This document shows, one piece after another, positions 1 to 64,000 of a stretch of DNA of 64,000 bases. Each line of letters starts with the position of its first letter. Positions within the stretch are counted from its first letter, which is position 1. The notes beneath the pieces are model-generated. The model did not search any database and was not told where the DNA came from. It saw nothing but the letters and a program-made list of their open reading frames with translations. A program made the position numbers and the translations under genes. The DNA lies in assembly GCF_965139275.1 (NCBI RefSeq), contig NZ_CBCSLE010000005.1; one strand, 5' to 3'. Source of the DNA: Corallococcus exiguus. Its GTDB lineage: Bacteria > Myxococcota > Myxococcia > Myxococcales > Myxococcaceae.

Positions 1-442
1 TGTCCGCTTCCGCCAGCGCCCGCGCGAGCGCCACGTCGCGTGCCGCCAGGTTCAAGGCGTGCGGGTGCACGATGGACACCAGCTTCGCGCGGCCACCTTG
101 TCCTTGCGTGAAGAGCTGCTCCACCGCCTGTTCGAGCGTGAGGTTGTCCACGCGGGCGGAGACGATGAACGGGCGCACTTCGGGCTGGGCGCTCTCGGGC
201 GGTGCCAACGCGCGAGCCACCGACGTGCGCAACATCACTCCGAAGTCCGTCGCGGGGGTGCGGCCCTGGAGATAGCGCGCCTCCTCGGCGGCAAGGTCTC
301 CATAAGGCAGTCCGAGCAGCCACCGCGCCTCCACCGGCGACAGGTAGCCGCGCGGCAGCACCTCGTTGAAGCGCGCGCCCACCAGCGGAGCGCGCCCGCG
401 CAGGACGTCTCGCAGCGAGGCTCGGGGAAGGGGTGCCTTCAT
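1..442 (-). CDS. WecB/TagA/CpsF-family (GT26-like) glycosyltransferase, N-terminal part only (gene continues beyond window start)
   Basis: Minus-strand ATG at 440-442 overlaps the TGA stop (439-441) of the upstream GT gene (ATGA coupling). My translation MKAPLPRASLRDVLRG...VRPFIVSARVDNLTLEQAVEQLF...KLVSIVHPHALNLAARDVALARALAEAD resembles the conserved N-terminal region of WecB/TagA/CpsF transferases. Absent from the ORF track because the window edge truncates it. Confidence 0.5.
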   Translation of the reverse strand, partial: MKAPLPRASLRDVLRGRAPLVGARFNEVLPRGYLSPVEARWLLGLPYGDLAAEEARYLQGRTPATDFGVMLRTSVARALAPPESAQPEVRPFIVSARVDNLTLEQAVEQLFTQGQGGRAKLVSIVHPHALNLAARDVALARALAEAD

Positions 443-1581
443 CGAACACCTCCCACGGCGCGGCACAGGGCCAGCAGGTCGTCGCCCGTGCGGTCCCAGC
501 TGCGCTGGCGGGCGTGCCCTGGACCTTCGCGCCGCACCCGCGCGGCCAGTGGCTCATCCCGCACCACCCGCGTCAGCGCCGCCGCCATGTCCCGCTCGTC
601 GAGCGGATCGCACAACACCCCCAGCTCGCCCACCACCTCTGGAAGCGCACCCGCCCGGGCCGCCAGCACGGGCTTGCCCGCCGCGATGGCCTCCAGCGCT
701 GGCAGGCCGAAGCCCTCGCACAGTCCCACCGCGATGAGCGCCTCCGCGCCCGCGACCAGGCCCGGGATGAGGCCGTCCTCCAGGTAGCCCAGGATCCTCA
801 CGCGCTCCTGGAGCCCCAGCCGCTGGAGCTCCTCCCGGATGAGCTGCTCGGCGCCCCAATCCGCGCCGGCCAGCACCAGCTGATGGTCCTGACTCACCGG
901 GGACGCGGCGAAGGCCCGCAGCAGTCGCAGGTGGTTCTTCCCCGGGTGCTCCAGGCGCGACAGGTACAGCAGATACGGCGCCTTCAAACCCAGTCGCTCA
1001 CGGGCCCACGCGGCGCCAGCGCCGTCTCCGAGCGCGAAGCGGTCCGCGTCCACTCCGTTGGGAATGACGTGGATCCGCTCGGGCGCGCAGGACAGGAAGC
1101 TCACCATGTCCCCGCGCGTGGCCTGGCTGACGGCGGCCAGCGCCTCGAAGGACCTCAGCGCCTTGGGCAGAAGCCATCTCACGTAGGTGGTGCGCAGCCG
1201 GTCGTACTTGTCCGGCACGTTGAACTGGGCCAGGTCGTGCACCACGCCCACCGTGGGCAGGCCGGGCCGCAGCGCGACGCGGCGGTTGGCTGCGGGCAGC
1301 AGCAGCACGTCCGCCCCGGCCCCGCGCGCATGCGCTCCGCAGCGGGCGAGGTACCAAGATGCACCCAGCGCGGGCGTGTCGACGACGGCCGGTGCCACGG
1401 CCCGCTCCGCGCCCACGAGCTCCGTGTCATACGCGGCGAAGTCCCGGGCCGTGCCGAGCGCCACCAGCCGGCCTCCGGTTCGCGCAAGCCCTCGTGTCAG
1501 CCGGGGCAGCATCGCGCGCACATACGTGCCAATGCCCGAGCGCCCCCAATCCGTTCCCCCCAGCGCGACGGCCAGCCTCAC
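439..1581 (-). CDS. Glycosyltransferase family 1 (GT4-type)
   Basis: ORF 439..1806(-). Conserved GT4 N-terminus begins at VRLAVALGGTDWGRSGIGTYVRAML, so the start is placed at GTG 1579-1581, overlapping the TGA stop of the upstream acetyltransferase (GTGA). C-terminal EGFGLPALEAIAAGKPV motif is typical of the GT1 EX7E region. Confidence 0.8.
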   Translation of the reverse strand: MRLAVALGGTDWGRSGIGTYVRAMLPRLTRGLARTGGRLVALGTARDFAAYDTELVGAERAVAPAVVDTPALGASWYLARCGAHARGAGADVLLLPAANRRVALRPGLPTVGVVHDLAQFNVPDKYDRLRTTYVRWLLPKALRSFEALAAVSQATRGDMVSFLSCAPERIHVIPNGVDADRFALGDGAGAAWARERLGLKAPYLLYLSRLEHPGKNHLRLLRAFAASPVSQDHQLVLAGADWGAEQLIREELQRLGLQERVRILGYLEDGLIPGLVAGAEALIAVGLCEGFGLPALEAIAAGKPVLAARAGALPEVVGELGVLCDPLDERDMAAALTRVVRDEPLAARVRREGPGHARQRSWDRTGDDLLALCRAVGGVR

Positions 1582-2132
1582 GGAGCGGCCTCCCCGGGAC
1601 GGGACGCCCGCACCACGCGCGCCGGCACGCCCACCGCCACGGACGCAGGGGGAATGGCCCCACGCACCACGCTGGCCGCGCCCACCAGGCACCCGTCGCC
1701 CACGGACGCGCCCGCCAGCACCGTCGTCCCGTTGGCCAGCACCACGCCCCGGCCAATGCGCGTGCCCGCGCCCCGCTGGACGGTGACGCCGTGGAGCAGG
1801 GTGCACTCCGGGCCAATCTCCACCCCATCGCCAATGACGATGTTGAAGGGGTGCGGCAGCCTCAAGCCGGGGCCGATATCATCCGTCCACACATCGATGT
1901 GGAAGCCCACGCGCAACAGCGTGGACAGGCCCAGTGAAGTGCCCAGTCCGCGCCGGAGCACCGCCCCCCACCGCAGCAGGCCCACCGCCCATAAGGACGG
2001 ATCCGCCAGGGCCGCGGCTCTGGGAAAGCGCGCCCCCCGGTCCCTGACCGCATCCACCACCCGGGCCCTGTCCGAACGCAGGGCGCGCAACGGCTCCATG
2101 CAGGCATGGATTGACTTCGCTGACGCACGCAT
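1578..2132 (-). CDS. Serine O-acetyltransferase-like hexapeptide-repeat acyltransferase
   Basis: 184-aa ORF with left-handed beta-helix hexapeptide repeats (IGDGVEIGPECTLLHGVTVQ..IGRGVVLANGTTVLAGASVGDGCLVGAASVV), CysE/EpsC-like. Stop overlaps the next GT start. Confidence 0.7.
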   Translation of the reverse strand: MRASAKSIHACMEPLRALRSDRARVVDAVRDRGARFPRAAALADPSLWAVGLLRWGAVLRRGLGTSLGLSTLLRVGFHIDVWTDDIGPGLRLPHPFNIVIGDGVEIGPECTLLHGVTVQRGAGTRIGRGVVLANGTTVLAGASVGDGCLVGAASVVRGAIPPASVAVGVPARVVRASRPGEAAP

Positions 2133-2482
2133 GGGCGGCTGCCGCTTGCAAGGCAGGAACCATGGCGTCGCACGCGCTGCCGGTGCGTGTCAGGTCGCCT
2201 CGGGCCTGTCTGCGTCCCGAACTGGGATGTCTCATCTGGGGACGCCGGGATGTCCCAAACGTAGACAACGCCGGGATTTGTCAAACAGGCCAGAGGACAA
2301 GTCGTTGGCCGAGCGCATCCGGATCAACCAGAGGGGATGTCTCGACATGCGGGAATGGTCTGTGCAAACGGATGCGTTTGCTGTCCCGCGTACTCCGATG
2401 TGCGAGTGCCCGGCCTCGCGCATCACCGGGACCGGAGGCGTGCTCCCGTCAAGCGCATCCCCCTGTCAGGAGACCCGAAACC

Positions 2483-3898
<1,416 letters not shown>

Positions 3899-3924
3899 CA
3901 CGCTCCCCGGTGCGCGAGGCGTCG

Positions 3925-4857
3925 TCATCGGGAGAGCCCCAGCAGGCGCAACGCCGCTCGCGACAGGAGCCGGCGCCGCGCGAGCAACAGGGGATCTCCC
4001 AGCGGGAGCAGGGGACCGGTGCCCTCCAGTGAGGCCAGTCCGTCGGGGGTGGCGATGGCATCGCGCACCTCCAGGCCCTCGCCCACCACGGTCTCCTCTT
4101 CCACCACGGCGTTCACCAGACGGGTGCCGCGCTCGATGATGGCGCGCGCTCCAATGAGCGCCCCCGGACCGATCCGCGCTCCGGCGCACACGAGCGCCTG
4201 GGGGCCGATGAGCACGGGAGGGTTCACCTCGGCGCCGCGCTGGAGGAGGGCGCCGCGCGCCACCCAGACCCCCGGTGCCCGCTCAGCCGCGTGGATGAGG
4301 AGCCGCGAGGTTCCTTCCGCCCGCGGCAGCCGCCCCAGCAGCGCCTTGCAGGCCAGCCGCAGGGCCGCGCCCGGAGTCTCCAGGCGCGCGCCCCACCCGG
4401 GCAGCTCCTCCTCCGTGACGGGACCGGTGGCAGCGGTGATCAGGTGCACCTCGGCTGGCGCGAAGGGCTCCACGGCCGGTGGTGGCGTCAGCCGGCCCAC
4501 GCGCACGCCCCGCTCTGGCGCCCGGCGGTAGAAGGCCGCGAGGTCCGCGTTGCCCAGGACGGTGTCCGGCACCACGAGGAAGGGCGCGTGGGCGGGAAAG
4601 CCCGCCGAGTCCGCGATGACGCCCGGCGGAAACAGCGAAGCCGTGGGGACGAAGACGACGTTGCGGGCCAGCGACTCCTGCTGTGAGACGAGGCTGCGCA
4701 GCTCCTCTCCATGGGCGCCCGCGCCGATGTCGATGGCCACCTTCTCGAAGCCCGACGCGCGCAGCCACTGCAGCTGGCGGGTGACGAGCGGGGGCCCGGC
4801 CACGGACAGGAACCCGGCGCCAGGAGCCGCGGCGCTGCGATGGATGACGGCGAACAT
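3925..4857 (-). CDS. Sugar-nucleotidyltransferase-like protein with C-terminal left-handed beta-helix
   Basis: Start placed at ATG 4855-4857 (MFAVIHRSAAAPGAGFLSVAGPPLV...). C-terminus has hexapeptide repeats (LIGPQALVCAGARIGPGALIGARAIIERGTRLVNAVV) as in GlmU/mannose-1-P guanylyltransferase-type enzymes. The upstream 61 codons of ORF 3925..5040 are Arg/Pro-rich filler. Confidence 0.55.
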   Translation of the reverse strand: MFAVIHRSAAAPGAGFLSVAGPPLVTRQLQWLRASGFEKVAIDIGAGAHGEELRSLVSQQESLARNVVFVPTASLFPPGVIADSAGFPAHAPFLVVPDTVLGNADLAAFYRRAPERGVRVGRLTPPPAVEPFAPAEVHLITAATGPVTEEELPGWGARLETPGAALRLACKALLGRLPRAEGTSRLLIHAAERAPGVWVARGALLQRGAEVNPPVLIGPQALVCAGARIGPGALIGARAIIERGTRLVNAVVEEETVVGEGLEVRDAIATPDGLASLEGTGPLLPLGDPLLLARRRLLSRAALRLLGLSR

Positions 4858-4936
4858 GGTGTCGTCGGTTCCGTTCCTGGGGGGCCCGCCGGACGGAGGG
4901 CTGCCCTGTGATGACGCGCGCGAAGGCGTCTTCCTC

Positions 4937-6796
4937 TCAGCGCGGCTCCTTTCGCGGGAAGGGCCCTTCCATGCCCCTCGACGCTCCGGAGCCGGACCAG
5001 AAGCCCATGACGTCGCCCACGCGATCCGGATGGGTAGCAAGGTCGGTGCCGAGCCCCACCACCACGAAGCCGACGCACGCCTCGCTCCCGAGCAGGCGCC
5101 GCAGCGCCCACACTTCGAACACGGAGTGCGCGCCGGAGCTGGCGAGGACGAGCACCCGCGCTCCCTTGCGGACCGCTAGTCGCAGCGCCTGCGGACGCCG
5201 AGCCTCCTCCCAAGACACGAGCGTCGCGCCTCGTCCCGGGACGTCATCCCGGGCTGGGACGTCCGTTGCCCCAAGCCGGGACAGCAGCTCCCGGGTCCGC
5301 TCCTGCTGCGATTCCCCGAGCGGCAACACCCGCGTCACGCCGCTCGCCTCGTCCAGCGCGGTCCGGAGCTCCACGACGAGCTCCTCCAGGCCTTCAGCGG
5401 TGGCGGGCCAGGGAGTGGCGGCCACCACCGGGCCGCGTCCCCAGAACGAGAACTCGGCCGGCGTCCACAGCTTGAAGCCGCGCAGCGAGGAAGCGGTGAG
5501 GGCCACCACGGCTAGCAGCGCGAAGAAGGGAGGCAGCAGCAGGGCCACCGCGCGCCGGTAGGACTTCGAGGGACGCGTCGGCGGGGTGGCGGAGGTGAGC
5601 ACGCGCAGCTCCATCTCGGGCTGGCGCACCTCGCCCTCCACCACCTTCTGACGCTGCTGGAGTTCGGTGAGGCGCGTCTCGGTGATGTGGATCCGCGCGA
5701 GCAGCGCACTGGCCTGGCCCTCCAAAGCGGAGAGCCGTGCGATGCGCTCCTTCGCGGCCTCCTCCGCTTCGGCGTAGGCGCGCCACTTCTTCTGGGCCAG
5801 CTCCCGCTGCGAACCGGCGTCCAGCAGGCTGTTCTGGAGGAAGGTCCAGGAGGGGTTGGTCCCCACGACGCGGTCGGAGACGGTGCCACCCGCGGGCCGG
5901 GACTCCAGGGCCCGCACGGCGGCGGTGAGCTGCACCACCTCGGGATGTTCCATGGAGAGATTGGCTCCGCGGGCGGCGAGCTCCGCGCGCAGCTCGGCCA
6001 GCTTGCGCAGCTCGAAGTAGCTCTCGGTCTCCGACAGCACCATCCGGCTGGGCTGCTCACGGGCCGCCTGCTTCAGCAACAGCGCCCTGGCGTCCGAGGA
6101 CTCCGCTTCGATGCGGAAGCGGTTCTTCTCGGTGCGCAGCCGCGCCGCCTCCTCGATGGAGGACTGCCGGTCGAGCGTGAGCTCCGCGATGCCGTTCTCC
6201 TGGCGGAAGCCGTCGTAGTGCGCCCGGGCCTCCTCCAGCTGCGCCTGGACCTTGAGCACCTCCTCGCCCAGCGCCTTCAGCTGCGCCTCGGCCCGAGTCC
6301 GCTCCGAGTCCCGCTGATGGTCCAGGAACACCTGGGTCATGGCGTCGGAGAGCCGGACGGCCTCCTCGGGGCTCGCTGCGGTCGCGGAGAGGGTGAGGAT
6401 GTTGGAGCCGCGGGACACGGCGATGTCCACCCGCCGGGCCAGCGCCTCCAGGGTCACCGGCAGGCCCGTGCGCGTGCGCAGCGCCTCCAGGTTGTTGGGG
6501 AGCTTGAGCGTGTCCATCAGCGTCTGGATCTCCCGCTCGGGGTTCGCCGCCGCGCGCGAGCCCGTGGGCTCCCAGACGAGAATGGTGCGAGCGGTGAACT
6601 CGCGGGGCATCACGGTCTTGGCCAGCAGCACGCCCAGGACGATGCCCGCGACGAAGCACCCGCCGATGATCCGCCAGCGGCGCCGCAGCACCCGCGCGAT
6701 GCGCAGGGGATCAACGGGATACCCGGAGCGCACCGACTCCTGTCGCACGGGCGCCGTCTGCGTTTCGGGCTCCGGGCCCTCTTCCAGCGAGAACAT
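4937..6796 (-). CDS. Polysaccharide co-polymerase (Wzz/Wzc-type chain-length determinant) lacking a C-terminal tyrosine-kinase domain
   Basis: Start at ATG 6794-6796 (MFSLEEGPEPE). N-terminal TM helix (IIGGCFVAGIVLGVLLA), long periplasmic coiled-coil region, second TM helix (AVALLLPPFFALLAVVALTA). No Walker A/B BY-kinase motifs in the C-terminus. Confidence 0.7.
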   Translation of the reverse strand: MFSLEEGPEPETQTAPVRQESVRSGYPVDPLRIARVLRRRWRIIGGCFVAGIVLGVLLAKTVMPREFTARTILVWEPTGSRAAANPEREIQTLMDTLKLPNNLEALRTRTGLPVTLEALARRVDIAVSRGSNILTLSATAASPEEAVRLSDAMTQVFLDHQRDSERTRAEAQLKALGEEVLKVQAQLEEARAHYDGFRQENGIAELTLDRQSSIEEAARLRTEKNRFRIEAESSDARALLLKQAAREQPSRMVLSETESYFELRKLAELRAELAARGANLSMEHPEVVQLTAAVRALESRPAGGTVSDRVVGTNPSWTFLQNSLLDAGSQRELAQKKWRAYAEAEEAAKERIARLSALEGQASALLARIHITETRLTELQQRQKVVEGEVRQPEMELRVLTSATPPTRPSKSYRRAVALLLPPFFALLAVVALTASSLRGFKLWTPAEFSFWGRGPVVAATPWPATAEGLEELVVELRTALDEASGVTRVLPLGESQQERTRELLSRLGATDVPARDDVPGRGATLVSWEEARRPQALRLAVRKGARVLVLASSGAHSVFEVWALRRLLGSEACVGFVVVGLGTDLATHPDRVGDVMGFWSGSGASRGMEGPFPRKEPR

Positions 6797-6931
6797 CCGG
6801 TGAGGACGGCTGCACGGTGGATGCCAGTGTCCAGCCAGCTTGGGTGGGCGCGGGTGGCGGAGCTCTTGCAATGCCAGACACCGTCGCGGACGGCGGGAGC
6901 GCTCGGAGCCGTCTCACATTGAGACAGAACC

Positions 6932-8155
6932 ATGTCCCGGGAAGAGATGACACCAGGAGGAGACAGCGCCGGGGCACGGCACTTCCGGCCGCGTCGTGTG
7001 CTCGTGGTCTTCGTCGATGCGCTGGGCCCGTCCCAGCTGGAGACCTTCGAAGGGCTGCGTGGGTTGCCGCACCGGGGCCGCCTGCGCGGCATCCTCGGCT
7101 ATTCATGTGGAGCCCTGCCGACGATCCTCACCGGCGCGCCGCCGGAGCGGCACGGGCGGATGTGCCTCTTCGCGCACGCGGAGCGCGAGGACGAAGGCGT
7201 GCTGTCGCCGCTGAGGTGGCTGGGGCTGTTGCCGCGCCAGGTGCATGAGCGGGGCATGCTGAGGCGTGCCGCGGCGCGGGTGCTGAAGAGGACGGAGGGG
7301 CTGACCGGGTACGTGGACCTGTACCGAGTCCCTCCGGAGCTGTTCCGCTGGCTCGACCTGCCGGAGCGTGAGGACCTGTTCAACGCCGAGCGCATCGGCG
7401 GGGTGGAGACGTTCCTCACGAAGGCGAGGCGCGCGGGCCTGCGCGTGTTCGCGGCGCCGTGGCAGATGCCGGAGGAGGAGCGCTGGGCGCACACCTGCGC
7501 GGTGTTACGGGCGAGCAAGCCGGACCTGGCCTTCGCGTACGCCACCGCCCTGGACGGCGCCCTGCACCGTACGGGCAACGGCAGCCAAGACGCGCTCGCG
7601 ACGGCCCGGCGGCTCACCGAGCGGATCGAACAGACGGTGGATGCGATGCGCGCGGGCGGAGGTGACGTGACGACGGTGATGGTGGGGGACCACGGGATGG
7701 CGGACATCCACGAGGTGGTGGATCCAAAGCGGATGCTCGGGGAGCTGCTAGGTACGCGGCTGTTCGTGGACAGCACGATGCTGCGGGTCTGGGGTGATGA
7801 GCGGACGCGCGAGAAGGCCCGCGAGCGGATGGTGGCGCACGGGCTCCCGGGGAGATGGCTGGACACGGAGGCGCTGGTGGAGCGACAGGCGCCGGTGCGG
7901 GGTGCTCCTTACGGACAAGCCCTCTTCGTGCTGCGGGAAGGAGCCCTGTTCGCCCCCAGCTTCGTGGGCGGCAACGTGCGAGGCATGCACGGCTACGACG
8001 TGGACAGCCCCTCGGCGTATGCCGCCATCGCCTCGGATGCGCCGCTGCCCCGGGACCGAGGCGCGCTGATGGACGTGGCCGGATGGGTGTGCGCGATGCT
8101 GGGGCTGGAAGGGGAGACGAACCCGGACGGGAGGCCGCCATGGGCCGCGGCTTGA
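6932..8155 (+). CDS. Alkaline-phosphatase-superfamily protein (nucleotide pyrophosphatase/phosphodiesterase-like)
   Basis: 407-aa ORF. N-terminal VLVVFVDALGPSQLE...GALPTILTGAPPERHG and a later VMVGDHGMADIHE resemble the metal-site segments of type I phosphodiesterase/AP-like enzymes. Assignment by motif recall only. Confidence 0.5.
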   Translation: MSREEMTPGGDSAGARHFRPRRVLVVFVDALGPSQLETFEGLRGLPHRGRLRGILGYSCGALPTILTGAPPERHGRMCLFAHAEREDEGVLSPLRWLGLLPRQVHERGMLRRAAARVLKRTEGLTGYVDLYRVPPELFRWLDLPEREDLFNAERIGGVETFLTKARRAGLRVFAAPWQMPEEERWAHTCAVLRASKPDLAFAYATALDGALHRTGNGSQDALATARRLTERIEQTVDAMRAGGGDVTTVMVGDHGMADIHEVVDPKRMLGELLGTRLFVDSTMLRVWGDERTREKARERMVAHGLPGRWLDTEALVERQAPVRGAPYGQALFVLREGALFAPSFVGGNVRGMHGYDVDSPSAYAAIASDAPLPRDRGALMDVAGWVCAMLGLEGETNPDGRPPWAAA

Positions 8156-9327
8156 GGGTCGCATGGCTCAACGACGCCGCCACCCCCGTGGGCGGCGCCG
8201 AGCGCTACGTGCGAGAGACCGCGCGGGAGCTGCGCGGGCGGGGAGTGACGTCGCTGCTCTTCTACGACGTGAACGTCTCGCCGGATCCGCACCCGGTGAT
8301 GCGGGAGCCGTTCGAGGGCATCTTCCCCATCGTCGACCTGGCGCGGCAGCTGAGGGAGCTGGCGCCGGACGTCGTCTACGTGCACCAGCTCGCGAGCCTG
8401 AACGCGCAGCGCGCACTGTTGGATTCGCCAGCGCCGGTGGTCCGCTTCTTCCACGACCACCGGCTGTTCTGCCTGCGCGAGCACAAGTACACGACGCTGG
8501 GAAAGGAGCCCTGCACGAAGCCGGTGGGCGCGGCCTGCTACCCATGTCTCGGCTTCGTGGGCCGTTCAGGGGACTGGCCCGGGCTGAAGTGGGCCTCGCT
8601 GGGGAGGTTGCGGGAGGAGCAGGCGCTGGCCCGGAGTCATCACGCCTTCGTGGTGGGCTCGCGGTACATGGCGGACCACGTGGCGGCGCATGGCTTCCCG
8701 CGCGAGCGGACGCACGTCATCCCGCTGTACGCGCAAGCTCCGCTTCAGTCGCAGGTGCAGGTGGAGCGAGAGGAGGACCTGCTCCTGTTCGTAGGGCAGC
8801 TGACGACAGGCAAGGGCCTGGATGTGCTGTTCCACGCGCTGACACGCACCACTCAGCCGTGCCGACTGGCGGTAGTGGGAAGGGGCCGGCAGGAGGAGGA
8901 GCTGCGCGCGAAGGTGGACGTGCTGGGGTTGTCGAAGCGGGTGGCCTTCCTGGGCCCGATGGCGCCCGAAGCGCTCTCCGAGCAGTACCGGCGGGCCGCG
9001 TGTGTCGTCTTCCCCAGCCGAGCGCCGGAGACGTCCGGACTGGTGGGCATCGAAGCACTGGCGCACGGGACGCCAGTCATCGCCAGCCAGGTGGGCGGAG
9101 TGGGGGAGTGGCTGACGGAAGGCGAGACGGGGCTGGGCGTGCCGCCAAATGATCCGGAGGCGCTCGCGGAGGCGATCGACAGGCTGATGGCGGCGCCGGG
9201 CCTGAGGAGGACGATGGAGGCACACGCGCGAAGGACCTACGAGGAGCGCTTCGTCCCCGAGCGGCACGTGACGAGGCTTCTGGCTCTGCTGGAGTCGGTG
9301 GCGGGCGCGGGAGGGAGGGCGGCGTGA
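8140..9327 (+). CDS. Glycosyltransferase family 1
   Basis: ATG 8140 with GGAGG 6 nt upstream, overlapping the previous gene by 16 nt. Protein MGRGLRVAWLNDAATPVGGAERYV... carries a GT4 N-domain; C-terminal EX7E-like region ETSGLVGIEALAHGTPVIAS. Confidence 0.8.
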   Translation: MGRGLRVAWLNDAATPVGGAERYVRETARELRGRGVTSLLFYDVNVSPDPHPVMREPFEGIFPIVDLARQLRELAPDVVYVHQLASLNAQRALLDSPAPVVRFFHDHRLFCLREHKYTTLGKEPCTKPVGAACYPCLGFVGRSGDWPGLKWASLGRLREEQALARSHHAFVVGSRYMADHVAAHGFPRERTHVIPLYAQAPLQSQVQVEREEDLLLFVGQLTTGKGLDVLFHALTRTTQPCRLAVVGRGRQEEELRAKVDVLGLSKRVAFLGPMAPEALSEQYRRAACVVFPSRAPETSGLVGIEALAHGTPVIASQVGGVGEWLTEGETGLGVPPNDPEALAEAIDRLMAAPGLRRTMEAHARRTYEERFVPERHVTRLLALLESVAGAGGRAA

Positions 9328-10532
9328 GGGACGGACGCTTCACGTTGAAGGGCTCGCCCGAGGTGGAGGCGAGGATCTCCCAGGTGGTGTCAGAAGCGGC
9401 GGCCGTCATCCACGGGCACGTGCGCCCGGACGAGCTGCGGACGCTGGCCCTCATTGGCGGCTACGGGCGCGGTGAGGGAGGAGTGGAGAAGAGGGACGGC
9501 GTCGAACGGCCGCACAACAACCTCGACTTCCTCCTGGTGCTGGAGCGAGCCCCGCGAGAGGGGCTGAAGGCGCGGCTGGACCTGGTGCTGGAGCCGCTGC
9601 GCGAGCGGCACGGGCTGGGGTTGGACCTGGGCGTGACGACGGTGCGGGCGCTGCGAAGGTCCCCGTGTCAGGTCATCTGGTACGACATGCGGTTCGGCCA
9701 CAAGACGGTGGCGGGGGATGCGTCGTTCCTTCCGGGGCTCGAGCACTTCACGCGAGAAGCCATCCCACCCGACGACGTGCGGAACCTGGCGGTGAACCGG
9801 GGCACGCTGCTGATCATCAACCAGGTGCTGCGGGACCAGGGCGCACTGGGCGAGGACGCGCGCCGCACGATCCTCCGGCACACGGCGAAGGCCATCATCG
9901 GCTACGGCGACGCGCTGCTGTACTTCCTGGGTGCATACGACTGGAGCTACGCGGAGAAGCGGCGGCGGATGGCGCTGCGGCACGACGTGCCGGCCGGATT
10001 CCGCAAGCTGTACGACGAGGCGAGCGCCTTCCGCTTGGAGCCGGACTACGCGCGCTTCGCCCCAAGCGAGCTGGGGCCCTGGATGGACGAGGGGAGGGCG
10101 AGGCTCGCGGAGGTGCACCTTACGTGTGAGGCCGCGAGGCTATCGGTGCCCGGGCTGAAGTGGTCCGGATACGCGGAGCGGGCGTTGAAGCACTCCCTCA
10201 AGGAGGGCGGCCTCCAACCGAAGGTCTGGCTGCGTCGGGTGCGCAACGGCGTGAGGTTCCGGCCAAAGGCTTCACCCGAGCTGGGGCTCCGAGCGCGGTT
10301 GGGGCTAAGGCTCGGAGGGCCGCGAGGGGGGTTGGCGGCGGCGTTCCCCTTCGTGGCGTTCGAGGTGGGCGGGCCCCAGGACGCCGAGTTCGCGCGGCAG
10401 CTGCTGCGAGCCGCGAGCCGCGAGCCAGCGGACTTGCGGCGCGCCTATCTGAGGTACTGGGGCGAGTCGGGAGACCCCAACTTCGCGCACGTGGCGAGGA
10501 AGCTCGGCCTGCGCCTGGGGGACCAATCATGA
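9324..10532 (+). CDS. Hypothetical protein, possible nucleotidyltransferase fold
   Basis: GTG 9324 overlaps the TGA of the previous gene (GTGA). LIGGYGRGEGGVEKRDGVERPHNNLDFLLV resembles a pol-beta-type NTase GS...D.D motif. No confident family. Confidence 0.45.
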   Translation: MRDGRFTLKGSPEVEARISQVVSEAAAVIHGHVRPDELRTLALIGGYGRGEGGVEKRDGVERPHNNLDFLLVLERAPREGLKARLDLVLEPLRERHGLGLDLGVTTVRALRRSPCQVIWYDMRFGHKTVAGDASFLPGLEHFTREAIPPDDVRNLAVNRGTLLIINQVLRDQGALGEDARRTILRHTAKAIIGYGDALLYFLGAYDWSYAEKRRRMALRHDVPAGFRKLYDEASAFRLEPDYARFAPSELGPWMDEGRARLAEVHLTCEAARLSVPGLKWSGYAERALKHSLKEGGLQPKVWLRRVRNGVRFRPKASPELGLRARLGLRLGGPRGGLAAAFPFVAFEVGGPQDAEFARQLLRAASREPADLRRAYLRYWGESGDPNFAHVARKLGLRLGDQS

Positions 10533-11422
10533 GTCGCAAGGTCACTGTCATCATGCGCTCGAAGGACTCTGCCTGGGTCATAGGCCAGGCGCTCTCCGGC
10601 CTGTTCTCGCAGGCGCGCAAGGACTTCGAGTTGCTCGTGGTGGACTCGGGCTCCAGGGACGCGACGCTGGACATCGTCTCGCGCTTCCCCTGCCAACTGA
10701 TCCGCATCGACGCCGGGGCGTACTTCCCAGGCGTGGTGCTCAACCGGGCCATCCGCGAAGCGCAAGGCGACATCATCGTCTTCCAGAACTCCGACGTGGT
10801 GCCGCTGACGCCGCAGGCGCTGGACCGGTTGCTGGAGCCCATTGAGCGCACCGATGCGGACGCGACCTTCGCGCGGCAGCTGCCGAGGCCGGAAGCGCAC
10901 ACGTGGGTGCGAAGGGATTACGAGGTCGCGTTCCCGGAGCAGGGAACTCCGCCGCCGTGGATGACGTACTCGCTGCCGTTCGCGGCGATGACGCGGGATG
11001 CGTGGCTCAAGCACCCGTTCTACGAGGACGCGTGGGGCTCCGAGGACACGGAGTGGGGACACCGGGCGCGAGGCGACGGGCTCCGGGTGCGCTACGTGCC
11101 GGACGCGTGGGTGATGCACTCGCACAACTACACGCTGAAACAGTTGTACGGGCGCCGCTTCATCGAAGGAGAGGCGGATGCCTTCATCCGGGAGGAGCCC
11201 GCGTCGCTGACGGGACTGGCCCGGAAGCTGGGCGCGTCATGGGCAAGGGATGCGGTCGTGCACATCCGGGCGCGCGACGCCGCGGGCCTGGCGCTCTCCG
11301 TTCCCCGGAGGCTCGTGTACCACTGGGCTTATTGGAAGGGACACCAGTGGGGAGAGCAGCGCCTGCGGAGCGGGAACGCGGACGCGAGCGTCGGTCAGCG
11401 GGTGGTGCTGCGGAGGCAGTGA
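10529..11422 (+). CDS. Glycosyltransferase family 2
   Basis: ATG 10529 overlaps the upstream stop (ATGA). MSRKVTVIMRSKDSAWVIGQALSGL...ELLVVDSGSRDATLDIV is the GT2 N-terminal DxD-containing fold. Confidence 0.8.
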   Translation: MSRKVTVIMRSKDSAWVIGQALSGLFSQARKDFELLVVDSGSRDATLDIVSRFPCQLIRIDAGAYFPGVVLNRAIREAQGDIIVFQNSDVVPLTPQALDRLLEPIERTDADATFARQLPRPEAHTWVRRDYEVAFPEQGTPPPWMTYSLPFAAMTRDAWLKHPFYEDAWGSEDTEWGHRARGDGLRVRYVPDAWVMHSHNYTLKQLYGRRFIEGEADAFIREEPASLTGLARKLGASWARDAVVHIRARDAAGLALSVPRRLVYHWAYWKGHQWGEQRLRSGNADASVGQRVVLRRQ

Positions 11423-12600
11423 GCTTGAGCCGCATCGAGTAGCAGTTCCTCGATGCCGCGAACGTAGGCGTCGAGTGACGCGTGTTCTCGCACGATGTCG
11501 AGCGCCCGCTGGACGAGCACCTCCTGTGCCGCCGCGTCCCGGTGGAGGGCCGCCAGCGCCTCGGCGAAGGCTTCACCCGTGCACGCCTTCACCAGCAGCG
11601 AAGCGTCGTGCCGATCAAGGAAGTCACGGGCACCGCCGCTGGGGGACGCCGCCACCGGCAGGCCGCAGGCCATGGCCTCCAGATACGTGAGGCCCTGGCC
11701 CTCGTGCTCCAGCTTTGACGCGAACAGGAGCGCATCCGCATCCTGATACAGCGGAAGCAACTGCTCGCGGGGAAGTTGCCCGGCCCATGCCACGCGTCCG
11801 TCTACCCGCAGCACCCGCGCCCGTTGCCGCAAGGACGTGAGATAGGCCGGATCGTCCGCCGCGCCCGCGAGCGTGAGGGTGGCCTTGACGCCGCGCTTCT
11901 CCAAGGCCGCCAGGGTGTCGATGGCCGCATCGGGGGCCTTGCTCGGATGGAGCCGGCCGACGAAGAGCAGCCGAGGCTCCGGGCGCATGGGCCGGAAGGG
12001 ACGAGGGGTGAAGCGCGACAGGTCCACGCCCTGTGGCCGCACGACACCGAAGTCCAGCGGCACACCCGCCGCGAGGCACGTGCGCCGGACCGCGTCCGAA
12101 AGCCACGCGACCCCTGCGGGCTGGATGCCGGTCCAAGTTCGTGAAGGCACCAGCAGCGAATCGAGCACGCTGCCCAGCCGAGCCCAGGGCCGCGCGTCGC
12201 GCCCCACGCTGAACGCCACCGGCCAGTCGTCGTTCACCGTGACGATCGCGGGGACGCCTGCCTCGTGGAGCACCCGCAGCGGCGCGAGCCCCAGTCTCCG
12301 CAGGCTCATGACCAGCACCGCATCCGGCCTGCCATGGTCCTTCAAGTAGCGGCGCACCGCCGCCGTGTTCCGCGCACCAGCCGCGAAGTGACGGAGGCGA
12401 TCCCGTCCCGCGGGCCGGCCGAAGCGGCGAGCCAGGCGCAGGGACCGCAGCACGCGCCCGTTCTCGGAGCCATCGCCGCTGGTGAGGACGTCGACCTCGT
12501 GGCCGCGTCGCTCCAACCCCTCCACCACATCTCGTGCGAGCAGCTCGTAGCCGCCGAGGACGTCGGGCGGGTACAGGTTGGTAAGGACGGTGACTCTCAC
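11395..12600 (-). CDS. Glycosyltransferase family 1
   Basis: Start placed at in-frame GTG (rc of 12598-12600) giving VRVTVLTNLYPPDVLGGYELLARDVV, the conserved GT4 N-terminus. Upstream part of ORF 11395..12915 is Pro/Arg-rich filler. C-terminal EGQGLTYLEAMACGLPVAAS motif. Confidence 0.8.
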   Translation of the reverse strand: MRVTVLTNLYPPDVLGGYELLARDVVEGLERRGHEVDVLTSGDGSENGRVLRSLRLARRFGRPAGRDRLRHFAAGARNTAAVRRYLKDHGRPDAVLVMSLRRLGLAPLRVLHEAGVPAIVTVNDDWPVAFSVGRDARPWARLGSVLDSLLVPSRTWTGIQPAGVAWLSDAVRRTCLAAGVPLDFGVVRPQGVDLSRFTPRPFRPMRPEPRLLFVGRLHPSKAPDAAIDTLAALEKRGVKATLTLAGAADDPAYLTSLRQRARVLRVDGRVAWAGQLPREQLLPLYQDADALLFASKLEHEGQGLTYLEAMACGLPVAASPSGGARDFLDRHDASLLVKACTGEAFAEALAALHRDAAAQEVLVQRALDIVREHASLDAYVRGIEELLLDAAQAHCLRSTTR

Positions 12601-12770
12601 GGGCAGGCCCTTCAGCTTGCAGGGGACATGCCTCCCCGCGAGCTGACTCCTTGCCCATGCACCGCCCGGATGTCTCGCATTGAGACGTCTCGGAATGGGA
12701 ATGGGGAAGGAGGGACGCCGCGGGTGGGGCGCGGAGTGTCTGGTCCATGAATTGCGTCTTGCCCGTGCAT

Positions 12771-14024
12771 ATGACGGCTGTGGAGCGCCCCGGGCGGCGC
12801 GTGGTGCATGTCCTTCGCAAGTACGACCCGCGTGAGTGGGGCGGGACGGAGACGCACGTCGTGGAGGTAACGCGGCGGCTGGCGGCGTTGGGCTGGGGGC
12901 CGGAGGTGCACGCACCGGCGGGGCCCTCGGAGCCGGATCGAGCGCTGGGCCCCGAGGTGCCGCTGCTGCGCTATCAGGCCTTCTGTCCGTTCCTGGGCCC
13001 GGCCGAGAAGCGAAGGGCGCTCGTCGCCAATGCCGGCAACCTGGCCACCTTCGATGAGCCGCTCCGGCTCGCGAAGGACGCGGGCCTCGCCCTGGCGCAC
13101 CTGCACACGGCGGGGCGCATCGGCGGAGCCGTGCGGACGGCCATGCGTCTCACGAGGCGCCCCTATGTCATCTCCGTGCATGGGCCACTGCTGGCGCGGA
13201 AGTCCTGGCTGGAGCAGGACACCGCGCGGCGGCTGTCAGGGCTCATGGATATGGGCCAGCCCATTGGATGGCTATTCGGCGCCCGGCGCGTCATCCAGGA
13301 CGCCGCGCGAGTCATCACCTTCAACGAAGAGGAGCGTCGCGCCCTGTCCGAGGTGGTCGGGGACCGGGCCGTGAGATTGGATCAGGGGGTCGACCTGAAG
13401 CGGATGGCCACGGGAAGCGCGCAGCGGGCGAGAGAGCGTTGGCCCCGGTTCGCCCGCGCACGTGTGGTCACCCTGGTGGGGCGCATCTCTCCGCAGAAGA
13501 ACCAGGTGCTAGCGGTGAGGGCCTTCGCCGTGGGGGCGCCCGAGGATCATCACCTGGTCCTCGCCGGCGCGACGGTGGACGCAGCCTATGGAGAACAGCT
13601 GAAGCAAGAGATCCAGGCACTGGGGCTCGGCGAGCGCGTCCATGTCCTCGGCAACCTGGACGCGGCCCGCGAGGTTCCGGATCTGCTGGCGCTCTCCAGG
13701 CTCGTGCTGGTGCCCTCGGCGCACGAGGCCTTCGGACTGGCGGTGTTGGAGGCGTGGGCGGCGGGGAGGCCGGCATTGCTGGCGGTGCACTCGGGCCTGG
13801 CGGATCTCGCCGGAGCCATTGGTCCGGAAGGGCTGAGCGTGCCGACCCTGGAGGTGGAGGACTGGGCCCAGGCGCTGCGGCAGGCACTCGCCAACCCCGT
13901 GCGGCTGGACGTGGCGGCGCGAGCGGGTGCCGCGCAGGTGCGTCAGCGCTTCAGCTGGGACGTGGTGGCGAGCAAGGTCGCGGAGCTCTACCAGGCGGTC
14001 CTCGAGGAAGGAGCGCGGCGATGA
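12771..14024 (+). CDS. Glycosyltransferase family 1
   Basis: MTAVERPGRRVVHVLRKYDPREWGGTETHV... GT4 N-domain and C-terminal HEAFGLAVLEAWAAGRPAL motif. Alternative ATG at 12747. Divergent from the GT at 11395-12600 with a 170-bp spacer. Confidence 0.8.
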   Translation: MTAVERPGRRVVHVLRKYDPREWGGTETHVVEVTRRLAALGWGPEVHAPAGPSEPDRALGPEVPLLRYQAFCPFLGPAEKRRALVANAGNLATFDEPLRLAKDAGLALAHLHTAGRIGGAVRTAMRLTRRPYVISVHGPLLARKSWLEQDTARRLSGLMDMGQPIGWLFGARRVIQDAARVITFNEEERRALSEVVGDRAVRLDQGVDLKRMATGSAQRARERWPRFARARVVTLVGRISPQKNQVLAVRAFAVGAPEDHHLVLAGATVDAAYGEQLKQEIQALGLGERVHVLGNLDAAREVPDLLALSRLVLVPSAHEAFGLAVLEAWAAGRPALLAVHSGLADLAGAIGPEGLSVPTLEVEDWAQALRQALANPVRLDVAARAGAAQVRQRFSWDVVASKVAELYQAVLEEGARR

Positions 14025-14854
14025 TGGACGGAAGCCCGGTGAGGAGGGGACTTCGTCGCTTGCAGCGGCTGGCGCTGGGACGGCGAGCCCGCACGTTCAA
14101 CGAGGACGAGCTCCGGTGTCCCGCGATGGTGTTCGCGCCGCACCCGGATGACGAGACGCTGGGGTGTGGGGGCGCCATCCTCCAGAAGCGGCGCGCGGGA
14201 GCGGCGGTGCGGATCGTCCTCCTGACGGACGGCGCCAGCTCACACGCGCACCTGATCTCACGCGACGAACTGAAGGCGCAGAGGGCGCAAGAGGCGCTGG
14301 GCGCGGCGAAGGTTCTAGGTGTGGAGGAGGCGGACGTCTTCCTGCTGGGCTTTCCCGACGGCGCGCTGGACTCGAACCGGGAGGCGGCAGTGGCCAGGGT
14401 GGAGGACCTGCTGCGGAGGCACCGGCCGGAGCACCTCTTCGTCCCGTACGCTCGGGGCGAACACGCGGACCACGTGAGCACGAACCACCTCGTGCATGAG
14501 GCAGTGGCAAGGGTAGGGCGGCCCGTCACGGTGTTCGAGTACGCGGTATGGGCCTGGAGGCACTGGCCCATGGTGGGCTTCGGAAGGACACGAAGGCAGC
14601 AGCGGTCGGTGCTCGCGGGGACGGTGTCGACGAGGCTGGGACTGCGGATCCTCAAGGACTTCCGGACGAAGGTGTCCCTCCGGGGCGTGGTGGAGCAGAA
14701 GCGAGCCGCGCTGGCGCTGCACGCCTCGCAGATGGAGCGCCGAGACGCGGAGCCTCGCTGGCACACGCTGCACGACGTGGACGGAGGCGAGTTCCTCCCG
14801 TGCTTCTTCGAGGAAGAGGAGCTCTACCGGCGCATCGACATCGCGGCGCGCTGA
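14021..14854 (+). CDS. PIG-L/LmbE-family N-acetylglucosaminyl deacetylase
   Basis: Real frame inside tracked ORF 13268..14854. ATG 14021 overlaps the previous stop. MVFAPHPDDETLGCGGAI...LLTDGASSH...HADHV are signature PIG-L motifs. Confidence 0.8.
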   Translation: MMDGSPVRRGLRRLQRLALGRRARTFNEDELRCPAMVFAPHPDDETLGCGGAILQKRRAGAAVRIVLLTDGASSHAHLISRDELKAQRAQEALGAAKVLGVEEADVFLLGFPDGALDSNREAAVARVEDLLRRHRPEHLFVPYARGEHADHVSTNHLVHEAVARVGRPVTVFEYAVWAWRHWPMVGFGRTRRQQRSVLAGTVSTRLGLRILKDFRTKVSLRGVVEQKRAALALHASQMERRDAEPRWHTLHDVDGGEFLPCFFEEEELYRRIDIAAR

Positions 14855-16260
14855 TGGAGACGAAGTTCCTCCTCTTCCTGGGCCTGTGTGCGGTCGTCAT
14901 TCCCGCCGGGATTCACGCCGTCGGGAGGTCCGAACGCCTGAAGCACCTCTGCGTCATCCTGCTCGTCTGGGGCACCACCCACGCCTCGGCGGTGTCCCTC
15001 AACTTCTTCAGCCGAGCCTGGTATCGCGGCACCACGCGTGGCTTCGAGTTCAGCTGGCTCGACTTCCTATGGATCTTCCTGTGGGTGGACGAGCTGCGGC
15101 ACCGCAAGCCAGGCCAGCGGCGCGAGTGGCCCCACGGGCTGGCCATCATGGGAGTGTTCCTCGCGTACAACGCGGTGAACGTCCTGCTCTCCGAGCCCCG
15201 GTTGTTCGGCCTGTTCGAGCTGTCGAAGATGTTCCGCGCCATCATGGTGTACGTGACGATCGCGGCCTGCGTGAAGAACGAGCGGGACCTCCGGCGCCTC
15301 GTCGCGGCGCTGGCCATCACGGTCATCTACGAGTGCTTCTGGGTGATCCACTCCCGGGTCGTGTTGGGGCACAGCCGGGCGGACGGGACGCTGTTCCACC
15401 CGAACACCGTGTCGATGTTCAACCTCATCGCGGTCCCGGTGCTGCTCGCGGTCGCGCTCTCGGACGTAGGGCCACGCCTCAAACGTCTGTGCGGCGTGGC
15501 CACCTTCCTGGGCTCCATCTCGGTGCTGTGCACCGTGTCGCGAGCGGGACTGGTTTCGCTAGGACTGCTCCTGGTGGCGGTGGCCTTGACGTGTGGGGCG
15601 TTGAAGCCAACGCCGAAGACAGCAGGGGTGGCGCTCCTGCTGTTGCTCGCGGCCATTCCCGTGGGCCTCAAGCTGGCACCGGCCTTCCAGGCCCGCTTCG
15701 ATTCCGAAGGAGGACTCTCCAGTGAGTTCGGGGGCAAGGAGCACGAAGGGCGCGGCGCCTACGTCCACCTCGCCCGGTTGATGCAAGAGGACCATGTCTT
15801 CGGAGTCGGGCTGAACAACTGGTCCTACGCGGTGTCCAACCAGTACGGCCGGATGATCGGCTTCGGTTACATCCCCTACACCGGCACGGAGGAAGCACCG
15901 CCCAAGGGCCCCATCCCGGCGGGCTCGAACGTGGACGCGGCCCAGGCCCCCCCGGGACACAGCCTGTATCTCATCACGCTGGGAGAGACAGGCTGGCCCG
16001 GGGTCATCCTCTTCGCGGCGGTCTGGCTGAGCTGGTTCAAGATGGGAGCCAGCTTCTTCCTCAAGCGTTCGCCCGCGCTGCGCTCACGCTTCGGAGTCGG
16101 AGTCTTCTTCGGACTGCTGGGCGCCTTCGCCCAGAGCTTCTCCGAATGGGAGTACCGCCAGACGCCACTGCTCTTCCTGCTGCACATCCTCTTGGGCGCA
16201 TTGGCGGCCGTGTACCCGGCCCGTCCGTCGGTGATGGCGAAGCGGGCCTCCGCGACATGA
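14854..16260 (+). CDS. Wzy-type polysaccharide polymerase / O-antigen-ligase family membrane protein
   Basis: Real frame inside tracked ORF 14548..16260. ATG 14854 shares one nt with the upstream TGA. About 10-12 hydrophobic helices and a large periplasmic loop with VFGVGLNNWSY, typical of the Wzy_C/O-antigen-ligase domain. Confidence 0.75.
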   Translation: METKFLLFLGLCAVVIPAGIHAVGRSERLKHLCVILLVWGTTHASAVSLNFFSRAWYRGTTRGFEFSWLDFLWIFLWVDELRHRKPGQRREWPHGLAIMGVFLAYNAVNVLLSEPRLFGLFELSKMFRAIMVYVTIAACVKNERDLRRLVAALAITVIYECFWVIHSRVVLGHSRADGTLFHPNTVSMFNLIAVPVLLAVALSDVGPRLKRLCGVATFLGSISVLCTVSRAGLVSLGLLLVAVALTCGALKPTPKTAGVALLLLLAAIPVGLKLAPAFQARFDSEGGLSSEFGGKEHEGRGAYVHLARLMQEDHVFGVGLNNWSYAVSNQYGRMIGFGYIPYTGTEEAPPKGPIPAGSNVDAAQAPPGHSLYLITLGETGWPGVILFAAVWLSWFKMGASFFLKRSPALRSRFGVGVFFGLLGAFAQSFSEWEYRQTPLLFLLHILLGALAAVYPARPSVMAKRASAT

Positions 16261-16303
16261 CGGCTCCGTGTTGGAGCATGGAGCCGTCAGCGCGGGATGG
16301 CTC

Positions 16304-19300
16304 CTACAGGCACACCCACTGGTATCTGGGGCTGCTGCCGACGGCACAAGCAGAGCCCAGCTGTGCGCAGGGTCCATCCGGGGAGAAGTTGTTGCAGTTG
16401 ACGGTCCGGCAGGCGCGGGAGCCATCGTCGCACGTACCCGTGTTGACCCATCTCGCACCGGAACTGACGCACGTTCCGCCGCTGCACGTCTGGCCACTGC
16501 CACAGGTCTGGACATCGGTGACGACTGTGCCAATACAGCCGCCGCCGGCGATGCAAAGGCCGCTGGTGATCCTCTGAATGGTGTTGCCGCTGCAGGTGTA
16601 GACGTCATAGGGCGTGCACGTCGTGACGTCGGTGGTGGCGGAGGAACCATTGCAGCCATTGCCAAGGCAAATGCCTCGGGTGGTCTTCTGAACGGTGTTG
16701 CCGTTGCAGGTGTAGGTGTCCACGGGCGAGCACGTCCTGACGTTGGTGGTGCTGCTGCCACCGCAGCCGCTGCCGCTACAGAGGCCGTTGGTGGTCTTCT
16801 GGACGGTGTTGCCGTTGCAAGAGTAGGTGTCGAAGGGGGAGCACGTCGTGACGTTGGTGGTGGTGCTGCCACCGCATCCACCACCGCTGCAGAAGCCGCT
16901 GGTGGTCTTCTGGACGGTGTTGCCGCTGCACGAATAGCTGTCCACCGGGGAGCACGTCTGGACGGCGGTGTCCGTGGAGCCGCAGGAGCCGCCGCTGCAA
17001 CCGGTGCCGGTGGTCCTGCGGACGGTGTTGCCGCTGCAGTAGTCGTTGCTCGCGGTGGAGCACGTCTGGACGAGGGTGTCGGTGGAGCCGCAGTTGCCGC
17101 CGCTGCAACCGGTGCCGGTGAGCTTCCGGACGGTGTTGCCGCTGCAGTAGTTGCTGCTGGAGGTGGAGCACGACTCGATGAGTTGCTGGGAGGATGTGCA
17201 GGCCCCGTTGGAGCAGCCGCCGTAGACAGTCTCGTAGGCGCCGTTGCCGCTGCAGTAGGGTCCGCTGCTGCCGGTCTGGCATGTCTGCACGAGGACGTCG
17301 GTGGACTGGCAGGAGCCGCCGCTGCAGGTGCCAGTGCCAGTGGTCCGCCGGATGTCATTGCCGCTGCAGTAGTTGTTGCTGGCGGTGCTGCAACTCAGGG
17401 GGGAGCCGCCACAGGAGCCCGCACCGTTGCAGACATCGCCCGTCGTGCACGAGTTGCTGTCATCGCAGCTGGCGCCCGCGGCCTTCGGCACATAGGAGCA
17501 GGTGCCGTTTGTGCAGGTGCCTGCGGACTGGTAGCACTGATTGGGAGGGTTGTTGCAGCTCAGTTCCGAGCCGCGACAGATGCCCGCACCGTCGCAGACG
17601 TCGCTCGTCGTACACGAGTTACTGTCATCGCAGAGGGTGCCCGCGGCCTTCGGCGGGTAGGTGCACGCTCCGTTGGAGTACGTGCCCGGGGAGCCATGGC
17701 AGGCGTCCGGCGGTGTCGTGCAGGCCGGCACTCCGGCGCAGACGCCCGCTCCGCTGCACACGTCGTTGATGGTGCCCCCATTGTTGTCATCACAAGCCGT
17801 GCCCGCCGCCTTCGGAGCATACGTGCACGCCCCGTCGCTGCACGTCCCCGCCAACTCGAAGCACTGGCTCGGCGGGCTGTTGCAGCCCATGGGCGTGCCT
17901 GAGCATCCGCCCGCCCCATTGCACGTCTCGCCCACCGTGCACGCATCCCCGTCGTCACACGCGGCGCCCGTCGCCTTGTACGAGTAGGAGCACGTCCCCT
18001 CGCTGCACGTTCCCGCCGTCTCATAGCACTGCCCCGGAGGACTGCCGCACTGGGTGGCACTTCCCGCGCAAACCCCCGCGCCGTTGCACGCGTCCGCGGT
18101 GGTGCACGTATCCCCATCGTCGCAGGTGACTCCAACGGCCTTCGGCGCATAGCTGCACACCCCATTGCCACACGTCCCCGTCGCCTCGTAGCAGGGCCCT
18201 GGTGCGCTGTTACAGGTCACCCAGGTGCACGCGTCGTAGCCATACAGCTCCGCCGTCTTCAGGCTCGTGCCGCTGGAGCCCAGGCCGCCCACCACCAGCA
18301 CCTTGCCCTGCGCCCCCAGCGACACCGCCACATGCGAATACCGAGCACCGACCATGGGAGTCGCCGCGCTCCATTGCCGGGTGACAGGGTCGTACACCTC
18401 CGTGCTCGCGAGTGCGGCCGTCGCGGCGCTGCCAAACATTCCGCCAGTCACCAGCACATGTCCCGTGCTCAGCAGGGTGGCGGTGTGCAACTCCCTGGCC
18501 GTGCCCAGCGCGCCCGTCGCACTCCACTGTCCGGTGCTCGGGTCATACTCCTCGGCCGTCACCAGCAGGCCGGTGCCGTTGCGGCCACCCACCACCAGCA
18601 CCTTGCCCGAAGGCAGAAGCGTCGCCGTGTGGTTGTAGCGCGCCGCCGCCAGGCTGCCCGTCGCCGCCCAGGTGTTGCTTGTAGGGTTGTACACCTCCGC
18701 CGACGCGAGGCTCATGCTCTCTACGCCGCCCGCCACCAGCACCTGGCCCGAAGGCAGCAGCGTCGCCGTATGGTTGCGACGCGGCACGCCCAGATTGGGG
18801 CCGGCACTCCAGCTTCCGGAGGCCGGGTCATACAGGTCCACCTTGAAGTAGGCCCCCGTATTGTTTCCACCGCCGGCCACCAGCACCTTGCCCGAGGGCA
18901 GCACCGTCGCCGTCACGGCAGCCCGAGCCACGCCCGTGGCGAAGCTCCCCGCGGAGGCCCATGTATTCGTGGCGGGGGAATACACCGCCGCGGAAGCCAG
19001 GCGGCCCGTCGCATTCTCTCCGCCCACCACGAGCACATTGCCCGAAGGCAGCAGCGTCAGGGCGTGGATCTGCCGGGCCTCCGGCATGGACGCGGCCGCC
19101 GTCCAGGAGCCCGTCGCGGGGTCGAAGAGGGTGGAGGAGGAGAGATAGCCACTGGCGTTGTAACCGCCCGTCACCAGCACCTTGCCAGACGGCAGCGCGA
19201 CGCCTGCGTGGTACTTGCGAGCCTCCGCCATGGGCGCGGTCTCGGTCCACCCCTCTACCGTCAGTGGCGAAGCCTGGTGAGCCAGCGTCTTCTCTTCCGG

Positions 19301-19375
19301 TGGTTTGCTACTACAGCCCACGACGACACAGACCAGCCCCAACAGCAGAGCCCTGCTGACTCTCCACGCGTCCAT
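16304..19375 (-). CDS. Giant secreted lipoprotein: N-terminal Kelch beta-propeller followed by Myxococcus cysteine-rich repeats and a second CSGN-type Cys repeat array
   Basis: Lipobox LLGLVCVVVGCSS. Six or more Kelch-like blades (LPSGKVLVTGG/ LPSGQVLVAGG ...). About 8 copies of a C..YAPKAAGT.CDDG[DN].CT..D.C.G.G.C repeat, then about 8 copies of a CS....NYCSGN.VR.TTGTGCSGG.CG repeat. Confidence 0.85.
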   Translation of the reverse strand: MDAWRVSRALLLGLVCVVVGCSSKPPEEKTLAHQASPLTVEGWTETAPMAEARKYHAGVALPSGKVLVTGGYNASGYLSSSTLFDPATGSWTAAASMPEARQIHALTLLPSGNVLVVGGENATGRLASAAVYSPATNTWASAGSFATGVARAAVTATVLPSGKVLVAGGGNNTGAYFKVDLYDPASGSWSAGPNLGVPRRNHTATLLPSGQVLVAGGVESMSLASAEVYNPTSNTWAATGSLAAARYNHTATLLPSGKVLVVGGRNGTGLLVTAEEYDPSTGQWSATGALGTARELHTATLLSTGHVLVTGGMFGSAATAALASTEVYDPVTRQWSAATPMVGARYSHVAVSLGAQGKVLVVGGLGSSGTSLKTAELYGYDACTWVTCNSAPGPCYEATGTCGNGVCSYAPKAVGVTCDDGDTCTTADACNGAGVCAGSATQCGSPPGQCYETAGTCSEGTCSYSYKATGAACDDGDACTVGETCNGAGGCSGTPMGCNSPPSQCFELAGTCSDGACTYAPKAAGTACDDNNGGTINDVCSGAGVCAGVPACTTPPDACHGSPGTYSNGACTYPPKAAGTLCDDSNSCTTSDVCDGAGICRGSELSCNNPPNQCYQSAGTCTNGTCSYVPKAAGASCDDSNSCTTGDVCNGAGSCGGSPLSCSTASNNYCSGNDIRRTTGTGTCSGGSCQSTDVLVQTCQTGSSGPYCSGNGAYETVYGGCSNGACTSSQQLIESCSTSSSNYCSGNTVRKLTGTGCSGGNCGSTDTLVQTCSTASNDYCSGNTVRRTTGTGCSGGSCGSTDTAVQTCSPVDSYSCSGNTVQKTTSGFCSGGGCGGSTTTNVTTCSPFDTYSCNGNTVQKTTNGLCSGSGCGGSSTTNVRTCSPVDTYTCNGNTVQKTTRGICLGNGCNGSSATTDVTTCTPYDVYTCSGNTIQRITSGLCIAGGGCIGTVVTDVQTCGSGQTCSGGTCVSSGARWVNTGTCDDGSRACRTVNCNNFSPDGPCAQLGSACAVGSSPRYQWVCL

Positions 19376-19389
19376 GACAACTCCAGGGA

Positions 19390-19415
19390 ATGGAGGCGCA
19401 CAGAGGGGCCTCCAT
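19390..19415 (-). promoter_or_regulatory. Conserved 5'-leader inverted repeat (ATGGAGGC-N10-GCCTCCAT) upstream of the Kelch lipoprotein gene
   Basis: 8-bp perfect arms located about 15-40 nt upstream of the ATG at 19375. An identical element sits before the paralogue (23107-23133). Confidence 0.4.
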
Positions 19416-19690
19416 GAAATTTGGTTTAGCCCGCCAGCATGGCGATCCGCTTTTGAAACACAATCATTTCGCCATGCGGCCGACGCTCTACATGAGATCG
19501 TGCATTGGCCCCAATCACGACCATGGAGTCGTCCCCTGCGAGCCGGGTGTCGACAGACTCATCCACGCCGAGCTCTTGGGCGCCGCGGAGCACCCCGTCG
19601 AGGCGAAGCCTCCGTGCGTTGGGGGCGCACGGAGGCTTCCACGCTGAATTCAACAGGTGTGAGTGGGCGGACTGCTACTCACACATTCAT

Positions 19691-22600
19691 TCAGTACGGT
19701 GCGCACTTCCATTCGTTACGACCGGTGGGACCGCCGTAAGCGAAGCAGGTGGAACCCACCGGCCTGCAGTCCTGACCGTCCGGGTTGACGGGGGGCCAGC
19801 ATTCATTGGATGGGCACCGCGTGCTGCACGAACCCACCAACTGCCAGAGCCCATCGTTGGAAACGCATGCGCCGTCGCTGCACATCTCGAACTGGCTGTT
19901 GCACGTCTGGACCAGGGTGTCCGTGGAGCCGCAGGTACCACTGCCGCTGCAACCCGTGCCAGTCGTCCTCCGGACGGTGTTGCCGCTGCAGTAGGTCGTG
20001 CTCGCGGTGGAGCACGTCTGGACCAAGGTGTCGCTGGAGCCACAGTTGCCACCGCTACAGCCGGTGCCAGTGGTCCTCCGCACGTTATTGCCGCTGCAAT
20101 AGGTCGTGCTCGCGGTGGAGCACGTCTGGACGAAGGAGTCGGAGGACCCGCAGGAGCCGCCGCTGCAACCGGTGCCGGTGCTCTTCCGCACATCATTGCC
20201 GCTGCAGTAGTTCGTGCTCGTGGTGGAGCACGTCTGGACGAGCTGCTGGCTGGACGAGCAGGAGCCTCCGCTGCAGCCGCCATTGACGGTCTGGTAGACG
20301 CTGTTGCCGCTGCAGAATGGGCTGCTGGTGCCCGTCGCGCACGTCTGGACGAGCGTGTCGGTGACGCCACAGGAGCCACCGCTGCAACCGGTGTAGGAGG
20401 TCTTCCGGACGGTGTTGCCGCTGCAGTAGTTGCTGCTCCCGGTGGCGCAGTTCTGGACGACGGTGTCGGTGGAGCCGCAGGAGCCGCCGCTGCATCCAGT
20501 GCCGGTCAGCTTCCGGACGGTGTTGCCGCTGCAGTAGTTGCTGCTGGAGGTGGAGCACGACTCGATGAGCTGCTGGGTGGACGTGCATGCACCGTTGGAG
20601 CAGCCGCCGTAAACGGTCTGGTAGGCACCATTGCCGCTGCAGAAGGGGCCGCTGGTGCCTGTCTGGCACGACTGCACGAGGACGTCGGTGGACTGGCAGG
20701 AGCCACCGCTGCAGGTGCCCGTGCCGGTGGTCTTCCGGACGTCATTTCCGCTGCAGTAATTGGTGCTCGCGGTGCTGCAACTCAGCGCCGTGCCGCCGCA
20801 GGTGCCGGAGCCATTGCACACGTCACCCGTCGTGCACGCGTTGCTGTCATCGCAGCTGGCGCCCGAGGACTTCGGCACGTAGGAACAGGTGCCGTTGGAG
20901 CAGGTGCCGGCGGACTGGTAGCACTGATTGGGCGGGCTGTTGCAGCTCAGCGCCGAGCCGCCACAGGTGCCGGTACCGTTGCAGACGTCGCCGGTCGTGC
21001 ACGCATTGCCGTCATTGCAGCTGGCCCCCGAGGCTTTCGGCACATAGGAGCAGGTGCCGTTGGAGCAGGTTCCCGCCGCCTCGTAGCACTGGCTGGGCGG
21101 GCTGTTGCAGCTCAGCTCCGAGCCGCCGCAAGTACCGGCCCCGTTGCAGATGTCGCCCGTCGTGCACGCGTTGCCGTCATCACAGATCGCACCCAAGGAC
21201 TTCGGCGCATAGCTGCAAGTGCCGTTGGAGCAGGTGCCGGCGGCCTGGTGGCACTGGCTGGGAGGGCTGTTGCAGCTCAGGGCCGCACCACCGCACGTGC
21301 CAGCACCGTTGCAGACATCGCCCGTCGTGCAGGCGTTGCCATCATCGCAGAGGGTGCCCGTGGCCTTCGGCGGGTAGGTGCACGCTCCGTTGGAGTAGGT
21401 GCCCGGCAAGCCATGGCAGGCATCCGGCGGCGTCGTGCAGGCCGGGACGCCCGCGCAGACGCCTGCTCCGCTGCACACGTCGTTGATGGTGCCGCCATTG
21501 CCGTCATCACAGGCCGTGCCCGCCGCCTTCGGCGCATAGGAGCACGCGCCCTCACTGCACGTCCCCGCTGCCTCGAAGCACTGGCTCGGAGGGCTGTTGC
21601 AAGTCACCGGCGTGCCCGCGCACCCGCCCGCTCCGTTGCACGTCTCATCCACCGTGCACGCATCCGCGTCATCACACGAGGCACCGGCTTCCTTGTACGA
21701 ATAGGAGCACGTCCCGTCGCTGCACGCCCCCGCCGCCGCGTAGCACTGCCCCGGAGGACTGCCGCACTGGGTGGCGCTTCCCGCGCACACGCCCGCGCCG
21801 TTGCATACGTCCGTCCCGGTGCACGCATCCCCGTCGTCGCAGGTGGCCCCAGCCGCCTTCAGCGCGTAGCTGCACACGCCATTGCTGCACGTCCCCGCCG
21901 CCTCGTAGCAGGCCCCCGGAGCGCTGTTGCACGTCACCCCAGCGCACGCGTCGTACCCGTAGACCTCCGCCGTCTTCAGGCTCGCGCCGGTGGCGCCAAT
22001 ACCGCCCACCACCAACACCTTGGCCTGCGTCGCCAGCGAGACCGCCACATGCGAATACCTCGCACCGACCATGGGGCCCGCCGCACTCCACTGCCGGGTG
22101 GCCGGGTCGTACACCTCCGAGCTCGCCAGTGCGGCCGTCGCTGCGCTGCCATACATGCCGCCCGTTACCAGCACCTTGCCGGTGCTCAGCAGGGTTGCTG
22201 AGTGCAGCTCCCTGGCCGTGCCCAGCGCGTCCGTCGCGCTCCACTGCCCGGTGCTCGGGTCGTATTCCTCCGCTGTCGCCAGCAGCCCGCTGCTGTTGCG
22301 GCCACCCACCACCAGCACCTTGCCCGAAGGCAGCCGCGTCGCCGTGTGGTTGTAGCGCGCCGCCGCCAGGCTTCCCGTCGCAGCCCACGTATTGCTCGTC
22401 GGGTCATACACTTCCGCCGTCGCCAGGCTCGCGCCCCCGACGCCGCCCGCCACCAGCACCTGCCCGGTCGTCAGCAGCGTCGCCGTATGGTCGCGCCGCG
22501 CCACTCCCAGACTCGGGCCGACACTCCAGGTTCCCGCCACTGGCTCATACACATCCACATTGAACTTGGGGCCGCCGGAGTTGCCACCGCCCGCCACCAG

Positions 22601-23092
22601 CACCTTGCCCGAAGGCAACGGCGTCGCCGTCAGGGAGGCCCGTGCCACGCCCGAGGCAAAGCTCCCCGCGGAGGCCCAGGTATTGGTGTCAGGGGAATAC
22701 ACCGCCGCGGAAGCCAGACGGCCCGTCGCGTTCTCTCCGCCAACCACGAGCACCTTGCCCGAAGGCAGCAGCGCCGCGGTGTGGATCTGCCGGGGCTCCG
22801 GCATGGAGGCGGCCGCTGTCCACGCGCCAGTCACGGGGTCGAAGAGGGTGGAGGAGGACAGATACCCGCTGGCGTTGTAGCCGCCCGTCACCAGCACCTT
22901 GCCGGAAGGCAGCACCACGCCCGCGTGGTACTTGCGGGCCTCCGCCATGGGCGCGGTCTCGGTCCACCCCTCCACCACCAACGGCGAAGCGCTTTGGGCC
23001 AGCGGCTTCTCTTCCGGTGGCTTGCTGCTACAGCCTGCTGCGACAAAGACCAGTCCCAGCAGCAGGACCCTGCTGGCTCTCATCACGTCCAT
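19691..23092 (-). CDS. Giant secreted Kelch / Cys-rich-repeat lipoprotein, tandem paralogue of 16304-19375
   Basis: Lipobox LLGLVFVAAGCSS. N-terminal about 400 aa are near-identical to the downstream paralogue, followed by the same two Cys-repeat families. Confidence 0.85.
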   Translation of the reverse strand: MDVMRASRVLLLGLVFVAAGCSSKPPEEKPLAQSASPLVVEGWTETAPMAEARKYHAGVVLPSGKVLVTGGYNASGYLSSSTLFDPVTGAWTAAASMPEPRQIHTAALLPSGKVLVVGGENATGRLASAAVYSPDTNTWASAGSFASGVARASLTATPLPSGKVLVAGGGNSGGPKFNVDVYEPVAGTWSVGPSLGVARRDHTATLLTTGQVLVAGGVGGASLATAEVYDPTSNTWAATGSLAAARYNHTATRLPSGKVLVVGGRNSSGLLATAEEYDPSTGQWSATDALGTARELHSATLLSTGKVLVTGGMYGSAATAALASSEVYDPATRQWSAAGPMVGARYSHVAVSLATQAKVLVVGGIGATGASLKTAEVYGYDACAGVTCNSAPGACYEAAGTCSNGVCSYALKAAGATCDDGDACTGTDVCNGAGVCAGSATQCGSPPGQCYAAAGACSDGTCSYSYKEAGASCDDADACTVDETCNGAGGCAGTPVTCNSPPSQCFEAAGTCSEGACSYAPKAAGTACDDGNGGTINDVCSGAGVCAGVPACTTPPDACHGLPGTYSNGACTYPPKATGTLCDDGNACTTGDVCNGAGTCGGAALSCNSPPSQCHQAAGTCSNGTCSYAPKSLGAICDDGNACTTGDICNGAGTCGGSELSCNSPPSQCYEAAGTCSNGTCSYVPKASGASCNDGNACTTGDVCNGTGTCGGSALSCNSPPNQCYQSAGTCSNGTCSYVPKSSGASCDDSNACTTGDVCNGSGTCGGTALSCSTASTNYCSGNDVRKTTGTGTCSGGSCQSTDVLVQSCQTGTSGPFCSGNGAYQTVYGGCSNGACTSTQQLIESCSTSSSNYCSGNTVRKLTGTGCSGGSCGSTDTVVQNCATGSSNYCSGNTVRKTSYTGCSGGSCGVTDTLVQTCATGTSSPFCSGNSVYQTVNGGCSGGSCSSSQQLVQTCSTTSTNYCSGNDVRKSTGTGCSGGSCGSSDSFVQTCSTASTTYCSGNNVRRTTGTGCSGGNCGSSDTLVQTCSTASTTYCSGNTVRRTTGTGCSGSGTCGSTDTLVQTCNSQFEMCSDGACVSNDGLWQLVGSCSTRCPSNECWPPVNPDGQDCRPVGSTCFAYGGPTGRNEWKCAPY

Positions 23093-23106
23093 GACAACTC
23101 CAGGGA

Positions 23107-23133
23107 ATGGAGGCGCTCAGAGGGGGCCTCCAT
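23107..23133 (-). promoter_or_regulatory. Conserved 5'-leader inverted repeat (paralogous copy of 19390-19415)
   Basis: ATGGAGGC..GCCTCCAT arms conserved, loop differs by a few nt. The surrounding 130 nt upstream of both paralogues are about 85% identical. Confidence 0.4.
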
Positions 23134-23232
23134 GAACTTTGGTGTAGCCAGCCAGCATGGCCGTCCCGCTCTGAAACACAAACATTTTGGCGACTGGTCA
23201 ACAGTTCATTTGGGTTCATACGTCGGCCCCTT

Positions 23233-24405
23233 TCATGGTCGATGCCTCCACCCGAGGTGGCCGGGTGCCAGGGGACTCATTCGCGCCGAGTTCGGCGTGT
23301 CCAAAGGGACACCACGCAGGCCGATGCTCCAGCGGAAGGCCCGATTCCTCTCCAGGAGGAGGTAGAGGCCCAGGGGCCCCATCAGCCCTCCGAACACGCC
23401 CAGCGCCAGGTGCAGCGCGAGCGGCGCTCCTGGCAGCACCTTTCCCAAAGCCAGCCTCACTCCGGACACGAAATAGATGTGGAAGAGGTAGAGCGGCATG
23501 CTGATCGAGCCCAGGTAGACAATCCACCTCGCCAACCCCTTCCACGTCGCACCCAGGCTCCGGGCAACACCCAGGAGGAAGAAGGCCAGGGTGAATTGCA
23601 GGCAGAAGCCCAGCGGCCCCGTGATCAGGCGCGGATCCAGATGCCCCTCCGCGAGCCCCGAGACATGGAAAGAGACCAGCAGCCCCAGGAACCCCGAGGG
23701 CACCAGTCCCTGGAGCGCCAGAGGCAACTGGGACAGCCGGGTGCGCGCCAGCGCCAGCCAGGGGGACAGGCTCATTCCCAGACCGAAGAGGCAGTTCCAG
23801 AAGAGGATGAAGCGGAGGTATCTCATCCCAATGTCAGACATCGGAGATTCCAGGAGCTCGACAGCGGCATACGACAGCCAGGACAGTGCCAGGTAGCTCA
23901 GTCCGTTCCAATTGTACCGGGCGGGCACGATGCGCTGATACACCCACGCCAGACAGGTACAGCCCACCAGGGCGTGAATGAACCAGAAGATGGCGTATGG
24001 AGGGAACCAGGCGGCAGGGAACCGGCCCAGCAGCGCCAGCCATCCGCCAGGTGTTCGCGGGCGCGCCTGGGTGAGCTCATGGGCAAAGAGGAAGACGGGC
24101 GCCCACACCAACATCGGGACGACGAGCTTGCGCAGCTTCTTGTGCGCGAACTCCCGGAAGGACCTGTCCGGCGCGCCGAAGAGTGACACCGCCACGCCCG
24201 AACCGATGATCATCACCGCCATGTTGAAGCTGTGGATGAACTCCGAGGCGAACCGGAGCTCCGCTCGCTCCGGGGAGAAGAGCTTGCGCACCCCCTGGAA
24301 GGGCTCCACGCCGATCACATGGACCAGCACCACGAGCATCAGGCTCATGCCGCGGACGAAGAACAGTTCCTCGGAGAGTGTCTTGCGAATCACCGGCTTG
24401 CGCAT
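23233..24405 (-). CDS. Acyltransferase family 3 (OafA/OatA-like membrane O-acyltransferase)
   Basis: 390-aa protein with about 10 TM helices. N-terminal FFVRGMSLMLVVLVHVIG motif is characteristic of PF01757-type acyltransferases. Confidence 0.7.
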   Translation of the reverse strand: MRKPVIRKTLSEELFFVRGMSLMLVVLVHVIGVEPFQGVRKLFSPERAELRFASEFIHSFNMAVMIIGSGVAVSLFGAPDRSFREFAHKKLRKLVVPMLVWAPVFLFAHELTQARPRTPGGWLALLGRFPAAWFPPYAIFWFIHALVGCTCLAWVYQRIVPARYNWNGLSYLALSWLSYAAVELLESPMSDIGMRYLRFILFWNCLFGLGMSLSPWLALARTRLSQLPLALQGLVPSGFLGLLVSFHVSGLAEGHLDPRLITGPLGFCLQFTLAFFLLGVARSLGATWKGLARWIVYLGSISMPLYLFHIYFVSGVRLALGKVLPGAPLALHLALGVFGGLMGPLGLYLLLERNRAFRWSIGLRGVPLDTPNSARMSPLAPGHLGWRHRP

Positions 24406-24981
24406 TCACATGTGTCCCACGTGCTTCCTGCTGCCTGTTCCTCCATGCAGTTATCGTGCTCCATGCTTCACGGCCTCACCGCCGGCTGATTGTCCCTGCT
24501 GTCTCATGCTGGGACGTCAGGCTGTCTCGGATTGAGAGTCCATCGAGGATGGCTCGCTCCCTCAAGAGGGTCGCCCGTCTTGGCTGTCCAGGGTCGAAAT
24601 GAGGGGCCGTCCCCGAAACGGACGAGCAGGACTCGAAGGCCCGGATTGAGCTGCCGCTGGCTGGAACGGCAATTGCTCGGTCAGGCTCGTGCCTTCTTTC
24701 ATGGGTCCCTTCAAGGATGGAGCGAGGGAGCCCGTGAAGATGCGGGTCCTCTTCACCGCCTGGTTTCCGCGCGAGGAGCGACGGTGGCTGGGCGAGTTCC
24801 TCTCACCGGAGCGCTTCGCGTGCGCCTACGTGGGCCTGGAGGAGCCGGTTGACGCGACCCGGAAGCGCCCGCCCGCTCAGAAGACGCACCAGGACAAGTC
24901 GAAGGAGCCGCTGCTGCGGACGCTGAGGCTGCTCGGCAGGATTCTGAAGGCTCAGCTCAGTCCGACCGCGAGGGTAGGGGG

Positions 24982-26841
24982 GTGCAAGGAATGGCTCCAC
25001 TCTCGTGCCCACCTGCCCCGGACCTGGCGGAAATGAGACTTCTCTGGCCAGGCTCGTGGTTTCCCCCCGTCCAGCCGCTTGGGCCGCGGCGTGATGACGA
25101 CAATCGCCTGCGCTTCGTCGTCCGTGTGGTGGTCATTGCCTCCCTTGCCCTGGCCTTCGCGCGCGGCGTCGTCTTCAAGCGTGTCGAAACAGGTGACGAG
25201 GGCGTCAATGGCACGATGGCCCTCAACATGTGCCGTTCGCTGGCGCTCGTGGTGCGGCCCTCGTACATCCCTGGTGGCTCGGAGGATTGGGTCGGCTTCG
25301 ATCTGCCAGGCATCGGCAACACTCCATTTCACTCGGTGCTCCTCGCACTCGGAGGCTGTCCCCTGGGCGGCCAGCCCGAAGCCATGGGGCTCGTCTCATT
25401 CGCGGCGCTGGTCGCCACCCTCTGCTTCACCTACCGGCTCGTCGCCCTGTGGGAGCGTCGCGCGGCGCTCCTGACGACGCTCCTGCTCGCGCTCTCTCCT
25501 ACCGTCCTGTGGCAATTCCGGCTGATGGAGGCCGAGCCTGTCCTCGTGGCGTGGGGCATGGCGGGCACGTACTGGATTGCGCGAGGGGAGCTCACCGGGA
25601 GGAATTGGCACTCCCTGCTGGGTGGCGCATGCCTCGGCCTTGGCTTCTTGACGAAGCTGTGGCTCGTCACCCCCTTCGTGCTGGCTTCGCTAGGGCTCCT
25701 TGCCATCGTGCGTCTCCAGCGGCGTCAATTGGCGCTGGTTCCTGTCGCCTGCCTCACCGTCGGCTTTCTTGCCACGGCGTCCCTCCACCTCGCTTTCGTT
25801 GCTCTGCGGTCACCCACGGATGTCGCCCTCTGGCTCACCCAGGTCTACTTCGCACCCTTCCTGGGGCAGAGCATCGGAGGGTCGAAGCTGGCTGGGGCGG
25901 GCGTGCCCACGGAATGGAGTCATCCCTTCTGGTACTACCCGGCGATCCTCTACCGGGAGCATTTCTTCCTCTGCCCCCTCCTTCTGGCTGCGCTCCCCGC
26001 CTTGAAGCGGCGTGCGCCGACCGCGGCCGGACTCTTCGGCGCCATCGGCTTCGGGCTCGCAAGCCTGGTTCCCCTCTCGCTCCCCGCCATCAAGGAGTCG
26101 CTCTACATCCTGGGCGTCTTGCCATTCCTCTATGGCCTGGCCGGGCTTGGTGCTTCGGCGCTCCTTGCCGGGGAGGGCACCCTCGAACCACGGGGGGCAT
26201 CGGGCCGTCGAGCCCTCAGGGTCGCGGGCGTCTTCTCGGCCGCGGCGGTGCTCCTCATCGGGGCGGCTCATGCTCGGGGGCTGAAGCGCGATGACATCAC
26301 GCCTGTCTATGTTGGCGCGCACGCGCTCGGGGTGGGGGGCGCCTGGCTCCTGGCGTATGCGGCGGCTCGCCTCGAGCGCGCGCGAGCGACGGCGCTCATC
26401 GGTGGCCTCTCCGCGCTGGCACTGGCTGGTTTTGGGGCGTACGAGCTCACGGCGCCTCAACCACCGTACAAGGAGATCGCGGAGATCCTTCGCCCCTATT
26501 TGGAACCACTGCCGCCCGGGCATGAGAGCTTCATCTCGCCCCGGTACAAGGTTCTTCAGCTCTACCTGTTTCGCAATGGTCGCTACTGGCAGTCCTTCTA
26601 CACGGAGCTCCGGCCGGAGACGCTCGTGGCGAGCATCGCGTCCGGCGAGTACTGCGCCTTCGTCTTCGGCCCGGAGGAGCGTGAAAACCCTCGGCTCGTG
26701 CAGGTGGAGCGGGACATCGCGCTGCAGGCCCTGGACTTGAGCGCGGAGTTGCCGGAGAGCGTACGTGGGGGGTTCCGCGTCTTCGTGAACCGAGCATGCG
26801 TGCAGGAGGGCGCGAAGGGATTACGCCACGCGGAGGGATGA
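24982..26841 (+). CDS. GT-C fold membrane glycosyltransferase (ArnT/PMT, GT39/GT83-like)
   Basis: Multi-TM protein with an acidic DE motif in the first extracytoplasmic loop (VFKRVETGDEGVNGTMALNM) and LGLGFLTKLWLVTPFVL. Large C-terminal soluble domain. Start could be ATG 24982 or 25033. Confidence 0.6.
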   Translation: MQGMAPLSCPPAPDLAEMRLLWPGSWFPPVQPLGPRRDDDNRLRFVVRVVVIASLALAFARGVVFKRVETGDEGVNGTMALNMCRSLALVVRPSYIPGGSEDWVGFDLPGIGNTPFHSVLLALGGCPLGGQPEAMGLVSFAALVATLCFTYRLVALWERRAALLTTLLLALSPTVLWQFRLMEAEPVLVAWGMAGTYWIARGELTGRNWHSLLGGACLGLGFLTKLWLVTPFVLASLGLLAIVRLQRRQLALVPVACLTVGFLATASLHLAFVALRSPTDVALWLTQVYFAPFLGQSIGGSKLAGAGVPTEWSHPFWYYPAILYREHFFLCPLLLAALPALKRRAPTAAGLFGAIGFGLASLVPLSLPAIKESLYILGVLPFLYGLAGLGASALLAGEGTLEPRGASGRRALRVAGVFSAAAVLLIGAAHARGLKRDDITPVYVGAHALGVGGAWLLAYAAARLERARATALIGGLSALALAGFGAYELTAPQPPYKEIAEILRPYLEPLPPGHESFISPRYKVLQLYLFRNGRYWQSFYTELRPETLVASIASGEYCAFVFGPEERENPRLVQVERDIALQALDLSAELPESVRGGFRVFVNRACVQEGAKGLRHAEG

Positions 26842-27100
26842 CGCCCGCATTCAACGCCGGCTGTCTTCAACGCGCCTTTCCCACCCACGCCACATGACCA
26901 GCGATCGCTATAGCTGCTCCATGACTGCTCCTGTTGAGTCATGACATGACGTCGAAGCACCACGGCCCGTTCTGGAAAGTCCAGAGCGGGCCGCGGTAGG
27001 TCAAGGGCTGGAAGGTGGCGGCGTGGTTGGCGCTCTGTCCAGCGTCGTCAACGTTCCGGCCGGACCTTCAGTCCGCGCGGGCCTCCGCGCTGCTCAGGCC

Positions 27101-27213
27101 CCGGTGCTTCACCCTGCTACAGGTGTTCGCCTTGCTCCGGAATTGGTGTTCGGCTTGTCCCGGAGCCGGTGTTCGGCTTGCTCCGGAATCGGTGATCGGG
27201 ATCGTCCGGAGCA
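27101..27213. repeat. Tandem array of about 4.5 x 23-bp repeats (consensus GGTGTTCGGCTTGCTCCGGAATC)
   Basis: Units at 27122-27144, 27145-27167, 27168-27190 and 27191-27213, plus a degenerate unit 27101-27121. Lies about 200 bp upstream of the lipoprotein gene at 27420. Confidence 0.6.
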
Positions 27214-27419
27214 CGCATCCACCCTGAAGGGATGACGTTGAACCCAGAGGTGTCGCGGGCGCGTGACAGGTGGGCAGAGCCAGGGCGCTTCCTGGGGCAG
27301 GGAGAATTTCATGCGAGGGTGGCCCGGATGCGCGTTAGCCTGGAGTTCGCTTTACCAGCCACATCCCGCGCAACCATCGTTGAGATCCCTGCGCCTGCTC
27401 GGCGCGGAGAGGGAGAACC

Positions 27420-28484
27420 ATGCAGCGCTTTGTCCTCTTGGGTCTTGCACTGCTCACGGCCTGTGCAACGCCTGTCCATCAGGCCGCATCGCCTGTCCAG
27501 CCCAGCCCGGTCTACGTGTTCGAAGGCGTGGAGGTGTTCGGCTCACGCAAGGTGCCCAAGGGCAAGCTGCTGGAGGTCATTGGGATGCCTGCGCCCGGCG
27601 CGCGCTTCAACCTCGAGAAGGGGGAGTTCACGCCGTACCTCATGGAGAGCAAGCCGCGGCTCCTGGCGGCCTACAAGTTCGCGTTCTGCAGGTACTCGAT
27701 GGTGGCCTACCCGCCGACGCGGACGTTCCGGGTGACGGTGGATCTGGTCGATGCCGGAGATGAGTGGCGCATGCCCTTTTCACCCGCGCCGCAGGGCGAT
27801 ATCCCGGAGCCGGAGGGCCTCCTCACGGCCTGGGATGAATACCAGACGGCCTACTGGAAGCTGAGCAGGGAAGGGGCTGTCCCCGAGTACGGCAAGAGCA
27901 AGTGCCATGCCCTCAACTGCCATGGAGGATTCGACCACCCCGAGCTCGCGCCGCTGGAGCAGCGCTTCATGGATGGTGTTCCCCGCAATCTCGACACGCT
28001 GGTGCGGGTGCTGCGTGAGGATCGCAACGACTCCAAGCGAATGGCCACGGTCATGCTCCTGCCCTACATCAACTCACGCGAGCAACTGGTGAAGCTCGTT
28101 CTCCCGTCGGTGCGCGACCCCTACGAGGGTGTGCGCAACGAGGCGCTGCGCCTGCTGGGAACGATGCAGGAGGGACAGCCGCGGGTCATCATCCCGCTGG
28201 AGCCCGTGCTCGAAGCGCTCTGGTACCCGCTCGAGACCGACCGCAACAAGGCAGCCTGGGCGCTCGTGCACATCGTGGAAACCGAAGGCGCCGCCCAACA
28301 GCGGCAGATTCTCGACAAGGCGGGCGCGGTGCTGGTGGAGATGGCTGGAATGCAGCAGAAGACCGATGCCGAGCCTGCTCGCAAGGTGCTCGCCATCCTG
28401 GCGGGGCGGGACCTGGGTGACGAGCCGGCGGCCTGGCACCGTTGGGTCGAGCAGACGCTCGGCTCGAACAGTGCCCATCGGTGA
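27420..28484 (+). CDS. Hypothetical lipoprotein
   Basis: Lipobox LALLTACATP. 354 aa, no recognisable catalytic motifs. Alpha-helical repeat-like C-terminal half. Confidence 0.55.
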   Translation: MQRFVLLGLALLTACATPVHQAASPVQPSPVYVFEGVEVFGSRKVPKGKLLEVIGMPAPGARFNLEKGEFTPYLMESKPRLLAAYKFAFCRYSMVAYPPTRTFRVTVDLVDAGDEWRMPFSPAPQGDIPEPEGLLTAWDEYQTAYWKLSREGAVPEYGKSKCHALNCHGGFDHPELAPLEQRFMDGVPRNLDTLVRVLREDRNDSKRMATVMLLPYINSREQLVKLVLPSVRDPYEGVRNEALRLLGTMQEGQPRVIIPLEPVLEALWYPLETDRNKAAWALVHIVETEGAAQQRQILDKAGAVLVEMAGMQQKTDAEPARKVLAILAGRDLGDEPAAWHRWVEQTLGSNSAHR

Positions 28485-28536
28485 CGAAGATGCTGCGAAG
28501 GCGGCAGTACGGGGGGCGTAACCCCTGGAACGCATT

Positions 28537-28602
28537 GGCGGTAGGGCACGGGAATCGAACTCGCCAGGGACTGCTCTCGCAGCCCCTCACCGGTTTTGAA
28601 GC
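28537..28602 (-). repeat. 66-bp partial copy of the tRNA-Sec 3' end (att-type direct repeat)
   Basis: 64/66 nt identical to 33463-33528 (anticodon loop through CCA). No matching 5' acceptor strand upstream, so it is not a functional tRNA. Confidence 0.7.
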
Positions 28603-28749
28603 CCCGCCACCCCGATCCGCGAGGTGCCCGGGGGGATTGAGGGTCGGCCGGTTTCCCTCTGGCGCGGGGTGGACCGCGAGTCCGTAAAGGTCCACCCGCG
28701 TCCGTTCATCTTGGGTACAGCTTGGGTACGCGGGTAGGGACGGCAGGGG

Positions 28750-29358
28750 TCAGGGGGCATTGGCTGCACCGGGGCCGGTCACGTCCGTGAACTTCGTGCC
28801 GGTGATGACCGCGCGCTCCAGGGCCTCCTTGATCTCCTCGGACACGATCAAGGCCACGGTCCAGCCCCAGGTGCGGAACACCTTGGCGCCTTCCACCTTC
28901 GCCGGGTCGATGCGCATCCCGGACACGGAGGAGTACGTACCCACCTTTTCGGGCATCCCGTCCTCCGGGGTCCAGTAACGCACCTCCTCGCACGCTGCAT
29001 CGTCGATGCACTTCACCAGCCGGGTGGCGTTGAGGATGAAGTGCTGAGCGGGCTGGGAGTCGATCTCCACCGGGATGAGCTGCACGTCGTCGGGTGCCAG
29101 CTCGGTGAAGAAGGAGGCCACCCGGGCGTGGACGACGGGGATGCTGAATGCCGCGTGGGAATAGTCGAGCGGTTTGCCGGAGATCTTGATGGGGATCCTG
29201 ATGCGCTCGTCCGAGTGAGCCCGCTGCCCGATCCTGAACTGCCACGGGTCATCGAGCTTGCGCCCTTCCTGATCGAGAGGATGCCCCAGCTCCCACCGGC
29301 CGGAGAGGTACACATCATCGCTCAACTTGAAGAACCGCGTCGGCATGAAGTCGTCCAT
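28750..29358 (-). CDS. Hypothetical protein, candidate (second) immunity protein of the toxin module
   Basis: 202 aa, cytoplasmic. Last gene of the three-gene minus-strand operon, 10 bp after the preceding ORF. Family uncertain; possibly resembles DUF1629/Imm11-type immunity proteins, from memory only. Confidence 0.45.
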   Translation of the reverse strand: MDDFMPTRFFKLSDDVYLSGRWELGHPLDQEGRKLDDPWQFRIGQRAHSDERIRIPIKISGKPLDYSHAAFSIPVVHARVASFFTELAPDDVQLIPVEIDSQPAQHFILNATRLVKCIDDAACEEVRYWTPEDGMPEKVGTYSSVSGMRIDPAKVEGAKVFRTWGWTVALIVSEEIKEALERAVITGTKFTDVTGPGAANAP

Positions 29359-29368
29359 CCGAGGCGGG

Positions 29369-29719
29369 CTACTCTGGATCGAGCGCCCAGGTTCCTTCTT
29401 CCCAGCGCTTCAATGCCTGCCCGGCTTCAAAGGGAACGAGCCCCTTGCCCTTGGCGGCTTCCTCCAGAACCGCCTTCGCTTCGGCCGTCCGGTAGCGGAG
29501 CAGATGGGCGGCGGCCATGACACGCACATCCATGCGCTCATGCTTGAGCAGGACGAGGAGGGCATCACGTCCTGCGTTTCCATGGGCCAGGAGCGTATCG
29601 ACGGCGGCACCGTACTTCCTGGCGTGCTTGTTCCCGGTCTTGGCATCTCCCCGGAAGATGGCCTCGGTCTGTGCCGCCACGTTCAGGGCGAACTGCTCGA
29701 CCAATCTCTCCAACGTCAT
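29369..29719 (-). CDS. Small helical hypothetical protein, candidate cognate immunity protein
   Basis: 116-117 aa ORF. Its ATG (29717-29719) shares one nt with the toxin TGA stop (29719-29721), the usual toxin-immunity coupling. Confidence 0.45.
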   Translation of the reverse strand: MTLERLVEQFALNVAAQTEAIFRGDAKTGNKHARKYGAAVDTLLAHGNAGRDALLVLLKHERMDVRVMAAAHLLRYRTAEAKAVLEEAAKGKGLVPFEAGQALKRWEEGTWALDPE

Positions 29720-31074
29720 CACCAGACCCCCTTCGCCACGTTCTCCATGGCCAGCAGCCCGAAGTCACGCTGGGCCTCGTAGGACTGCGTGCTCAACCAT
29801 TGCCTCACGGTCAAGGTGCTGGAGCCCGTGATACTACGCCGGATCGACGAGTAGAGCGCGCTGACGTCGGTGTGCAGGATCTTGTCCAGTGGGATGAGGT
29901 TCTCGGTGTTGTGGAGGGCCTGGGGGCCGAAGCGCTTCACGTTGCCCGGGGTTTGCTCGACGATGTGGTGCCACTCCTTGTTCTTGCCCGCCGGGCCCAT
30001 GGCCTTCTTGAAACCACTGAACGAGCTCCAGGCCCTGTAGCCCAAGGGACGCGCCTTGGCGGAGGCGCTGCCGCCCGTGGCTTTGGCCGCCATGGCCACC
30101 GCGCCGGGCGCGAGGGCGATGGTGACGGTCTCGGCGCTCACGGCCACCGTTCCCACGTCCGCGACCGCCGCGAGCCTGATGCCCATTTGCGCTTCAGCCT
30201 GGACCGCCGCCTGCGCGGCGCCTGGGAGCATTGGCACCTTCGACCCCAGCCCCGCCGCCGTGTTCCCAATGGCGGCCGTGGCCAACATGGCGAACGCGCG
30301 CGCCGCGTTGCGGCCCATGACCTTGCCGTAGCGCTCACCCGCCTCGCGGAGTTCGTCAAACGTGGTGGCCCGCTCCGCCTCCTCCACCAGCTGCTTGAAG
30401 CCCAAGATGAGGCTCCAGAACGTATCGACCCCGACGTAGGCAATGAGGGAGGCGGTCATCACGGCGGCCACGCCCTTCGAGAAAGGCTCGGGCACCGCGA
30501 GCAAGATGCAGTACGTGGTCCACGTCCAAAGAACCGCAGCCATCATGGCCTGGGGATCAGCCATCTCTTTGAAGGCGTCCATCATCTCGTCCCGCACGAC
30601 GCCTTGGGCCAAGGCCATGGCCAGGGCGTAACGGCCATCCCCGGTGACAGTAGGGCTCTCCACCAGGAGGCGCAGGCAATCGCCGGGATTGCTCGTTCGC
30701 TCGCACCAGCGCAGGTATGCGCGCGTCAGATCCACCTCTGTCGAGGGGAGATCACCGTCCAGGTGTTCGCCCGGTCCCAGCGGGATGACACGGTGGCTGC
30801 GCGGCTCGTACAGGTATGAACCGCTGCGCGGATCCATCTCGAAAAACCGCCGGGCCGTTTCCTGGGGATGAGTGGACGGACGTACGTTCCGGGCGAGCGC
30901 TTCTACGGCTTCAACGAAGTCGTCTTCGTCCAGCGCCACCGGGGCGGTATCGCCGCTGCGTGGGGTAAGGACGATGGACTCGCCGTGGCCCGTGTGCAGG
31001 CGCACGGACTTCGTGGTGCCGCTGCATCCAGCCAGCATCACGAGCAGTAGGAGAATTGACCATCGTGGCAGCAT
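29719..31074 (-). CDS. Lipoprotein polymorphic toxin with C-terminal WHH-type (HNH/EndoVII superfamily) nuclease domain (SitA-like architecture)
   Basis: Start at ATG 31072-31074 gives signal MLPRWSILLLLVMLAGCSG (lipobox). Long Ala-rich helical central region. C-terminus KEWHHIVEQTPGNVKRFGPQALHNTENLIPLDKILH carries a W-H-H...N...H pattern as in WHH nuclease toxins. Confidence 0.6.
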   Translation of the reverse strand: MLPRWSILLLLVMLAGCSGTTKSVRLHTGHGESIVLTPRSGDTAPVALDEDDFVEAVEALARNVRPSTHPQETARRFFEMDPRSGSYLYEPRSHRVIPLGPGEHLDGDLPSTEVDLTRAYLRWCERTSNPGDCLRLLVESPTVTGDGRYALAMALAQGVVRDEMMDAFKEMADPQAMMAAVLWTWTTYCILLAVPEPFSKGVAAVMTASLIAYVGVDTFWSLILGFKQLVEEAERATTFDELREAGERYGKVMGRNAARAFAMLATAAIGNTAAGLGSKVPMLPGAAQAAVQAEAQMGIRLAAVADVGTVAVSAETVTIALAPGAVAMAAKATGGSASAKARPLGYRAWSSFSGFKKAMGPAGKNKEWHHIVEQTPGNVKRFGPQALHNTENLIPLDKILHTDVSALYSSIRRSITGSSTLTVRQWLSTQSYEAQRDFGLLAMENVAKGVW

Positions 31075-31291
31075 GCGGAGCCCTCCTGGCGCGGGCCCCC
31101 TTCGCTCGGGAGCGTATCGGCGGCGCAAGGCCTAGTAATACCAGATAGAGCTGACAGATGCTCCGGGCTGACGCCGTCTGTGGTGGAGCGTGTGCGGCCG
31201 ACGGCGTGCCTTCTGGAACGTCACGCCGAGAGAGAGCGTGCGCTGTCAGCCCGGTCACCACAGCTTGAGCGTGAAAGGCCCCACCGAGCAC

Positions 31292-31585
31292 CGGACGGTT
31301 ACCTTCGTCTCCGACGCGCGCCTGCCCTTGGACAACAACCGCTCCGAGGCAGCGCTGCGCAAAGCGGCGCTGGGCCGGAAGAACTTCCTCTTCGTCGGCC
31401 ATGAGGCCGCGGGCGAAAACCTCGCTGGCCTCTACGCCCTCGTCGCCACCTGCGAAGCCAACGGCGTCAATCCCGAGGCCTACCTCGCCGACATGCTGCT
31501 GCGCGTCCAGACGCACCCGCTTGCGCGCGTCGGCGAGCCGCTGCCGCACGAATGGGAGCGGCTTCGCGCCGCCGACGCTTCCTGA
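31292..31585 (+). pseudogene. IS66-family transposase (TnpC) C-terminal fragment
   Basis: VTFVSDARLPLDNNRSEAALRKAALGRKNFLFVGHEAAGENLAGLYALVATCEANGVNPEAYLADMLLRVQTHP...EPLPHEW matches the conserved C-terminal about 100 aa of IS66 TnpC (LDNN..E...R.....RKN.LF.GS..GG). No N-terminal about 400 aa and no inverted repeats found. Confidence 0.7.
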
Positions 31586-31779
31586 CGCCACCTCACCACG
31601 GCATTTCTCCCCGCTGGGACTCGCGGCGCCCGCCGAGCACGGCCAGGGCCTGCCTTCAAGCTCGCCAACACGTCATTGGCCGGACAGTTACGATGGATAT
31701 AACATTTAGCTTGTTCTGGGGCCCCTCTCTGCGGTGGCCCGAACAGCGAGGGGACCAAGGGGCCGGTCTTGCCGAAGTG

Positions 31780-33378
31780 CTATTCACCAACAGGGGTGTC
31801 GATTGGTGGAACACCTTCCTTCTGTTGGGGGACCTGTGCAGAGGCGTTTGCCGGCTGTGCGGCAAGGTGAGTTGGAGTCAAGGAAGGGCTTGCATGAAGC
31901 ATAGCTCTTAAGTCGTTTTCGATTTCAGAGAGTATTTTGAGATGAAATATGGCGAACTGGTCGGGATTGAGTCCTTGAGGAGAGGCTGCGCCCGAGAGTC
32001 TCTTGAAGACGTCCGCATGCTTCCTTCGTTTGACCGCTACTTTGTTGCCCTTTCCATGATCGACGTCGTGTCTGATTTCTGTGCGAAGCGTGTTTACATC
32101 TATGAAGGAAGAAGGTGGCGACTCGCCGAGTCGCTCCCCAGGGCCTTCCCACAAAAGAAAGTAAAGGTTGTCGATCAGCTTTTCATATTCTGCGACGTCC
32201 GAAATCAAAACTCCAAGGCTTCTCTGTGCCTTCAGGGTTTTGTTTGTTGGCTTGAAGAGGTCTTTGCCGGTGGCGGATTGAGATTTTGTGTTTATCTGCT
32301 CAATCAGTTCTGCGATTTGTTCTGCCTTGGCGAGGACGTCGGCCTTAGGAGTCGTTTTGGCGATGGCTGTGGCGCCAAAAGCACTGGCCAGTTCAGGGTT
32401 TTTGGTGAGGAGCTTTTTGGTGAGGATGCGCTGTCGGGCCTCTGGGCCGGATTTGATATTGGCGTTGATTGTCTTCTGGAATTCGAGGTAGTCGCGATCG
32501 GTGGCCTTGACCCCTAGTTCTACTTGCTTGGAAAGCTCTTCTGTGAAGGCTTCGGCGAAGCTGGAGAACACCGTCTCGTGTCCAACGGCCTTTCCTGCTG
32601 AGACGAGCGTTGCCGCAAGGGTGAAGATTGATTGAACTATGGTCCGGTTGTGTAGTGCTGGGGAAGGGGCGGGAAAGGATTTGTCGAGAAAGGCTAGTGT
32701 TGATGTGATTCTTTTGGCGACCGCTGATTTTCTTGAGAATGTCGAGTTGTTTTCGAATATCAGCTTGAGGTCGTCAAAGCGAAGGCCTGTTGTGATCCCC
32801 TTGATTTCGATTGCGCAGGCCTTGGCGGCAATGTCGAGATGTGAGTGGCGGTAGTCCTCGACTTGGCATTTTGACTTGAAAAAACTGTGCTTTGATACGT
32901 CGAGTGCGAAGTCGCGCAATTCGCTGTGAATGGCGTTTAGTCTCTCGCTGCTCGTGAGCGGAAGTCCGAGTTGGAGTCTTTGAAAGAACTCCTTGAGGTC
33001 TGATTCAATGGCCCCGGTGATTACGTCGTACTCGATCTCGAAGTCATCGAATTTGTCTGCTATCGCAGTTGGGAGTTCTTTGTAGAGTTTCCCTCCCATT
33101 TGAGTGGGAGAGTCCATAGGGATCTCAAGCTCATTTCCAAAGAAGCGCCAGATGGCCTGAAGGCGCTGCTGCCCGTCGACCACTTCGTACTGGTCGCTGT
33201 CGTTGGACTTCTTGACAAAGTAGAATTTTGGCAGCTTCCATCCGCGTAGGATGCTGTCGATAAGATTCTGCTGAAGCTTTTTGTCCCAGACTTTCCCGCG
33301 TTGCCAATCTGGAATCTCATAGCGACCGCGCCGTGCATAAATCTTGTCGAGAGACCTCTTCTCTGATCTCATTTCCAT
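31780..33378 (-). CDS. DUF262 (ParB/GmrS-like N-terminal NTPase domain) protein with uncharacterised C-terminal domain; candidate defence gene
   Basis: N-terminus YEIPDWQRGKVWDKKLQQNLIDSILRGWKLPKFYF...VVDGQQRL is the DUF262 signature. Gene GC is about 50% versus about 70% for flanking DNA. Confidence 0.75.
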   Translation of the reverse strand: MEMRSEKRSLDKIYARRGRYEIPDWQRGKVWDKKLQQNLIDSILRGWKLPKFYFVKKSNDSDQYEVVDGQQRLQAIWRFFGNELEIPMDSPTQMGGKLYKELPTAIADKFDDFEIEYDVITGAIESDLKEFFQRLQLGLPLTSSERLNAIHSELRDFALDVSKHSFFKSKCQVEDYRHSHLDIAAKACAIEIKGITTGLRFDDLKLIFENNSTFSRKSAVAKRITSTLAFLDKSFPAPSPALHNRTIVQSIFTLAATLVSAGKAVGHETVFSSFAEAFTEELSKQVELGVKATDRDYLEFQKTINANIKSGPEARQRILTKKLLTKNPELASAFGATAIAKTTPKADVLAKAEQIAELIEQINTKSQSATGKDLFKPTNKTLKAQRSLGVLISDVAEYEKLIDNLYFLLWEGPGERLGESPPSSFIDVNTLRTEIRHDVDHGKGNKVAVKRRKHADVFKRLSGAASPQGLNPDQFAIFHLKILSEIENDLRAMLHASPSLTPTHLAAQPANASAQVPQQKEGVPPIDTPVGE

Positions 33379-33462
33379 GCTCGTGACCTCCTAAAAACGC
33401 TGTTGTGAGTAGAGCGTCCCGCAACCCGTTCAGGGCCGCGTCAGAAAAACCCAAGGAAAACA

Positions 33463-33561
33463 TGGCGGTAGGGCACGGGAATCGAACTCGCCAGGGACTG
33501 CTCTCGCAGCCCCTCATTGGTTTTGAAGACCAAGCCGGCCACCAGGTCCGGAGGCCCTACC
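33463..33561 (-). tRNA. selC: tRNA-Sec (selC-like; anticodon UCA)
   Basis: rc sequence GGTAGGGC-C-...-TTGGT-CTTCAAA-ACCAA-[GGGCTGC-GAGA-GCAGTCC variable hairpin]-..GTTCGATTCCC..-GCCCTACC-G-CCA. 8-bp acceptor stem, anticodon loop CUUCAAA, long extra arm and about 99 nt length, all as in bacterial selC. D-arm and T-stem pairing are imperfect in my hand fold. Confidence 0.6.
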
Positions 33562-33603
33562 GCTTCCGATTACCGCCGCTCCGCCCCAGTCCGTCAACCG
33601 CCG

Positions 33604-34572
33604 TCACGTCTTGCGCGCGGACACCACGGCGTACTCGTCGCAGTTGAACAGCGCGGGCCACTGGAGTTGCTCCGGTGTCATCCGCATCGCCTTGTGCACG
33701 TCCGCGCGCACCTGGTGCAGGGACGTGCTCCCCGGCTGCCTCTCCAGCTGCGTCATGCCCCGCAGCGCCACCAGCGCCGTGTTCACCGCCGGGTACACAT
33801 CCTCCGCGATGGACTCCACCTTCGCGTCCTGGAACCCCGCCCGCCGCAGCTCCTCCCGGTATCGCTCCGTCGACCAGACGTTCTCCTCCGGGAAGGCAAT
33901 CAGTCCCCGCCAGTAGCGGTAGCGCAGCCGCGCTCGGAGTCCTGCTCCAGCCTCACGGTCCGTCTTCTGCGCCATGTCCGCCATCACCAGCCGGCCTCCC
34001 GGCTTCAGCACCCGGAAGGCCTCGCGCAGGAAGTCCTGCCGCATCCGGAAGTGCATCGCGGACTCCAGCGCGAACACCACGTCGAACGCTCCCTCCGGCC
34101 CCGGCAGCGCCGTCGCGCTCCCCACCTCCAGCCGGACCACGCCCTCCAGCCCCGTCAGCTTCACGCGCTCCCGGCCCACCTTCACCTGGTTCGGCGTGAT
34201 GTTCACCCCGACGATGCTCGCGGGCTTGAACTCCTCCGCCCACAGCAGGTCCTGGTCCGCGTACCCGAAGCCGCAGTCCAAGACGGCATCCCCAGGCCCC
34301 AGCTTCGCCGTCCTCGCCAACAGGCGCGCCATCTCCGCCTGGGCGGACCGGAACAGCTCACCCACGCGCTCCACGTTGGTGTCGTCCACCTTCTCCACGT
34401 GCTTCCAGTAGCCCAGGTTGATCCAGAAGGGCTCCCGGCCCGTCGTCACCCGGATGTCGCTCGGCGCGGGCATCCCCGCCACCCAGGCTCCCGTCTCGTT
34501 CGTATAGAAGCGCTCCGGGTCCGCCAGAAACGCACTCTTCAGCCGCGTCGCGACCTGCCTCACGTTGACCAT
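33604..34572 (-). CDS. Class I SAM-dependent methyltransferase
   Basis: Start ATG 34570-34572 (MVNVRQVATRL). Motif I VLDCGFGYADQDL and post-I acidic residue. Resembles small-molecule O/C-methyltransferases. Confidence 0.75.
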   Translation of the reverse strand: MVNVRQVATRLKSAFLADPERFYTNETGAWVAGMPAPSDIRVTTGREPFWINLGYWKHVEKVDDTNVERVGELFRSAQAEMARLLARTAKLGPGDAVLDCGFGYADQDLLWAEEFKPASIVGVNITPNQVKVGRERVKLTGLEGVVRLEVGSATALPGPEGAFDVVFALESAMHFRMRQDFLREAFRVLKPGGRLVMADMAQKTDREAGAGLRARLRYRYWRGLIAFPEENVWSTERYREELRRAGFQDAKVESIAEDVYPAVNTALVALRGMTQLERQPGSTSLHQVRADVHKAMRMTPEQLQWPALFNCDEYAVVSARKT

Positions 34573-34750
34573 CGCCAGCCTCCTGGGCCTTCCATCCGAC
34601 GGCCGGAACCCTAGTCCGTGTCTCGGCAATTCCAGGCCTGGCCTGCATGACGGTTTTCACTGGTGAATGAAGCGGGGCCGCTCGTCCGGTGTCCCAGGGG
34701 ACGCCTTGCCCGGCGCGTCATCCGAGCTTCATGATGAGCGCTCTTCCGCC

Positions 34751-37150
34751 ATGCGCCGAACCTTCCGTCCCGTCCCCCTGGCACCGGGCTTCCCACCGGC
34801 GCTCGTCCTGCTGCTGTGTCTGTGTCTGTCCTTGAGCGTCGGGGCAGCCCCGGCGGCGACGAACGCCAGGCCGTTCCGCGTCGGGCCTCCCGCCGCGTGG
34901 GTGAAGCCGCTTCCCATTCCTCCAGACCCCGGCCCGACTCCCGAGGGCGAGGAGGAGACCAGCGTCTCCCGGCTGCTGATCGAGGAACAGGTGCGCGTGT
35001 CCGGCCCATCGCGCGTGCACTACCTGCACTCGGCCCAGAAGGTCCTCTCGCCGCGGGGCATCGACCGCGTCACGGACATCCAGTTCCGCTTCGATCCGAC
35101 GTACCAGAAGCTCACCGTCCACGGCATCTGGCGCATCCGCGACGGCCGCCGCGAGGACGTCTTCCAGCCCGCCGAGGCCCGCGTCATCCAGCAGGAGACC
35201 GAGCTCCAGAACCGGCTCTACAACGGCAACCTCTCCGTGGTGCCCTTCCTCCACGACGTGCGCGTGGGCGACACCGTGGAGGTCGCGTACTCCTTCGAAG
35301 GCGCCAACCCCGTCTTTGGCGGACGCTTCTCCGACGTCGTCGGCGTGGGCCATTCCTATCCCGTGGTCCACTTCGCCTACCGGCTGCTGTGGCCGGAGGG
35401 GCGGGGGCGCACGCTCTTCATCCGGGACTTCGCCGCGCCGGGCCTGTCGCGCTCGGAGTCGATGCTGAACGGCGAGCGTGAAATCATCCTGGAGCGCCGC
35501 CACGTGCCCGCGGTCCGCCACGAGGACAACGTCCCCGGCTGGCAGCCCGTCTACCCGTGGATCCAGTTCAGCGAATACAAGGACTGGAACGACGTCGCGC
35601 GCTGGGCCTCCACGCTGTTCCAGGTGCCCGCCCGCTCGAAGTCGCTGGAGCAGGAGGTCCGCCGGCTTTCGAAGGAGCCCACCCCGGAGGCGCGCTTCCT
35701 CGCCGCGCTTCGCTTCGTCCAGGACGAGGTGCGCTACCTGGGCATCGAGATGGGCCCCAACTCCCACCAGCCCCATCCGCCCGACGAGGTCCTCCAGCGC
35801 CGCTTCGGCGACTGCAAGGACAAGTCGCTCCTCTTGGTGTCGCTCCTCAAGGGGCTGGGCATCGACGCGCAGCCGGCGCTCGTGAGCACGGACCTCACGC
35901 AGCTGCTGGACGGCTTGCGTCCCACCGCCACCGCGTTCAACCACGTCATCGTCCACGCCACCGTGGCCGGCCGCGAGCTGTGGGTGGATCCCACGGCGAC
36001 GCTGGAGCGCGGCGGGCTGGACAGCTACGAGCCGCCCTCCTACGGCCGGGCCCTCCTCGTCGCCCCCGGCACCACGGCGCTCTCCGTCATCCCCACGCCC
36101 ACGCTGACGGAGCCCTCCCTCTTCGTGGACGAGACCTACGTCGCGATGGGCCGCGACGGGGCCGCGACACTCGACGTCGTCACCACGCGCACGGGGGCGG
36201 CCGCCAACTCCATGCGCCGCGCGCTCGCGGGCACATCCCTGTCCGAGGTGTCCCGCCTCTACTTCAACTACTACGCGAAGACGGACGCGGACATCTCCAT
36301 CGCGAAGCCCATGTCGGTGGACGACGACACCGTGACGAACGTGCTCGTCACGCAAGAGCACTACCGCATCGAGGACTTCTGGACCTCGGACGGTCGCCGG
36401 GAGTTCCGCGCGCATGGCCTGCGCCAGCACCTCGCCGTGCCGAACTACTCCCACCGCGCCTTCCCGCTGGAGGTGGAGCACCCCGTCTTCGCCCGCCACC
36501 GCATCACGCTGAAGGCCGGCGAGCTGCCCCCTGTCAAAACGGAGTACGAGGTCGTGGACGGTCCGGCCTTCCGCTTCGTGGCCGACACCCGCGCCGAAGG
36601 CAAGACGCTGCTGCTCGACTACAGCTATCGCAGCACCGCGGACTCGGTCCCGCCCGAGCGCATCGCCGAGTACGTGAAGGCCCTGCGCGCCACCGAGGCC
36701 CAGCGCGGCTACGCCATCCAACTCAGGAGCCGGGCCGCCCGCCACCAGGCCTCATCCGTTCCGTCCGGCGAGGCGGGTGCCATCCTCCTGGGCGTCATCG
36801 CGACGTGCCTCGTGCTGTGGTTCGTCATCGCGCAGGGCGGCCCGGTCGCGCTCTGGCGCAAGGGCCGCGCCTGGGGCCGGCGCCGCGCCTTCGCACGCAA
36901 GTTCGACGCGGACCACCGGGGCGACAGCGCAGGAACCGCCATCCCCATCACCAGCCCCCAGGAGCTGCTCTCCACGCTGGGCCGGCTGCGCTGCGCCTGC
37001 GGAGCCACCAGTGAGGCCCCACGGGAGTCGCTCCGCCACGAGGCCGTCGTCCTGGGCGACCGCCACCTCACCCTGGTGCAGTGGCAGTGCCCCACCTGCG
37101 CCCGAGCCCGCCGCGCCTACTTCGAGGACATGGGCTCGCGCGCCGCCTGA
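34751..37150 (+). CDS. Secreted transglutaminase-like protein (DUF3857/DUF3858 + TGase core)
   Basis: Signal peptide MRRTFRPVPLAPGFPPALVLLLCLCLSLSVGAAPA. Papain-like TGase core FGDCKDKSLLLVSLLKGLGIDAQPALVST. C-terminal TM segment. Confidence 0.7.
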   Translation: MRRTFRPVPLAPGFPPALVLLLCLCLSLSVGAAPAATNARPFRVGPPAAWVKPLPIPPDPGPTPEGEEETSVSRLLIEEQVRVSGPSRVHYLHSAQKVLSPRGIDRVTDIQFRFDPTYQKLTVHGIWRIRDGRREDVFQPAEARVIQQETELQNRLYNGNLSVVPFLHDVRVGDTVEVAYSFEGANPVFGGRFSDVVGVGHSYPVVHFAYRLLWPEGRGRTLFIRDFAAPGLSRSESMLNGEREIILERRHVPAVRHEDNVPGWQPVYPWIQFSEYKDWNDVARWASTLFQVPARSKSLEQEVRRLSKEPTPEARFLAALRFVQDEVRYLGIEMGPNSHQPHPPDEVLQRRFGDCKDKSLLLVSLLKGLGIDAQPALVSTDLTQLLDGLRPTATAFNHVIVHATVAGRELWVDPTATLERGGLDSYEPPSYGRALLVAPGTTALSVIPTPTLTEPSLFVDETYVAMGRDGAATLDVVTTRTGAAANSMRRALAGTSLSEVSRLYFNYYAKTDADISIAKPMSVDDDTVTNVLVTQEHYRIEDFWTSDGRREFRAHGLRQHLAVPNYSHRAFPLEVEHPVFARHRITLKAGELPPVKTEYEVVDGPAFRFVADTRAEGKTLLLDYSYRSTADSVPPERIAEYVKALRATEAQRGYAIQLRSRAARHQASSVPSGEAGAILLGVIATCLVLWFVIAQGGPVALWRKGRAWGRRRAFARKFDADHRGDSAGTAIPITSPQELLSTLGRLRCACGATSEAPRESLRHEAVVLGDRHLTLVQWQCPTCARARRAYFEDMGSRAA

Positions 37151-37155
37151 GACGC

Positions 37156-37458
37156 CTACTGGCAGATGCCCGGGCAGTCCGCGCTGCCCCCGGGCTGGCA
37201 CGTGTCGGACGGATCATCCACGCAGGTGTTTCCGGACACGTTCCCCGCGCAGCCCCCGAAGAGGCCGCCGCAGCACTCGACATACCCCTCCGGCACGTCA
37301 CACGGCGTCGGGAAGGACTGGCACGTCTCGCTGTCCGAGCGCGCGAACACCACCACCTGCGGACACGTGCGCGGCTCTTCGTCGTCGTCGCCCAGACAGC
37401 CCGTCAGACCCAGCACCGCCATCAGCCCCAGCTTCGTCCATGCATGCATGGCGCGCAT
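37156..37458 (-). CDS. Small Cys-rich lipoprotein (about 100 aa, 11 Cys)
   Basis: Lipobox LGLTGCLG after MRAMHAWTKLGLMAV. Immediately downstream of the TPR/zincin gene on the same strand. Confidence 0.45.
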   Translation of the reverse strand: MRAMHAWTKLGLMAVLGLTGCLGDDDEEPRTCPQVVVFARSDSETCQSFPTPCDVPEGYVECCGGLFGGCAGNVSGNTCVDDPSDTCQPGGSADCPGICQ

Positions 37459-37478
37459 CAGGGCAGGGGAGAACGGCG

Positions 37479-38552
37479 CTAGTCCAGCCCCCGCTCCCAC
37501 AGGTCGTCTTCATCCAGACCCATCAAGTGACCGACTTCGTGCATCACCGTGATGCCAATCTGTTCGATGAGTTCCTCGCGGGTGCGTGCGAAGCGCTCCA
37601 GGTTCTTCTGGTACAGCACGATGGAGGGCGGGAAGTGATCCGCCGCGTCCATCACGCTGCGCTCGCCCACGGGCGTGCCCCGGAACACCCCCAGGATGCA
37701 CGGTGACAGTGGCGGCTGCTGACCCAGCAGGTCCTCATCCGACGGCAGGTCCTCCACCGCCAGCGTCACGTTGTCCATGTACTGCTTCACCTGGGAGGGC
37801 AGGGCGCGCATCGCGTCCTCCACCGCGCGGTCGAACGCCGCCTCCTCCAGGGCCACCGGCGGCGGCAGCTCCTCCGGGGCCAGCGCCTGCGCCCGGGAGA
37901 AGCGCTTCTTCGCCTCCTTCGCATCCTGGCGCCGCTCCGCGACCAGCCCCAGGTAGTGGTGCGCCCAGGCCTCGTCCGGCGCGTCCTTCAACACCCGCTC
38001 GAAGGCCTCCTGCGCGGGCGCGAAGCGGCACAACTCGAACAGCGCGATGCCCCGCTCCAGCTGCGCGTCCGTCGAGCGCGGCATGTGCGTCAGCGCCTGG
38101 TCCAGGATTTTCAGCGCGGACTCACATTCCCCCAGCTGGTTGAGGCCCATGCCCTCCAGGAGGAGGAACTCGTAGACGAGCTCCACGTCATCGGCCCGCT
38201 GCGCCAGCTTCCGCCCGCGGCCGCACCACTCCAGCCCTTCCTCCACCGCCTCGCGGTCCTCGCCGGTGCGGCAAACGAGGAACTCCGCCGCGCCAAAGAG
38301 GATCTCCAGGTCTTCCGGGGCCATCTTGAGGGCGGCGCCATAGGCCTTGCCCGCGTCCTCCAGGCGACCCACCTCCACCAGCGCGGCGGCCCGGTAGTGC
38401 AGGGCTTCTGGTGAGTCCGGAACGTCCCGGAGCAGGGCGTCGGCGCTGGTGAGCGCGGCCTCGAAGTCCCGCGCCTCGAAGGCGTCAGCGAGCCCCTCCA
38501 GCCGCGCGTCCACGCCTCGCGCCTCCCCTTGCTTCGCCATGCGCTTCGCCAT
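37479..38552 (-). CDS. TPR-repeat protein with C-terminal zincin-like metallopeptidase domain
   Basis: TPR-like helices in N-terminal 250 aa. C-terminal GITVMHEVGHLMGLDEDDL HExxH-type motif. Confidence 0.65.
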   Translation of the reverse strand: MAKRMAKQGEARGVDARLEGLADAFEARDFEAALTSADALLRDVPDSPEALHYRAAALVEVGRLEDAGKAYGAALKMAPEDLEILFGAAEFLVCRTGEDREAVEEGLEWCGRGRKLAQRADDVELVYEFLLLEGMGLNQLGECESALKILDQALTHMPRSTDAQLERGIALFELCRFAPAQEAFERVLKDAPDEAWAHHYLGLVAERRQDAKEAKKRFSRAQALAPEELPPPVALEEAAFDRAVEDAMRALPSQVKQYMDNVTLAVEDLPSDEDLLGQQPPLSPCILGVFRGTPVGERSVMDAADHFPPSIVLYQKNLERFARTREELIEQIGITVMHEVGHLMGLDEDDLWERGLD

Positions 38553-38640
38553 TCGGGCCGGCAGCTAAGAAGCCGTCCTTCGCGTTGTCAACGACCGGCG
38601 TCGCTGTTACCTTCCAGCGCCCCGTTTTGGCCCGAACCCC

Positions 38641-38997
38641 GTGAACATCCTGGTCGTCGACGACGATTACGAGCTGTGCACCATGCTCTCTCGCTACCTG
38701 GAGATGCATGGCTACACCGTGTTCTCGGCGTCGGACGCGCTCCAGGCCCTGGACATCATGGAGCGTCACCCCGTGGGGCTGGTCATCACCGACTACCTGA
38801 TGCCCCACCTGGACGGCATCCACTTCACGGAGATGCTGAAGGCGGACCCCCGCTTCCAGCGCATCTCCGTCCTGATGATGACCGCCAGCACGGACGCCAA
38901 CATCTCCGACCGGGGCCTGCGCAAGGGCGTCGCCATCACCCTGCAGAAGCCCCTGGACATGGGGCAGCTGCTCAACCTCGTGCGCTTCGCGGAGTAG
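38641..38997 (+). CDS. Single-domain CheY-like response regulator
   Basis: GTG start. ILVVDDD...DLVITDYLMPHLDG...KP receiver signature. Confidence 0.8.
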   Translation: MNILVVDDDYELCTMLSRYLEMHGYTVFSASDALQALDIMERHPVGLVITDYLMPHLDGIHFTEMLKADPRFQRISVLMMTASTDANISDRGLRKGVAITLQKPLDMGQLLNLVRFAE

Positions 38998-39074
38998 GGC
39001 CTTCCCGGGCGGCCCGGGCCCCCCACCCGGGCGGGCCAGTAGGCGTCCTCAGGCCCACACGTCTGCCCCTTTCC

Positions 39075-39128
39075 GTTGACATCGTCGATGCGGCCCTTAT
39101 GTTGGCGCTCGACATGGCCGAGTGCTAA
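39075..39128 (+). promoter_or_regulatory. groEL promoter (TTGACA-16-TATGTT) overlapping a CIRCE-like HrcA operator TTGGCGCTC-N9-GAGTGCTAA
   Basis: -35 TTGACA 39075-39080, -10 TATGTT 39097-39102. Inverted repeat 39102-39128 matches the CIRCE consensus TTAGCACTC-N9-GAGTGCTAA at 16/18 positions. GGAGG RBS at 39166. Confidence 0.55.
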
Positions 39129-40820
<1,692 letters not shown>

Positions 40821-40855
40821 GCCGACGTAACGGCTCCGTAGCTTCGTAGGGTTTC

Positions 40856-40907
40856 CGGCCCCGGTGGGCTCCGCGAAAGCGGGGCGCCCGGGGCCGGAGT
40901 CTTTTTC
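40856..40907 (+). terminator. Rho-independent terminator after groEL (CCGGCCCCGG...CCGGGGCCGG hairpin + TCTTTTT)
   Basis: GC-rich inverted repeat 40856-40898 followed by a T-run 40901-40906. The T-run overlaps the stop codon of the convergent histidine kinase gene. Confidence 0.5.
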
Positions 40908-42435
40908 AGGAAGCGGTCTTCTTGAAGGCCAGGCCCAGCTCGCGGCTGAGCGCCGTGGTGTCGGAGAGCAGCTTGGGCAGGCACGCGGCGGCCCCGGCGC
41001 GCAGCGACGCCAGCGCCGTGTCCATGGTGAGGTGCTCGGCCAGGACGACGAAGGGCGCGCCCTGGCTCAGGGCCCGGGCCAGCTCCAGCGCCTTCTTGCC
41101 GTAGGCCGGCGCGAAGTCCCAAGACACCACCACGCCCATGGGCGGCTCCATGGTGGCCACCTCCGCGCCCGCGACGACGCGCGCCTCCAGGCCCAGCAGC
41201 GTCAGCGCCTCTGAAATCAGCCGCGCGGTGGCCGGGTTGTCCTCCAGCACGTCCACCCGGCGCACGCCAGCGCTGGGGGCGGGGACAGGCGGCGCGGCCG
41301 GTGTGTACAGCGCCTGCCGCAACAGCGCGCGCACCTGGCGGATGTCGTCGAAGGGCTTGAGCAGGTAGTCCACCAGGCCCAGCTGCAGCGCCTGCTGCGT
41401 CGTCACCAGCGAGGGGTAGCCCGTCATCAGGATGACGCGCGACGCGGGATCCAGCTTCCGCGCGTGCTGGGCCAGCTCCAGGCCGGAGATTCCGGGCAGG
41501 TTCTTGTCCGTGACGATGAGGTCCACGCGCGACGAGCGGAGGATTTCGAGCGCGGCCTCGCCCGTGGCCGCTTCAATGACTTCGCACTCCTTGTCCATCA
41601 GGTCCTTGAAGACCATCCGGATGATGCCCTCGTCGTCCACCACCAGCAGGCGCTTGCGCGGCGGGCGCGGCGCGTCCGTGGGCGGGAAGAGCACGCGGAA
41701 CACGGTGGCCGGGGGCGGCACTTCGCGCAGCGTCGTGGGCGGCACCAGGGCAATCTGCGCGTGGTGCTCCTGCGCGATGCGACGACAGACGGCGAGCCCC
41801 AGGCCCGTGCCGCGTTTGCTGGCGGAGACGTAGGGCTCGAAGATGCGCGTCTTCAGCTCGTCCGGGATGCCCGGTCCCCAGTCGGACACGTAGAGGGCAG
41901 CGGAGGCGCCATCGCGCGTGAGCGTCACCTTCACGCGGCCCCGGCCGGACATGGCATCGCGGGCGTTGTTGAGCAGGTTGAGCGTGAGCTGCTCAATCAG
42001 CCGCGCGTTGCCCTGGATGGTCAGGTCCTCGGGGGCCTCCACCTCCAGTGAGATGCGCGCCGAGTCCGGGTTGACGCTGAACACCTTCGCCGCCGCCCAG
42101 ATGGGCGCGGCCAGGGACAGCCGCTGCTGCGGGGCCGGCCGCTCGCTGGCCAGGCGGATGAAGTCGGAGACAATCTGCTCCATCCGCTCCACCTGCGCGA
42201 GCAGCAGCTTCAGCGGGCCGCTGGAGCCTCCTTCCTCGGCGAGCAGCTGGGCGTAGGCCTTCGCGCCCAGCAGGGGCTGGCGCAGCTCGTGGAGGACCTC
42301 CGCGGCGACCTGATGGGTGTGGGCGTTGGCGCGTTGCAGCGCCACGGCCGCGACCCGTGCCTTCTCCAGGTCCCCCGCGTCCAGGGCCTGGAGCAGCTGC
42401 GCGAGCGGCGAGGGGGTCTCCATGCGCGGGAGCAT
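40906..42435 (-). CDS. Hybrid sensor histidine kinase (HisKA-HATPase-REC-REC-like), cytoplasmic
   Basis: H-box HELRQPL, N/G-box LNLLNNARDAM...SDWGPGIPDE...GTGLGLAV, then receiver LLVVDDEGIIR...DLIVTDKNLPGISG. No TM segments. Confidence 0.85.
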   Translation of the reverse strand: MLPRMETPSPLAQLLQALDAGDLEKARVAAVALQRANAHTHQVAAEVLHELRQPLLGAKAYAQLLAEEGGSSGPLKLLLAQVERMEQIVSDFIRLASERPAPQQRLSLAAPIWAAAKVFSVNPDSARISLEVEAPEDLTIQGNARLIEQLTLNLLNNARDAMSGRGRVKVTLTRDGASAALYVSDWGPGIPDELKTRIFEPYVSASKRGTGLGLAVCRRIAQEHHAQIALVPPTTLREVPPPATVFRVLFPPTDAPRPPRKRLLVVDDEGIIRMVFKDLMDKECEVIEAATGEAALEILRSSRVDLIVTDKNLPGISGLELAQHARKLDPASRVILMTGYPSLVTTQQALQLGLVDYLLKPFDDIRQVRALLRQALYTPAAPPVPAPSAGVRRVDVLEDNPATARLISEALTLLGLEARVVAGAEVATMEPPMGVVVSWDFAPAYGKKALELARALSQGAPFVVLAEHLTMDTALASLRAGAAACLPKLLSDTTALSRELGLAFKKTAS

Positions 42436-42591
42436 GGCGGAGGCAGGTGTTCACGCGCAACGCACCCCCAGCGGGATTCGGTTGACCGCGCTCGCGACCG
42501 AACGGATGCTCGCGCACGTCCTCCAGCCCGGCCTGACGGAACGTCGTTGCCCGCTCGCCTGTTGGGGACTCTCCCTGTCGCTGAGGTCCTC

Positions 42592-42981
42592 ATGCCGCAG
42601 ACGAACCCGTTCCACTCGCTGGTGCCCCGGAAGCTGACGGACTCCGAACTGGCCCGCTCCATCCGGCTCAACATCGAGGCGGAGCTGGACGCCATCAACC
42701 TCTACGCCGCGCACCTGGACGCGACGGACAACGAGGAGGCGAAGGCCATCCTGCGGCACGTCATGGACGAGGAGCGCGAGCACGCGGCCCTCTTCTGGCA
42801 GCTCATCGCGCGGTTGGATCCGGAGCAGGCCCAGCACGACCGCGAGGCGTCGCAGAAGTACCGCCTCATCACCACCGGCGCGTCTCACGAAGAGGTGGAG
42901 GCGGTGGGCGAGGGCGGCGGCGGCGTGCCCGCGGAAGTGGAGCTGCCCAAGCACCTCACCGTGGGCAGCCTGCGCAAGTAG
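42592..42981 (+). CDS. Ferritin-like (rubrerythrin-fold) encapsulin cargo protein with C-terminal targeting peptide (EncC-like)
   Basis: Real frame inside tracked ORF 42289..42981. ATG 42592 with GAGG upstream. ExxH-type di-iron motifs (EAELDAINLYAAHLD...DEEREHAALFWQ). C-terminal ..KHLTVGSLRK resembles the LTVGSLR encapsulin-targeting peptide of Myxococcus EncB/C/D cargos. Confidence 0.65.
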   Translation: MPQTNPFHSLVPRKLTDSELARSIRLNIEAELDAINLYAAHLDATDNEEAKAILRHVMDEEREHAALFWQLIARLDPEQAQHDREASQKYRLITTGASHEEVEAVGEGGGGVPAEVELPKHLTVGSLRK

Positions 42982-42995
42982 CGCGCGTCCGGCGT

Positions 42996-44384
42996 TCAGC
43001 CCTGGCCCTGCGGGGGCGGGGGATTCTGACGGCGCTCGGCCGGGGTGGCTTCCAGGTCCTGCGCCGCCATGTAGACGACGTTCCGGGTGCCGCGCTTGCC
43101 CCGGTACATGGCCCGGTCGGACAGGTCCAGCAGGTGGTCCTTGTCCTGGGCGTGCTCCGGGAAGCTGGCCACGCCGATGCAGGTGGTGAGCTTGAGCGCC
43201 AGCCCCTCGCGGCCCAGGAACTGATGGGTCTCCATGGTGCGGCGGATGCGCTCGGCGACCTTGAGGGCCCCGCCGGAGTCCGTGCCGCGCAGGAGCACCA
43301 CGTACTCGTCACCGCCGAAGCGCGCCACCACGTCCGGGTCGCGCACGCAGCCCTTGAGCACGCGCGCGGCCTCCACCAGCACGCGCGAGCCCACCAGGTG
43401 CCCGTGCGTGTCGTTGATGGCCTTGAAGCGGTCCAGGTCCAGGAACAGCAGGGAGAAGGGGCGCTCCGTCTGCAGGGCCTCGTTCACCTCGCGGTCCAGC
43501 ACCAGGTGCAGGTAGCGCGTGTTGAACAGGCGGGTGAGATCATCGACGTAGGCCAGGTCCTCCACGGCGGCGAAGCGGCCCAGGTTGCGCAGGGCCAGCG
43601 CCCAGTTGCGCACGAGGAAGCCCACGGTCTCCGCGTGGTGCTCCGCGGGCGCGTTGTCGTGGAAGAGCACCGCGTGGCCCAGCACCAGCTCGCCGTCCAC
43701 GGCGGGGAAGGAGAGGGTGCGCGGCCAGGGAACTTGAAGTCCGTCGAGCTCCACCTGCGTGCGCGTGCCCGAAAGCCGCTCGATGAGCAGCGGGACGAGC
43801 GCCTCGTGCAGGTCCACCGGCAGCCCGCGCATGCCGTGCGAGCGGAAGCCCGTGCCGCCGGGGTCCCGCTCCAGGAGCATCACCGCGGAGGCGTTGGCCA
43901 TGGACTCCAGCGCGTCGGACGCGGCCGTGGACAGCCGCTCGCGGTCGAGCGTGGTGGCGATGCGCTGGCCCGCCTCCAGCAGCGCGACGTGCTGGCGCAG
44001 GGACGCGTTCTCACGCATCAGGTCGCGCGTGGTGAGCGCGCGGCGCAGCGCGTGCTCCAGGGCCTCCGGCGCCACGGGCTTGACCAGGTACTCCGCCGCG
44101 CCGCTCTTGATGGCGCGCACCGCGGGGGCCACCTTGTCCAGGCCGGTGATGACCAGCACCTCCACGCCGGGGTAGCGCTCGCGCACGTGGCGAAGCACCT
44201 CCATGCCGTCGCCGCCGGGGAGGATGAGGTCCGTCACCACCGCGTCGAACCGCGCCGCGGAGAGGGCTGCCTTCGCGTCCGCCACGGTGGGCACCGCCGT
44301 GACCAGGTGTCCCGCGGCCGTGAGGTAGTCGCCGTAGAGATTGCGGGCGATCTTTTCGTCGTCGACGAGGAGCAGTCGCGCCAT
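42996..44384 (-). CDS. Response regulator with GGDEF diguanylate-cyclase output domain (REC-linker-GGDEF)
   Basis: MARLLLVDDEKIAR...VVTDLILPGGDG receiver. C-terminal RFGGDEYVVLL GGDEF A-site with upstream RxxD-like context. Confidence 0.85.
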   Translation of the reverse strand: MARLLLVDDEKIARNLYGDYLTAAGHLVTAVPTVADAKAALSAARFDAVVTDLILPGGDGMEVLRHVRERYPGVEVLVITGLDKVAPAVRAIKSGAAEYLVKPVAPEALEHALRRALTTRDLMRENASLRQHVALLEAGQRIATTLDRERLSTAASDALESMANASAVMLLERDPGGTGFRSHGMRGLPVDLHEALVPLLIERLSGTRTQVELDGLQVPWPRTLSFPAVDGELVLGHAVLFHDNAPAEHHAETVGFLVRNWALALRNLGRFAAVEDLAYVDDLTRLFNTRYLHLVLDREVNEALQTERPFSLLFLDLDRFKAINDTHGHLVGSRVLVEAARVLKGCVRDPDVVARFGGDEYVVLLRGTDSGGALKVAERIRRTMETHQFLGREGLALKLTTCIGVASFPEHAQDKDHLLDLSDRAMYRGKRGTRNVVYMAAQDLEATPAERRQNPPPPQGQG

Positions 44385-44445
44385 GACTGTTCAGGGCTTA
44401 GCACCCAACGCTGGAAGGCTGCTAGGGTCCCGGGCCGTGCCCTTT

Positions 44446-45249
44446 GAAAGCGGACGGCGGCTCTGCCTGCTGGTGGAGGCCGGAGAGACGCGCTACGCGG
44501 TGGAGGCCACCTCCGTCATCGAGGTCGCGATGCCGGGCGCTCGCGGCGCGAGTCTGCGCGGCGTACTGGAAGTGAAGGACCTCGCCGCGTTGCTCGGCGG
44601 CCTGCCTGAGGAAGTGCCGGGCATGGTGGTGGTCCTGGACGTCAGCCCCACGCTCGCGGTGCGGGTGCGCGCCGTGGTGGAGGTCGCGGACGTCGCGAGG
44701 GATCCGTTCTTCCTGCTGCCTCCGGGCCTGGCGGACTCGCTGGCGCCGCTGAGCCGGGGCGCGGTGCTGCACAAGGACCGGCTGTACCTGGAGCTCATCG
44801 TGGAGGCGCTGCCGCACCGGGCGGGCCCCCGGGCGACCCCGCCGGAGCCCCGGCCCGTGCACTATGCGGACGCGCCCCCGGAGCGGGCGCTGGTGCTGGA
44901 GTCCCAGGGGGTGCTGTTCGGCGTCCCGCTGGGTTGCGTCTCCCAGGTGGTACCCCGGGGCGAGGCGTTCAGCGTGCTCCCGGTGCAGAGCGGGCCGGTG
45001 GCGGGCGTCTATCCCCACGCGCAGGCGCTATGGCCCATCTGTTCGATTCCAGCGCTGCTGGGTGCGCCGGCCCAGGCGGAGGAGCTGTTCGTCCTCACGG
45101 AACTGGCGGGGCGGAACGTGGGGCTGGCGGCCACCCGGGTGCTTGGTGTGCTGCAGAAGTTCAAGCCGGCCGAGCTTCCCGGAACGTTCCGGGCGCCGGG
45201 GCTGCCGGATCCGGTGATGTTACTGGACCTGCAGCGCATGTTTTCTTGA
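44446..45249 (+). CDS. CheW-like domain protein
   Basis: Two CheW-like segments (RRLCLLVEAGETRYAVEATSVIEV...; ALVLESQGVLFGVPLGCVSQVV). Tracked ATG 44383 would overlap the divergent GGDEF gene start by 2 nt, so an in-frame GTG at 44446 is preferred. Start uncertain. Confidence 0.55.
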   Translation, partial: ESGRRLCLLVEAGETRYAVEATSVIEVAMPGARGASLRGVLEVKDLAALLGGLPEEVPGMVVVLDVSPTLAVRVRAVVEVADVARDPFFLLPPGLADSLAPLSRGAVLHKDRLYLELIVEALPHRAGPRATPPEPRPVHYADAPPERALVLESQGVLFGVPLGCVSQVVPRGEAFSVLPVQSGPVAGVYPHAQALWPICSIPALLGAPAQAEELFVLTELAGRNVGLAATRVLGVLQKFKPAELPGTFRAPGLPDPVMLLDLQRMFS

Positions 45250-45366
45250 TCGGCCCAACGCGCGAATCCTAAGCTTCTCCGATTGACACAGGGCGTGCAG
45301 GCAGGCTTGCTCGCCCGAAATCTCAAACGAATTCAGGGGGGTATGCGCCCCCCGAGGCCGGAGCCG

Positions 45367-46629
45367 ATGCCCAAGAATCTACTGATCGCCGACGACTCGC
45401 TCACCATCCGCAAGGTGATCGGGATGATCTTCGCGACGGAAGACTTCCAGGTGACCGCGGTGGACAACGGGCTGGACGCCATCTCCCGCACGCGCGAGCT
45501 GCGTCCGGACGTGGTGCTCGCCGACGTGATGATGCCGGGCAAGAGCGGCTACGAGGTCTGCGAGGCGCTCAAGGGCGACCCCTCCACGCAGGCCATCCCG
45601 GTGCTGCTGCTCGCCGGCACCTTCGAGGCGTTCGACGAGAACCGCGCGAAGGCCGCCCGGGCGGATGACCACATCACCAAGCCCTTCGAGAGCCAGATCC
45701 TCCTCGACAAGGTGAAGGCGCTGGTGGGCCAGAAGTCCAACACGATGCCCGCGTCCGCCGCGACGCGCATTCTGCCCCAGACCTCCGCCCCGAGCGCTCC
45801 GGTCAGCGCGCCGCCCGCCGCCGCCGTGCCGCCGGGTGCGCGTCCCGCGGGTGCGCCGCCTCCGGGCGCCATGCCGCCGGGTGCGCGTCCTCCTCCGGGT
45901 GCGCCGCCTCCGGGCGCGCGTCCTCCGGGCGCCGGTGTGCCTCCTCCTCCGGGTGCGGCGCGTCCGCTGCCGGGCGCTGTTCCTCCGGGCGCGCGTCCTC
46001 CGGGTGCGCCGCCTCCGGGCGCCATGCCGCCGGGTGCGCGTCCTCCGCCGGGTGCGCCGCCTCCGGGCATGGGCGCGCGTCCTCCGGGTGCGCCGCCTCC
46101 GGGCGCCATGCCGCCGGGTGCGCGTCCTCCTCCGGGTGCCGTGCCTCCGGGCGCGCGTCCGCCGGGTGCGCCGCCTCCGGGCATGGCCGCGCGTCCTCCG
46201 GGCCCTGGCGCCCCGAACATCCCGGGCGGCTTCCCGCGTCCTCCGGGCGCCGCGCCGCTGCCGTCCGCGCCCCCGCCCGCCGCGGTGCCTCCGGCCGCCC
46301 GTGCCCGGGATCCGTTCGGGCTGGGTGCTCCGGCCGCCCCTCCCGCGGCGCAGGCCCGCACGGAGAGCATCCGCATCGAGGACTCGCTGCCCGAGCCCAG
46401 CGGCGCGGAGGAGATCTCCCTGGACATCGGCGGTCCCTCGCCGGCGACTCCGCCCGCGCGCGCCCGTCCGGCCGCGGATGGCGGAGAGGCGCTGCTTCGC
46501 GAGGCGCTGTCGAAGGCGTCCCGCGAGGTCATCGAGAAGATTGCCTGGGAGGTCGTTCCGCAGCTGGCGGAGACCATCATCCGGGAAGAGCTGGAGCGGC
46601 TCATCAAGGACCGCGAGACCCAGCATTGA
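45367..46629 (+). CDS. romR: RomR-type polarity response regulator (REC + Pro-rich repeat linker + conserved acidic C-terminal domain)
   Basis: MPKNLLIADDSLTIRKV...DVVLADVMMPGKSG receiver. About 230-aa PPGARPPGA repeat region. C-terminal EALLREALSKASREVIEKIAWEVVPQLAETIIREELERL. Matches the RomR architecture known from M. xanthus. Confidence 0.8.
   Translation: MPKNLLIADDSLTIRKVIGMIFATEDFQVTAVDNGLDAISRTRELRPDVVLADVMMPGKSGYEVCEALKGDPSTQAIPVLLLAGTFEAFDENRAKAARADDHITKPFESQILLDKVKALVGQKSNTMPASAATRILPQTSAPSAPVSAPPAAAVPPGARPAGAPPPGAMPPGARPPPGAPPPGARPPGAGVPPPPGAARPLPGAVPPGARPPGAPPPGAMPPGARPPPGAPPPGMGARPPGAPPPGAMPPGARPPPGAVPPGARPPGAPPPGMAARPPGPGAPNIPGGFPRPPGAAPLPSAPPPAAVPPAARARDPFGLGAPAAPPAAQARTESIRIEDSLPEPSGAEEISLDIGGPSPATPPARARPAADGGEALLREALSKASREVIEKIAWEVVPQLAETIIREELERLIKDRETQH
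45830..46260 (+). repeat. Coding tandem repeats (about 27-30 bp units, CCGCCGGGTGCGCGTCCTCCTCCGGGTGCG-like) specifying the PPGARPPGA linker of RomR
   Basis: Highly similar nucleotide units recur more than 12 times. Mirrored as a repetitive antisense ORF in the track. Confidence 0.6.
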
Positions 46630-46682
46630 TTCGCAGTCCCCTCTGATTCCCCGCCGGCCCCGTCGGGGGCCGGCCGCTTGCA

Positions 46683-55846: not shown

Positions 55847-57414
55847 TGACCCTCGGGGTTCCCACGCTGCTCCTGCTGCTGGCCGGCGCGGGAACCCCGC
55901 GTGGCCTCCCGCACGAGCGGGAGGCCGTACAGAAGCTGGTCGCCGAGTCCGGGCGGCCCACCTCGCCTGGCGCGCCATCGCCGCGCTACGAGCCCGAGGA
56001 CACGGTGGAGTCCGTCGTGTCTCCGGGCGGGCGCTTCCGCATCCACTTCACCCGCCAGGGCACCCACGCCGTGCCGCCAGCGGACGCGGATGGCAGCGGC
56101 GTGCCCGACTTCGTGGAGCTCGTCGGGCGCACCTACGAACGCGTGGCGACGTTCTACGTGGACCTGGGCTTCCGCCTGCCGCCCGACGACACGAATCCGG
56201 CCGGGGACGACGGCGGCGACGGCCGCTTCGACGTGTACCTGGTGGACTTCGCGAGGATTGGCGACGGCGCCTTCCGGCAGGAGACCTGCCTGGAGGGCGT
56301 CACGCGCTGCACCGGCTTCATGCTCCAGGAGAACGACTTCACGGGCTACAACTACCCGTCCGACGCAGAGGCCGTGGAGATCCTGGCCAGCCACGAGTTC
56401 TTCCACGCGGTGCAGGCCGCCTACCGGCCTGACCTGGGCGGCGTCGCCTCCGAGGGCACCGCCGTCTGGGCCACCGAGCGCTTCGAGCCCGCGCTCGACG
56501 ACCTGGAGCACTTCACCCGCGGCTACATGCTGACTCCGGACAGCACGCTGGTGCTGGACCCCGCGGGGCCCGGCGTGACCTTCATCTACGGCGCGGGGCT
56601 CTTCTTCCAGTTCGTGGGCGAGCGCTACGGTGACGGCGCGCTCGTCGCGCTGCTGGAGGAGTCCGTGCGCCAGCCGGAGGCCCGCTGGCCGGTGCTGCTG
56701 GACACCTGTCTGCGCCGCGACTTCGCCTCCAGCTTCGACGCGGCCTTCGCCCAATTCGCCACCTGGAACCTGGGCACCGGCCCGCGCGCGACGCCGGGGT
56801 TCGGCTACGCGCGAGGGGAGGGCTATGCACCGGTGGCGAAGACGGCGGCGGAGCTCCCCACCACGATCGACCGCGTGCGCGTCGCGGCGGCGGCCTCGCG
56901 GATCTTCGAGGTCCCCGGCGGCGCTTCCTTCGTGGGCGCCTCGTTCGAGCCCGAGCCGGGCATCGACCCGGCCACGGTGCACCTGGTCGTCGCGGCCGTC
57001 ACGGATGACGCCGTGCTGCGGGTGGCGACCGTGGACGGGCCGGACGCCCTGCGCGCCCAGGTGGCCGCGGATGACGCCACGCGCGTGATGGTGGCGGTCG
57101 TGGATGGCCGGATGGAAGGCCTGGGTCGCTATGGCCGCCTGTGCATCGCTGCCACTGGCCAGTCCGCGTCCTGCGCGCCCCTCGAGTCGACGGATGCCGG
57201 AACCGACGCTGGGACCCCCGATGCCGGCGCGGACGCGGGCACCGCCGATGCGGGGACCGTGGACGCGGGCAGGCCCGTGGATCCCATCGATGATCCGCGC
57301 ACGCCCTCGGATGACGGTGGCTGCCAGGCCGCGGGTGGCCCCCTGTCCGGTGCGCTCGTCGCGCTGCTGCTCGGCGGGGGCCTGCGGGCCCGGCGGCGTT
57401 CACGGGCGCGTTAG
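55846..57414 (+). CDS. Secreted HExxH zinc-metalloprotease-like protein with MYXO-CTERM sorting domain
   Basis: ATG shares one nt with the upstream TGA. Signal MTLGVPTLLLLLAGAGTP. HEFFHAVQ motif. C-terminal DAGT repeats then GGCQAAGGPLSGALVALLLGGGLRARRRSRAR (Cys + hydrophobic helix + Arg cluster = MYXO-CTERM). Confidence 0.7.
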   Translation: MTLGVPTLLLLLAGAGTPRGLPHEREAVQKLVAESGRPTSPGAPSPRYEPEDTVESVVSPGGRFRIHFTRQGTHAVPPADADGSGVPDFVELVGRTYERVATFYVDLGFRLPPDDTNPAGDDGGDGRFDVYLVDFARIGDGAFRQETCLEGVTRCTGFMLQENDFTGYNYPSDAEAVEILASHEFFHAVQAAYRPDLGGVASEGTAVWATERFEPALDDLEHFTRGYMLTPDSTLVLDPAGPGVTFIYGAGLFFQFVGERYGDGALVALLEESVRQPEARWPVLLDTCLRRDFASSFDAAFAQFATWNLGTGPRATPGFGYARGEGYAPVAKTAAELPTTIDRVRVAAAASRIFEVPGGASFVGASFEPEPGIDPATVHLVVAAVTDDAVLRVATVDGPDALRAQVAADDATRVMVAVVDGRMEGLGRYGRLCIAATGQSASCAPLESTDAGTDAGTPDAGADAGTADAGTVDAGRPVDPIDDPRTPSDDGGCQAAGGPLSGALVALLLGGGLRARRRSRAR

Positions 57415-58445
57415 CGCTCGAACTCGTCGCACCCCGTCTCCTGCTTGGACGGGAAGGCGGACTTCTTCTCCTGGCGCACGTAGTCGTGGCTCTGGGAGAA
57501 GAGGTCCGGGCTGCTCACGGTCACGGTGCCCTTCGCGGCGTCGGCCGTCTTCCACTGGAGCGCCTCCGGCTTGCCGTCCGCGGCCGTGAGCCCCAGCACC
57601 CAGGCCCCGGCGCCCTTGCCGGCCTCCACGGACGTCACCTTCATCGTCGTGGCCTCCTGGCCCAGCTGCACCTCCACCTCGCCCGTCGCGGGCTTGACGG
57701 TGAAGCTGCGCGTCGCGGCCGAGCAGGGCTTGAGCACCACGAAGCCCTTGCCCTGACGCGTCAGCTCCACCCACGTCCCCGCGAACGGCTGGAGTTTGTC
57801 CGCGGCCACGGGAGCCTTCGCGGCCGTGGGCGCGCCTTCCGCCGCACAGTCCAGGTCCTCGCGCTTGAGCAGCCCCGCCGTGGCCTTCTGGGGCCCCTGG
57901 AAGCGCGCGGCGAGGAAGTCCGGCTCCACCGGGTCGACGTAGGCCTCCACCGCGTCCCCGGACACCACGAACGCCTTGCGCGGCGTGTTGGCCGCGTCAG
58001 AAGCGTGGAAGCCCGCCTTGGACACCTTCACCTTGCAGATGCTCAGCGGCTTGGAGGTGCTCCGGGCGAACGTGTCCTTGCCTGAGTAGCCGGCGCCGCA
58101 ACAGGACGGTGACGGACCCGACTCCAGGACGAATTGCTTGGGATTGACGCGCAGCGTCCAGGCGTCTTCCTCACCCGCCTGATGAAGTGACCAATTCGTG
58201 GCTGTCTTCTTCTGGACGACCAGGGCGCAATCGCAGGTGCCCGCGCTGCTGCCCTGCGGGAACGAGCCCGAGAAGTGCACGAGCGTCTCGTTGCTGCCCT
58301 CGACGATGGCGAGCGTCCCGCTCTTGTTCGAATAGACCCCCGTGAGTCCCTCGGATCCCTGAGCCGAGGCGTCCGGGACCGCGCCTGTGACGCAAATGGC
58401 AAACGGCAATGCCAAACTTTTGAATTCCGGTTGGATCCTGGACAT
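57411..58445 (-). CDS. Hypothetical secreted protein
   Basis: Signal MSRIQPEFKSLALPFAICVTGAVPDASAQG. No known motifs. Stop overlaps the previous gene end. Confidence 0.5.
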   Translation of the reverse strand: MSRIQPEFKSLALPFAICVTGAVPDASAQGSEGLTGVYSNKSGTLAIVEGSNETLVHFSGSFPQGSSAGTCDCALVVQKKTATNWSLHQAGEEDAWTLRVNPKQFVLESGPSPSCCGAGYSGKDTFARSTSKPLSICKVKVSKAGFHASDAANTPRKAFVVSGDAVEAYVDPVEPDFLAARFQGPQKATAGLLKREDLDCAAEGAPTAAKAPVAADKLQPFAGTWVELTRQGKGFVVLKPCSAATRSFTVKPATGEVEVQLGQEATTMKVTSVEAGKGAGAWVLGLTAADGKPEALQWKTADAAKGTVTVSSPDLFSQSHDYVRQEKKSAFPSKQETGCDEFER

Positions 58446-58533
58446 CGGACTGGTCCTCATGGGCAGGTTCTTCAGCCTCAGCGGATCGATCCGCTGAAAC
58501 TGAAGCTGCTGGAATCACTGGTTTCACACGATT

Positions 58534-60252
58534 GTGACTGGGAATGCGAAACTGATCGCATTGCCTTTCGATAATCCGGGCAATCCAAGCACGTCCGCGG
58601 CGCCTTTGGTCGCGGCCAGACATCGAGGGGTCTTCTCCGTGACCGTCTCCAACATCCGCGTCAATTCGGGCGACACGCTTTCCGGCCTCGCGAAGCGCTA
58701 CAACACGACCGTTGACGCGCTGGCCAAGGCGAACAACATCAAGGATCCGAACAAGATCCTGGCCGGCCAGACGCTGAAGGTGCAGGACGGCTTCGACACG
58801 AAGGGCACCAACAAGTCGAGCGCGGGGACGAAGACGTCGGGCGACAGCTTCACGCAGTCCACGGACGGCGCGAAGGCGACCACGCCCGCCGCGAACACGA
58901 ACTCCAGCAGCGCGACCAACGGGGAGTTGGGTGGGCTGAGCCGCAAGTACGAGGCTCGCGGCCCCGGCACCGTGTCCACGGGCAAGGGTGACAAGGGCGG
59001 CGTGTCCTACGGCTCCTACCAGTTCGCCTCCGCGAACGGGTCCGCGCAGTCGTTCGTCAACTCGCTGAAGAAGACGAACCCGGAGTTCCACAAGGCGCTG
59101 TCGGGCAGCAAGCCGGGCACTGCGGAGTTCTCCGCCGCGTGGAAGCAGCTGGCCGCGAAGGACCCGAAGGGCTTCGACAAGGCGCAGCACGACTACATCA
59201 AGACCACGCACTACGACGCGGGCGCCGCCAACATCAAGAAGGCGACGGGCATCGACCTGGACAAGCGCTCCGCTGCGCTGCGGGACGTGGCCTGGTCCAC
59301 CTCCGTGCAGCACGGCCCGGGCAAGGCGGACGACATCTTCAAGAAGGCGCTCAACGGGCGCGACCCCGCGAAGGTGAGCGACGAGCAGCTCATCAAGGAC
59401 ATCTACGCCGAGCGCGGCCGCACCAACGCCAGCGGCACCCTGGTGCACTTCTCCGGCAGCTCCAAGGACGTGCAGAAGGGCGTGGCCAACCGATTCAAGT
59501 CGGAGGCGAAGGACGCCCTCGCGATGCTGAAGCAGGAGAAGTCGGGCACCACGACCAAGCCGGCCAACACCAACACGGGCGTGGTTCCCCCGTCCGTGAA
59601 CAACGGTTCGAAGCCGGGCACCACGGAAGGCAAGCCCACGACGCAGGGCACGAACACCTCCAAGCCCACCACGGAGGCGGCCCCCGCGAACACGGAGCAG
59701 GTGGCCCCGTCCAAGGACAAGCCGGCGGTGCACGTGAAGGTGCCGTACTACAGCCAGTTCGAGAACGGCCACGGCTACACCGCGAGCGACACGGCGTGCT
59801 TCAAGGCCGCGACGGCGATGGCGCGTGACTCCGGCGCGACCGTGCTGGGCCCGGACCGCCGCATTCAGGTGGGCAAGAGCGAGAACGGCGTCGGCGCGCT
59901 CAACGTGGACTCGAAGAAGGCCGCCGAGGGCCGCAGCTACATCGACAAGCAGCTGGAGGCCGGCAAGCCGGTGGTCGTGGGCGTGAGCCACAAGGACGCG
60001 AGCTACAACGCGGACGGCCTCACGGACCACTTCGTGACCATCACGGGCCGCGGCGTCGACGACAAGGGCCGCACCTACTACACGTTCCACGACCCGGGCA
60101 CGAAGAACGCCAGCACGGGCAAGGACACGAACCCGAACAACCGCTTCTACGTGGATGACAAGACCGGGAACATGTACCGCCCCGGCAAGGCCGCGAACGG
60201 CTACGTGACCGAGCGCCACTACGACGTGGCCATGGTGCGCATCAACAAGTAG
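58534..60252 (+). CDS. LysM-domain peptidoglycan-binding protein with lysozyme-like (GH108-like) segment and C-terminal C39-like cysteine peptidase domain
   Basis: LysM: [46 protein letters not shown]. Middle [16 protein letters not shown] resembles the GGxTxYGI motif of GH108-type muramidases. C-terminal [30 protein letters not shown] resembles the Peptidase_C39_2 start (vPyysQ...C). Confidence 0.6.
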
Positions 60253-60354
60253 CCCCGGCGGCGAAAGCCCCGGAAGTGATTCGGCCCGGCGACCTCGTGA
60301 AGAGGTCGACCGGGCCGTTGTGCGTCATCCGTCTGGGATTCGAAGCGCCGGGCC

Positions 60355-61950
60355 CTACGCCTGCGCCGCCTCGCGCCGCGCGGGCACCTCGCCGCGCAGC
60401 TCCGCGACCTCTGCGCGCAGGAGCCAGTCGGTGGGGAAGTCCGTGGACGCGCGGGCGATCTGCTCCAGCCGCTCGGAGGCCAGCTGTCCCGTCTCGCGGA
60501 TGCGGCGCACCTCCGTGTAGAGGGCGGCCAGCGACGGGGGCAGGGCCTGCGCCTTGCGCTCGCGCGCCTGGGCCTCGCCGTCGCCCGCGGTGAAGGCGTC
60601 CATCTCTCCGAACCACTCGTCCCACGTGCCCGGGTCGGCGGGGCCGCCCGCCACGGACGGCAGCCGCTCCGTCAGGTACAGGCGCGCCATGGACGGCAGC
60701 GTCAGCTCCTGGCCGGCCAGCGTGCCGCGCAGGGCAATCACCTCTCCGCCGCCCACCGCGAAGCCCTCCAGCACCAGCCCGCTGTCGAGCGTGAGCGTGA
60801 AGCTCCCGCGCTCCGGAAGGGTGCCCTGGCCAAAGGCGACCAGCGCCGCGCCGCTGAACGGCTTGTCCAGGGCGTGCCCGTTCATGGACGTGAGGATGGG
60901 GCCCTCCAGCCGGGCCAGCGCGGTGGACAGGCCCGGGGCCACGTCCTTCGCGGCGGGCAGCAGCTCCACCACCTTGCCCGTCACCTCGCGGCCGTCCGCG
61001 AGCACCAGGTGGTTGACCGTGCGCGCGCGCAGCGCCTCGTTGAGGCCCAGGTCTCCGCCGCGCTTCCACGCGAGCGTGGACTCGAACTCGGCCAGGACTT
61101 CGAAGAGGTGCTCGAAGTCGCGCGCCACGAAGAGCTGCGGCTGCATGCGGGTGATGTCGTAGTCCGTGTCCGCGCACGCCACGCCCAGGGGCAGCTTGTG
61201 CACGGCGGACGTCAGGCAGTGCCGGGCCTCGCCGATGCTGGACAGCAGGCCCGCGCCGTAGATGCGCGGGTGCTTCAGGTCGCCAATCAGCCCGTACTCC
61301 GCGGTCCACCAGTACAGGCGGCTCGCGCGGGTGCTCTCGCTGATGTAGCGGTGGCTGGCGTTGGCGGCCTCCAGGCGGGCCTGGGCGTGGGCGATCTCCT
61401 CCTCCGTCGCGGTGGGGTCCTCCTTCACCACGGAGAGGTTGCGGATGGCCTCGAAGACGGCCTGGTCCTCCACGCTGGCGATGGCCTTGAAGCCCACCAG
61501 CCCCACGGCCTTGAGGTACTGGGCATAGCGCGCGTTCGCGATGATGGGCGCGTGGCCCGCGCTCTCATGGACGATGTCCGGCGCGGGCGTGTACTGGATG
61601 TGCTCGTGCGTGCGGATGTCCGCCGCGATGGCCAGCACGCCCAGCGCCTGCAGCTCCGTGAAGACGGCCGGCGGGATGAAGCCGCGCACCGCCACGCAGG
61701 ACCAGCCCAGCGTGGACAGCTTCTCGTTCATCTCGTCCAGGCTGGGGATGGCCTCCGCGCCAATGCCCGTGGCCTCCAGGCCCTCCAGGTAGACGGGGTG
61801 CGCCTTGTCGCTCAGGTGCTCGCGCAGCTGCCCCAGGATGTGCCGCCACACCGCCTGATCCCGGGGCGTGTACGCCGCGTAGTCCTGGCCCACCACGTAG
61901 CGGCGCAGGTGGGCGGGAAGGCGGGCAATGGTCCGTTCCGTGGGCGTCAT
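60355..61950 (-). CDS. Aromatic amino-acid hydroxylase (phenylalanine-4-hydroxylase-like) with about 230-aa C-terminal extension
   Basis: Start ATG at 61950 (MTPTERTIARL). Biopterin-dependent hydroxylase core PDIVHESAGHAPIIANARYAQYLK with two-His-one-Glu iron ligands region. Long C-terminal domain of unknown function. Confidence 0.8.
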   Translation of the reverse strand: MTPTERTIARLPAHLRRYVVGQDYAAYTPRDQAVWRHILGQLREHLSDKAHPVYLEGLEATGIGAEAIPSLDEMNEKLSTLGWSCVAVRGFIPPAVFTELQALGVLAIAADIRTHEHIQYTPAPDIVHESAGHAPIIANARYAQYLKAVGLVGFKAIASVEDQAVFEAIRNLSVVKEDPTATEEEIAHAQARLEAANASHRYISESTRASRLYWWTAEYGLIGDLKHPRIYGAGLLSSIGEARHCLTSAVHKLPLGVACADTDYDITRMQPQLFVARDFEHLFEVLAEFESTLAWKRGGDLGLNEALRARTVNHLVLADGREVTGKVVELLPAAKDVAPGLSTALARLEGPILTSMNGHALDKPFSGAALVAFGQGTLPERGSFTLTLDSGLVLEGFAVGGGEVIALRGTLAGQELTLPSMARLYLTERLPSVAGGPADPGTWDEWFGEMDAFTAGDGEAQARERKAQALPPSLAALYTEVRRIRETGQLASERLEQIARASTDFPTDWLLRAEVAELRGEVPARREAAQA

Positions 61951-62043
61951 CGCGAGCGGCTCCTTCAGGAGATGCAGGACTCCTGAAGAATACGCACCCC
62001 ACTGCAAGACGGAAATCCGGCAGAATTCGACGTCTTCGTCGGA

Positions 62044-62964
62044 TTATCGTCGTTTATTCAGGCGGCGACGCACCCCGTCGAGGATGGCCTGGACGGCGGG
62101 GCTGAGGCCTCCGGAGGGCCAGACGGCTACCACCTCCACGACCTGGGGCTCCAGTTCGCGCAGGGGCCAGACGTGGAGATCCGCGGGGAACGGCTGGGTG
62201 GGGCGCACGTCCGGGGCGATGGTGCAGGCCTTGTACGCGCGAAGCAGCTCGTAGAGGTGGAGGAAGCTCTCCACCCGGCCGACCTCGGTGACGGAGACGC
62301 CGTGCGCTGCGAAGCGCGCGCTGTTGGCTCCGCCGTAGGGGTCGTCCCGCAACCAGTCCACGAAGCGCTGACCCTGGAGGTCCTTCACATCCAGGGTGCG
62401 GCGGGAGGCGTGCGCCTTCGCGAGCGGGGAGTCGGGCCCCGCGATGACCGCGAAGGACATGCGCAGCAGGGACTCGGTGTCCACGCCCTCGTGCGGAGGC
62501 AGGGGGGTGAAGTCGAGCGCCAGGTCCTGCTGCCGCGTCTGCACCTGCCGCATGAGCTCGTGCGAACCGCCGAAGCCCACCACCAGCTTGAGGTCGGCGG
62601 CGGCGGCGTCCTGCGCGATGCCGCCCAGCAGCGACATGGACAGCGTGGGGTTGAGGCCCAGGCGCAGGGTGGGCTCCACGCGGGCCAGGTCCATCAGCCG
62701 CTTCACGTCCAGCTGGTGCAGCGGCGTCTGGGTGCCCGCGTAGAGGCGCTCTCCACGCGCGGACAGTTGCAGGCGCCGGCCAGGCCCCCGCTCCAGCAGG
62801 GCGGCGCCATCCGCGAGCGCTTCCTCCAGGGCGCGGATGTGCTCGCTCACGACGGAGCGGGCGACGCCCAGGTGCTCCGCGGCGGCGTCGATGCTGCCTG
62901 CCTCCACGGCGGCGGTGAAGGACTCGAGCCAGACCAGATGTCGCTGGAGCTTGCGCGGGGGCAT
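62044..62964 (-). CDS. LysR-family transcriptional regulator
   Basis: N-terminal HTH LQRHLVWLESFTAAVEAGSIDAAAEHLGVARSVVSEHIRALEE and LysR substrate-binding domain. Confidence 0.85.
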   Translation of the reverse strand: MPPRKLQRHLVWLESFTAAVEAGSIDAAAEHLGVARSVVSEHIRALEEALADGAALLERGPGRRLQLSARGERLYAGTQTPLHQLDVKRLMDLARVEPTLRLGLNPTLSMSLLGGIAQDAAAADLKLVVGFGGSHELMRQVQTRQQDLALDFTPLPPHEGVDTESLLRMSFAVIAGPDSPLAKAHASRRTLDVKDLQGQRFVDWLRDDPYGGANSARFAAHGVSVTEVGRVESFLHLYELLRAYKACTIAPDVRPTQPFPADLHVWPLRELEPQVVEVVAVWPSGGLSPAVQAILDGVRRRLNKRR

Positions 62965-62978
62965 GGGGCCAAGACGCG

Positions 62979-63800
62979 CTAGAGGAAGAAGTCGGGCAGC
63001 AGCTCCGCGCCGGGAACGGACTGGTACTTGTCCAGGTTGGTGACGCCGGCGGCGCGCAGCACTTCATCGTCGATGCAGAAGTTGCCGGTGAAGGAGCGGC
63101 TGGGCTTGGTGAGGATGGTGTAGGCGGCGTCGGCCATGATCTCCGGCGTGCGGCTGCCCTTGATGGTGTCGTCGCCGCCCAGCAGGTTCTGCACGGCGGC
63201 GGTGGCGATGACGGTGCGGGGCCACAGCGTGTTGACGGCAATGCCGTCGTCCTTGAGCTCCTCCGCCATGCCCAGCGCGCACAGGCTCATGCCGTACTTC
63301 GCGATGGTGTAGGCCACGTGGGGGCCGAACCAGCGCGGCTCCATGTTGAGCGGCGGCGAGTTGTTGAGGATGTGCGGGTTGGAGGACTTCTTGAGGTACG
63401 GGATGCACGCCTGCGAGCACGCGAAGGTGCCGCGCGTGTTGATGCCGTGCATCAGGTCGAAGCGCTTGAGCGGCGTCTCCAGGGTGCCGGTGAGACTGAT
63501 GGCGCTGGCGTTGTTCACCAGGATGTCGATGCCGCCGAAGGTCTCCACGGCCTTGGCGACGGCGGCGTGGATCTGCGCCTCGTCGCGGATGTCCACCACG
63601 CAGGGGAGGGCCTTGCCGCCGGCCTCTTCAATCTCCTTCGCCGCCGTGTAGATGGTGCCGGGCAGCTTGGGGTGCGGGTCCGTGGTTTTCGCCGCGATGA
63701 CGATGTTGGCGCCGTCGCGGGCCGCGCGCAGCGCGATGGCCTTGCCGATGCCGCGGCTGGCGCCGGTGATGAAGAGGGTCTTGCCTTGGAGGTTGGACAT
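62979..63800 (-). CDS. Short-chain dehydrogenase/reductase (SDR) family oxidoreductase
   Basis: TGASRGIGKAIA Rossmann motif, NNAS, catalytic YTIAK (YxxxK). Start at ATG 63800 (MSNLQGKTLFITG). Confidence 0.85.
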   Translation of the reverse strand: MSNLQGKTLFITGASRGIGKAIALRAARDGANIVIAAKTTDPHPKLPGTIYTAAKEIEEAGGKALPCVVDIRDEAQIHAAVAKAVETFGGIDILVNNASAISLTGTLETPLKRFDLMHGINTRGTFACSQACIPYLKKSSNPHILNNSPPLNMEPRWFGPHVAYTIAKYGMSLCALGMAEELKDDGIAVNTLWPRTVIATAAVQNLLGGDDTIKGSRTPEIMADAAYTILTKPSRSFTGNFCIDDEVLRAAGVTNLDKYQSVPGAELLPDFFL

Positions 63801-63895
63801 GGGCCGCATCCTGACCCACTCCACCGCCGCGTGCATCTGGAAGACACCCGGTGGACCGGGGCCGCGAGGAGCCCCGGTCCCCGGACTGTCGGTTA

Positions 63896-64000
63896 CTGCG
63901 TGATGCAGGTGACCGTTTCGAGCATGGTCACATTGGAGTTGCCGGTGGTGCCCCAGTTGCCCACGCCGTTCGTGCCCACGACGAATGAGTAGGCGGAGCC
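63896..64000 (-). CDS. C-terminal end of an unidentified (probably secreted) protein; gene continues beyond window end
   Basis: Minus-strand stop TAA at 63896-63898. Translated tail ...GSAYSFVVGTNGVGNWGTTGNSNVTMLETVTCITQ. Too short to classify. Confidence 0.3.

Follow-up and report, generated by a model that had tools for sequence, protein, structure and literature searches.

The gene for tRNA-Sec (selC) is the anchor of several islands in enterobacteria, among them LEE, PAI-I of UPEC 536, SHI-2 and SPI-3. Integration sites in tRNA genes reportedly include an anticodon-loop class, as set out in the classification of Williams from 2002. Small elements built on an integrase, an AlpA/HTH protein and a primase (P4-like satellites and similar islands) carry anti-phage cargo beside the integrase. 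In Myxococcus, sitAI toxin-immunity loci have been found on mobile elements, including Mx-alpha units, and SitA5 is one of six described SitA families (PMC5562445, PMC8546572, PMC10047993). TraA/TraB-dependent transfer and killing of non-immune kin have been described for SitA5 alleles (PMC8546572), and a cell that loses such a sitAI element has been proposed to die when surrounded by toxin-carrying siblings (PMC5562445). None of these three papers mentions tRNA-Sec as a sitAI site; the word 'integrase' is absent from all of them, and 'tRNA' occurs in only one, in the context of a tRNase assay.

We analyzed a 64-kb stretch of Corallococcus exiguus DNA (the window), in which the 4.9 kb between positions 28536 and 33528 are, with a probability that we put at about 0.85, what is left of a site-specific integrative element after decay. 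As in the enterobacterial selC islands, the insertion lies at the 3' end of tRNA-Sec, the tRNA is regenerated, a partial tRNA repeat stands at the far end, the cargo differs from strain to strain and the integrase is often decayed. Here, however, the host belongs to the Myxococcota, the island measures only 4.9 kb, and it carries a kin-discrimination toxin instead of virulence genes. The cargo resembles Myxococcus sitAI loci in having a lipoprotein toxin whose escort domain is family-specific and whose C-terminal domain is polymorphic, an immunity gene downstream in the same operon, and a position on horizontally acquired DNA. Unlike Mx-alpha, a roughly 100-kb prophage-like unit, the carrier is a small Corallococcus islet anchored at tRNA-Sec; the window also lacks sitB, and an Imm11 gene is added after sitI5.

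Table 1. Features of the tRNA-Sec island and its ends (window coordinates).
Feature	Position	Strand	Basis or remark
Native tRNA-Sec trailer beside the displaced fragment	28493..28535	-	Match to C. coralloides KYC2213
Displaced tRNA-Sec 3' 66 nt, anticodon loop to CCA	28536..28601	-	attR core, not a gene; Rfam 33.5 bits
attR arm of the element	28602..28730	-	nhmmer and BLAST; kept in L029, L022, L002
Imm11-family immunity gene	28750..29358	-	Pfam PF07791, E=2.9e-12
Putative sitI5 immunity gene, DUF2019/HEAT-like	29369..29722	-	Pfam PF09450, 26.8 bits vs cutoff 23.3
sitA5, 451-aa lipoprotein polymorphic toxin	29719..31074	-	NCBIfam NF050093 SitA5_escort
Truncated IS66, last ~90 transposase codons and presumed right end	31287..31692	+	Pfam, NCBIfam
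DUF262/GmrSD_N protein, 532 aa	31780..33378	-	Pfam PF03235, E=2e-20
Integrase-proximal junction, ~50-60 nt	33400..33462	-	BLAST matches to relatives and alignment
Intact tRNA-Sec (UCA)	33463..33561	-	Forms attL; ARAGORN, Rfam, alignment with 12 Corallococcus tRNA-Sec genes

The only tRNA that ARAGORN found in the window was a tRNA-Sec gene with the anticodon tca, and Rfam model RF01852 gave it 68.9 bits (gathering score 47), so that both methods called the selC-like gene proposed in the first-pass annotation. In the sequence itself the acceptor stem spans 8 bp (GGTAGGGC/GCCCTACC), the extra arm is long and the GCCA end is encoded. The last 66 nt of the gene (33463-33528) form one copy of a direct repeat, tRNA positions 34-99 recurring at 28601-28536 with 96.97% identity (64/66); the two copies share one orientation and stand one at each island boundary. 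The first-pass annotation had described this repeat, with its non-gene copy, correctly but had placed that copy at 28537-28602, one base off. A repeat search lengthened the match to 69 nt (28536-28604 and 33463-33531; spacing 4927 nt), and a 25-mer derived from the repeat had exactly two occurrences in the window, the expectation from 100 shuffles being 0. The displaced copy begins at the anticodon loop, lacks the 5' half, drew no ARAGORN call and scored below the Rfam gathering score. As in the anticodon-loop class of sites, identity sets in at the first base of the 7-nt anticodon loop and persists through the CCA. The length of this block, 66 nt, includes the long extra arm of tRNA-Sec.

These features suggest how the island arose. 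A tyrosine integrase would have recombined the attP of an element with the tRNA-Sec gene; this attP would have held a tRNA copy that extended from the anticodon loop to the CCA. We infer a crossover within the anticodon loop from the identity block, which starts exactly there. The element-borne copy would now complete the functional tRNA gene (attL), and the host's original 3' 66 nt, together with the native trailer, would have been displaced by 4.9 kb to attR. The gene for the integrase is gone, as is any module for excision or replication. A simple crossover in the loop does not account for a change in the 5' strand of the anticodon stem, which reads TTGGT/ACCAA in the intact tRNA and CCGGT/ACCGG in the displaced copy and differs on both strands.

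The sequences bordering the repeat copies were then compared with related loci. On the tRNA side, BLAST matches began at window position 33411/33414 and reached ~90% identity to L017, L029 and L028 and ~79% to L005. In these relatives the tRNA-adjacent junction runs into an integrase gene, whereas homology in the window ends ~50-60 nt from the tRNA and is followed by the ribosome-binding site and start codon of the DUF262 gene, which fills the slot held there by the integrase. At the other end, the ~125-nt attR arm is 87% identical to L029 13633-13818 (nhmmer, BLAST). Judged by these alignments, the tRNA-adjacent ~50-60 nt and the attR arm are the two ends of one element family. The motif GTACCCAAG occurs twice in the window, both times in the attR arm (+ strand, 28710-28718 and 28721-28729; 11 nt spacing); every integrase-bearing relative has a single copy in its attL arm, at a distance of ~70 nt from the tRNA end. 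We regard the pair as candidate arm-type integrase sites; the attL arm of the window is cut off short of the corresponding position. On the outer side of the displaced copy, the next 43 nt match the sequence that lies directly 3' of tRNA-Sec in C. coralloides KYC2213, and fragment and trailer together (28493-28604) match this locus (L001 11099-11209) at 92.9%. The first-pass annotation had taken a methyltransferase gene for the far flank. That gene lies 5' of the tRNA, in the conserved host flank. At the far flank stands a HEAT-repeat gene, patchy among genomes and itself accessory.

Comparison with 12 related Corallococcus tRNA-Sec loci bore out the expectation of varying content at the site, as the DNA downstream of tRNA-Sec differs in all 12. 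Synteny with the window breaks at or within ~50 nt of the tRNA 3' end in every case, exactly at the end in nine loci (L001-L004, L006, L018, L020, L022 and L032) and ~50 nt past it in three (L005, L017 and L029). A tyrosine integrase lies between the same two element ends in Corallococcus sp. BB11-1. C. interemptor AB047A is among the integrase-positive strains. In L029, 3.9 kb hold tRNA-Sec, the same junction, a frameshifted integrase of the L017/L005 type, the attR arm and a 67-nt tRNA fragment, the last two matching window 28538-28728 at 87% identity. In L017 and L005 the junction leads into a 381-aa Phage_integrase protein, variable cargo, HTH_17 and a DUF3854/DUF5906 primase-like protein. 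The locus L002, which resembled a tandem array, turned out to hold just one island, with native flank beyond it. The unoccupied site that the first-pass annotation had suggested seeking did not turn up: the exact arrangement of tRNA-Sec, trailer and HEAT gene was found in no genome examined.

The order of integrase, variable gene (for a GTPase, a T5orf172 protein or a HEPN protein), HTH_17 and DUF3854 (Toprim-like)/DUF5906 primase-helicase-like protein in L017, L005 and L028 recalls P4-like satellites, and the DUF262 gene of the window occupies the variable-gene position, where relatives hold anti-phage-type cargo. In contrast to those satellites, the window lacks the backbone genes, and no capsid-hijacking or helper-phage functions were seen. 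Integrases of the L017/L005 family are common in Corallococcus and relatives. The family is not demonstrably P4-like, since tblastn gave no match in the phage collection and phmmer none among PDB sequences. No single genome compared holds the integrase and the sitA5 cassette within one attL/attR pair; the link between them comes from overlapping loci of different strains, L005/L028 overlapping L021/L032 at ~94% identity.

The remnant contains the 51%-GC DUF262/GmrSD_N gene, a truncated IS66, the sitA5-sitI5 operon and, at the attR-proximal end, the Imm11 gene. The assignment of the toxin to SitA5 is secure: SitA5_escort matched residues 9-274 with 388.4 bits against a cutoff of 160, and homologues of 64-92% identity include many that carry the SitA5 name. 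The translation begins with a lipoprotein signal and a lipobox (LAGC) cysteine (MLPRWSILLLLVMLAGC), in line with the lipoprotein part of the first-pass annotation's 'lipoprotein nuclease toxin'. For the nuclease part, an H-H...N...N...H motif with invariant motif residues and sub-threshold HNH matches (HNH_2, E=0.11) hint weakly at such an activity of the C-terminal domain, for which a fold search gave no significant match. The DUF2019 gene directly downstream overlaps the sitA5 stop codon by 4 nt, and L020, L021 and L022 show this pairing too; we consider it a putative sitI5 immunity gene. The Imm11 gene, which the closest relative, L022, lacks, is an immunity module that is either extra or orphan. 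A tRNA-Sec fragment adjoins sitA5/sitI5 cassettes in three genomes (the window, L022 and L021/L032).

The DUF262/GmrSD_N gene is a horizontally acquired, defence-like gene. GmrSD_N covers residues 15-135 of its product, and the remaining ~400 residues gave zero Pfam matches even at E<=10. A GmrSD type IV restriction enzyme was rejected because the C-terminal DUF1524 (His-Me) nuclease domain is missing. The PADLOC NsnA model matched residues 3-197 only, in the N-terminal part, and an NsnA system was also discarded, there being no partner-gene operon and the neighbours being the IS66 fragment and the tRNA. The IS66 remnant noticed earlier was recovered by both Pfam and NCBIfam: in the ORF at 31190-31585 (+), DDE_Tnp_IS66 and IS66_C match residues 34-120, and only positions 314-386 of the 387 in the transpos_IS66 profile are present. 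A complete IS66 was ruled out by this C-terminal fragment. Its right boundary is presumed to lie at ...CAGTTAC and a drop in GC.

The atypical composition that had been claimed for the whole interval holds for the DUF262 block alone. Low GC (0.50-0.55) is confined to about 31700-33400; other island DNA has 0.63-0.71 and the flanks have 0.65-0.73. The DUF262 gene has a GC of ~0.51 and a GC3 of 0.59, and the toxin cassette has a host-like GC3 of 0.75-0.89. The absence of an integrase was upheld, as neither a Pfam match nor a tblastn trace of the relatives' integrase was found in the 64-kb window; five cargo ORFs fill the island and leave no space for a further gene.

The difference in GC3 also bears on whether the island is the product of one event. 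At least two independent events may have been stacked at the tRNA, a scenario to which we give a little less than an even chance: an older sitA5 island, as in L022, would have had its tRNA-proximal part replaced, through either a second integration of an integrase-bearing DUF262 element or homologous exchange between the conserved ends, after which an IS66-associated deletion removed the integrase and any internal att site. L022 is 98% identical to the window in the host flank and has sitA5, sitI5, the arm and attR in common with it. Its tRNA-proximal junction differs, however, and a transposase ORF (DDE, rve-like, as read by eye) stands in place of DUF262 and IS66. L022 thus holds the sitA5-to-attR half without the other, so that mosaicism or cargo replacement may apply. 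The IS66 fragment lies exactly between the halves, with the truncated end directly against the conserved region upstream of sitA5 (31286/31289); homology of that region to L021 stops at 31286. Against stacking, the DNA between DUF262 and sitA5 contains neither an internal tRNA fragment nor a second arm, and L002 offers no example of an array. The missing empty site and the accessory HEAT gene count against the main explanation itself. Such a history of several events would refine the main explanation and not replace it, as site-specific integration at tRNA-Sec is still required.

It is improbable that the islet is non-autonomous but still mobile, moved in trans by the integrase and excisionase of a sister element elsewhere in the genome. 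The nearly intact core repeats (64/66), the attR arm with both GTACCCAAG motifs and the abundance of family integrases would suit this scenario, but the attL arm ends before the GTACCCAAG position, and no such integrase lies within the 64-kb window. An integrase-free origin, by local duplication or an IS-mediated (e.g. IS66) rearrangement with unrelated genes accumulating in between, is very unlikely: an IS66 fragment lies in the interval and an integrase is lacking, but the copy runs precisely from anticodon loop to CCA, as in an attP/attB identity block, the inner non-tRNA sequence at both copies is conserved in other species and integrase-linked in L029, L017 and L005, the native trailer lies on the outer side of the displaced copy, and distances of ~2.6 kb and 1.8 kb separate the IS66 fragment from the two copies.

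Taken together, the real repeat, the variable content, the native trailer at attR and the ends common to integrase-bearing relatives favor the attL/attR reading of the first-pass annotation. Its view of the element as decayed or immobilized likewise agrees with the lost integrase and with homology to integrase-bearing relatives that stops so close to the tRNA. Without an integrase, and with the attL arm site lost, the decayed element would be immobilized. It is probably retained through dependence on SitA5/SitI5, since loss of the cassette would expose the cell to the toxin of its siblings via outer-membrane exchange.

The island is of an ordinary, well-documented and unsurprising kind, and current concepts are unchanged, islands anchored at tRNA genes, integration at selC and the presence of sitAI on mobile DNA being established already. 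It provides a clean, comparatively documented case of how a sitAI cassette travels and becomes fixed in myxobacteria, riding a small site-specific tRNA-Sec element and staying after the integrase is lost, and it marks the Corallococcus tRNA-Sec gene as a hypervariable hot spot. It also points to an uncharacterised family of integrases, restricted so far to myxobacteria, whose att ends are defined and which might serve as a genetic tool. More speculatively, and in our view doubtfully, Corallococcus and related myxobacteria may harbor a dedicated tRNA-Sec-specific family of integrative elements. Its integrase appears to have an invariant His where tyrosine recombinases have the catalytic Arg-I, and its members would be two-slot shuttles, with anti-phage-type genes beside the integrase and stacked sitA5/sitI5 kin-discrimination cassettes beside attR. 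After decay of the backbone, addiction to the toxin-immunity cassette would hold the remnant in place. If this were true, tRNA-Sec would be a hot spot at which social identity and phage defence are exchanged together.

ARAGORN called one tRNA in the window, a tRNA-SeC with anticodon tca on the minus strand (33463-33561), and this interval scored 68.9 bits against the Rfam tRNA-Sec model, which has a gathering score of 47. Direct reading of the gene revealed a long extra arm, an 8-bp acceptor stem (GGTAGGGC/GCCCTACC) and an encoded GCCA end. A second copy of tRNA positions 34-99 lies at 28601-28536 and is identical at 64 of 66 positions. This displaced copy starts with the first base of the anticodon loop, lacks the 5' half, received no ARAGORN call and scored 33.5 bits in Rfam, below threshold. 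A repeat search recovered the pair as 69 nt at 96% identity with a spacing of 4927 nt, and a 25-mer from the repeat occurred exactly twice in the 64 kb (0 expected from 100 shuffles). The tRNA gene and 3' copy described in the first-pass annotation were therefore confirmed, with the copy's coordinates corrected by one base.

We then collected related loci via the methyltransferase 5' of the tRNA, SitA5 homologues and integrase homologues, and compared 12 Corallococcus tRNA-Sec loci and one metagenome contig. Window positions 21780-43378 are 100% identical to GCA_009909105.1 (contig JAAAPK010000002.1), and C. exiguus GCA_013248915.1 (L022) is the next closest genome, with 98.2% identity over the host flank. 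Synteny with the window ended exactly at the tRNA 3' end (33463) in loci L001, L002, L003, L004, L006, L018, L020, L022 and L032, and about 50 nt beyond it in C. llansteffanensis (L005), C. interemptor (L017) and Corallococcus sp. BB11-1 (L029); past the break, the sequence is different in every genome. The displaced copy is followed by 43 nt (28493-28535) that resemble the DNA immediately 3' of the intact tRNA-Sec gene in C. coralloides KYC2213 (L001), and fragment and trailer together gave a 112-nt BLAST match that is 92.9% identical. This match indicates that the native AATGCGTTCCAGGGGTTACGCCCC trailer is still attached to the displaced fragment. Using the HEAT-repeat flank gene to search for an empty site revealed none: the best homologues of this gene (87-88%) have unrelated surroundings, and homology stops at the stop codon. 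Locus L002 was considered as a tandem array of two islands and found to hold a single one; the sequence beyond its degenerate attR is native glycosyltransferase flank, 95% identical to locus L020.

Just beyond attR, the end marked by the displaced copy, a 4-kb segment (24530-28535) is absent from L022. It encodes a PMT_2-type glycosyltransferase (24982-26841) and the HEAT-repeat protein (27420-28484), whose nearest homologues (87%) occur in unrelated contexts beside an IS66 fragment. Upstream of the HEAT-repeat gene is an intergenic tandem repeat (27122-27212) of about 3.4-4 copies of the 23-nt unit GGTGTTCGGCTTGCTCCGGAATC. Near ~24530, where the segment ends on its far side, a candidate for an older and degenerate tRNA fragment was discarded, since its score of 13 was equalled or exceeded in 1214 of 1276 background windows. 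The GC3 of genes is consistently lower on the island side of the tRNA-Sec gene (0.78-0.90 over 1-28500) than over 33600-64000 (mostly 0.86-0.97), so that accessory genome may make up a wider region downstream of the tRNA.

Both island ends were recognizable in relatives. The ~50-60 nt beside the intact tRNA (33400-33462) have counterparts at the equivalent position in L017 and L005. There the junction continues into the gene of a 381-aa tyrosine recombinase (Pfam Phage_integrase), beyond which lie variable cargo and genes for an HTH_17 protein and a DUF3854/DUF5906 primase-like protein. Within 3.9 kb, L029 carries tRNA-Sec, the junction, a frameshifted integrase copy, four small ORFs, and an arm and a 67-nt tRNA fragment that together are 87% identical to window positions 28538-28728. 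The structure of L029 thus identifies both island ends as the termini of a single family of integrase-bearing elements. The attR arm is present again in L022 and, in degenerate form, in L002. The sequence GTACCCAAG occurs only twice in the window, 11 nt apart and both times within the attR arm; it is found once in the attL arm, on the intact tRNA side, of L029, L017, L005 and the integrase-primase locus L028, and nowhere else in those loci. The chance expectation is ~0.2 per strand per 64 kb, and we propose these copies as candidate arm-type integrase sites.

Named homologues of the integrase family all come from myxobacteria. Viral contigs yielded no relative of the integrase, neither tblastn against a phage collection nor phmmer against PDB sequences matched the family, and the search of metagenome contigs returned one 2-kb contig (L027) with tRNA-Sec followed by integrase. 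More distant homologues (46-47% identity) occur in Melittangium and Archangium, with no tRNA gene closer than 10 kb. In Archangium lipolyticum (L031), an 88-nt stretch (9820-9906) that is 78% identical to the tRNA-Sec 3' part lies on the opposite strand just upstream of the integrase homologue with 46% identity; it was called by neither ARAGORN nor Rfam. Upstream are polymorphic-toxin-like lipoprotein and immunity genes. The Archangium locus also gave a sub-threshold Rfam match to a group II intron D1-D4 domain (1198-1323; 42.3 bits, gathering score 49). The motif TGMH..E..R, seen in the integrases of L017 (11272-12417) and L005 (11301-12446), is invariant across the family alignment, as are R304, H336 and Y346. 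The normal motif of tyrosine recombinases is TG(L/M)R..E; by motif reading, the tRNA-Sec-element integrases would have His at the Arg-I position.

Between the tRNA and the displaced copy we found five genes and no more, with GC3 used to choose among overlapping ORFs.

Genes of the island, listed from the tRNA-Sec gene towards the displaced copy
Product	Coordinates	Strand	Basis or remark
DUF262/GmrSD_N protein, 532 aa	31780-33378	-	Pfam E=2e-20
IS66 transposase, last ~90 codons	31190-31585 (ORF)	+	Pfam, NCBIfam
SitA5 lipoprotein toxin, 451 aa	29719-31074	-	lipobox LAGC; SitA5_escort
DUF2019 protein, position of sitI	29369-29722	-	gene overlaps toxin stop codon
Imm11 immunity-family protein	28750-29358	-	family assignment

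The compositionally foreign part of the island is confined to ~31700-33400, the DUF262 gene itself having GC ~0.51 and GC3 0.59; the rest resembles the surroundings (GC 0.63-0.71, GC3 0.75-0.89). The PADLOC NsnA model covers only the first ~200 residues of the DUF262 protein, and the remaining ~400 residues matched nothing. The gene is not a GmrSD, because the DUF1524 domain is absent, nor is it a complete NsnA-containing system. The toxin scored 388 bits against the NCBIfam SitA5_escort model (cutoff 160), and many of its homologues (64-92% identity) are named 'SitA5 family polymorphic toxin'. Its 'nuclease' label in the first-pass annotation is weakly supported, by invariant W-H-H...N...N...H residues in the C-terminal domain and a sub-threshold HNH_2 match (E=0.11). 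For one SitA5 allele, PMC8546572 reports the HNH_2 family. A fold search with this domain gave no significant match.

The island contains no integrase, excisionase or replication gene, and the relatives' integrase, used as a tblastn query, found no match anywhere in the 64-kb window. Homology to the integrase-bearing elements ends at ~33400-33414, before the attL-arm motif, and directly after it come a ribosome-binding site, GGAGG, and the start codon of the DUF262 gene. In relatives, the gene adjoining the integrase is variable (a GTPase, T5orf172, Swt1-like HEPN or HNH protein), and several of these are of anti-phage type; DUF262 plausibly belongs to this cargo slot. The IS66 fragment separates DUF262 from the conserved region upstream of sitA5, whose homology to locus L021 stops at 31286, with the IS66 Pfam match beginning at ~31289; mapping the right end of IS66 by homology gave no informative match. 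L022 has sitA5, sitI5, the arm and attR in common with the window and lacks Imm11, and its tRNA-proximal part differs, with a DDE transposase ORF (rve-like, read by eye). The island is therefore best read as a mosaic to which IS activity, deletion and probably an exchange of cargo have contributed. Such a multi-event history, to which we give slightly less than an even chance, refines the integration model and is not a competitor to it.

The anticodon stem of the intact gene is TTGGT/ACCAA and that of the displaced copy CCGGT/ACCGG (window 33524-33540 vs 28597-28604); the latter is found in all other aligned Corallococcus tRNA-Sec genes except L004, which alone shares TTGGT/ACCAA. The change is a double, compensatory one. 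A long recombination tract was rejected, since L022 remains the best match (98%) to the upstream flank all the way to the tRNA. If crossover took place in the anticodon loop, it could import ACCAA from attP, but not the 5'-strand TT. This leaves a short conversion patch or compensatory mutation at a later time as possibilities.

In Enterobacteria, the tRNA-Sec gene (selC) is a textbook target of such islands. The window's island behaves as a classical tRNA-anchored one and departs from that type in a single feature, the integrase, which is missing because the island has decayed; relatives with the same ends do carry one. Its reading as a tRNA-anchored island is well supported and not surprising.

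Three genomes, namely the window, L022 and C. coralloides CP034669 (L032), have sitA5/sitI5 cassettes adjoining a tRNA-Sec fragment. The last has an 11.8-kb integrase-less island that is bounded by tRNA-Sec (884-982) and a 46-nt tRNA fragment (12732-12777) and ends in an array of two to three cassettes. This array includes a 5' sitA5 fragment and an orphan sitI5, and the island also encodes two Ser/Thr kinases, two HTH regulators and a DUF2381 protein. L028 and L005 overlap the kinase module at ~94% identity, and in them it is contiguous with the integrase-primase module. Stitched across strains, these loci suggest a full element of ~19 kb, which would comprise integrase, cargo, HTH, primase, kinases, sitA5 array and attR. 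The literature is in line with this picture: element loss has been proposed to be lethal among toxin-carrying siblings (PMC5562445), which would give a reason for the persistence of the remnant.

Follow-up and report, generated by a model that had tools for sequence, protein, structure and literature searches.

A 64,000-nt window of the Corallococcus exiguus DSM 14696T genome (GC content 68.6%) encodes three adjoining ORFs on its minus strand: a toxin gene, ORF2, and ORF3. The toxin gene (31074..29719) specifies 451 residues plus a stop codon from an ATG preceded, 9 nt upstream, by the sequence AGGAGG; its product begins MLPRWSILLLLVMLAGCSG. ORF2 (29719..29369) specifies 116 residues, and its ATG overlaps the toxin stop codon by one base (TGATG). 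A preceding sequence-only reading of this DNA had listed the same three ORFs and the 1-nt overlap, which stand, and had started ORF3 at the ATG at 29358 (202 residues, 10 nt past the ORF2 stop codon). However, the ORF3 start most likely is the ATG at 29346, giving 198 residues (28750..29346) and a gap of 22 nt, because homology with orthologous loci sets in some 10 nt upstream of it, and because every homolog, like the gene call of NCBI, is 196-198 residues long.

All three are genuine genes rather than chance ORFs of a high-GC genome, because they match the SitA5_escort, DUF2019, and Imm11 models, respectively, are conserved in hundreds of loci, and have low dN/dS (0.05-0.38 across the genes). 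NCBI names their products "SitA5 family polymorphic toxin," "DUF2019 domain-containing protein," and "imm11 family protein." Their close spacing, with a 1-nt overlap and a 22-nt gap, suggests that the three genes are co-transcribed; a promoter and terminator scan of the locus gave no signal above chance.

The toxin matches the complete NCBIfam SitA5_escort profile (NF050093, positions 1-262 of 262) over residues 9-274 (30253..31050), with E=1.6e-116 and 388.4 bits (cut-off 160), and its sequence is exactly that of WP_139915449.1. The N-terminal type II signal peptide (31024..31074), MLPRWSILLLLVMLAGC, holds the lipobox LAGC (Cys17), with Ser at both +2 and +7. These residues conform to the sorting rule for outer-membrane lipoproteins, no Lys at +2 and no Ala at +7 (PMC5562445); the Pfam LPAM_1 match of the N-terminus is weak (E=0.36). 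The proposal of a SitA-type outer-membrane lipoprotein toxin is thereby borne out and made specific: SitA5. A long Ala-rich region had been placed directly after the lipoprotein signal. Instead, the Ala-rich stretch (residues 236-330, 29% Ala) is a linker C-terminal to the escort domain, annotated at 30085..30252, and does not make up most of the N-terminal region. Within the escort domain, one hydrophobic stretch (residues 176-194) passes a hydropathy threshold of KD>=1.6.

The linker ends in a junction motif, VTIALAPGAVAMAA (30085-30126, residues 317-330). This motif, VTIALAPGA(V/L)AMAA, is kept in four SitA5 proteins with V/L at one position as its sole variation, and the escorts of these four proteins are only 44-76% identical overall. 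The junction motif marks the putative swap point for tips. The C-terminal toxin region (residues 331-451, 29722..30084) had been described as exchangeable, and it is: the same escort and junction bear an unrelated AHH tip in C. caeni (locus L087) and in loci L082 and L084, and the C. exiguus tip also caps divergent escorts and Rhs proteins.

By these features the toxin is an ordinary, already annotated SitA5 kin-discrimination toxin of myxobacteria, and the locus itself is no surprise, because the NCBI label already reads SitA5. Like other members of the SitAI5 family (Vassallo & Wall; PMC8546572), it combines a lipobox and SitA5 escort with a modular, nuclease-type C-terminal tip, has an immunity gene directly 3' in the same operon, and comes from a myxobacterial genus rich in such loci. 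Unlike them, the C. exiguus locus, known here from sequence, adds an orphan Imm11 gene and adjoins a tRNA-Sec gene instead of lying on the Mx-alpha prophage.

What the tip itself might do is suggested by its conserved residues. The conserved tip domain comprises 93 residues (359-451). The motif KEWHHIVEQ...LH, taken earlier for the end of the protein, covers residues 366-401 and is not the very end, because 50 further residues follow before the C-terminus. The tip-family alignment has invariant columns at W368, H369, H370, E373, N392, and H401 (W-H-H..E..N..H). In an AlphaFold2 model of the domain (pLDDT 94.7), strands occupy domain residues 8-12 and 35-39, and a helix occupies residues 40-50; the invariant H11 and H12 end strand 1, N34 falls just before strand 2, and H43 lies in the helix, with an N-to-H spacing of 9. 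The predicted model thus contains the beta-hairpin and helix of the HNH/EndoVII superfamily, and W368 to H401 (29872..29973) form its predicted beta-beta-alpha-metal core. Domain residues 45-93 constitute a helical extension with a strongly conserved motif, YSS...TVRqWLstQS.

The tip family is without a Pfam model. At E<=1e-3 it numbers 2163 clusters (50% identity), in which the domain is nearly always C-terminal; carriers include SitA proteins, RHS-repeat/Tc toxins, proteins beginning with Rhs-tip motifs, and lipoproteins. The only recurring nuclease model is Pfam HNH_2, matched by 20 of 135 family representatives (best E=0.0015) and, below its cut-off, by the C. exiguus tip (E=0.12, alignment from W368 to T402). 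Through this nearest Pfam model the tip can be likened to that of SitA5-Mf1 ("HNH nuclease, PF13391"; PMC8546572). The top Foldseek hits are mostly HNH domains, none of them significant, and a profile search of PDB sequences with the tip found no HNH protein. We infer that the tip most likely is an HNH-superfamily, metal-dependent DNase.

ORF2 matches Pfam DUF2019 (PF09450; 26.8 bits, cut-off 23.3, E=5.3e-6) and aligns end to end with the DUF2019 structure PDB 2i9c (E=0.002). In 80/80 myxobacterial loci the tip is immediately followed by a homolog of ORF2. The same holds for four of four distant, non-SitA loci, where the homologs score 30-43 bits and neighbouring control ORFs score nothing. 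Moreover, DNA homology over a 1.8 kb unit ends at the ORF2 stop codon. On the strength of these associations, ORF2, a HEAT-like protein under firm constraint (dN/dS 0.05-0.07), is the predicted cognate immunity gene, sitI. The tip and DUF2019 quite probably make up an undescribed toxin-immunity pair that spans phyla. If so, the pair provides a function for DUF2019 and for PDB entry 2i9c: the fixed partnership assigns to a domain of unknown function with a solved structure a testable role, as an immunity protein.

ORF3 has different affinities. It matches Pfam Imm11 (PF07791; 46.8 bits, cut-off 22.1, E=2.9e-12), yet an Imm11 homolog is found in none of the 80 loci bearing this tip. Its nearest relatives (P0251 and P0248, 92-93% identity; P0265, 85%) are encoded 15 nt downstream of genes for SitA5-like proteins that match Pfam AHH, as are its orthologs in L082-L085 and L087; the C. 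caeni Imm11 gene that occupies this site is 95.2% identical in DNA sequence. AHH-Imm11 is the canonical pair, and M. xanthus DK1622 has eight ahh-imm11 loci in its SitAI5 family (PMC12077181). In C. exiguus the Imm11 gene follows another immunity gene and not its AHH, HNH, or SHH toxin. ORF3 is therefore an orphan at this locus: ORF2, not an AHH tip, precedes it, unlike its orthologs. Of the two candidate immunity genes proposed earlier, ORF2 holds as the putative immunity gene for this toxin; ORF3 in that role is not supported, given its co-occurrence with AHH tips and, in the 80 loci, never with this one. The layout of toxin, immunity, and orphan immunity genes was nevertheless read correctly. 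The ORF3 reading frame is intact (dN/dS 0.16-0.25), and its product probably still protects against AHH-tipped toxins of relatives.

The three genes lie in a 4.9 kb islet bounded by a tRNA-Sec gene (33467..33561, minus strand; identified by ARAGORN and by Rfam RF01852, 68.9 bits, gathering score 47) and by a 69-nt direct repeat (28536-28604, minus strand) of its 3' part, from the anticodon loop to the CCA end. The repeat is 96% identical to 33463-33531, and as a tRNA-Sec it scores 33.5 bits, below the Rfam gathering score. Such a pairing of a tRNA gene with a distal repeat of its 3' part is a feature of tRNA-integrated genomic islands. Placement of the cassette on a tRNA-integrated element, as first proposed, is supported in part by this arrangement; against it, the genes up to 10 kb to either side include no integrase, and the same sitA5 cassette elsewhere occupies other, mostly non-tRNA sites. 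Also in the islet, an IS66 transposase remnant (31289..31691, plus strand; Pfam DDE_Tnp_IS66 and IS66_C) retains only positions 314-386 of the 387-position transpos_IS66 NCBIfam profile and abuts the 5' end of the sitA5 cassette. A DUF262/GmrSD_N gene (31780..33378, minus strand; Pfam GmrSD_N, E=2.1e-20; PADLOC NsnA, E=2.1e-27) is islet cargo unrelated to the toxin. Both are absent from C. caeni.

The same tRNA gene adjoins sitAI5 loci in C. caeni and in two Myxococcus genomes (L082 and L083), and in C. llansteffanensis (L093) the orthologous tRNA-Sec is followed, 112 nt on, by an integrase gene. All of the orthologous tRNA-Sec sites recovered, these four, are occupied; the remaining methyltransferase homologs are paralogs in other contexts. 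The tRNA-Sec gene is a recurrent integration site in Corallococcus. The C. caeni site has three copies of the tRNA-Sec repeat and two tandem islets, where the window has one islet.

Comparison of these same-site alleles reveals what has changed. The window and C. caeni share the tRNA-Sec and methyltransferase flank, and align at 92% identity over 31102-30086 and at 93% over 29361-28535. The intervening block alone differs: homology to the AHH allele stops at 30086, and the segment 30085-29362 comprises the tip and ORF2 in C. exiguus, with an AHH tip in its place in C. caeni. The AHH-Imm11 alleles (SitA5-Mf2 type; PMC12077181) share with the C. exiguus toxin the escort family and junction motif, the chromosomal site (in C. 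caeni and both Myxococcus genomes), and Imm11 genes orthologous to ORF3 (85-93% in protein, 95% in C. caeni DNA). They differ in the tip, which hhalign aligns with the C. exiguus tip over the WHHI stretch alone (probability 2%), and in immunity, being served by an alpha+beta Imm11 protein where the C. exiguus toxin has a helical DUF2019. ORF3 thus appears to be the intact orphan of a displaced allele, because Imm11 is missing from loci with this tip, its relatives accompany AHH, and the C. caeni allele occupies the same site. This suggests, with considerable confidence, that the C. exiguus locus is a sitAI5 cassette of outer-membrane exchange in which an HNH-like tip and its DUF2019 immunity gene replaced an AHH tip, leaving the Imm11 gene behind. 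(The left recombination boundary is loose, because escort identity is 92.2-92.7% to the HNH-type alleles L008 and L009, located elsewhere, and 92.1% to C. caeni, so that replacement of the whole gene would look no different from a tip swap.)

The tip had been assigned to the WHH clade of HNH toxins, Tox-WHH (PF14414), with both downstream genes as its immunity, one cognate and one a spare of the same type. [quoted passage not shown] Nevertheless, PF14414 matches neither the whole toxin (E<=1), nor the tip alone (E<=10), nor any of the 135 family representatives (E<=1). The defining motifs of Tox-WHH are WHH, L, H, and HxG, and its listed partners are Imm-SUKH, Imm28, and Imm37 (Zhang et al. 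2012). The conserved columns of the tip family include WHH and a later His but no HxG, the long conserved helical extension also distinguishes the C. exiguus tip, and the partner is DUF2019 in 84/84 loci. The tripeptide is not diagnostic, because the Pfam-AHH tips at this same locus read PWHHIASD. Membership of the tip in Tox-WHH is accordingly not supported, and with ORF3 homologs missing from all 80 loci that bear this tip and paired with AHH tips instead, the combined assignment is very unlikely. A toxin that is not a nuclease at all, with a new fold, another target, and His and Asn residues devoted to different chemistry, would account for the lack of any significant sequence or structure match to a solved HNH protein, and for a helical extension that no known HNH domain explains. 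This too is unlikely: the invariant His-His, Asn, and His fall exactly at the canonical HNH positions in the model, sub-threshold HNH_2 matches recur, the leading Foldseek hits are enriched in HNH domains, and the SitA tips characterised so far are nucleases (PMC8546572, PMC5562445).

The history of the locus also admits another account, in which toxin, DUF2019, and Imm11 genes arrived as a unit on one recently integrated tRNA-Sec element, with no swap in situ. Its appeal lies in the 4.9 kb segment, bounded by the direct repeat, with a GC content of 61% against 68.6% for the window, containing an IS66 remnant and a low-GC gene, and with an integrase-bearing element at the same tRNA in C. llansteffanensis. 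However, the lack of an integrase within 10 kb to either side is awkward for this account, and the low GC is due mainly to the DUF262 gene (51% GC), which C. caeni lacks. In addition, none of the 80 related loci has the trio of toxin, DUF2019, and Imm11, and C. caeni has the same islet boundaries around an AHH allele, with an Imm11 gene and distal flank 93-95% identical to those of the window. The shared boundaries and this identity indicate that the Imm11 end of the islet is common by descent and that just the tip-plus-ORF2 block differs. Arrival as a single unit is therefore judged highly unlikely.

Replacement of the tip and its immunity gene at a resident locus can be joined with published SitA5 work into a model. 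SitA5 would be made as a lipoprotein, anchored in the outer membrane, and passed to neighbours with a compatible TraA/TraB receptor. By analogy with characterised members, which have modular tips and ExbB1-dependent entry (PMC8546572), the escort domain would carry it across the recipient envelope, with an ExbB1-dependent step. The 93-residue tip would then kill recipients that lack the matching immunity protein; from the predicted model, H370 could act as general base and H369 and H401 as metal ligands, with N392 in a structural role. Presumably, the matching protein is the HEAT-like DUF2019 encoded by ORF2, translationally coupled to the toxin. ORF3 would be the Imm11 gene of an AHH-tipped SitA5 allele that formerly occupied the same tRNA-Sec-adjacent site. 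Recombination may have removed the AHH tip and brought in the new tip and DUF2019 as a block, with its left end at the VTIALAPGA(V/L)AMAA junction and its right end some 10 nt short of the Imm11 start codon, so that the old Imm11 gene remained intact downstream.

The locus adds to the myxobacterial kin-recognition barcode, to which each genome contributes 25-80 sitAI loci. It has some value in that C. exiguus and C. caeni offer before-and-after alleles at one site, with breakpoints at base level. The allele pair illustrates how a strain can change its toxin and retain immunity to the ancestral one, an asymmetric step of the kind by which a kin group would be expected to split. A broader and rather doubtful proposal concerns the site itself: sitAI5 cassettes might enter the 3' half of tRNA-Sec as small, integrase-less units with integrase supplied in trans, of the kind present at this tRNA in C. 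llansteffanensis, each arrival adding one cassette with a 69-86-nt repeat, such that the site would be a cassette array that builds up and reshuffles the barcode.

Displacement of CdiA-CT/CdiI and Rhs-CT/RhsI modules (Poole et al. 2011, cited in PMC10047993) offers a close parallel. There, too, tip and immunity gene move together, at a conserved junction (VENN in CdiA, PxxxxDPxGL in Rhs) to which VTIALAPGA(V/L)AMAA would correspond in SitA5, and older immunity genes and tip fragments remain downstream. The systems differ in delivery, which for SitA5 is outer-membrane lipoprotein exchange and involves no secretion apparatus, and in the orphan, which in C. exiguus is an immunity gene alone, with no old tip fragment upstream of it. 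Arrays of truncated tips and DUF2019 genes are present in loci L008, L011, L026, and L035; C. caeni has a decayed array.

The locus comprises three minus-strand ORFs, all recovered by an ORF scan where the sequence-only reading had placed them: the toxin gene sitA5 (31074..29719, 451 aa, beginning MLPRWSILLLLVMLAGCSG), with AGGAGG 9 nt 5' of its ATG; ORF2 (29719..29369, 116 aa), whose ATG has one base in common with the sitA5 TGA (TGATG); and ORF3. Read from the ATG at 29358, after a 10-nt gap, ORF3 specifies 202 aa. Homology with orthologous loci begins only about 10 nt 5' of the next ATG (29346), and every ORF3 homolog, like the gene call at NCBI, is 196-198 aa, so the true product probably is the 198-aa protein that starts there. 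The window derives from contig JAAAPK010000002.1 (assembly GCA_009909105.1), which belongs to Corallococcus exiguus DSM 14696T (PMC9323933). Scanning the locus for promoters and terminators returned nothing above chance.

The main call of that reading, a SitA-type lipoprotein toxin, is borne out. The NCBIfam model NF050093 (SitA5_escort) matches toxin residues 9-274 over its full 262 positions (E=1.6e-116; 388 bits, where the cut-off is 160), the lipobox is LAGC, and an identical RefSeq protein (WP_139915449.1) is annotated "SitA5 family polymorphic toxin". The locus belongs to a known, already annotated kind. Published work on SitA proteins describes four features: the lipoproteins move from cell to cell in TraA/TraB-dependent outer membrane exchange; the family-defining amino-terminal escort domain controls cytoplasmic entry; resistance to SitA5 maps to ExbB1 (MXAN_1448); and the carboxyl-terminal tips are modular nucleases (PMC8546572). 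By analogy with this published biology, the window SitA5 would be transferred by exchange, enter through its escort, and act through a nuclease tip. The sorting rule for the outer membrane is no Lys at +2 and no Ala at +7 (PMC5562445); Ser at both positions predicts outer-membrane localisation. PADLOC found no matches for the toxin, ORF2, or ORF3 proteins.

The tip (residues 331-451) ends in a conserved 93-aa domain (residues 359-451), which had been assigned to the WHH nucleases. This assignment fails: the Pfam WHH model (PF14414) does not match the isolated tip even at E<=10, nor any of 135 tip-family representatives at E<=1. The AHH model likewise matches neither. The only Pfam match of the tip is to HNH_2 (PF13391), below threshold (E=0.12; W368 to T402), and HNH_2 also is the sole recurring nuclease model among the 135 representatives (20 members, best E=0.0015; LHH matched once). 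In Zhang et al. 2012, Tox-WHH has WHH, L, H, and HxG as its defining motifs and Imm-SUKH, Imm28, and Imm37 as its partners; the tip fits neither motif set nor partners, and membership was rejected. Nor does the WHH tripeptide tell the families apart, since Pfam-AHH tips that occupy this locus in other genomes likewise read PWHHIASD.

Alignment of the domain with its relatives (n=49) identified eight invariant residues: W10, H11, H12, E15, N34, H43, R66, and G81 (domain numbering; add 358 for protein numbering). An AlphaFold2 model of the domain (pLDDT 94.7, pTM 0.84) contains a strand at 8-12, a second strand at 35-39, and a helix at 40-50. H11 and H12 close strand one, N34 comes before strand two, and H43 lies within the helix; this predicted placement is the canonical beta-beta-alpha-metal arrangement. 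With the model as query, Foldseek gave a best E of 1.2, although Cas9 HNH, SciA, Gme HNH, and Cas5-HNH account for many of its highest-ranked matches. Searches of PDB sequences with the tip by phmmer and profile hmmsearch returned nothing beyond chance similarity to a mycobacterial membrane protein that is unrelated, and when the tip family was compared with the AHH tip by hhalign, WHHI alone aligned (2% probability). Together, profiles and model indicate that the domain very probably is a divergent HNH-superfamily nuclease, nearest to HNH_2. (SitA5-Mf1 likewise is annotated with HNH PF13391 in the literature; PMC8546572.)

An exhaustive profile search with the domain recovered 2163 representative clusters at E<=1e-3. 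(The initial search, with the 122-aa tip, gave only proteins of <=207 aa, an effect of the search and of short contigs, not of biology.) The domain lies nearly always at the extreme carboxyl terminus, in proteins from about 100 to 2411 aa. The five longest carriers are RHS-repeat or Tc-type toxins, and many others start with an Rhs tip motif or a lipobox. Terminal placement on such carriers is, as judged from these architectures, the signature of a polymorphic-toxin tip.

Which gene protects against this tip? A scan of one genome per species yielded 310 tip loci, and the best 80 of the 310 were fetched. In all 80, 2-15 nt separate the tip from the start of an ORF2 homolog (58-96% identical). 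The window and its closest relatives among these loci are homologous in DNA from about 20-190 nt upstream of sitA5 to the ORF2 stop codon and no further, which defines a 1.8 kb unit. The tip-ORF2 pairing also holds far beyond SitA: behind each of four divergent non-SitA tip genes, located after YD-shell genes, beside an integrase/ParE island, or on low-GC metagenomic contigs, comes an ORF with a score of 30-43 bits against the ORF2 profile. Neighbouring control ORFs at these four loci give no score. ORF2 is the predicted cognate immunity gene.

ORF2 matches Pfam DUF2019 (26.8 bits; cut-off 23.3), with HEAT_2 sub-threshold, and aligns end to end with PDB 2i9c (E=0.002), a Rhodopseudomonas protein whose function is not known. 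The available part of Zhang et al. 2012 and the searchable literature contain no link between DUF2019 and immunity. One point of interest is a tip-DUF2019 pair that spans phyla without a family model. Tandem arrays of extra DUF2019 genes lie downstream of the tip in seven fetched loci (L008, L011, L013, L018, L026, L035, and L048), some preceded by truncated tip fragments; the order in L035 is tip, sitI (the ORF2 gene), tip residues 35-93, sitI, tip residues 69-93, sitI. Comparable orphan arrays occur in CDI and Rhs loci.

ORF3 tells a different story. It is an Imm11 protein (Pfam, E=2.9e-12) with at least 889 relatives in its family, almost all myxobacterial among the matches listed, and had been put forward as a second immunity candidate for this toxin. 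That role is contradicted: no ORF3 homolog occurs in the best 80 of the 310 tip loci, and its relatives pair with AHH tips. The closest (P0251 and P0248 at 92-93%, P0265 at 85%) are encoded 15 nt 3' of 451-458-aa lipoproteins with Pfam AHH tips. AHH-Imm11 is the established pair, and strain DK1622 contains eight ahh-imm11 loci in the SitAI5 family (PMC12077181). ORF3 is intact, and its dN/dS against partnered orthologs (0.16-0.25) is like that of the escort (0.23). These features, with the AHH partnership, identify ORF3 as an orphan, an immunity gene that stayed behind when its allele was replaced; it probably still is useful against the AHH-tipped SitA5 toxins of relatives. The proposed order of toxin, immunity gene, and orphan immunity gene thus stands.

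The Corallococcus caeni locus (L087, GCA_036245885.1) provides the other allele. Its neighbourhood is that of the window: response regulator, TPR/Zincin gene, 97-aa ORF, methyltransferase, and tRNA-Sec. Three segments align: window 34716-33463 with 1596-2850 (91% identity); 31102-30086 with 3603-4618 (92%); and 29361-28535 with 4986-5810 (93%). Only window 30085-29362, tip plus ORF2, differs, and C. caeni has an AHH tip there. The two alleles, before and after, make an unusually clean pair at a single chromosomal site. (In the window, a 799-aa DUF3857/transglutaminase-core gene, 34717-37154, separates the 97-aa ORF from the methyltransferase. C. llansteffanensis has this gene too and C. caeni lacks it, so it is an indel in a conserved flank.)

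Divergence of the two proteins begins right after VTIALAPGA(V/L)AMAA (residues 317-330), a motif kept, with the one V/L alternative, across SitA5 proteins whose escorts are 44-76% identical overall. This motif looks like the recombination junction of the family. The segment identities were rejected as proof of a tip-only swap: the window escort is 92.1% identical to that of C. caeni and 92.2-92.7% identical to those of HNH-type alleles located elsewhere (L008 and L009). The left crossover therefore is not fixable, and replacement of the whole gene is equally possible. The AHH tip is shuffled among divergent escorts too, since in Myxococcus (L084/L085 3621-5594, CP144335.1; a different site, no tRNA) an AHH-tipped SitA5-like gene with Imm11 has a tip nearly identical to the Corallococcus AHH tip and an escort only 44% identical to the window's.

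The module had been described as sitting on a tRNA-integrated element. Half of this claim is borne out. In its favour, a 4.9 kb islet is enclosed by a tRNA-Sec gene (33467-33561, minus strand; 68.9 bits in Rfam) and, at the other end, by a 69-nt copy (28536-28604, minus strand; 96% identical) of the 3' part of that tRNA, spanning the anticodon loop through the CCA end; against it, there is no integrase gene within 10 kb on either side. The islet is a remnant at best. It also contains a DUF262/GmrSD_N gene (31780-33378, minus strand; 532 aa, 51% GC against 68.6% for the window; best PADLOC match NsnA, E=2.1e-27), probably a recently acquired defence gene, and the carboxyl-terminal part of an IS66 transposase (31289-31691, plus strand), directly adjoining the sitA5 cassette at its 5' boundary. 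C. caeni has neither of them at this site. The closest sitAI5 relative has, at a distance of about 3.7 kb (L001 9046-9321), a remnant 92% identical to the IS66 one; there is a hint that IS66 elements travel with sitA5 cassettes.

Other genomes carry different material here. C. caeni has three repeat copies, and thus two tandem islets; the second (L087 5811-6668) retains only the last ~21 codons of this same tip, plus a DUF2019 gene interrupted by two in-frame stops, and so is a decayed orphan module. Two Myxococcus genomes have an AHH-Imm11 allele adjoining tRNA-Sec, without the distal repeat. In C. llansteffanensis (L093 8034-14969, RAWB01000017.1), a phage-type integrase gene lies 112 nt after the orthologous tRNA-Sec, along with a T5orf172/MUG113 gene and one for a DUF3854/DUF5906 protein of 775 aa; the far end is beyond the fetched locus. 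This is an integrative element at the same site, and tRNA-Sec therefore is a genuine integration hot spot. An empty site, sought through methyltransferase orthologs, was not recovered (three of four look-ups led to paralogs inside NRPS clusters). Elsewhere the sitA5 cassette occupies unrelated sites, mostly away from tRNAs; no flanks in common were found among the best 80 of the 310 tip loci. Adjacency to tRNAs as a general rule was rejected: a tRNA lies within 5 kb at just 7 of 60 loci, and in several cases it faces the wrong way.

Directly flanking the islet is a gene for a 354-aa HEAT-repeat protein (27420-28484, plus strand) that itself carries a lipobox (MQRFVLLGLALLTAC); in Myxococcus (L082), too, the Imm11 gene at this site has a HEAT_2 gene after it. 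Between this gene and a glycosyltransferase-like gene lie three to four intergenic tandem copies of a 23-nt unit (GGTGTTCGGCTTG.TCCGGA..; 27122-27212). Finally, a very large repetitive ORF (>1133 aa), which has no Pfam match, contains at window 20000-23000 long in-register coding repeats whose periods are 108-111, 165, and 141-150 nt, each present in 5-7 copies.

Follow-up and report, generated by a model that had tools for sequence, protein, structure and literature searches.

The 64,000-nucleotide stretch of Corallococcus exiguus DNA analysed here (the window) carries a gene whose product begins with a DUF262 domain, and the question it raises is what the rest of the protein does. DUF262 proteins are sensors of modified or foreign DNA that are coupled either to a His-Me DNase (as in GmrSD, BrxU and SspE) or to separate partners (as in Menshen, Dazbog and PD-T4-2). 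In the protein described here the DUF262 sensor shares its polypeptide with an output module of another kind, which is annotated in no domain database.

The reading frame reported in a first-pass annotation of the locus is complete (Table 1), and its product corresponds to the NCBI entry 'DUF262 domain-containing protein [Corallococcus exiguus]' with 100% identity and coverage; homologue alignments begin at residue 1. The peptide quoted in that annotation, EIRHDVDHGKGNKVAVKRRKHADVF, corresponds to residues 434–458. A scan upstream of the gene found no sigma-70-like promoter, a result that is uninformative for a myxobacterium. The GC content of the gene is 0.511 compared with 0.686 for the window, in good agreement with the ~50% GC gene in a ~70% GC genome noted previously, and the gene is the lowest-GC 1.6-kb stretch of the whole 64 kb. 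Its GC3 (0.587) is below that of eight neighbouring genes (0.76–0.93). The first-pass annotation had called for a check on whether a short low-complexity patch accounts for the composition; this is ruled out, since every 150-nt sub-window has a GC content of 0.43–0.57 and the low GC is therefore gene-wide. The composition of the gene is foreign.

The gene lies beside an intact tRNA-SeC gene, and two copies of a 69-nt repeat from the 3' part of this tRNA are situated 4927 nt apart. This duplication marks the borders of a 4.86-kb islet, with the direct repeat adjoining an intact tRNA gene as in a tRNA-integrated element. The islet has open reading frames for Imm11, DUF2019, a lipoprotein in which Pfam recognises no toxin domain, an IS66 remnant and the DUF262 protein. 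There is no integrase gene among them, which fits a decayed, mosaic remnant. The IS66 remnant adjoins the 3' end of the DUF262 gene, and the gene is also beside an IS66 remnant in the only other contig that carries it. Both the IS66 fragment and the tRNA-integrated islet proposed at first pass are thus confirmed, and the foreign composition and the islet together support its reading of recent horizontal acquisition. For the host genome this is a clear, datable example of single-gene cargo insertion at selC.

Table 1. Features of the DUF262 gene and its flanks (CTD, C-terminal module; coordinates are window positions).
Feature	Coordinates	Strand	Comment
Partial copy of tRNA-SeC 3' part (33463–33531)	28536..28604		69 nt, 96% identical; far islet border
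IS66-family transposase remnant	31190..31585	+	C-terminal ~100 aa only; Pfam PF03050 (DDE_Tnp_IS66) and PF13817 (IS66_C)
DUF262 gene, complete ORF	31780..33378	-	532 aa, ATG start
Non-conserved tail, residues 499–532 and stop	31780..31884	-	Predicted disordered, pLDDT <50; GC 0.57
Unannotated mobile module (CTD), residues 327–498	31885..32400	-	Candidate HEPN-like effector
Near-invariant Rx4H-D-x-x-H-G block, residues 432–442 (RTEIRHDVDHG)	32053..32085	-	End of helix 423–435 and following loop
E411, near-invariant acidic residue	32146..32148	-	End of long helix 395–411; invariant R416 follows
All-helical middle domain, residues ~136–326	32401..32973	-	Relatives' tblastn matches end at ~330; secondary structure
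ParB-like DUF262 (GmrSD_N) NTPase core, residues 1–135	32974..33378	-	Motifs I–III
AGGAGG Shine-Dalgarno-like site	33387..33392	-	8 nt upstream of ATG, read from sequence
tRNA-SeC, intact, anticodon TCA	33463..33561	-	ARAGORN; integration site; 84 nt upstream of gene, same strand

The N-terminal part is a GmrSD-type DUF262 domain with the DGQQR nucleotide-binding motif. It matches Pfam GmrSD_N (PF03235) over residues 15–135 (E=2e-20, 74 bits against a cutoff of 33) and contains motif I (QRxxxW) as QRGKVW at residues 26–31, an intact motif II at residues 68–72 (nt 33163–33177), and a variant motif III, FQRLQ, at residues 132–136. Its best structural matches are BrxU and SspE. The all-helical middle domain is shared with DUF262-HNH relatives of ~410 aa, and probably corresponds to the DNA-binding domain called 'ParBDB' in NsnA, GmrSD, SspE and DndB (PMC12065111). 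The first-pass annotation had assigned 230 residues to DUF262 and ~300 to an unrecognised C-terminal half. The DGQQR signature and PF03235 match bear out the former assignment, although the Pfam match is confined to residues 15–135, and the C-terminal region does contain an unannotated module, but as one of two distinct domains.

When folded alone, this C-terminal module (CTD) is predicted to be a confident helices-only bundle (AF2 pLDDT 90.1, pTM 0.84); the tail that follows it is unaligned in homologues. Neither a DUF1524 His-Me finger nuclease (D/EHIxP motif) nor an HNH is present, and the claim that the C-terminal region is not DUF1524 therefore stands. There are no significant CTD matches in Pfam, NCBIfam, PADLOC or the PDB, so the PADLOC and Foldseek comparisons advised at first pass both came back without one. 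The best Foldseek E-value is 0.34, with an HEPN entry (4nqf) appearing only at E=2, and the fold is most like generic helical bundles. Profile searches of the PDB returned nothing relevant; a match to the phage 80alpha fibre gp62 (6v8i, E=0.006) is spurious, as the RTxxxHD block aligns to unrelated residues. Pfam scans of individual members (26 core and 26 divergent CTD copies) gave only noise, including a Cas_Csm6_HEPN match (E=0.066) in one of 26 members that came alongside about 20 unrelated families and was absent in ten further members. Weak matches to MauJ (PF17419) recur in two of the divergent copies.

The DUF262-CTD family has over a thousand members in many phyla, and full-protein homologues are 50–55% identical across phyla, a level that points to strong purifying selection along the entire protein. 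Across 24 homologous loci, none of the neighbouring genes is conserved. ParE toxin-antitoxin pairs, NotI and MmeI-type restriction-modification genes and conjugation genes are among the neighbours, and several homologues are placed among housekeeping genes; in all 21 hosts compared the GC content of the gene is below that of its flanks. Searches of 72,556 plasmids and 50,697 phage records gave matches to the N-terminal DUF262 domain only, and neither a full-length member nor the CTD. The family is not entered as a system in defence-system catalogues, and the architecture appears in neither the PNAS 2025 ParB-fold survey nor the HEC preprint. The organisation of DUF262-CTD is single-gene, and the window gene is a plausible one-gene anti-phage candidate; the lack of a conserved neighbour supports the first-pass proposal of a single-gene defence system.

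The CTD is not restricted to this family. A profile search identified 621 cluster representatives (287 at E≤1e-10) with the architectures DUF262-CTD, DUF262-HNH-CTD, GmrSD_N+GmrSD_C(HEC-05)-CTD, NucS-like PD-(D/E)xK-CTD, unknown-CTD and CTD-unknown, and judged by these fusions it is a mobile module. In three representatives (P0222, P0228 and P0232) it is fused to a reverse transcriptase (RVT_1). The PADLOC models of the single-gene retron classes RT-Protease_XI, RT-TIR_XII and RT-Toprim_I-C match one of these, P0232 (E~1e-116), whose CTD stands in the slot where those classes carry their effector. C-terminal effector fusions have been described for clade-8 retrons (Mestre 2020, PMC7736814), and the location of the CTD at the Toprim, protease or TIR position supports an effector role. 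A further example is P0268, which has DUF262, DUF1524 (GmrSD_C) and the CTD in one protein; the last two are separate there, which shows that the CTD is an added module rather than a DUF1524 that has diverged. The CTD often sits with a DNase in one protein (HNH, DUF1524 or NucS-like), so its role could alternatively be regulation or sensing instead of that of the effector.

Conservation within the CTD is concentrated in few positions. Among 83 diverse copies only N363, K376, T378, Y406, E411, G412, G414, R432, H437, D438, H441, G442 and K450 are conserved at 90% or more, and in an alignment of copies with 20–33% identity N363, T378, E411, R416, R432, H437 and H441 are invariant. The Rx4H-D-x-x-H-G block is invariant in alignment A1 and 98–99% conserved over the 83 copies. 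Judged from these alignments, the pattern is active-site-like.

This pattern invites comparison with HEPN domains, whose active site is an Rx4-6H motif where a core helix ends and the following loop starts; a polar residue usually comes after the arginine, and the core helix before contributes a conserved acidic residue that is spatially beside the motif (Anantharaman 2013, PMC3710099). The same survey catalogued ParB-HEPN and ParB(DUF262)+HNH+HEPN fusions. The CTD is predicted to be an all-alpha up-and-down bundle (AF2 pLDDT 90), and its R432-T-E-I-R-H437 segment lies at the end of helix 423–435 and the start of loop 436–443. Most copies have T or N after R432 and some have L; indels in the 20–33%-identity alignment fall between the E411 and R432 helices, and the acidic residue is spaced as Ex4-7R, not Ex3[KR]. 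At the sequence level, the placement of Rx4H, the preceding acidic residue and the indels match the description of a HEPN active site.

We therefore consider, by analogy with GmrSD, BrxU and SspE, a stand-alone, horizontally mobile defence-type protein of three modules. The DUF262 and middle domains would recognise foreign, possibly modified, DNA, and NTP binding and hydrolysis would provide a conformational switch that licenses the CTD. The CTD would most likely be a metal-independent HEPN-like RNase, probably activated by dimerisation, with an active site of E411, R432 and H437 (the Rx4H pair) and the neighbours D438 and H441, and RNA cleavage could then arrest the infected cell. A single-gene defence protein of three modules, with a DUF262 sensor and a HEPN-like RNase effector, is our leading interpretation, held tentatively and at a little below an even chance. 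It is also possible, though we would put it rather short of probable, that the CTD is a previously undescribed and widespread immunity effector, whether as a novel family of HEPN-like RNases or as a novel all-alpha catalytic fold (E...R-x4-H-D-x-x-H-G), that is swapped as a cassette among DUF262 sensors, complete GmrSD enzymes, NucS-like proteins and clade-8 retron RTs, the window gene being an example of a new single-gene DUF262 system that kills or arrests via RNA instead of by restricting DNA.

D438, H441 and G442 are invariant in the CTD yet are outside the canonical HEPN motif, and could point to a metal site or other chemistry. The strongest competitor, which we regard as unlikely but not negligible, is accordingly that the CTD is catalytic or ligand-binding without being a HEPN, with the protein still a single-gene conflict system. 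The module might then be a new all-alpha metal-dependent hydrolase with H437, D438, H441 and E411 as metal ligands, its effector activity being that of a DNase, a phosphodiesterase or a nucleotide-degrading enzyme, or it might be a nucleotide or second-messenger sensor. The H-D-x-[DE]-H-G segment, with two invariant histidines and one aspartate, together with E411, N363, K376, T378 and K450, exceeds what a HEPN motif needs, and no method (Pfam, PDB profiles or Foldseek) gave significant similarity to any HEPN family. The mobility of the CTD across defence-type proteins also suits such a module.

A non-catalytic CTD is improbable in our estimation. It would be an oligomerisation or regulatory domain like the C-terminal dimerisation domain of ParB, leaving the protein with no effector of its own and thus a DNA-binding NTPase switch, e.g. 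a sensor for a distant partner, a silencing or partition-like factor, or a decayed remnant. The CTD is a plain helical bundle, it is an extra part of proteins with nucleases of their own (P0212, P0268 and P0243), and the order of NTPase, DNA-binding domain and C-terminal helical domain mirrors ParB (PMC12065111). However, a purely structural domain would not typically keep a group of polar and charged positions near-invariant at 20–30% identity, and DUF262-CTD and RT-CTD proteins have no non-sensor domain besides the CTD, which in the latter occupies the clade-8 retron effector slot. The 24 loci offer no conserved partner gene, and the purifying selection on the family also speaks against this reading. 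An ordinary GmrSD-type type IV restriction enzyme, with a His-Me nuclease (DUF1524 or HNH) diverged past recognition, is extremely improbable: the N-terminal resemblance to BrxU and SspE and weak PADLOC matches to HEC-05, HEC-06 and Orf5 in the first ~80 aa would suit it, but the region is all-helical without a nuclease match and P0268 carries GmrSD_C and the CTD apart.

Returning to the sensor-RNase reading, comparison with known systems shows where the window protein departs from each. [quoted passage not shown] The closest relatives outside the family are the DUF262-HNH proteins (loci L039, L041, L046 and L055), which are 28–34% identical over residues 23–330 (the DUF262 and middle domains) and around which no neighbouring gene is conserved either. 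Their C-terminal end is a classical HNH (DHIxxxSxGGxTxxxNGQxxCxxCNxxK) at the place taken by the CTD in the window protein, and the CTD therefore occupies the effector position. The clade-8 retrons (types I-C, XI and XII) are linked to the window protein, which has no RT, through the common CTD only, and the ParB-HEPN fusions of 2013 (the 'Saro_3948' and 'VNG7073' HEPN versions) have a pairing like the one proposed here, of a ParB/DUF262 sensor with a HEPN-type RNase. Since the CTD is common to retron RTs and a complete GmrSD, one characterisation would annotate several defence architectures and add a candidate effector to the catalogues; if it is an RNase, the protein would be a compact model of a ParB-type NTP switch licensing an abortive-infection effector.

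The best PADLOC model match is to Menshen NsnA (E=2e-27), between residues 3–197 and profile positions 46–249 of 385 only. In both proteins DUF262 is followed by a helical domain, 'ParBDB' in NsnA and the middle domain here, but NsnA lacks a CTD-like domain and acts with an adjacent NsnB ABC ATPase and NsnC effector. Membership of Menshen (NsnABC) is rejected because NsnB and NsnC are absent both beside the window gene, which is flanked by tRNA-SeC and the IS66 remnant, and in the 24 loci. PD-T4-2 has the sensor-RNase pairing that we propose here, although as two genes, a DUF262 gene and a HEPN gene whose domain (Pfam PF18735) has no match to the CTD; PD-T4-2_A gives a weak PADLOC match to the first 82 residues of the window protein.

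The 532-aa product of the DUF262 gene consists of a ParB-like DUF262 core (residues 1–135; Pfam GmrSD_N, E=2e-20), a helical middle domain (residues ~136–326), and an all-helical C-terminal module (residues 327–498, here the CTD) that recurs in other proteins. DUF262 motif I (QRGKVW) and motif II (DGQQR) are both intact, and motif III reads FQRLQ, of the form FxxxQ where FxxxN is canonical; residue Q136 does not vary in a 36-sequence family alignment. The PADLOC scan called for in the first-pass annotation gave NsnA as its top match (E=2e-27, residues 3–197), in the N-terminal part, and no family for the CTD. The middle domain shares 28–34% identity with second-tier relatives of ~410 aa, whose match to the window protein ends at residue ~330 and which carry a textbook HNH motif at their ends. 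This second-tier family (loci L030–L066) is widespread, and its members have DUF262, then a helical domain and then a classical HNH instead of DUF1524; no neighbour gene is conserved, and integrase-like or methyltransferase genes recur in 2–4 loci only. A "ParBDB" DNA-binding domain comes after DUF262 in NsnA, GmrSD, SspE and DndB (PMC12065111), and the middle domain is probably of this type. The C-terminal half described at first as ~300 unrecognised residues thus shrinks to ~170 aa that are truly unassigned, the remainder being the middle domain common to the DUF262-HNH relatives.

Features of the window and examples of second-tier relatives at host loci
Feature	Sequence	Coordinates	Strand
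23-nt tandem repeat	window	27122-27212	
HEAT-repeat gene	window	27420-28484	
Repeat of tRNA-SeC 3' end	window	28536-28604	
Apparent toxin-immunity cassette	window	28750-31128	-
IS66 transposase C-terminal remnant	window	31190-31585	
DUF262 gene	window	31780-33378	-
Tail of the DUF262 gene (residues 499-532)	window	31780-31884	-
DUF262 motif III (residues 132-136)	window	32971-32985	-
tRNA-SeC	window	33463-33561	-
Second-tier DUF262-HNH gene	L041	7932-9182	
Second-tier DUF262-HNH gene	L046	7932-9161	
Second-tier DUF262-HNH gene	L055	7827-9170	

Modelled alone, the CTD is predicted to form a helical bundle (pLDDT 90.1, pTM 0.84). Scanned singly, 26 core and 26 divergent copies belong to no Pfam, NCBIfam or PADLOC family even at E≤10, PDB sequence and profile searches gave nothing relevant, and His-Me, HNH, PD-(D/E)xK and HD folds are absent from the match lists, in keeping with the initial view that this part is unlike DUF1524. 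We note that Pfam MauJ (PF17419) gave weak matches (E 0.07–0.11) in the same relative region of two very divergent copies, concerning the region of window residues 357–458 and the protein P0212; this could reflect a remote relationship or chance.

A CTD-only profile run against 1.84 billion cluster representatives matched 621 proteins (E≤1e-3), 287 of them with E≤1e-10. Many are gene fragments, and architectures were taken from full-length matches. The module occurs in divergent DUF262-CTD lineages (P0199, P0211), after an N-terminal extension, DUF262 and HNH (P0212, P0244), after a NucS-like PD-(D/E)xK domain (P0243), and after GmrSD_N and GmrSD_C in P0268 (PADLOC HEC-05, E=5e-55, residues 5–538; CTD 565–722). 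In three proteins (P0222, P0228, P0232) it follows an RVT_1 reverse transcriptase. One of these, P0232, is from a Thermoplasmatota archaeon MAG; its reverse transcriptase part matches PADLOC RT-Protease_XI, RT-TIR_XII and RT-Toprim_I-C (E~1e-116), and the CTD (residues 360–506) stands in place of the protease, TIR or Toprim effector of retron classes XI, XII and I-C. Clade-8 retron reverse transcriptases of these classes have their effector fused at the C-terminus (Mestre et al., PMC7736814), and RT-CTD may be an undescribed clade-8 effector type. No informative names were found in public sources for CTD-bearing proteins. Several partners of the module are blank in Pfam and PADLOC (P0246, P0226, P0256, P0261, P0229, P0242, P0266): in P0246 the CTD is N-terminal, with 320 aa of unknown sequence after it, and in P0226, P0256, P0261 and P0229 it comes after ~230–380 aa, one group being a ~400–430-aa family with a helical N-terminal region and P0229 having a 380-aa unknown region. 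These partners are possible further sensor domains.

Across 83 diverse CTD copies the only residues at least 90% conserved are N363, F375, K376, T378, L405, Y406, E411, G412, G414, R432, H437, D438, H441, G442 and K450, and in an alignment 20–33% identical to the window CTD, N363, T378, E411, R416, R432, H437 and H441 are invariant. Conservation of this kind marks a catalytic or ligand-binding site and not a domain that serves packing alone. The conserved block reads R432-[T/N/L]-x-x-x-H437-D-x-[D/E]-H441-G; in the predicted model R432 lies at the end of helix 423–435 with H437 in the loop after it, E411 closes the preceding long helix 395–411, and indels fall between these two helices. In HEPN RNases, which have an Rx4-6H motif, a polar residue follows the arginine, helix-2 has a conserved acidic residue, and a variable insert separates helices 2 and 3 (Anantharaman et al., PMC3710099); the R-x4-H, E411 and the inter-helix indels of the CTD correspond to this description. 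We therefore propose a HEPN assignment from the motif, its position and the logic of domain architectures; no significant profile or fold match of the CTD to HEPN was found. ParB-HEPN and ParB(DUF262)+HNH+HEPN fusions are on record (Anantharaman et al., PMC3710099). PD-T4-2 pairs one DUF262 gene with one HEPN gene.

This motif and the DUF262-HEPN pairings elsewhere lead us to propose an RNase switched by DUF262. The DUF262 and middle domains would detect foreign DNA and form a switch driven by NTP, by analogy with BrxU and SspE; the switch would license the HEPN-like RNase, probably by dimerisation, with abortive infection or growth arrest as the outcome. We rate this full mechanism at a little under an even chance. 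A different catalytic or sensor chemistry of the CTD, still in a defence role, is unlikely but a serious contender, as the additional invariant D438, H441 and G442 allow different, possibly metal-dependent, chemistry. That the CTD is a non-catalytic domain is improbable: a regulatory role would suit its position after complete nucleases, but the conservation pattern argues against a purely structural domain. An ordinary GmrSD is effectively ruled out, since the CTD has no DUF1524, HNH or other recognised nuclease domain; the window protein is like that family at the sensor end and lacks the DUF1524 nuclease that defines it. A small share of the probability goes to none of these four readings. 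The window protein resembles NsnA of Menshen, although NsnB and NsnC are absent, and, compared by description, PD-T4-2 and the 2013 ParB-HEPN fusions are functional analogues. The DUF262-CTD architecture is not described in the survey of Menshen domains, that of the ParB fold or the HEC study. We regard the gene as a candidate novelty: a single-gene system that joins DUF262 to an output module which has no annotation and is shared with other proteins. The candidate effector domain is testable, could bring annotation to several defence architectures together, and fits the familiar modular sensor-effector logic of immunity.

Scoring covered more than 1,256 homologues of the window protein. Each of the best 120 has ~495 aa, with 50–55% identity over 93% of the query and PF03235 as the only precomputed domain, and conservation in the family alignment runs end to end as far as residue ~498. 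Named hosts include Acidobacteriota, Planctomycetota, Verrucomicrobiota, Chloroflexota, Nitrospirota, Bacteroidota, Alpha-, Beta- and Gammaproteobacteria, Streptomyces and Saccharothrix. The homologous gene is lower in GC than its flanks in all 21 host loci compared (L008–L058), by 0.02 to 0.18 (hosts range from Saprospiraceae, 0.29 vs 0.41, to Streptomyces, 0.56 vs 0.71), which suggests that the gene keeps moving laterally, that a Lys/Glu-rich protein constrains its composition, or both. No ORF is common to the neighbourhoods of 24 homologous loci; some have ParE toxin-antitoxin pairs, NotI and MmeI-type R-M genes or conjugation genes nearby, and others housekeeping genes and wide intergenic gaps. 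Among 72,556 plasmids and 50,697 phage records there is no full-length member. The DUF262-CTD family is a stand-alone gene moving horizontally. The earlier reading of a single-gene defence candidate is supported.

The ORF proposed in the first-pass annotation is present, with an ATG start, an AGGAGG site 8 nt upstream, and homologues aligning from residue 1. The identical database entry is named "DUF262 domain-containing protein [Corallococcus exiguus]"; the exact protein is confined to assemblies of this species, and the same IS66 remnant adjoins in each. The gene is the lowest-GC 1.6-kb stretch of the 64 kb (0.511 vs 0.686 for the window), much as first estimated (about 50%), and its codon composition does differ from the host's (GC3 0.587 vs 0.76–0.93 in eight neighbouring genes). 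Because all 150-nt sub-windows are within GC 0.43–0.57 and GC3 is low, this is a whole-gene property, and a short low-complexity stretch as its source is ruled out. The last 34 residues (Pro/Ala/Gln-rich, with a higher GC of 0.57) show no conservation and form a tail of predicted disorder; most homologues lack such a tail, and a few (e.g. P0100) are likewise long-tailed. The tail runs towards the IS66 remnant. An IS66-associated rearrangement may have altered the native 3′ end of the gene.

ARAGORN identified a sole tRNA in the window, a tRNA-SeC 84 nt upstream of the DUF262 gene on the same strand; selC is a classical integration site of islands. Its 3′ 69 nt, which run from the anticodon loop as far as CCA, recur at 96% identity, with similarity breaking off sharply at either end. 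The two copies enclose 4.86 kb and confirm the tRNA-integrated islet reported around the gene, including the adjoining IS66 fragment. There is no integrase among the islet ORFs. AT-richness is confined to the DUF262 gene, and the islet is otherwise 63–69% GC. The islet is therefore a decayed mosaic in which this gene is the latest arrival or the most foreign part. Also within the islet is an apparent polymorphic toxin-immunity cassette, in which a lipoprotein-like gene (469 aa; lipoprotein signal LLLLVMLAGC and C-terminal 'EWHHIVEQ...N' motif) is followed by a DUF2019 gene and an Imm11 immunity gene. Pfam recognises both immunity genes and no toxin domain in the cassette; the lipoprotein signal and the EWHHIVEQ end are reminiscent of WHH/HNH-type toxin ends and of SitA-like lipoprotein toxins of myxobacteria. 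Just outside the islet, between genes and upstream of the HEAT-repeat gene, is an imperfect tandem repeat of the 23-nt unit GGTGTTCGGCTTGCTCCGGAATC in 3.4 copies (or a 46-nt unit in 2 copies).
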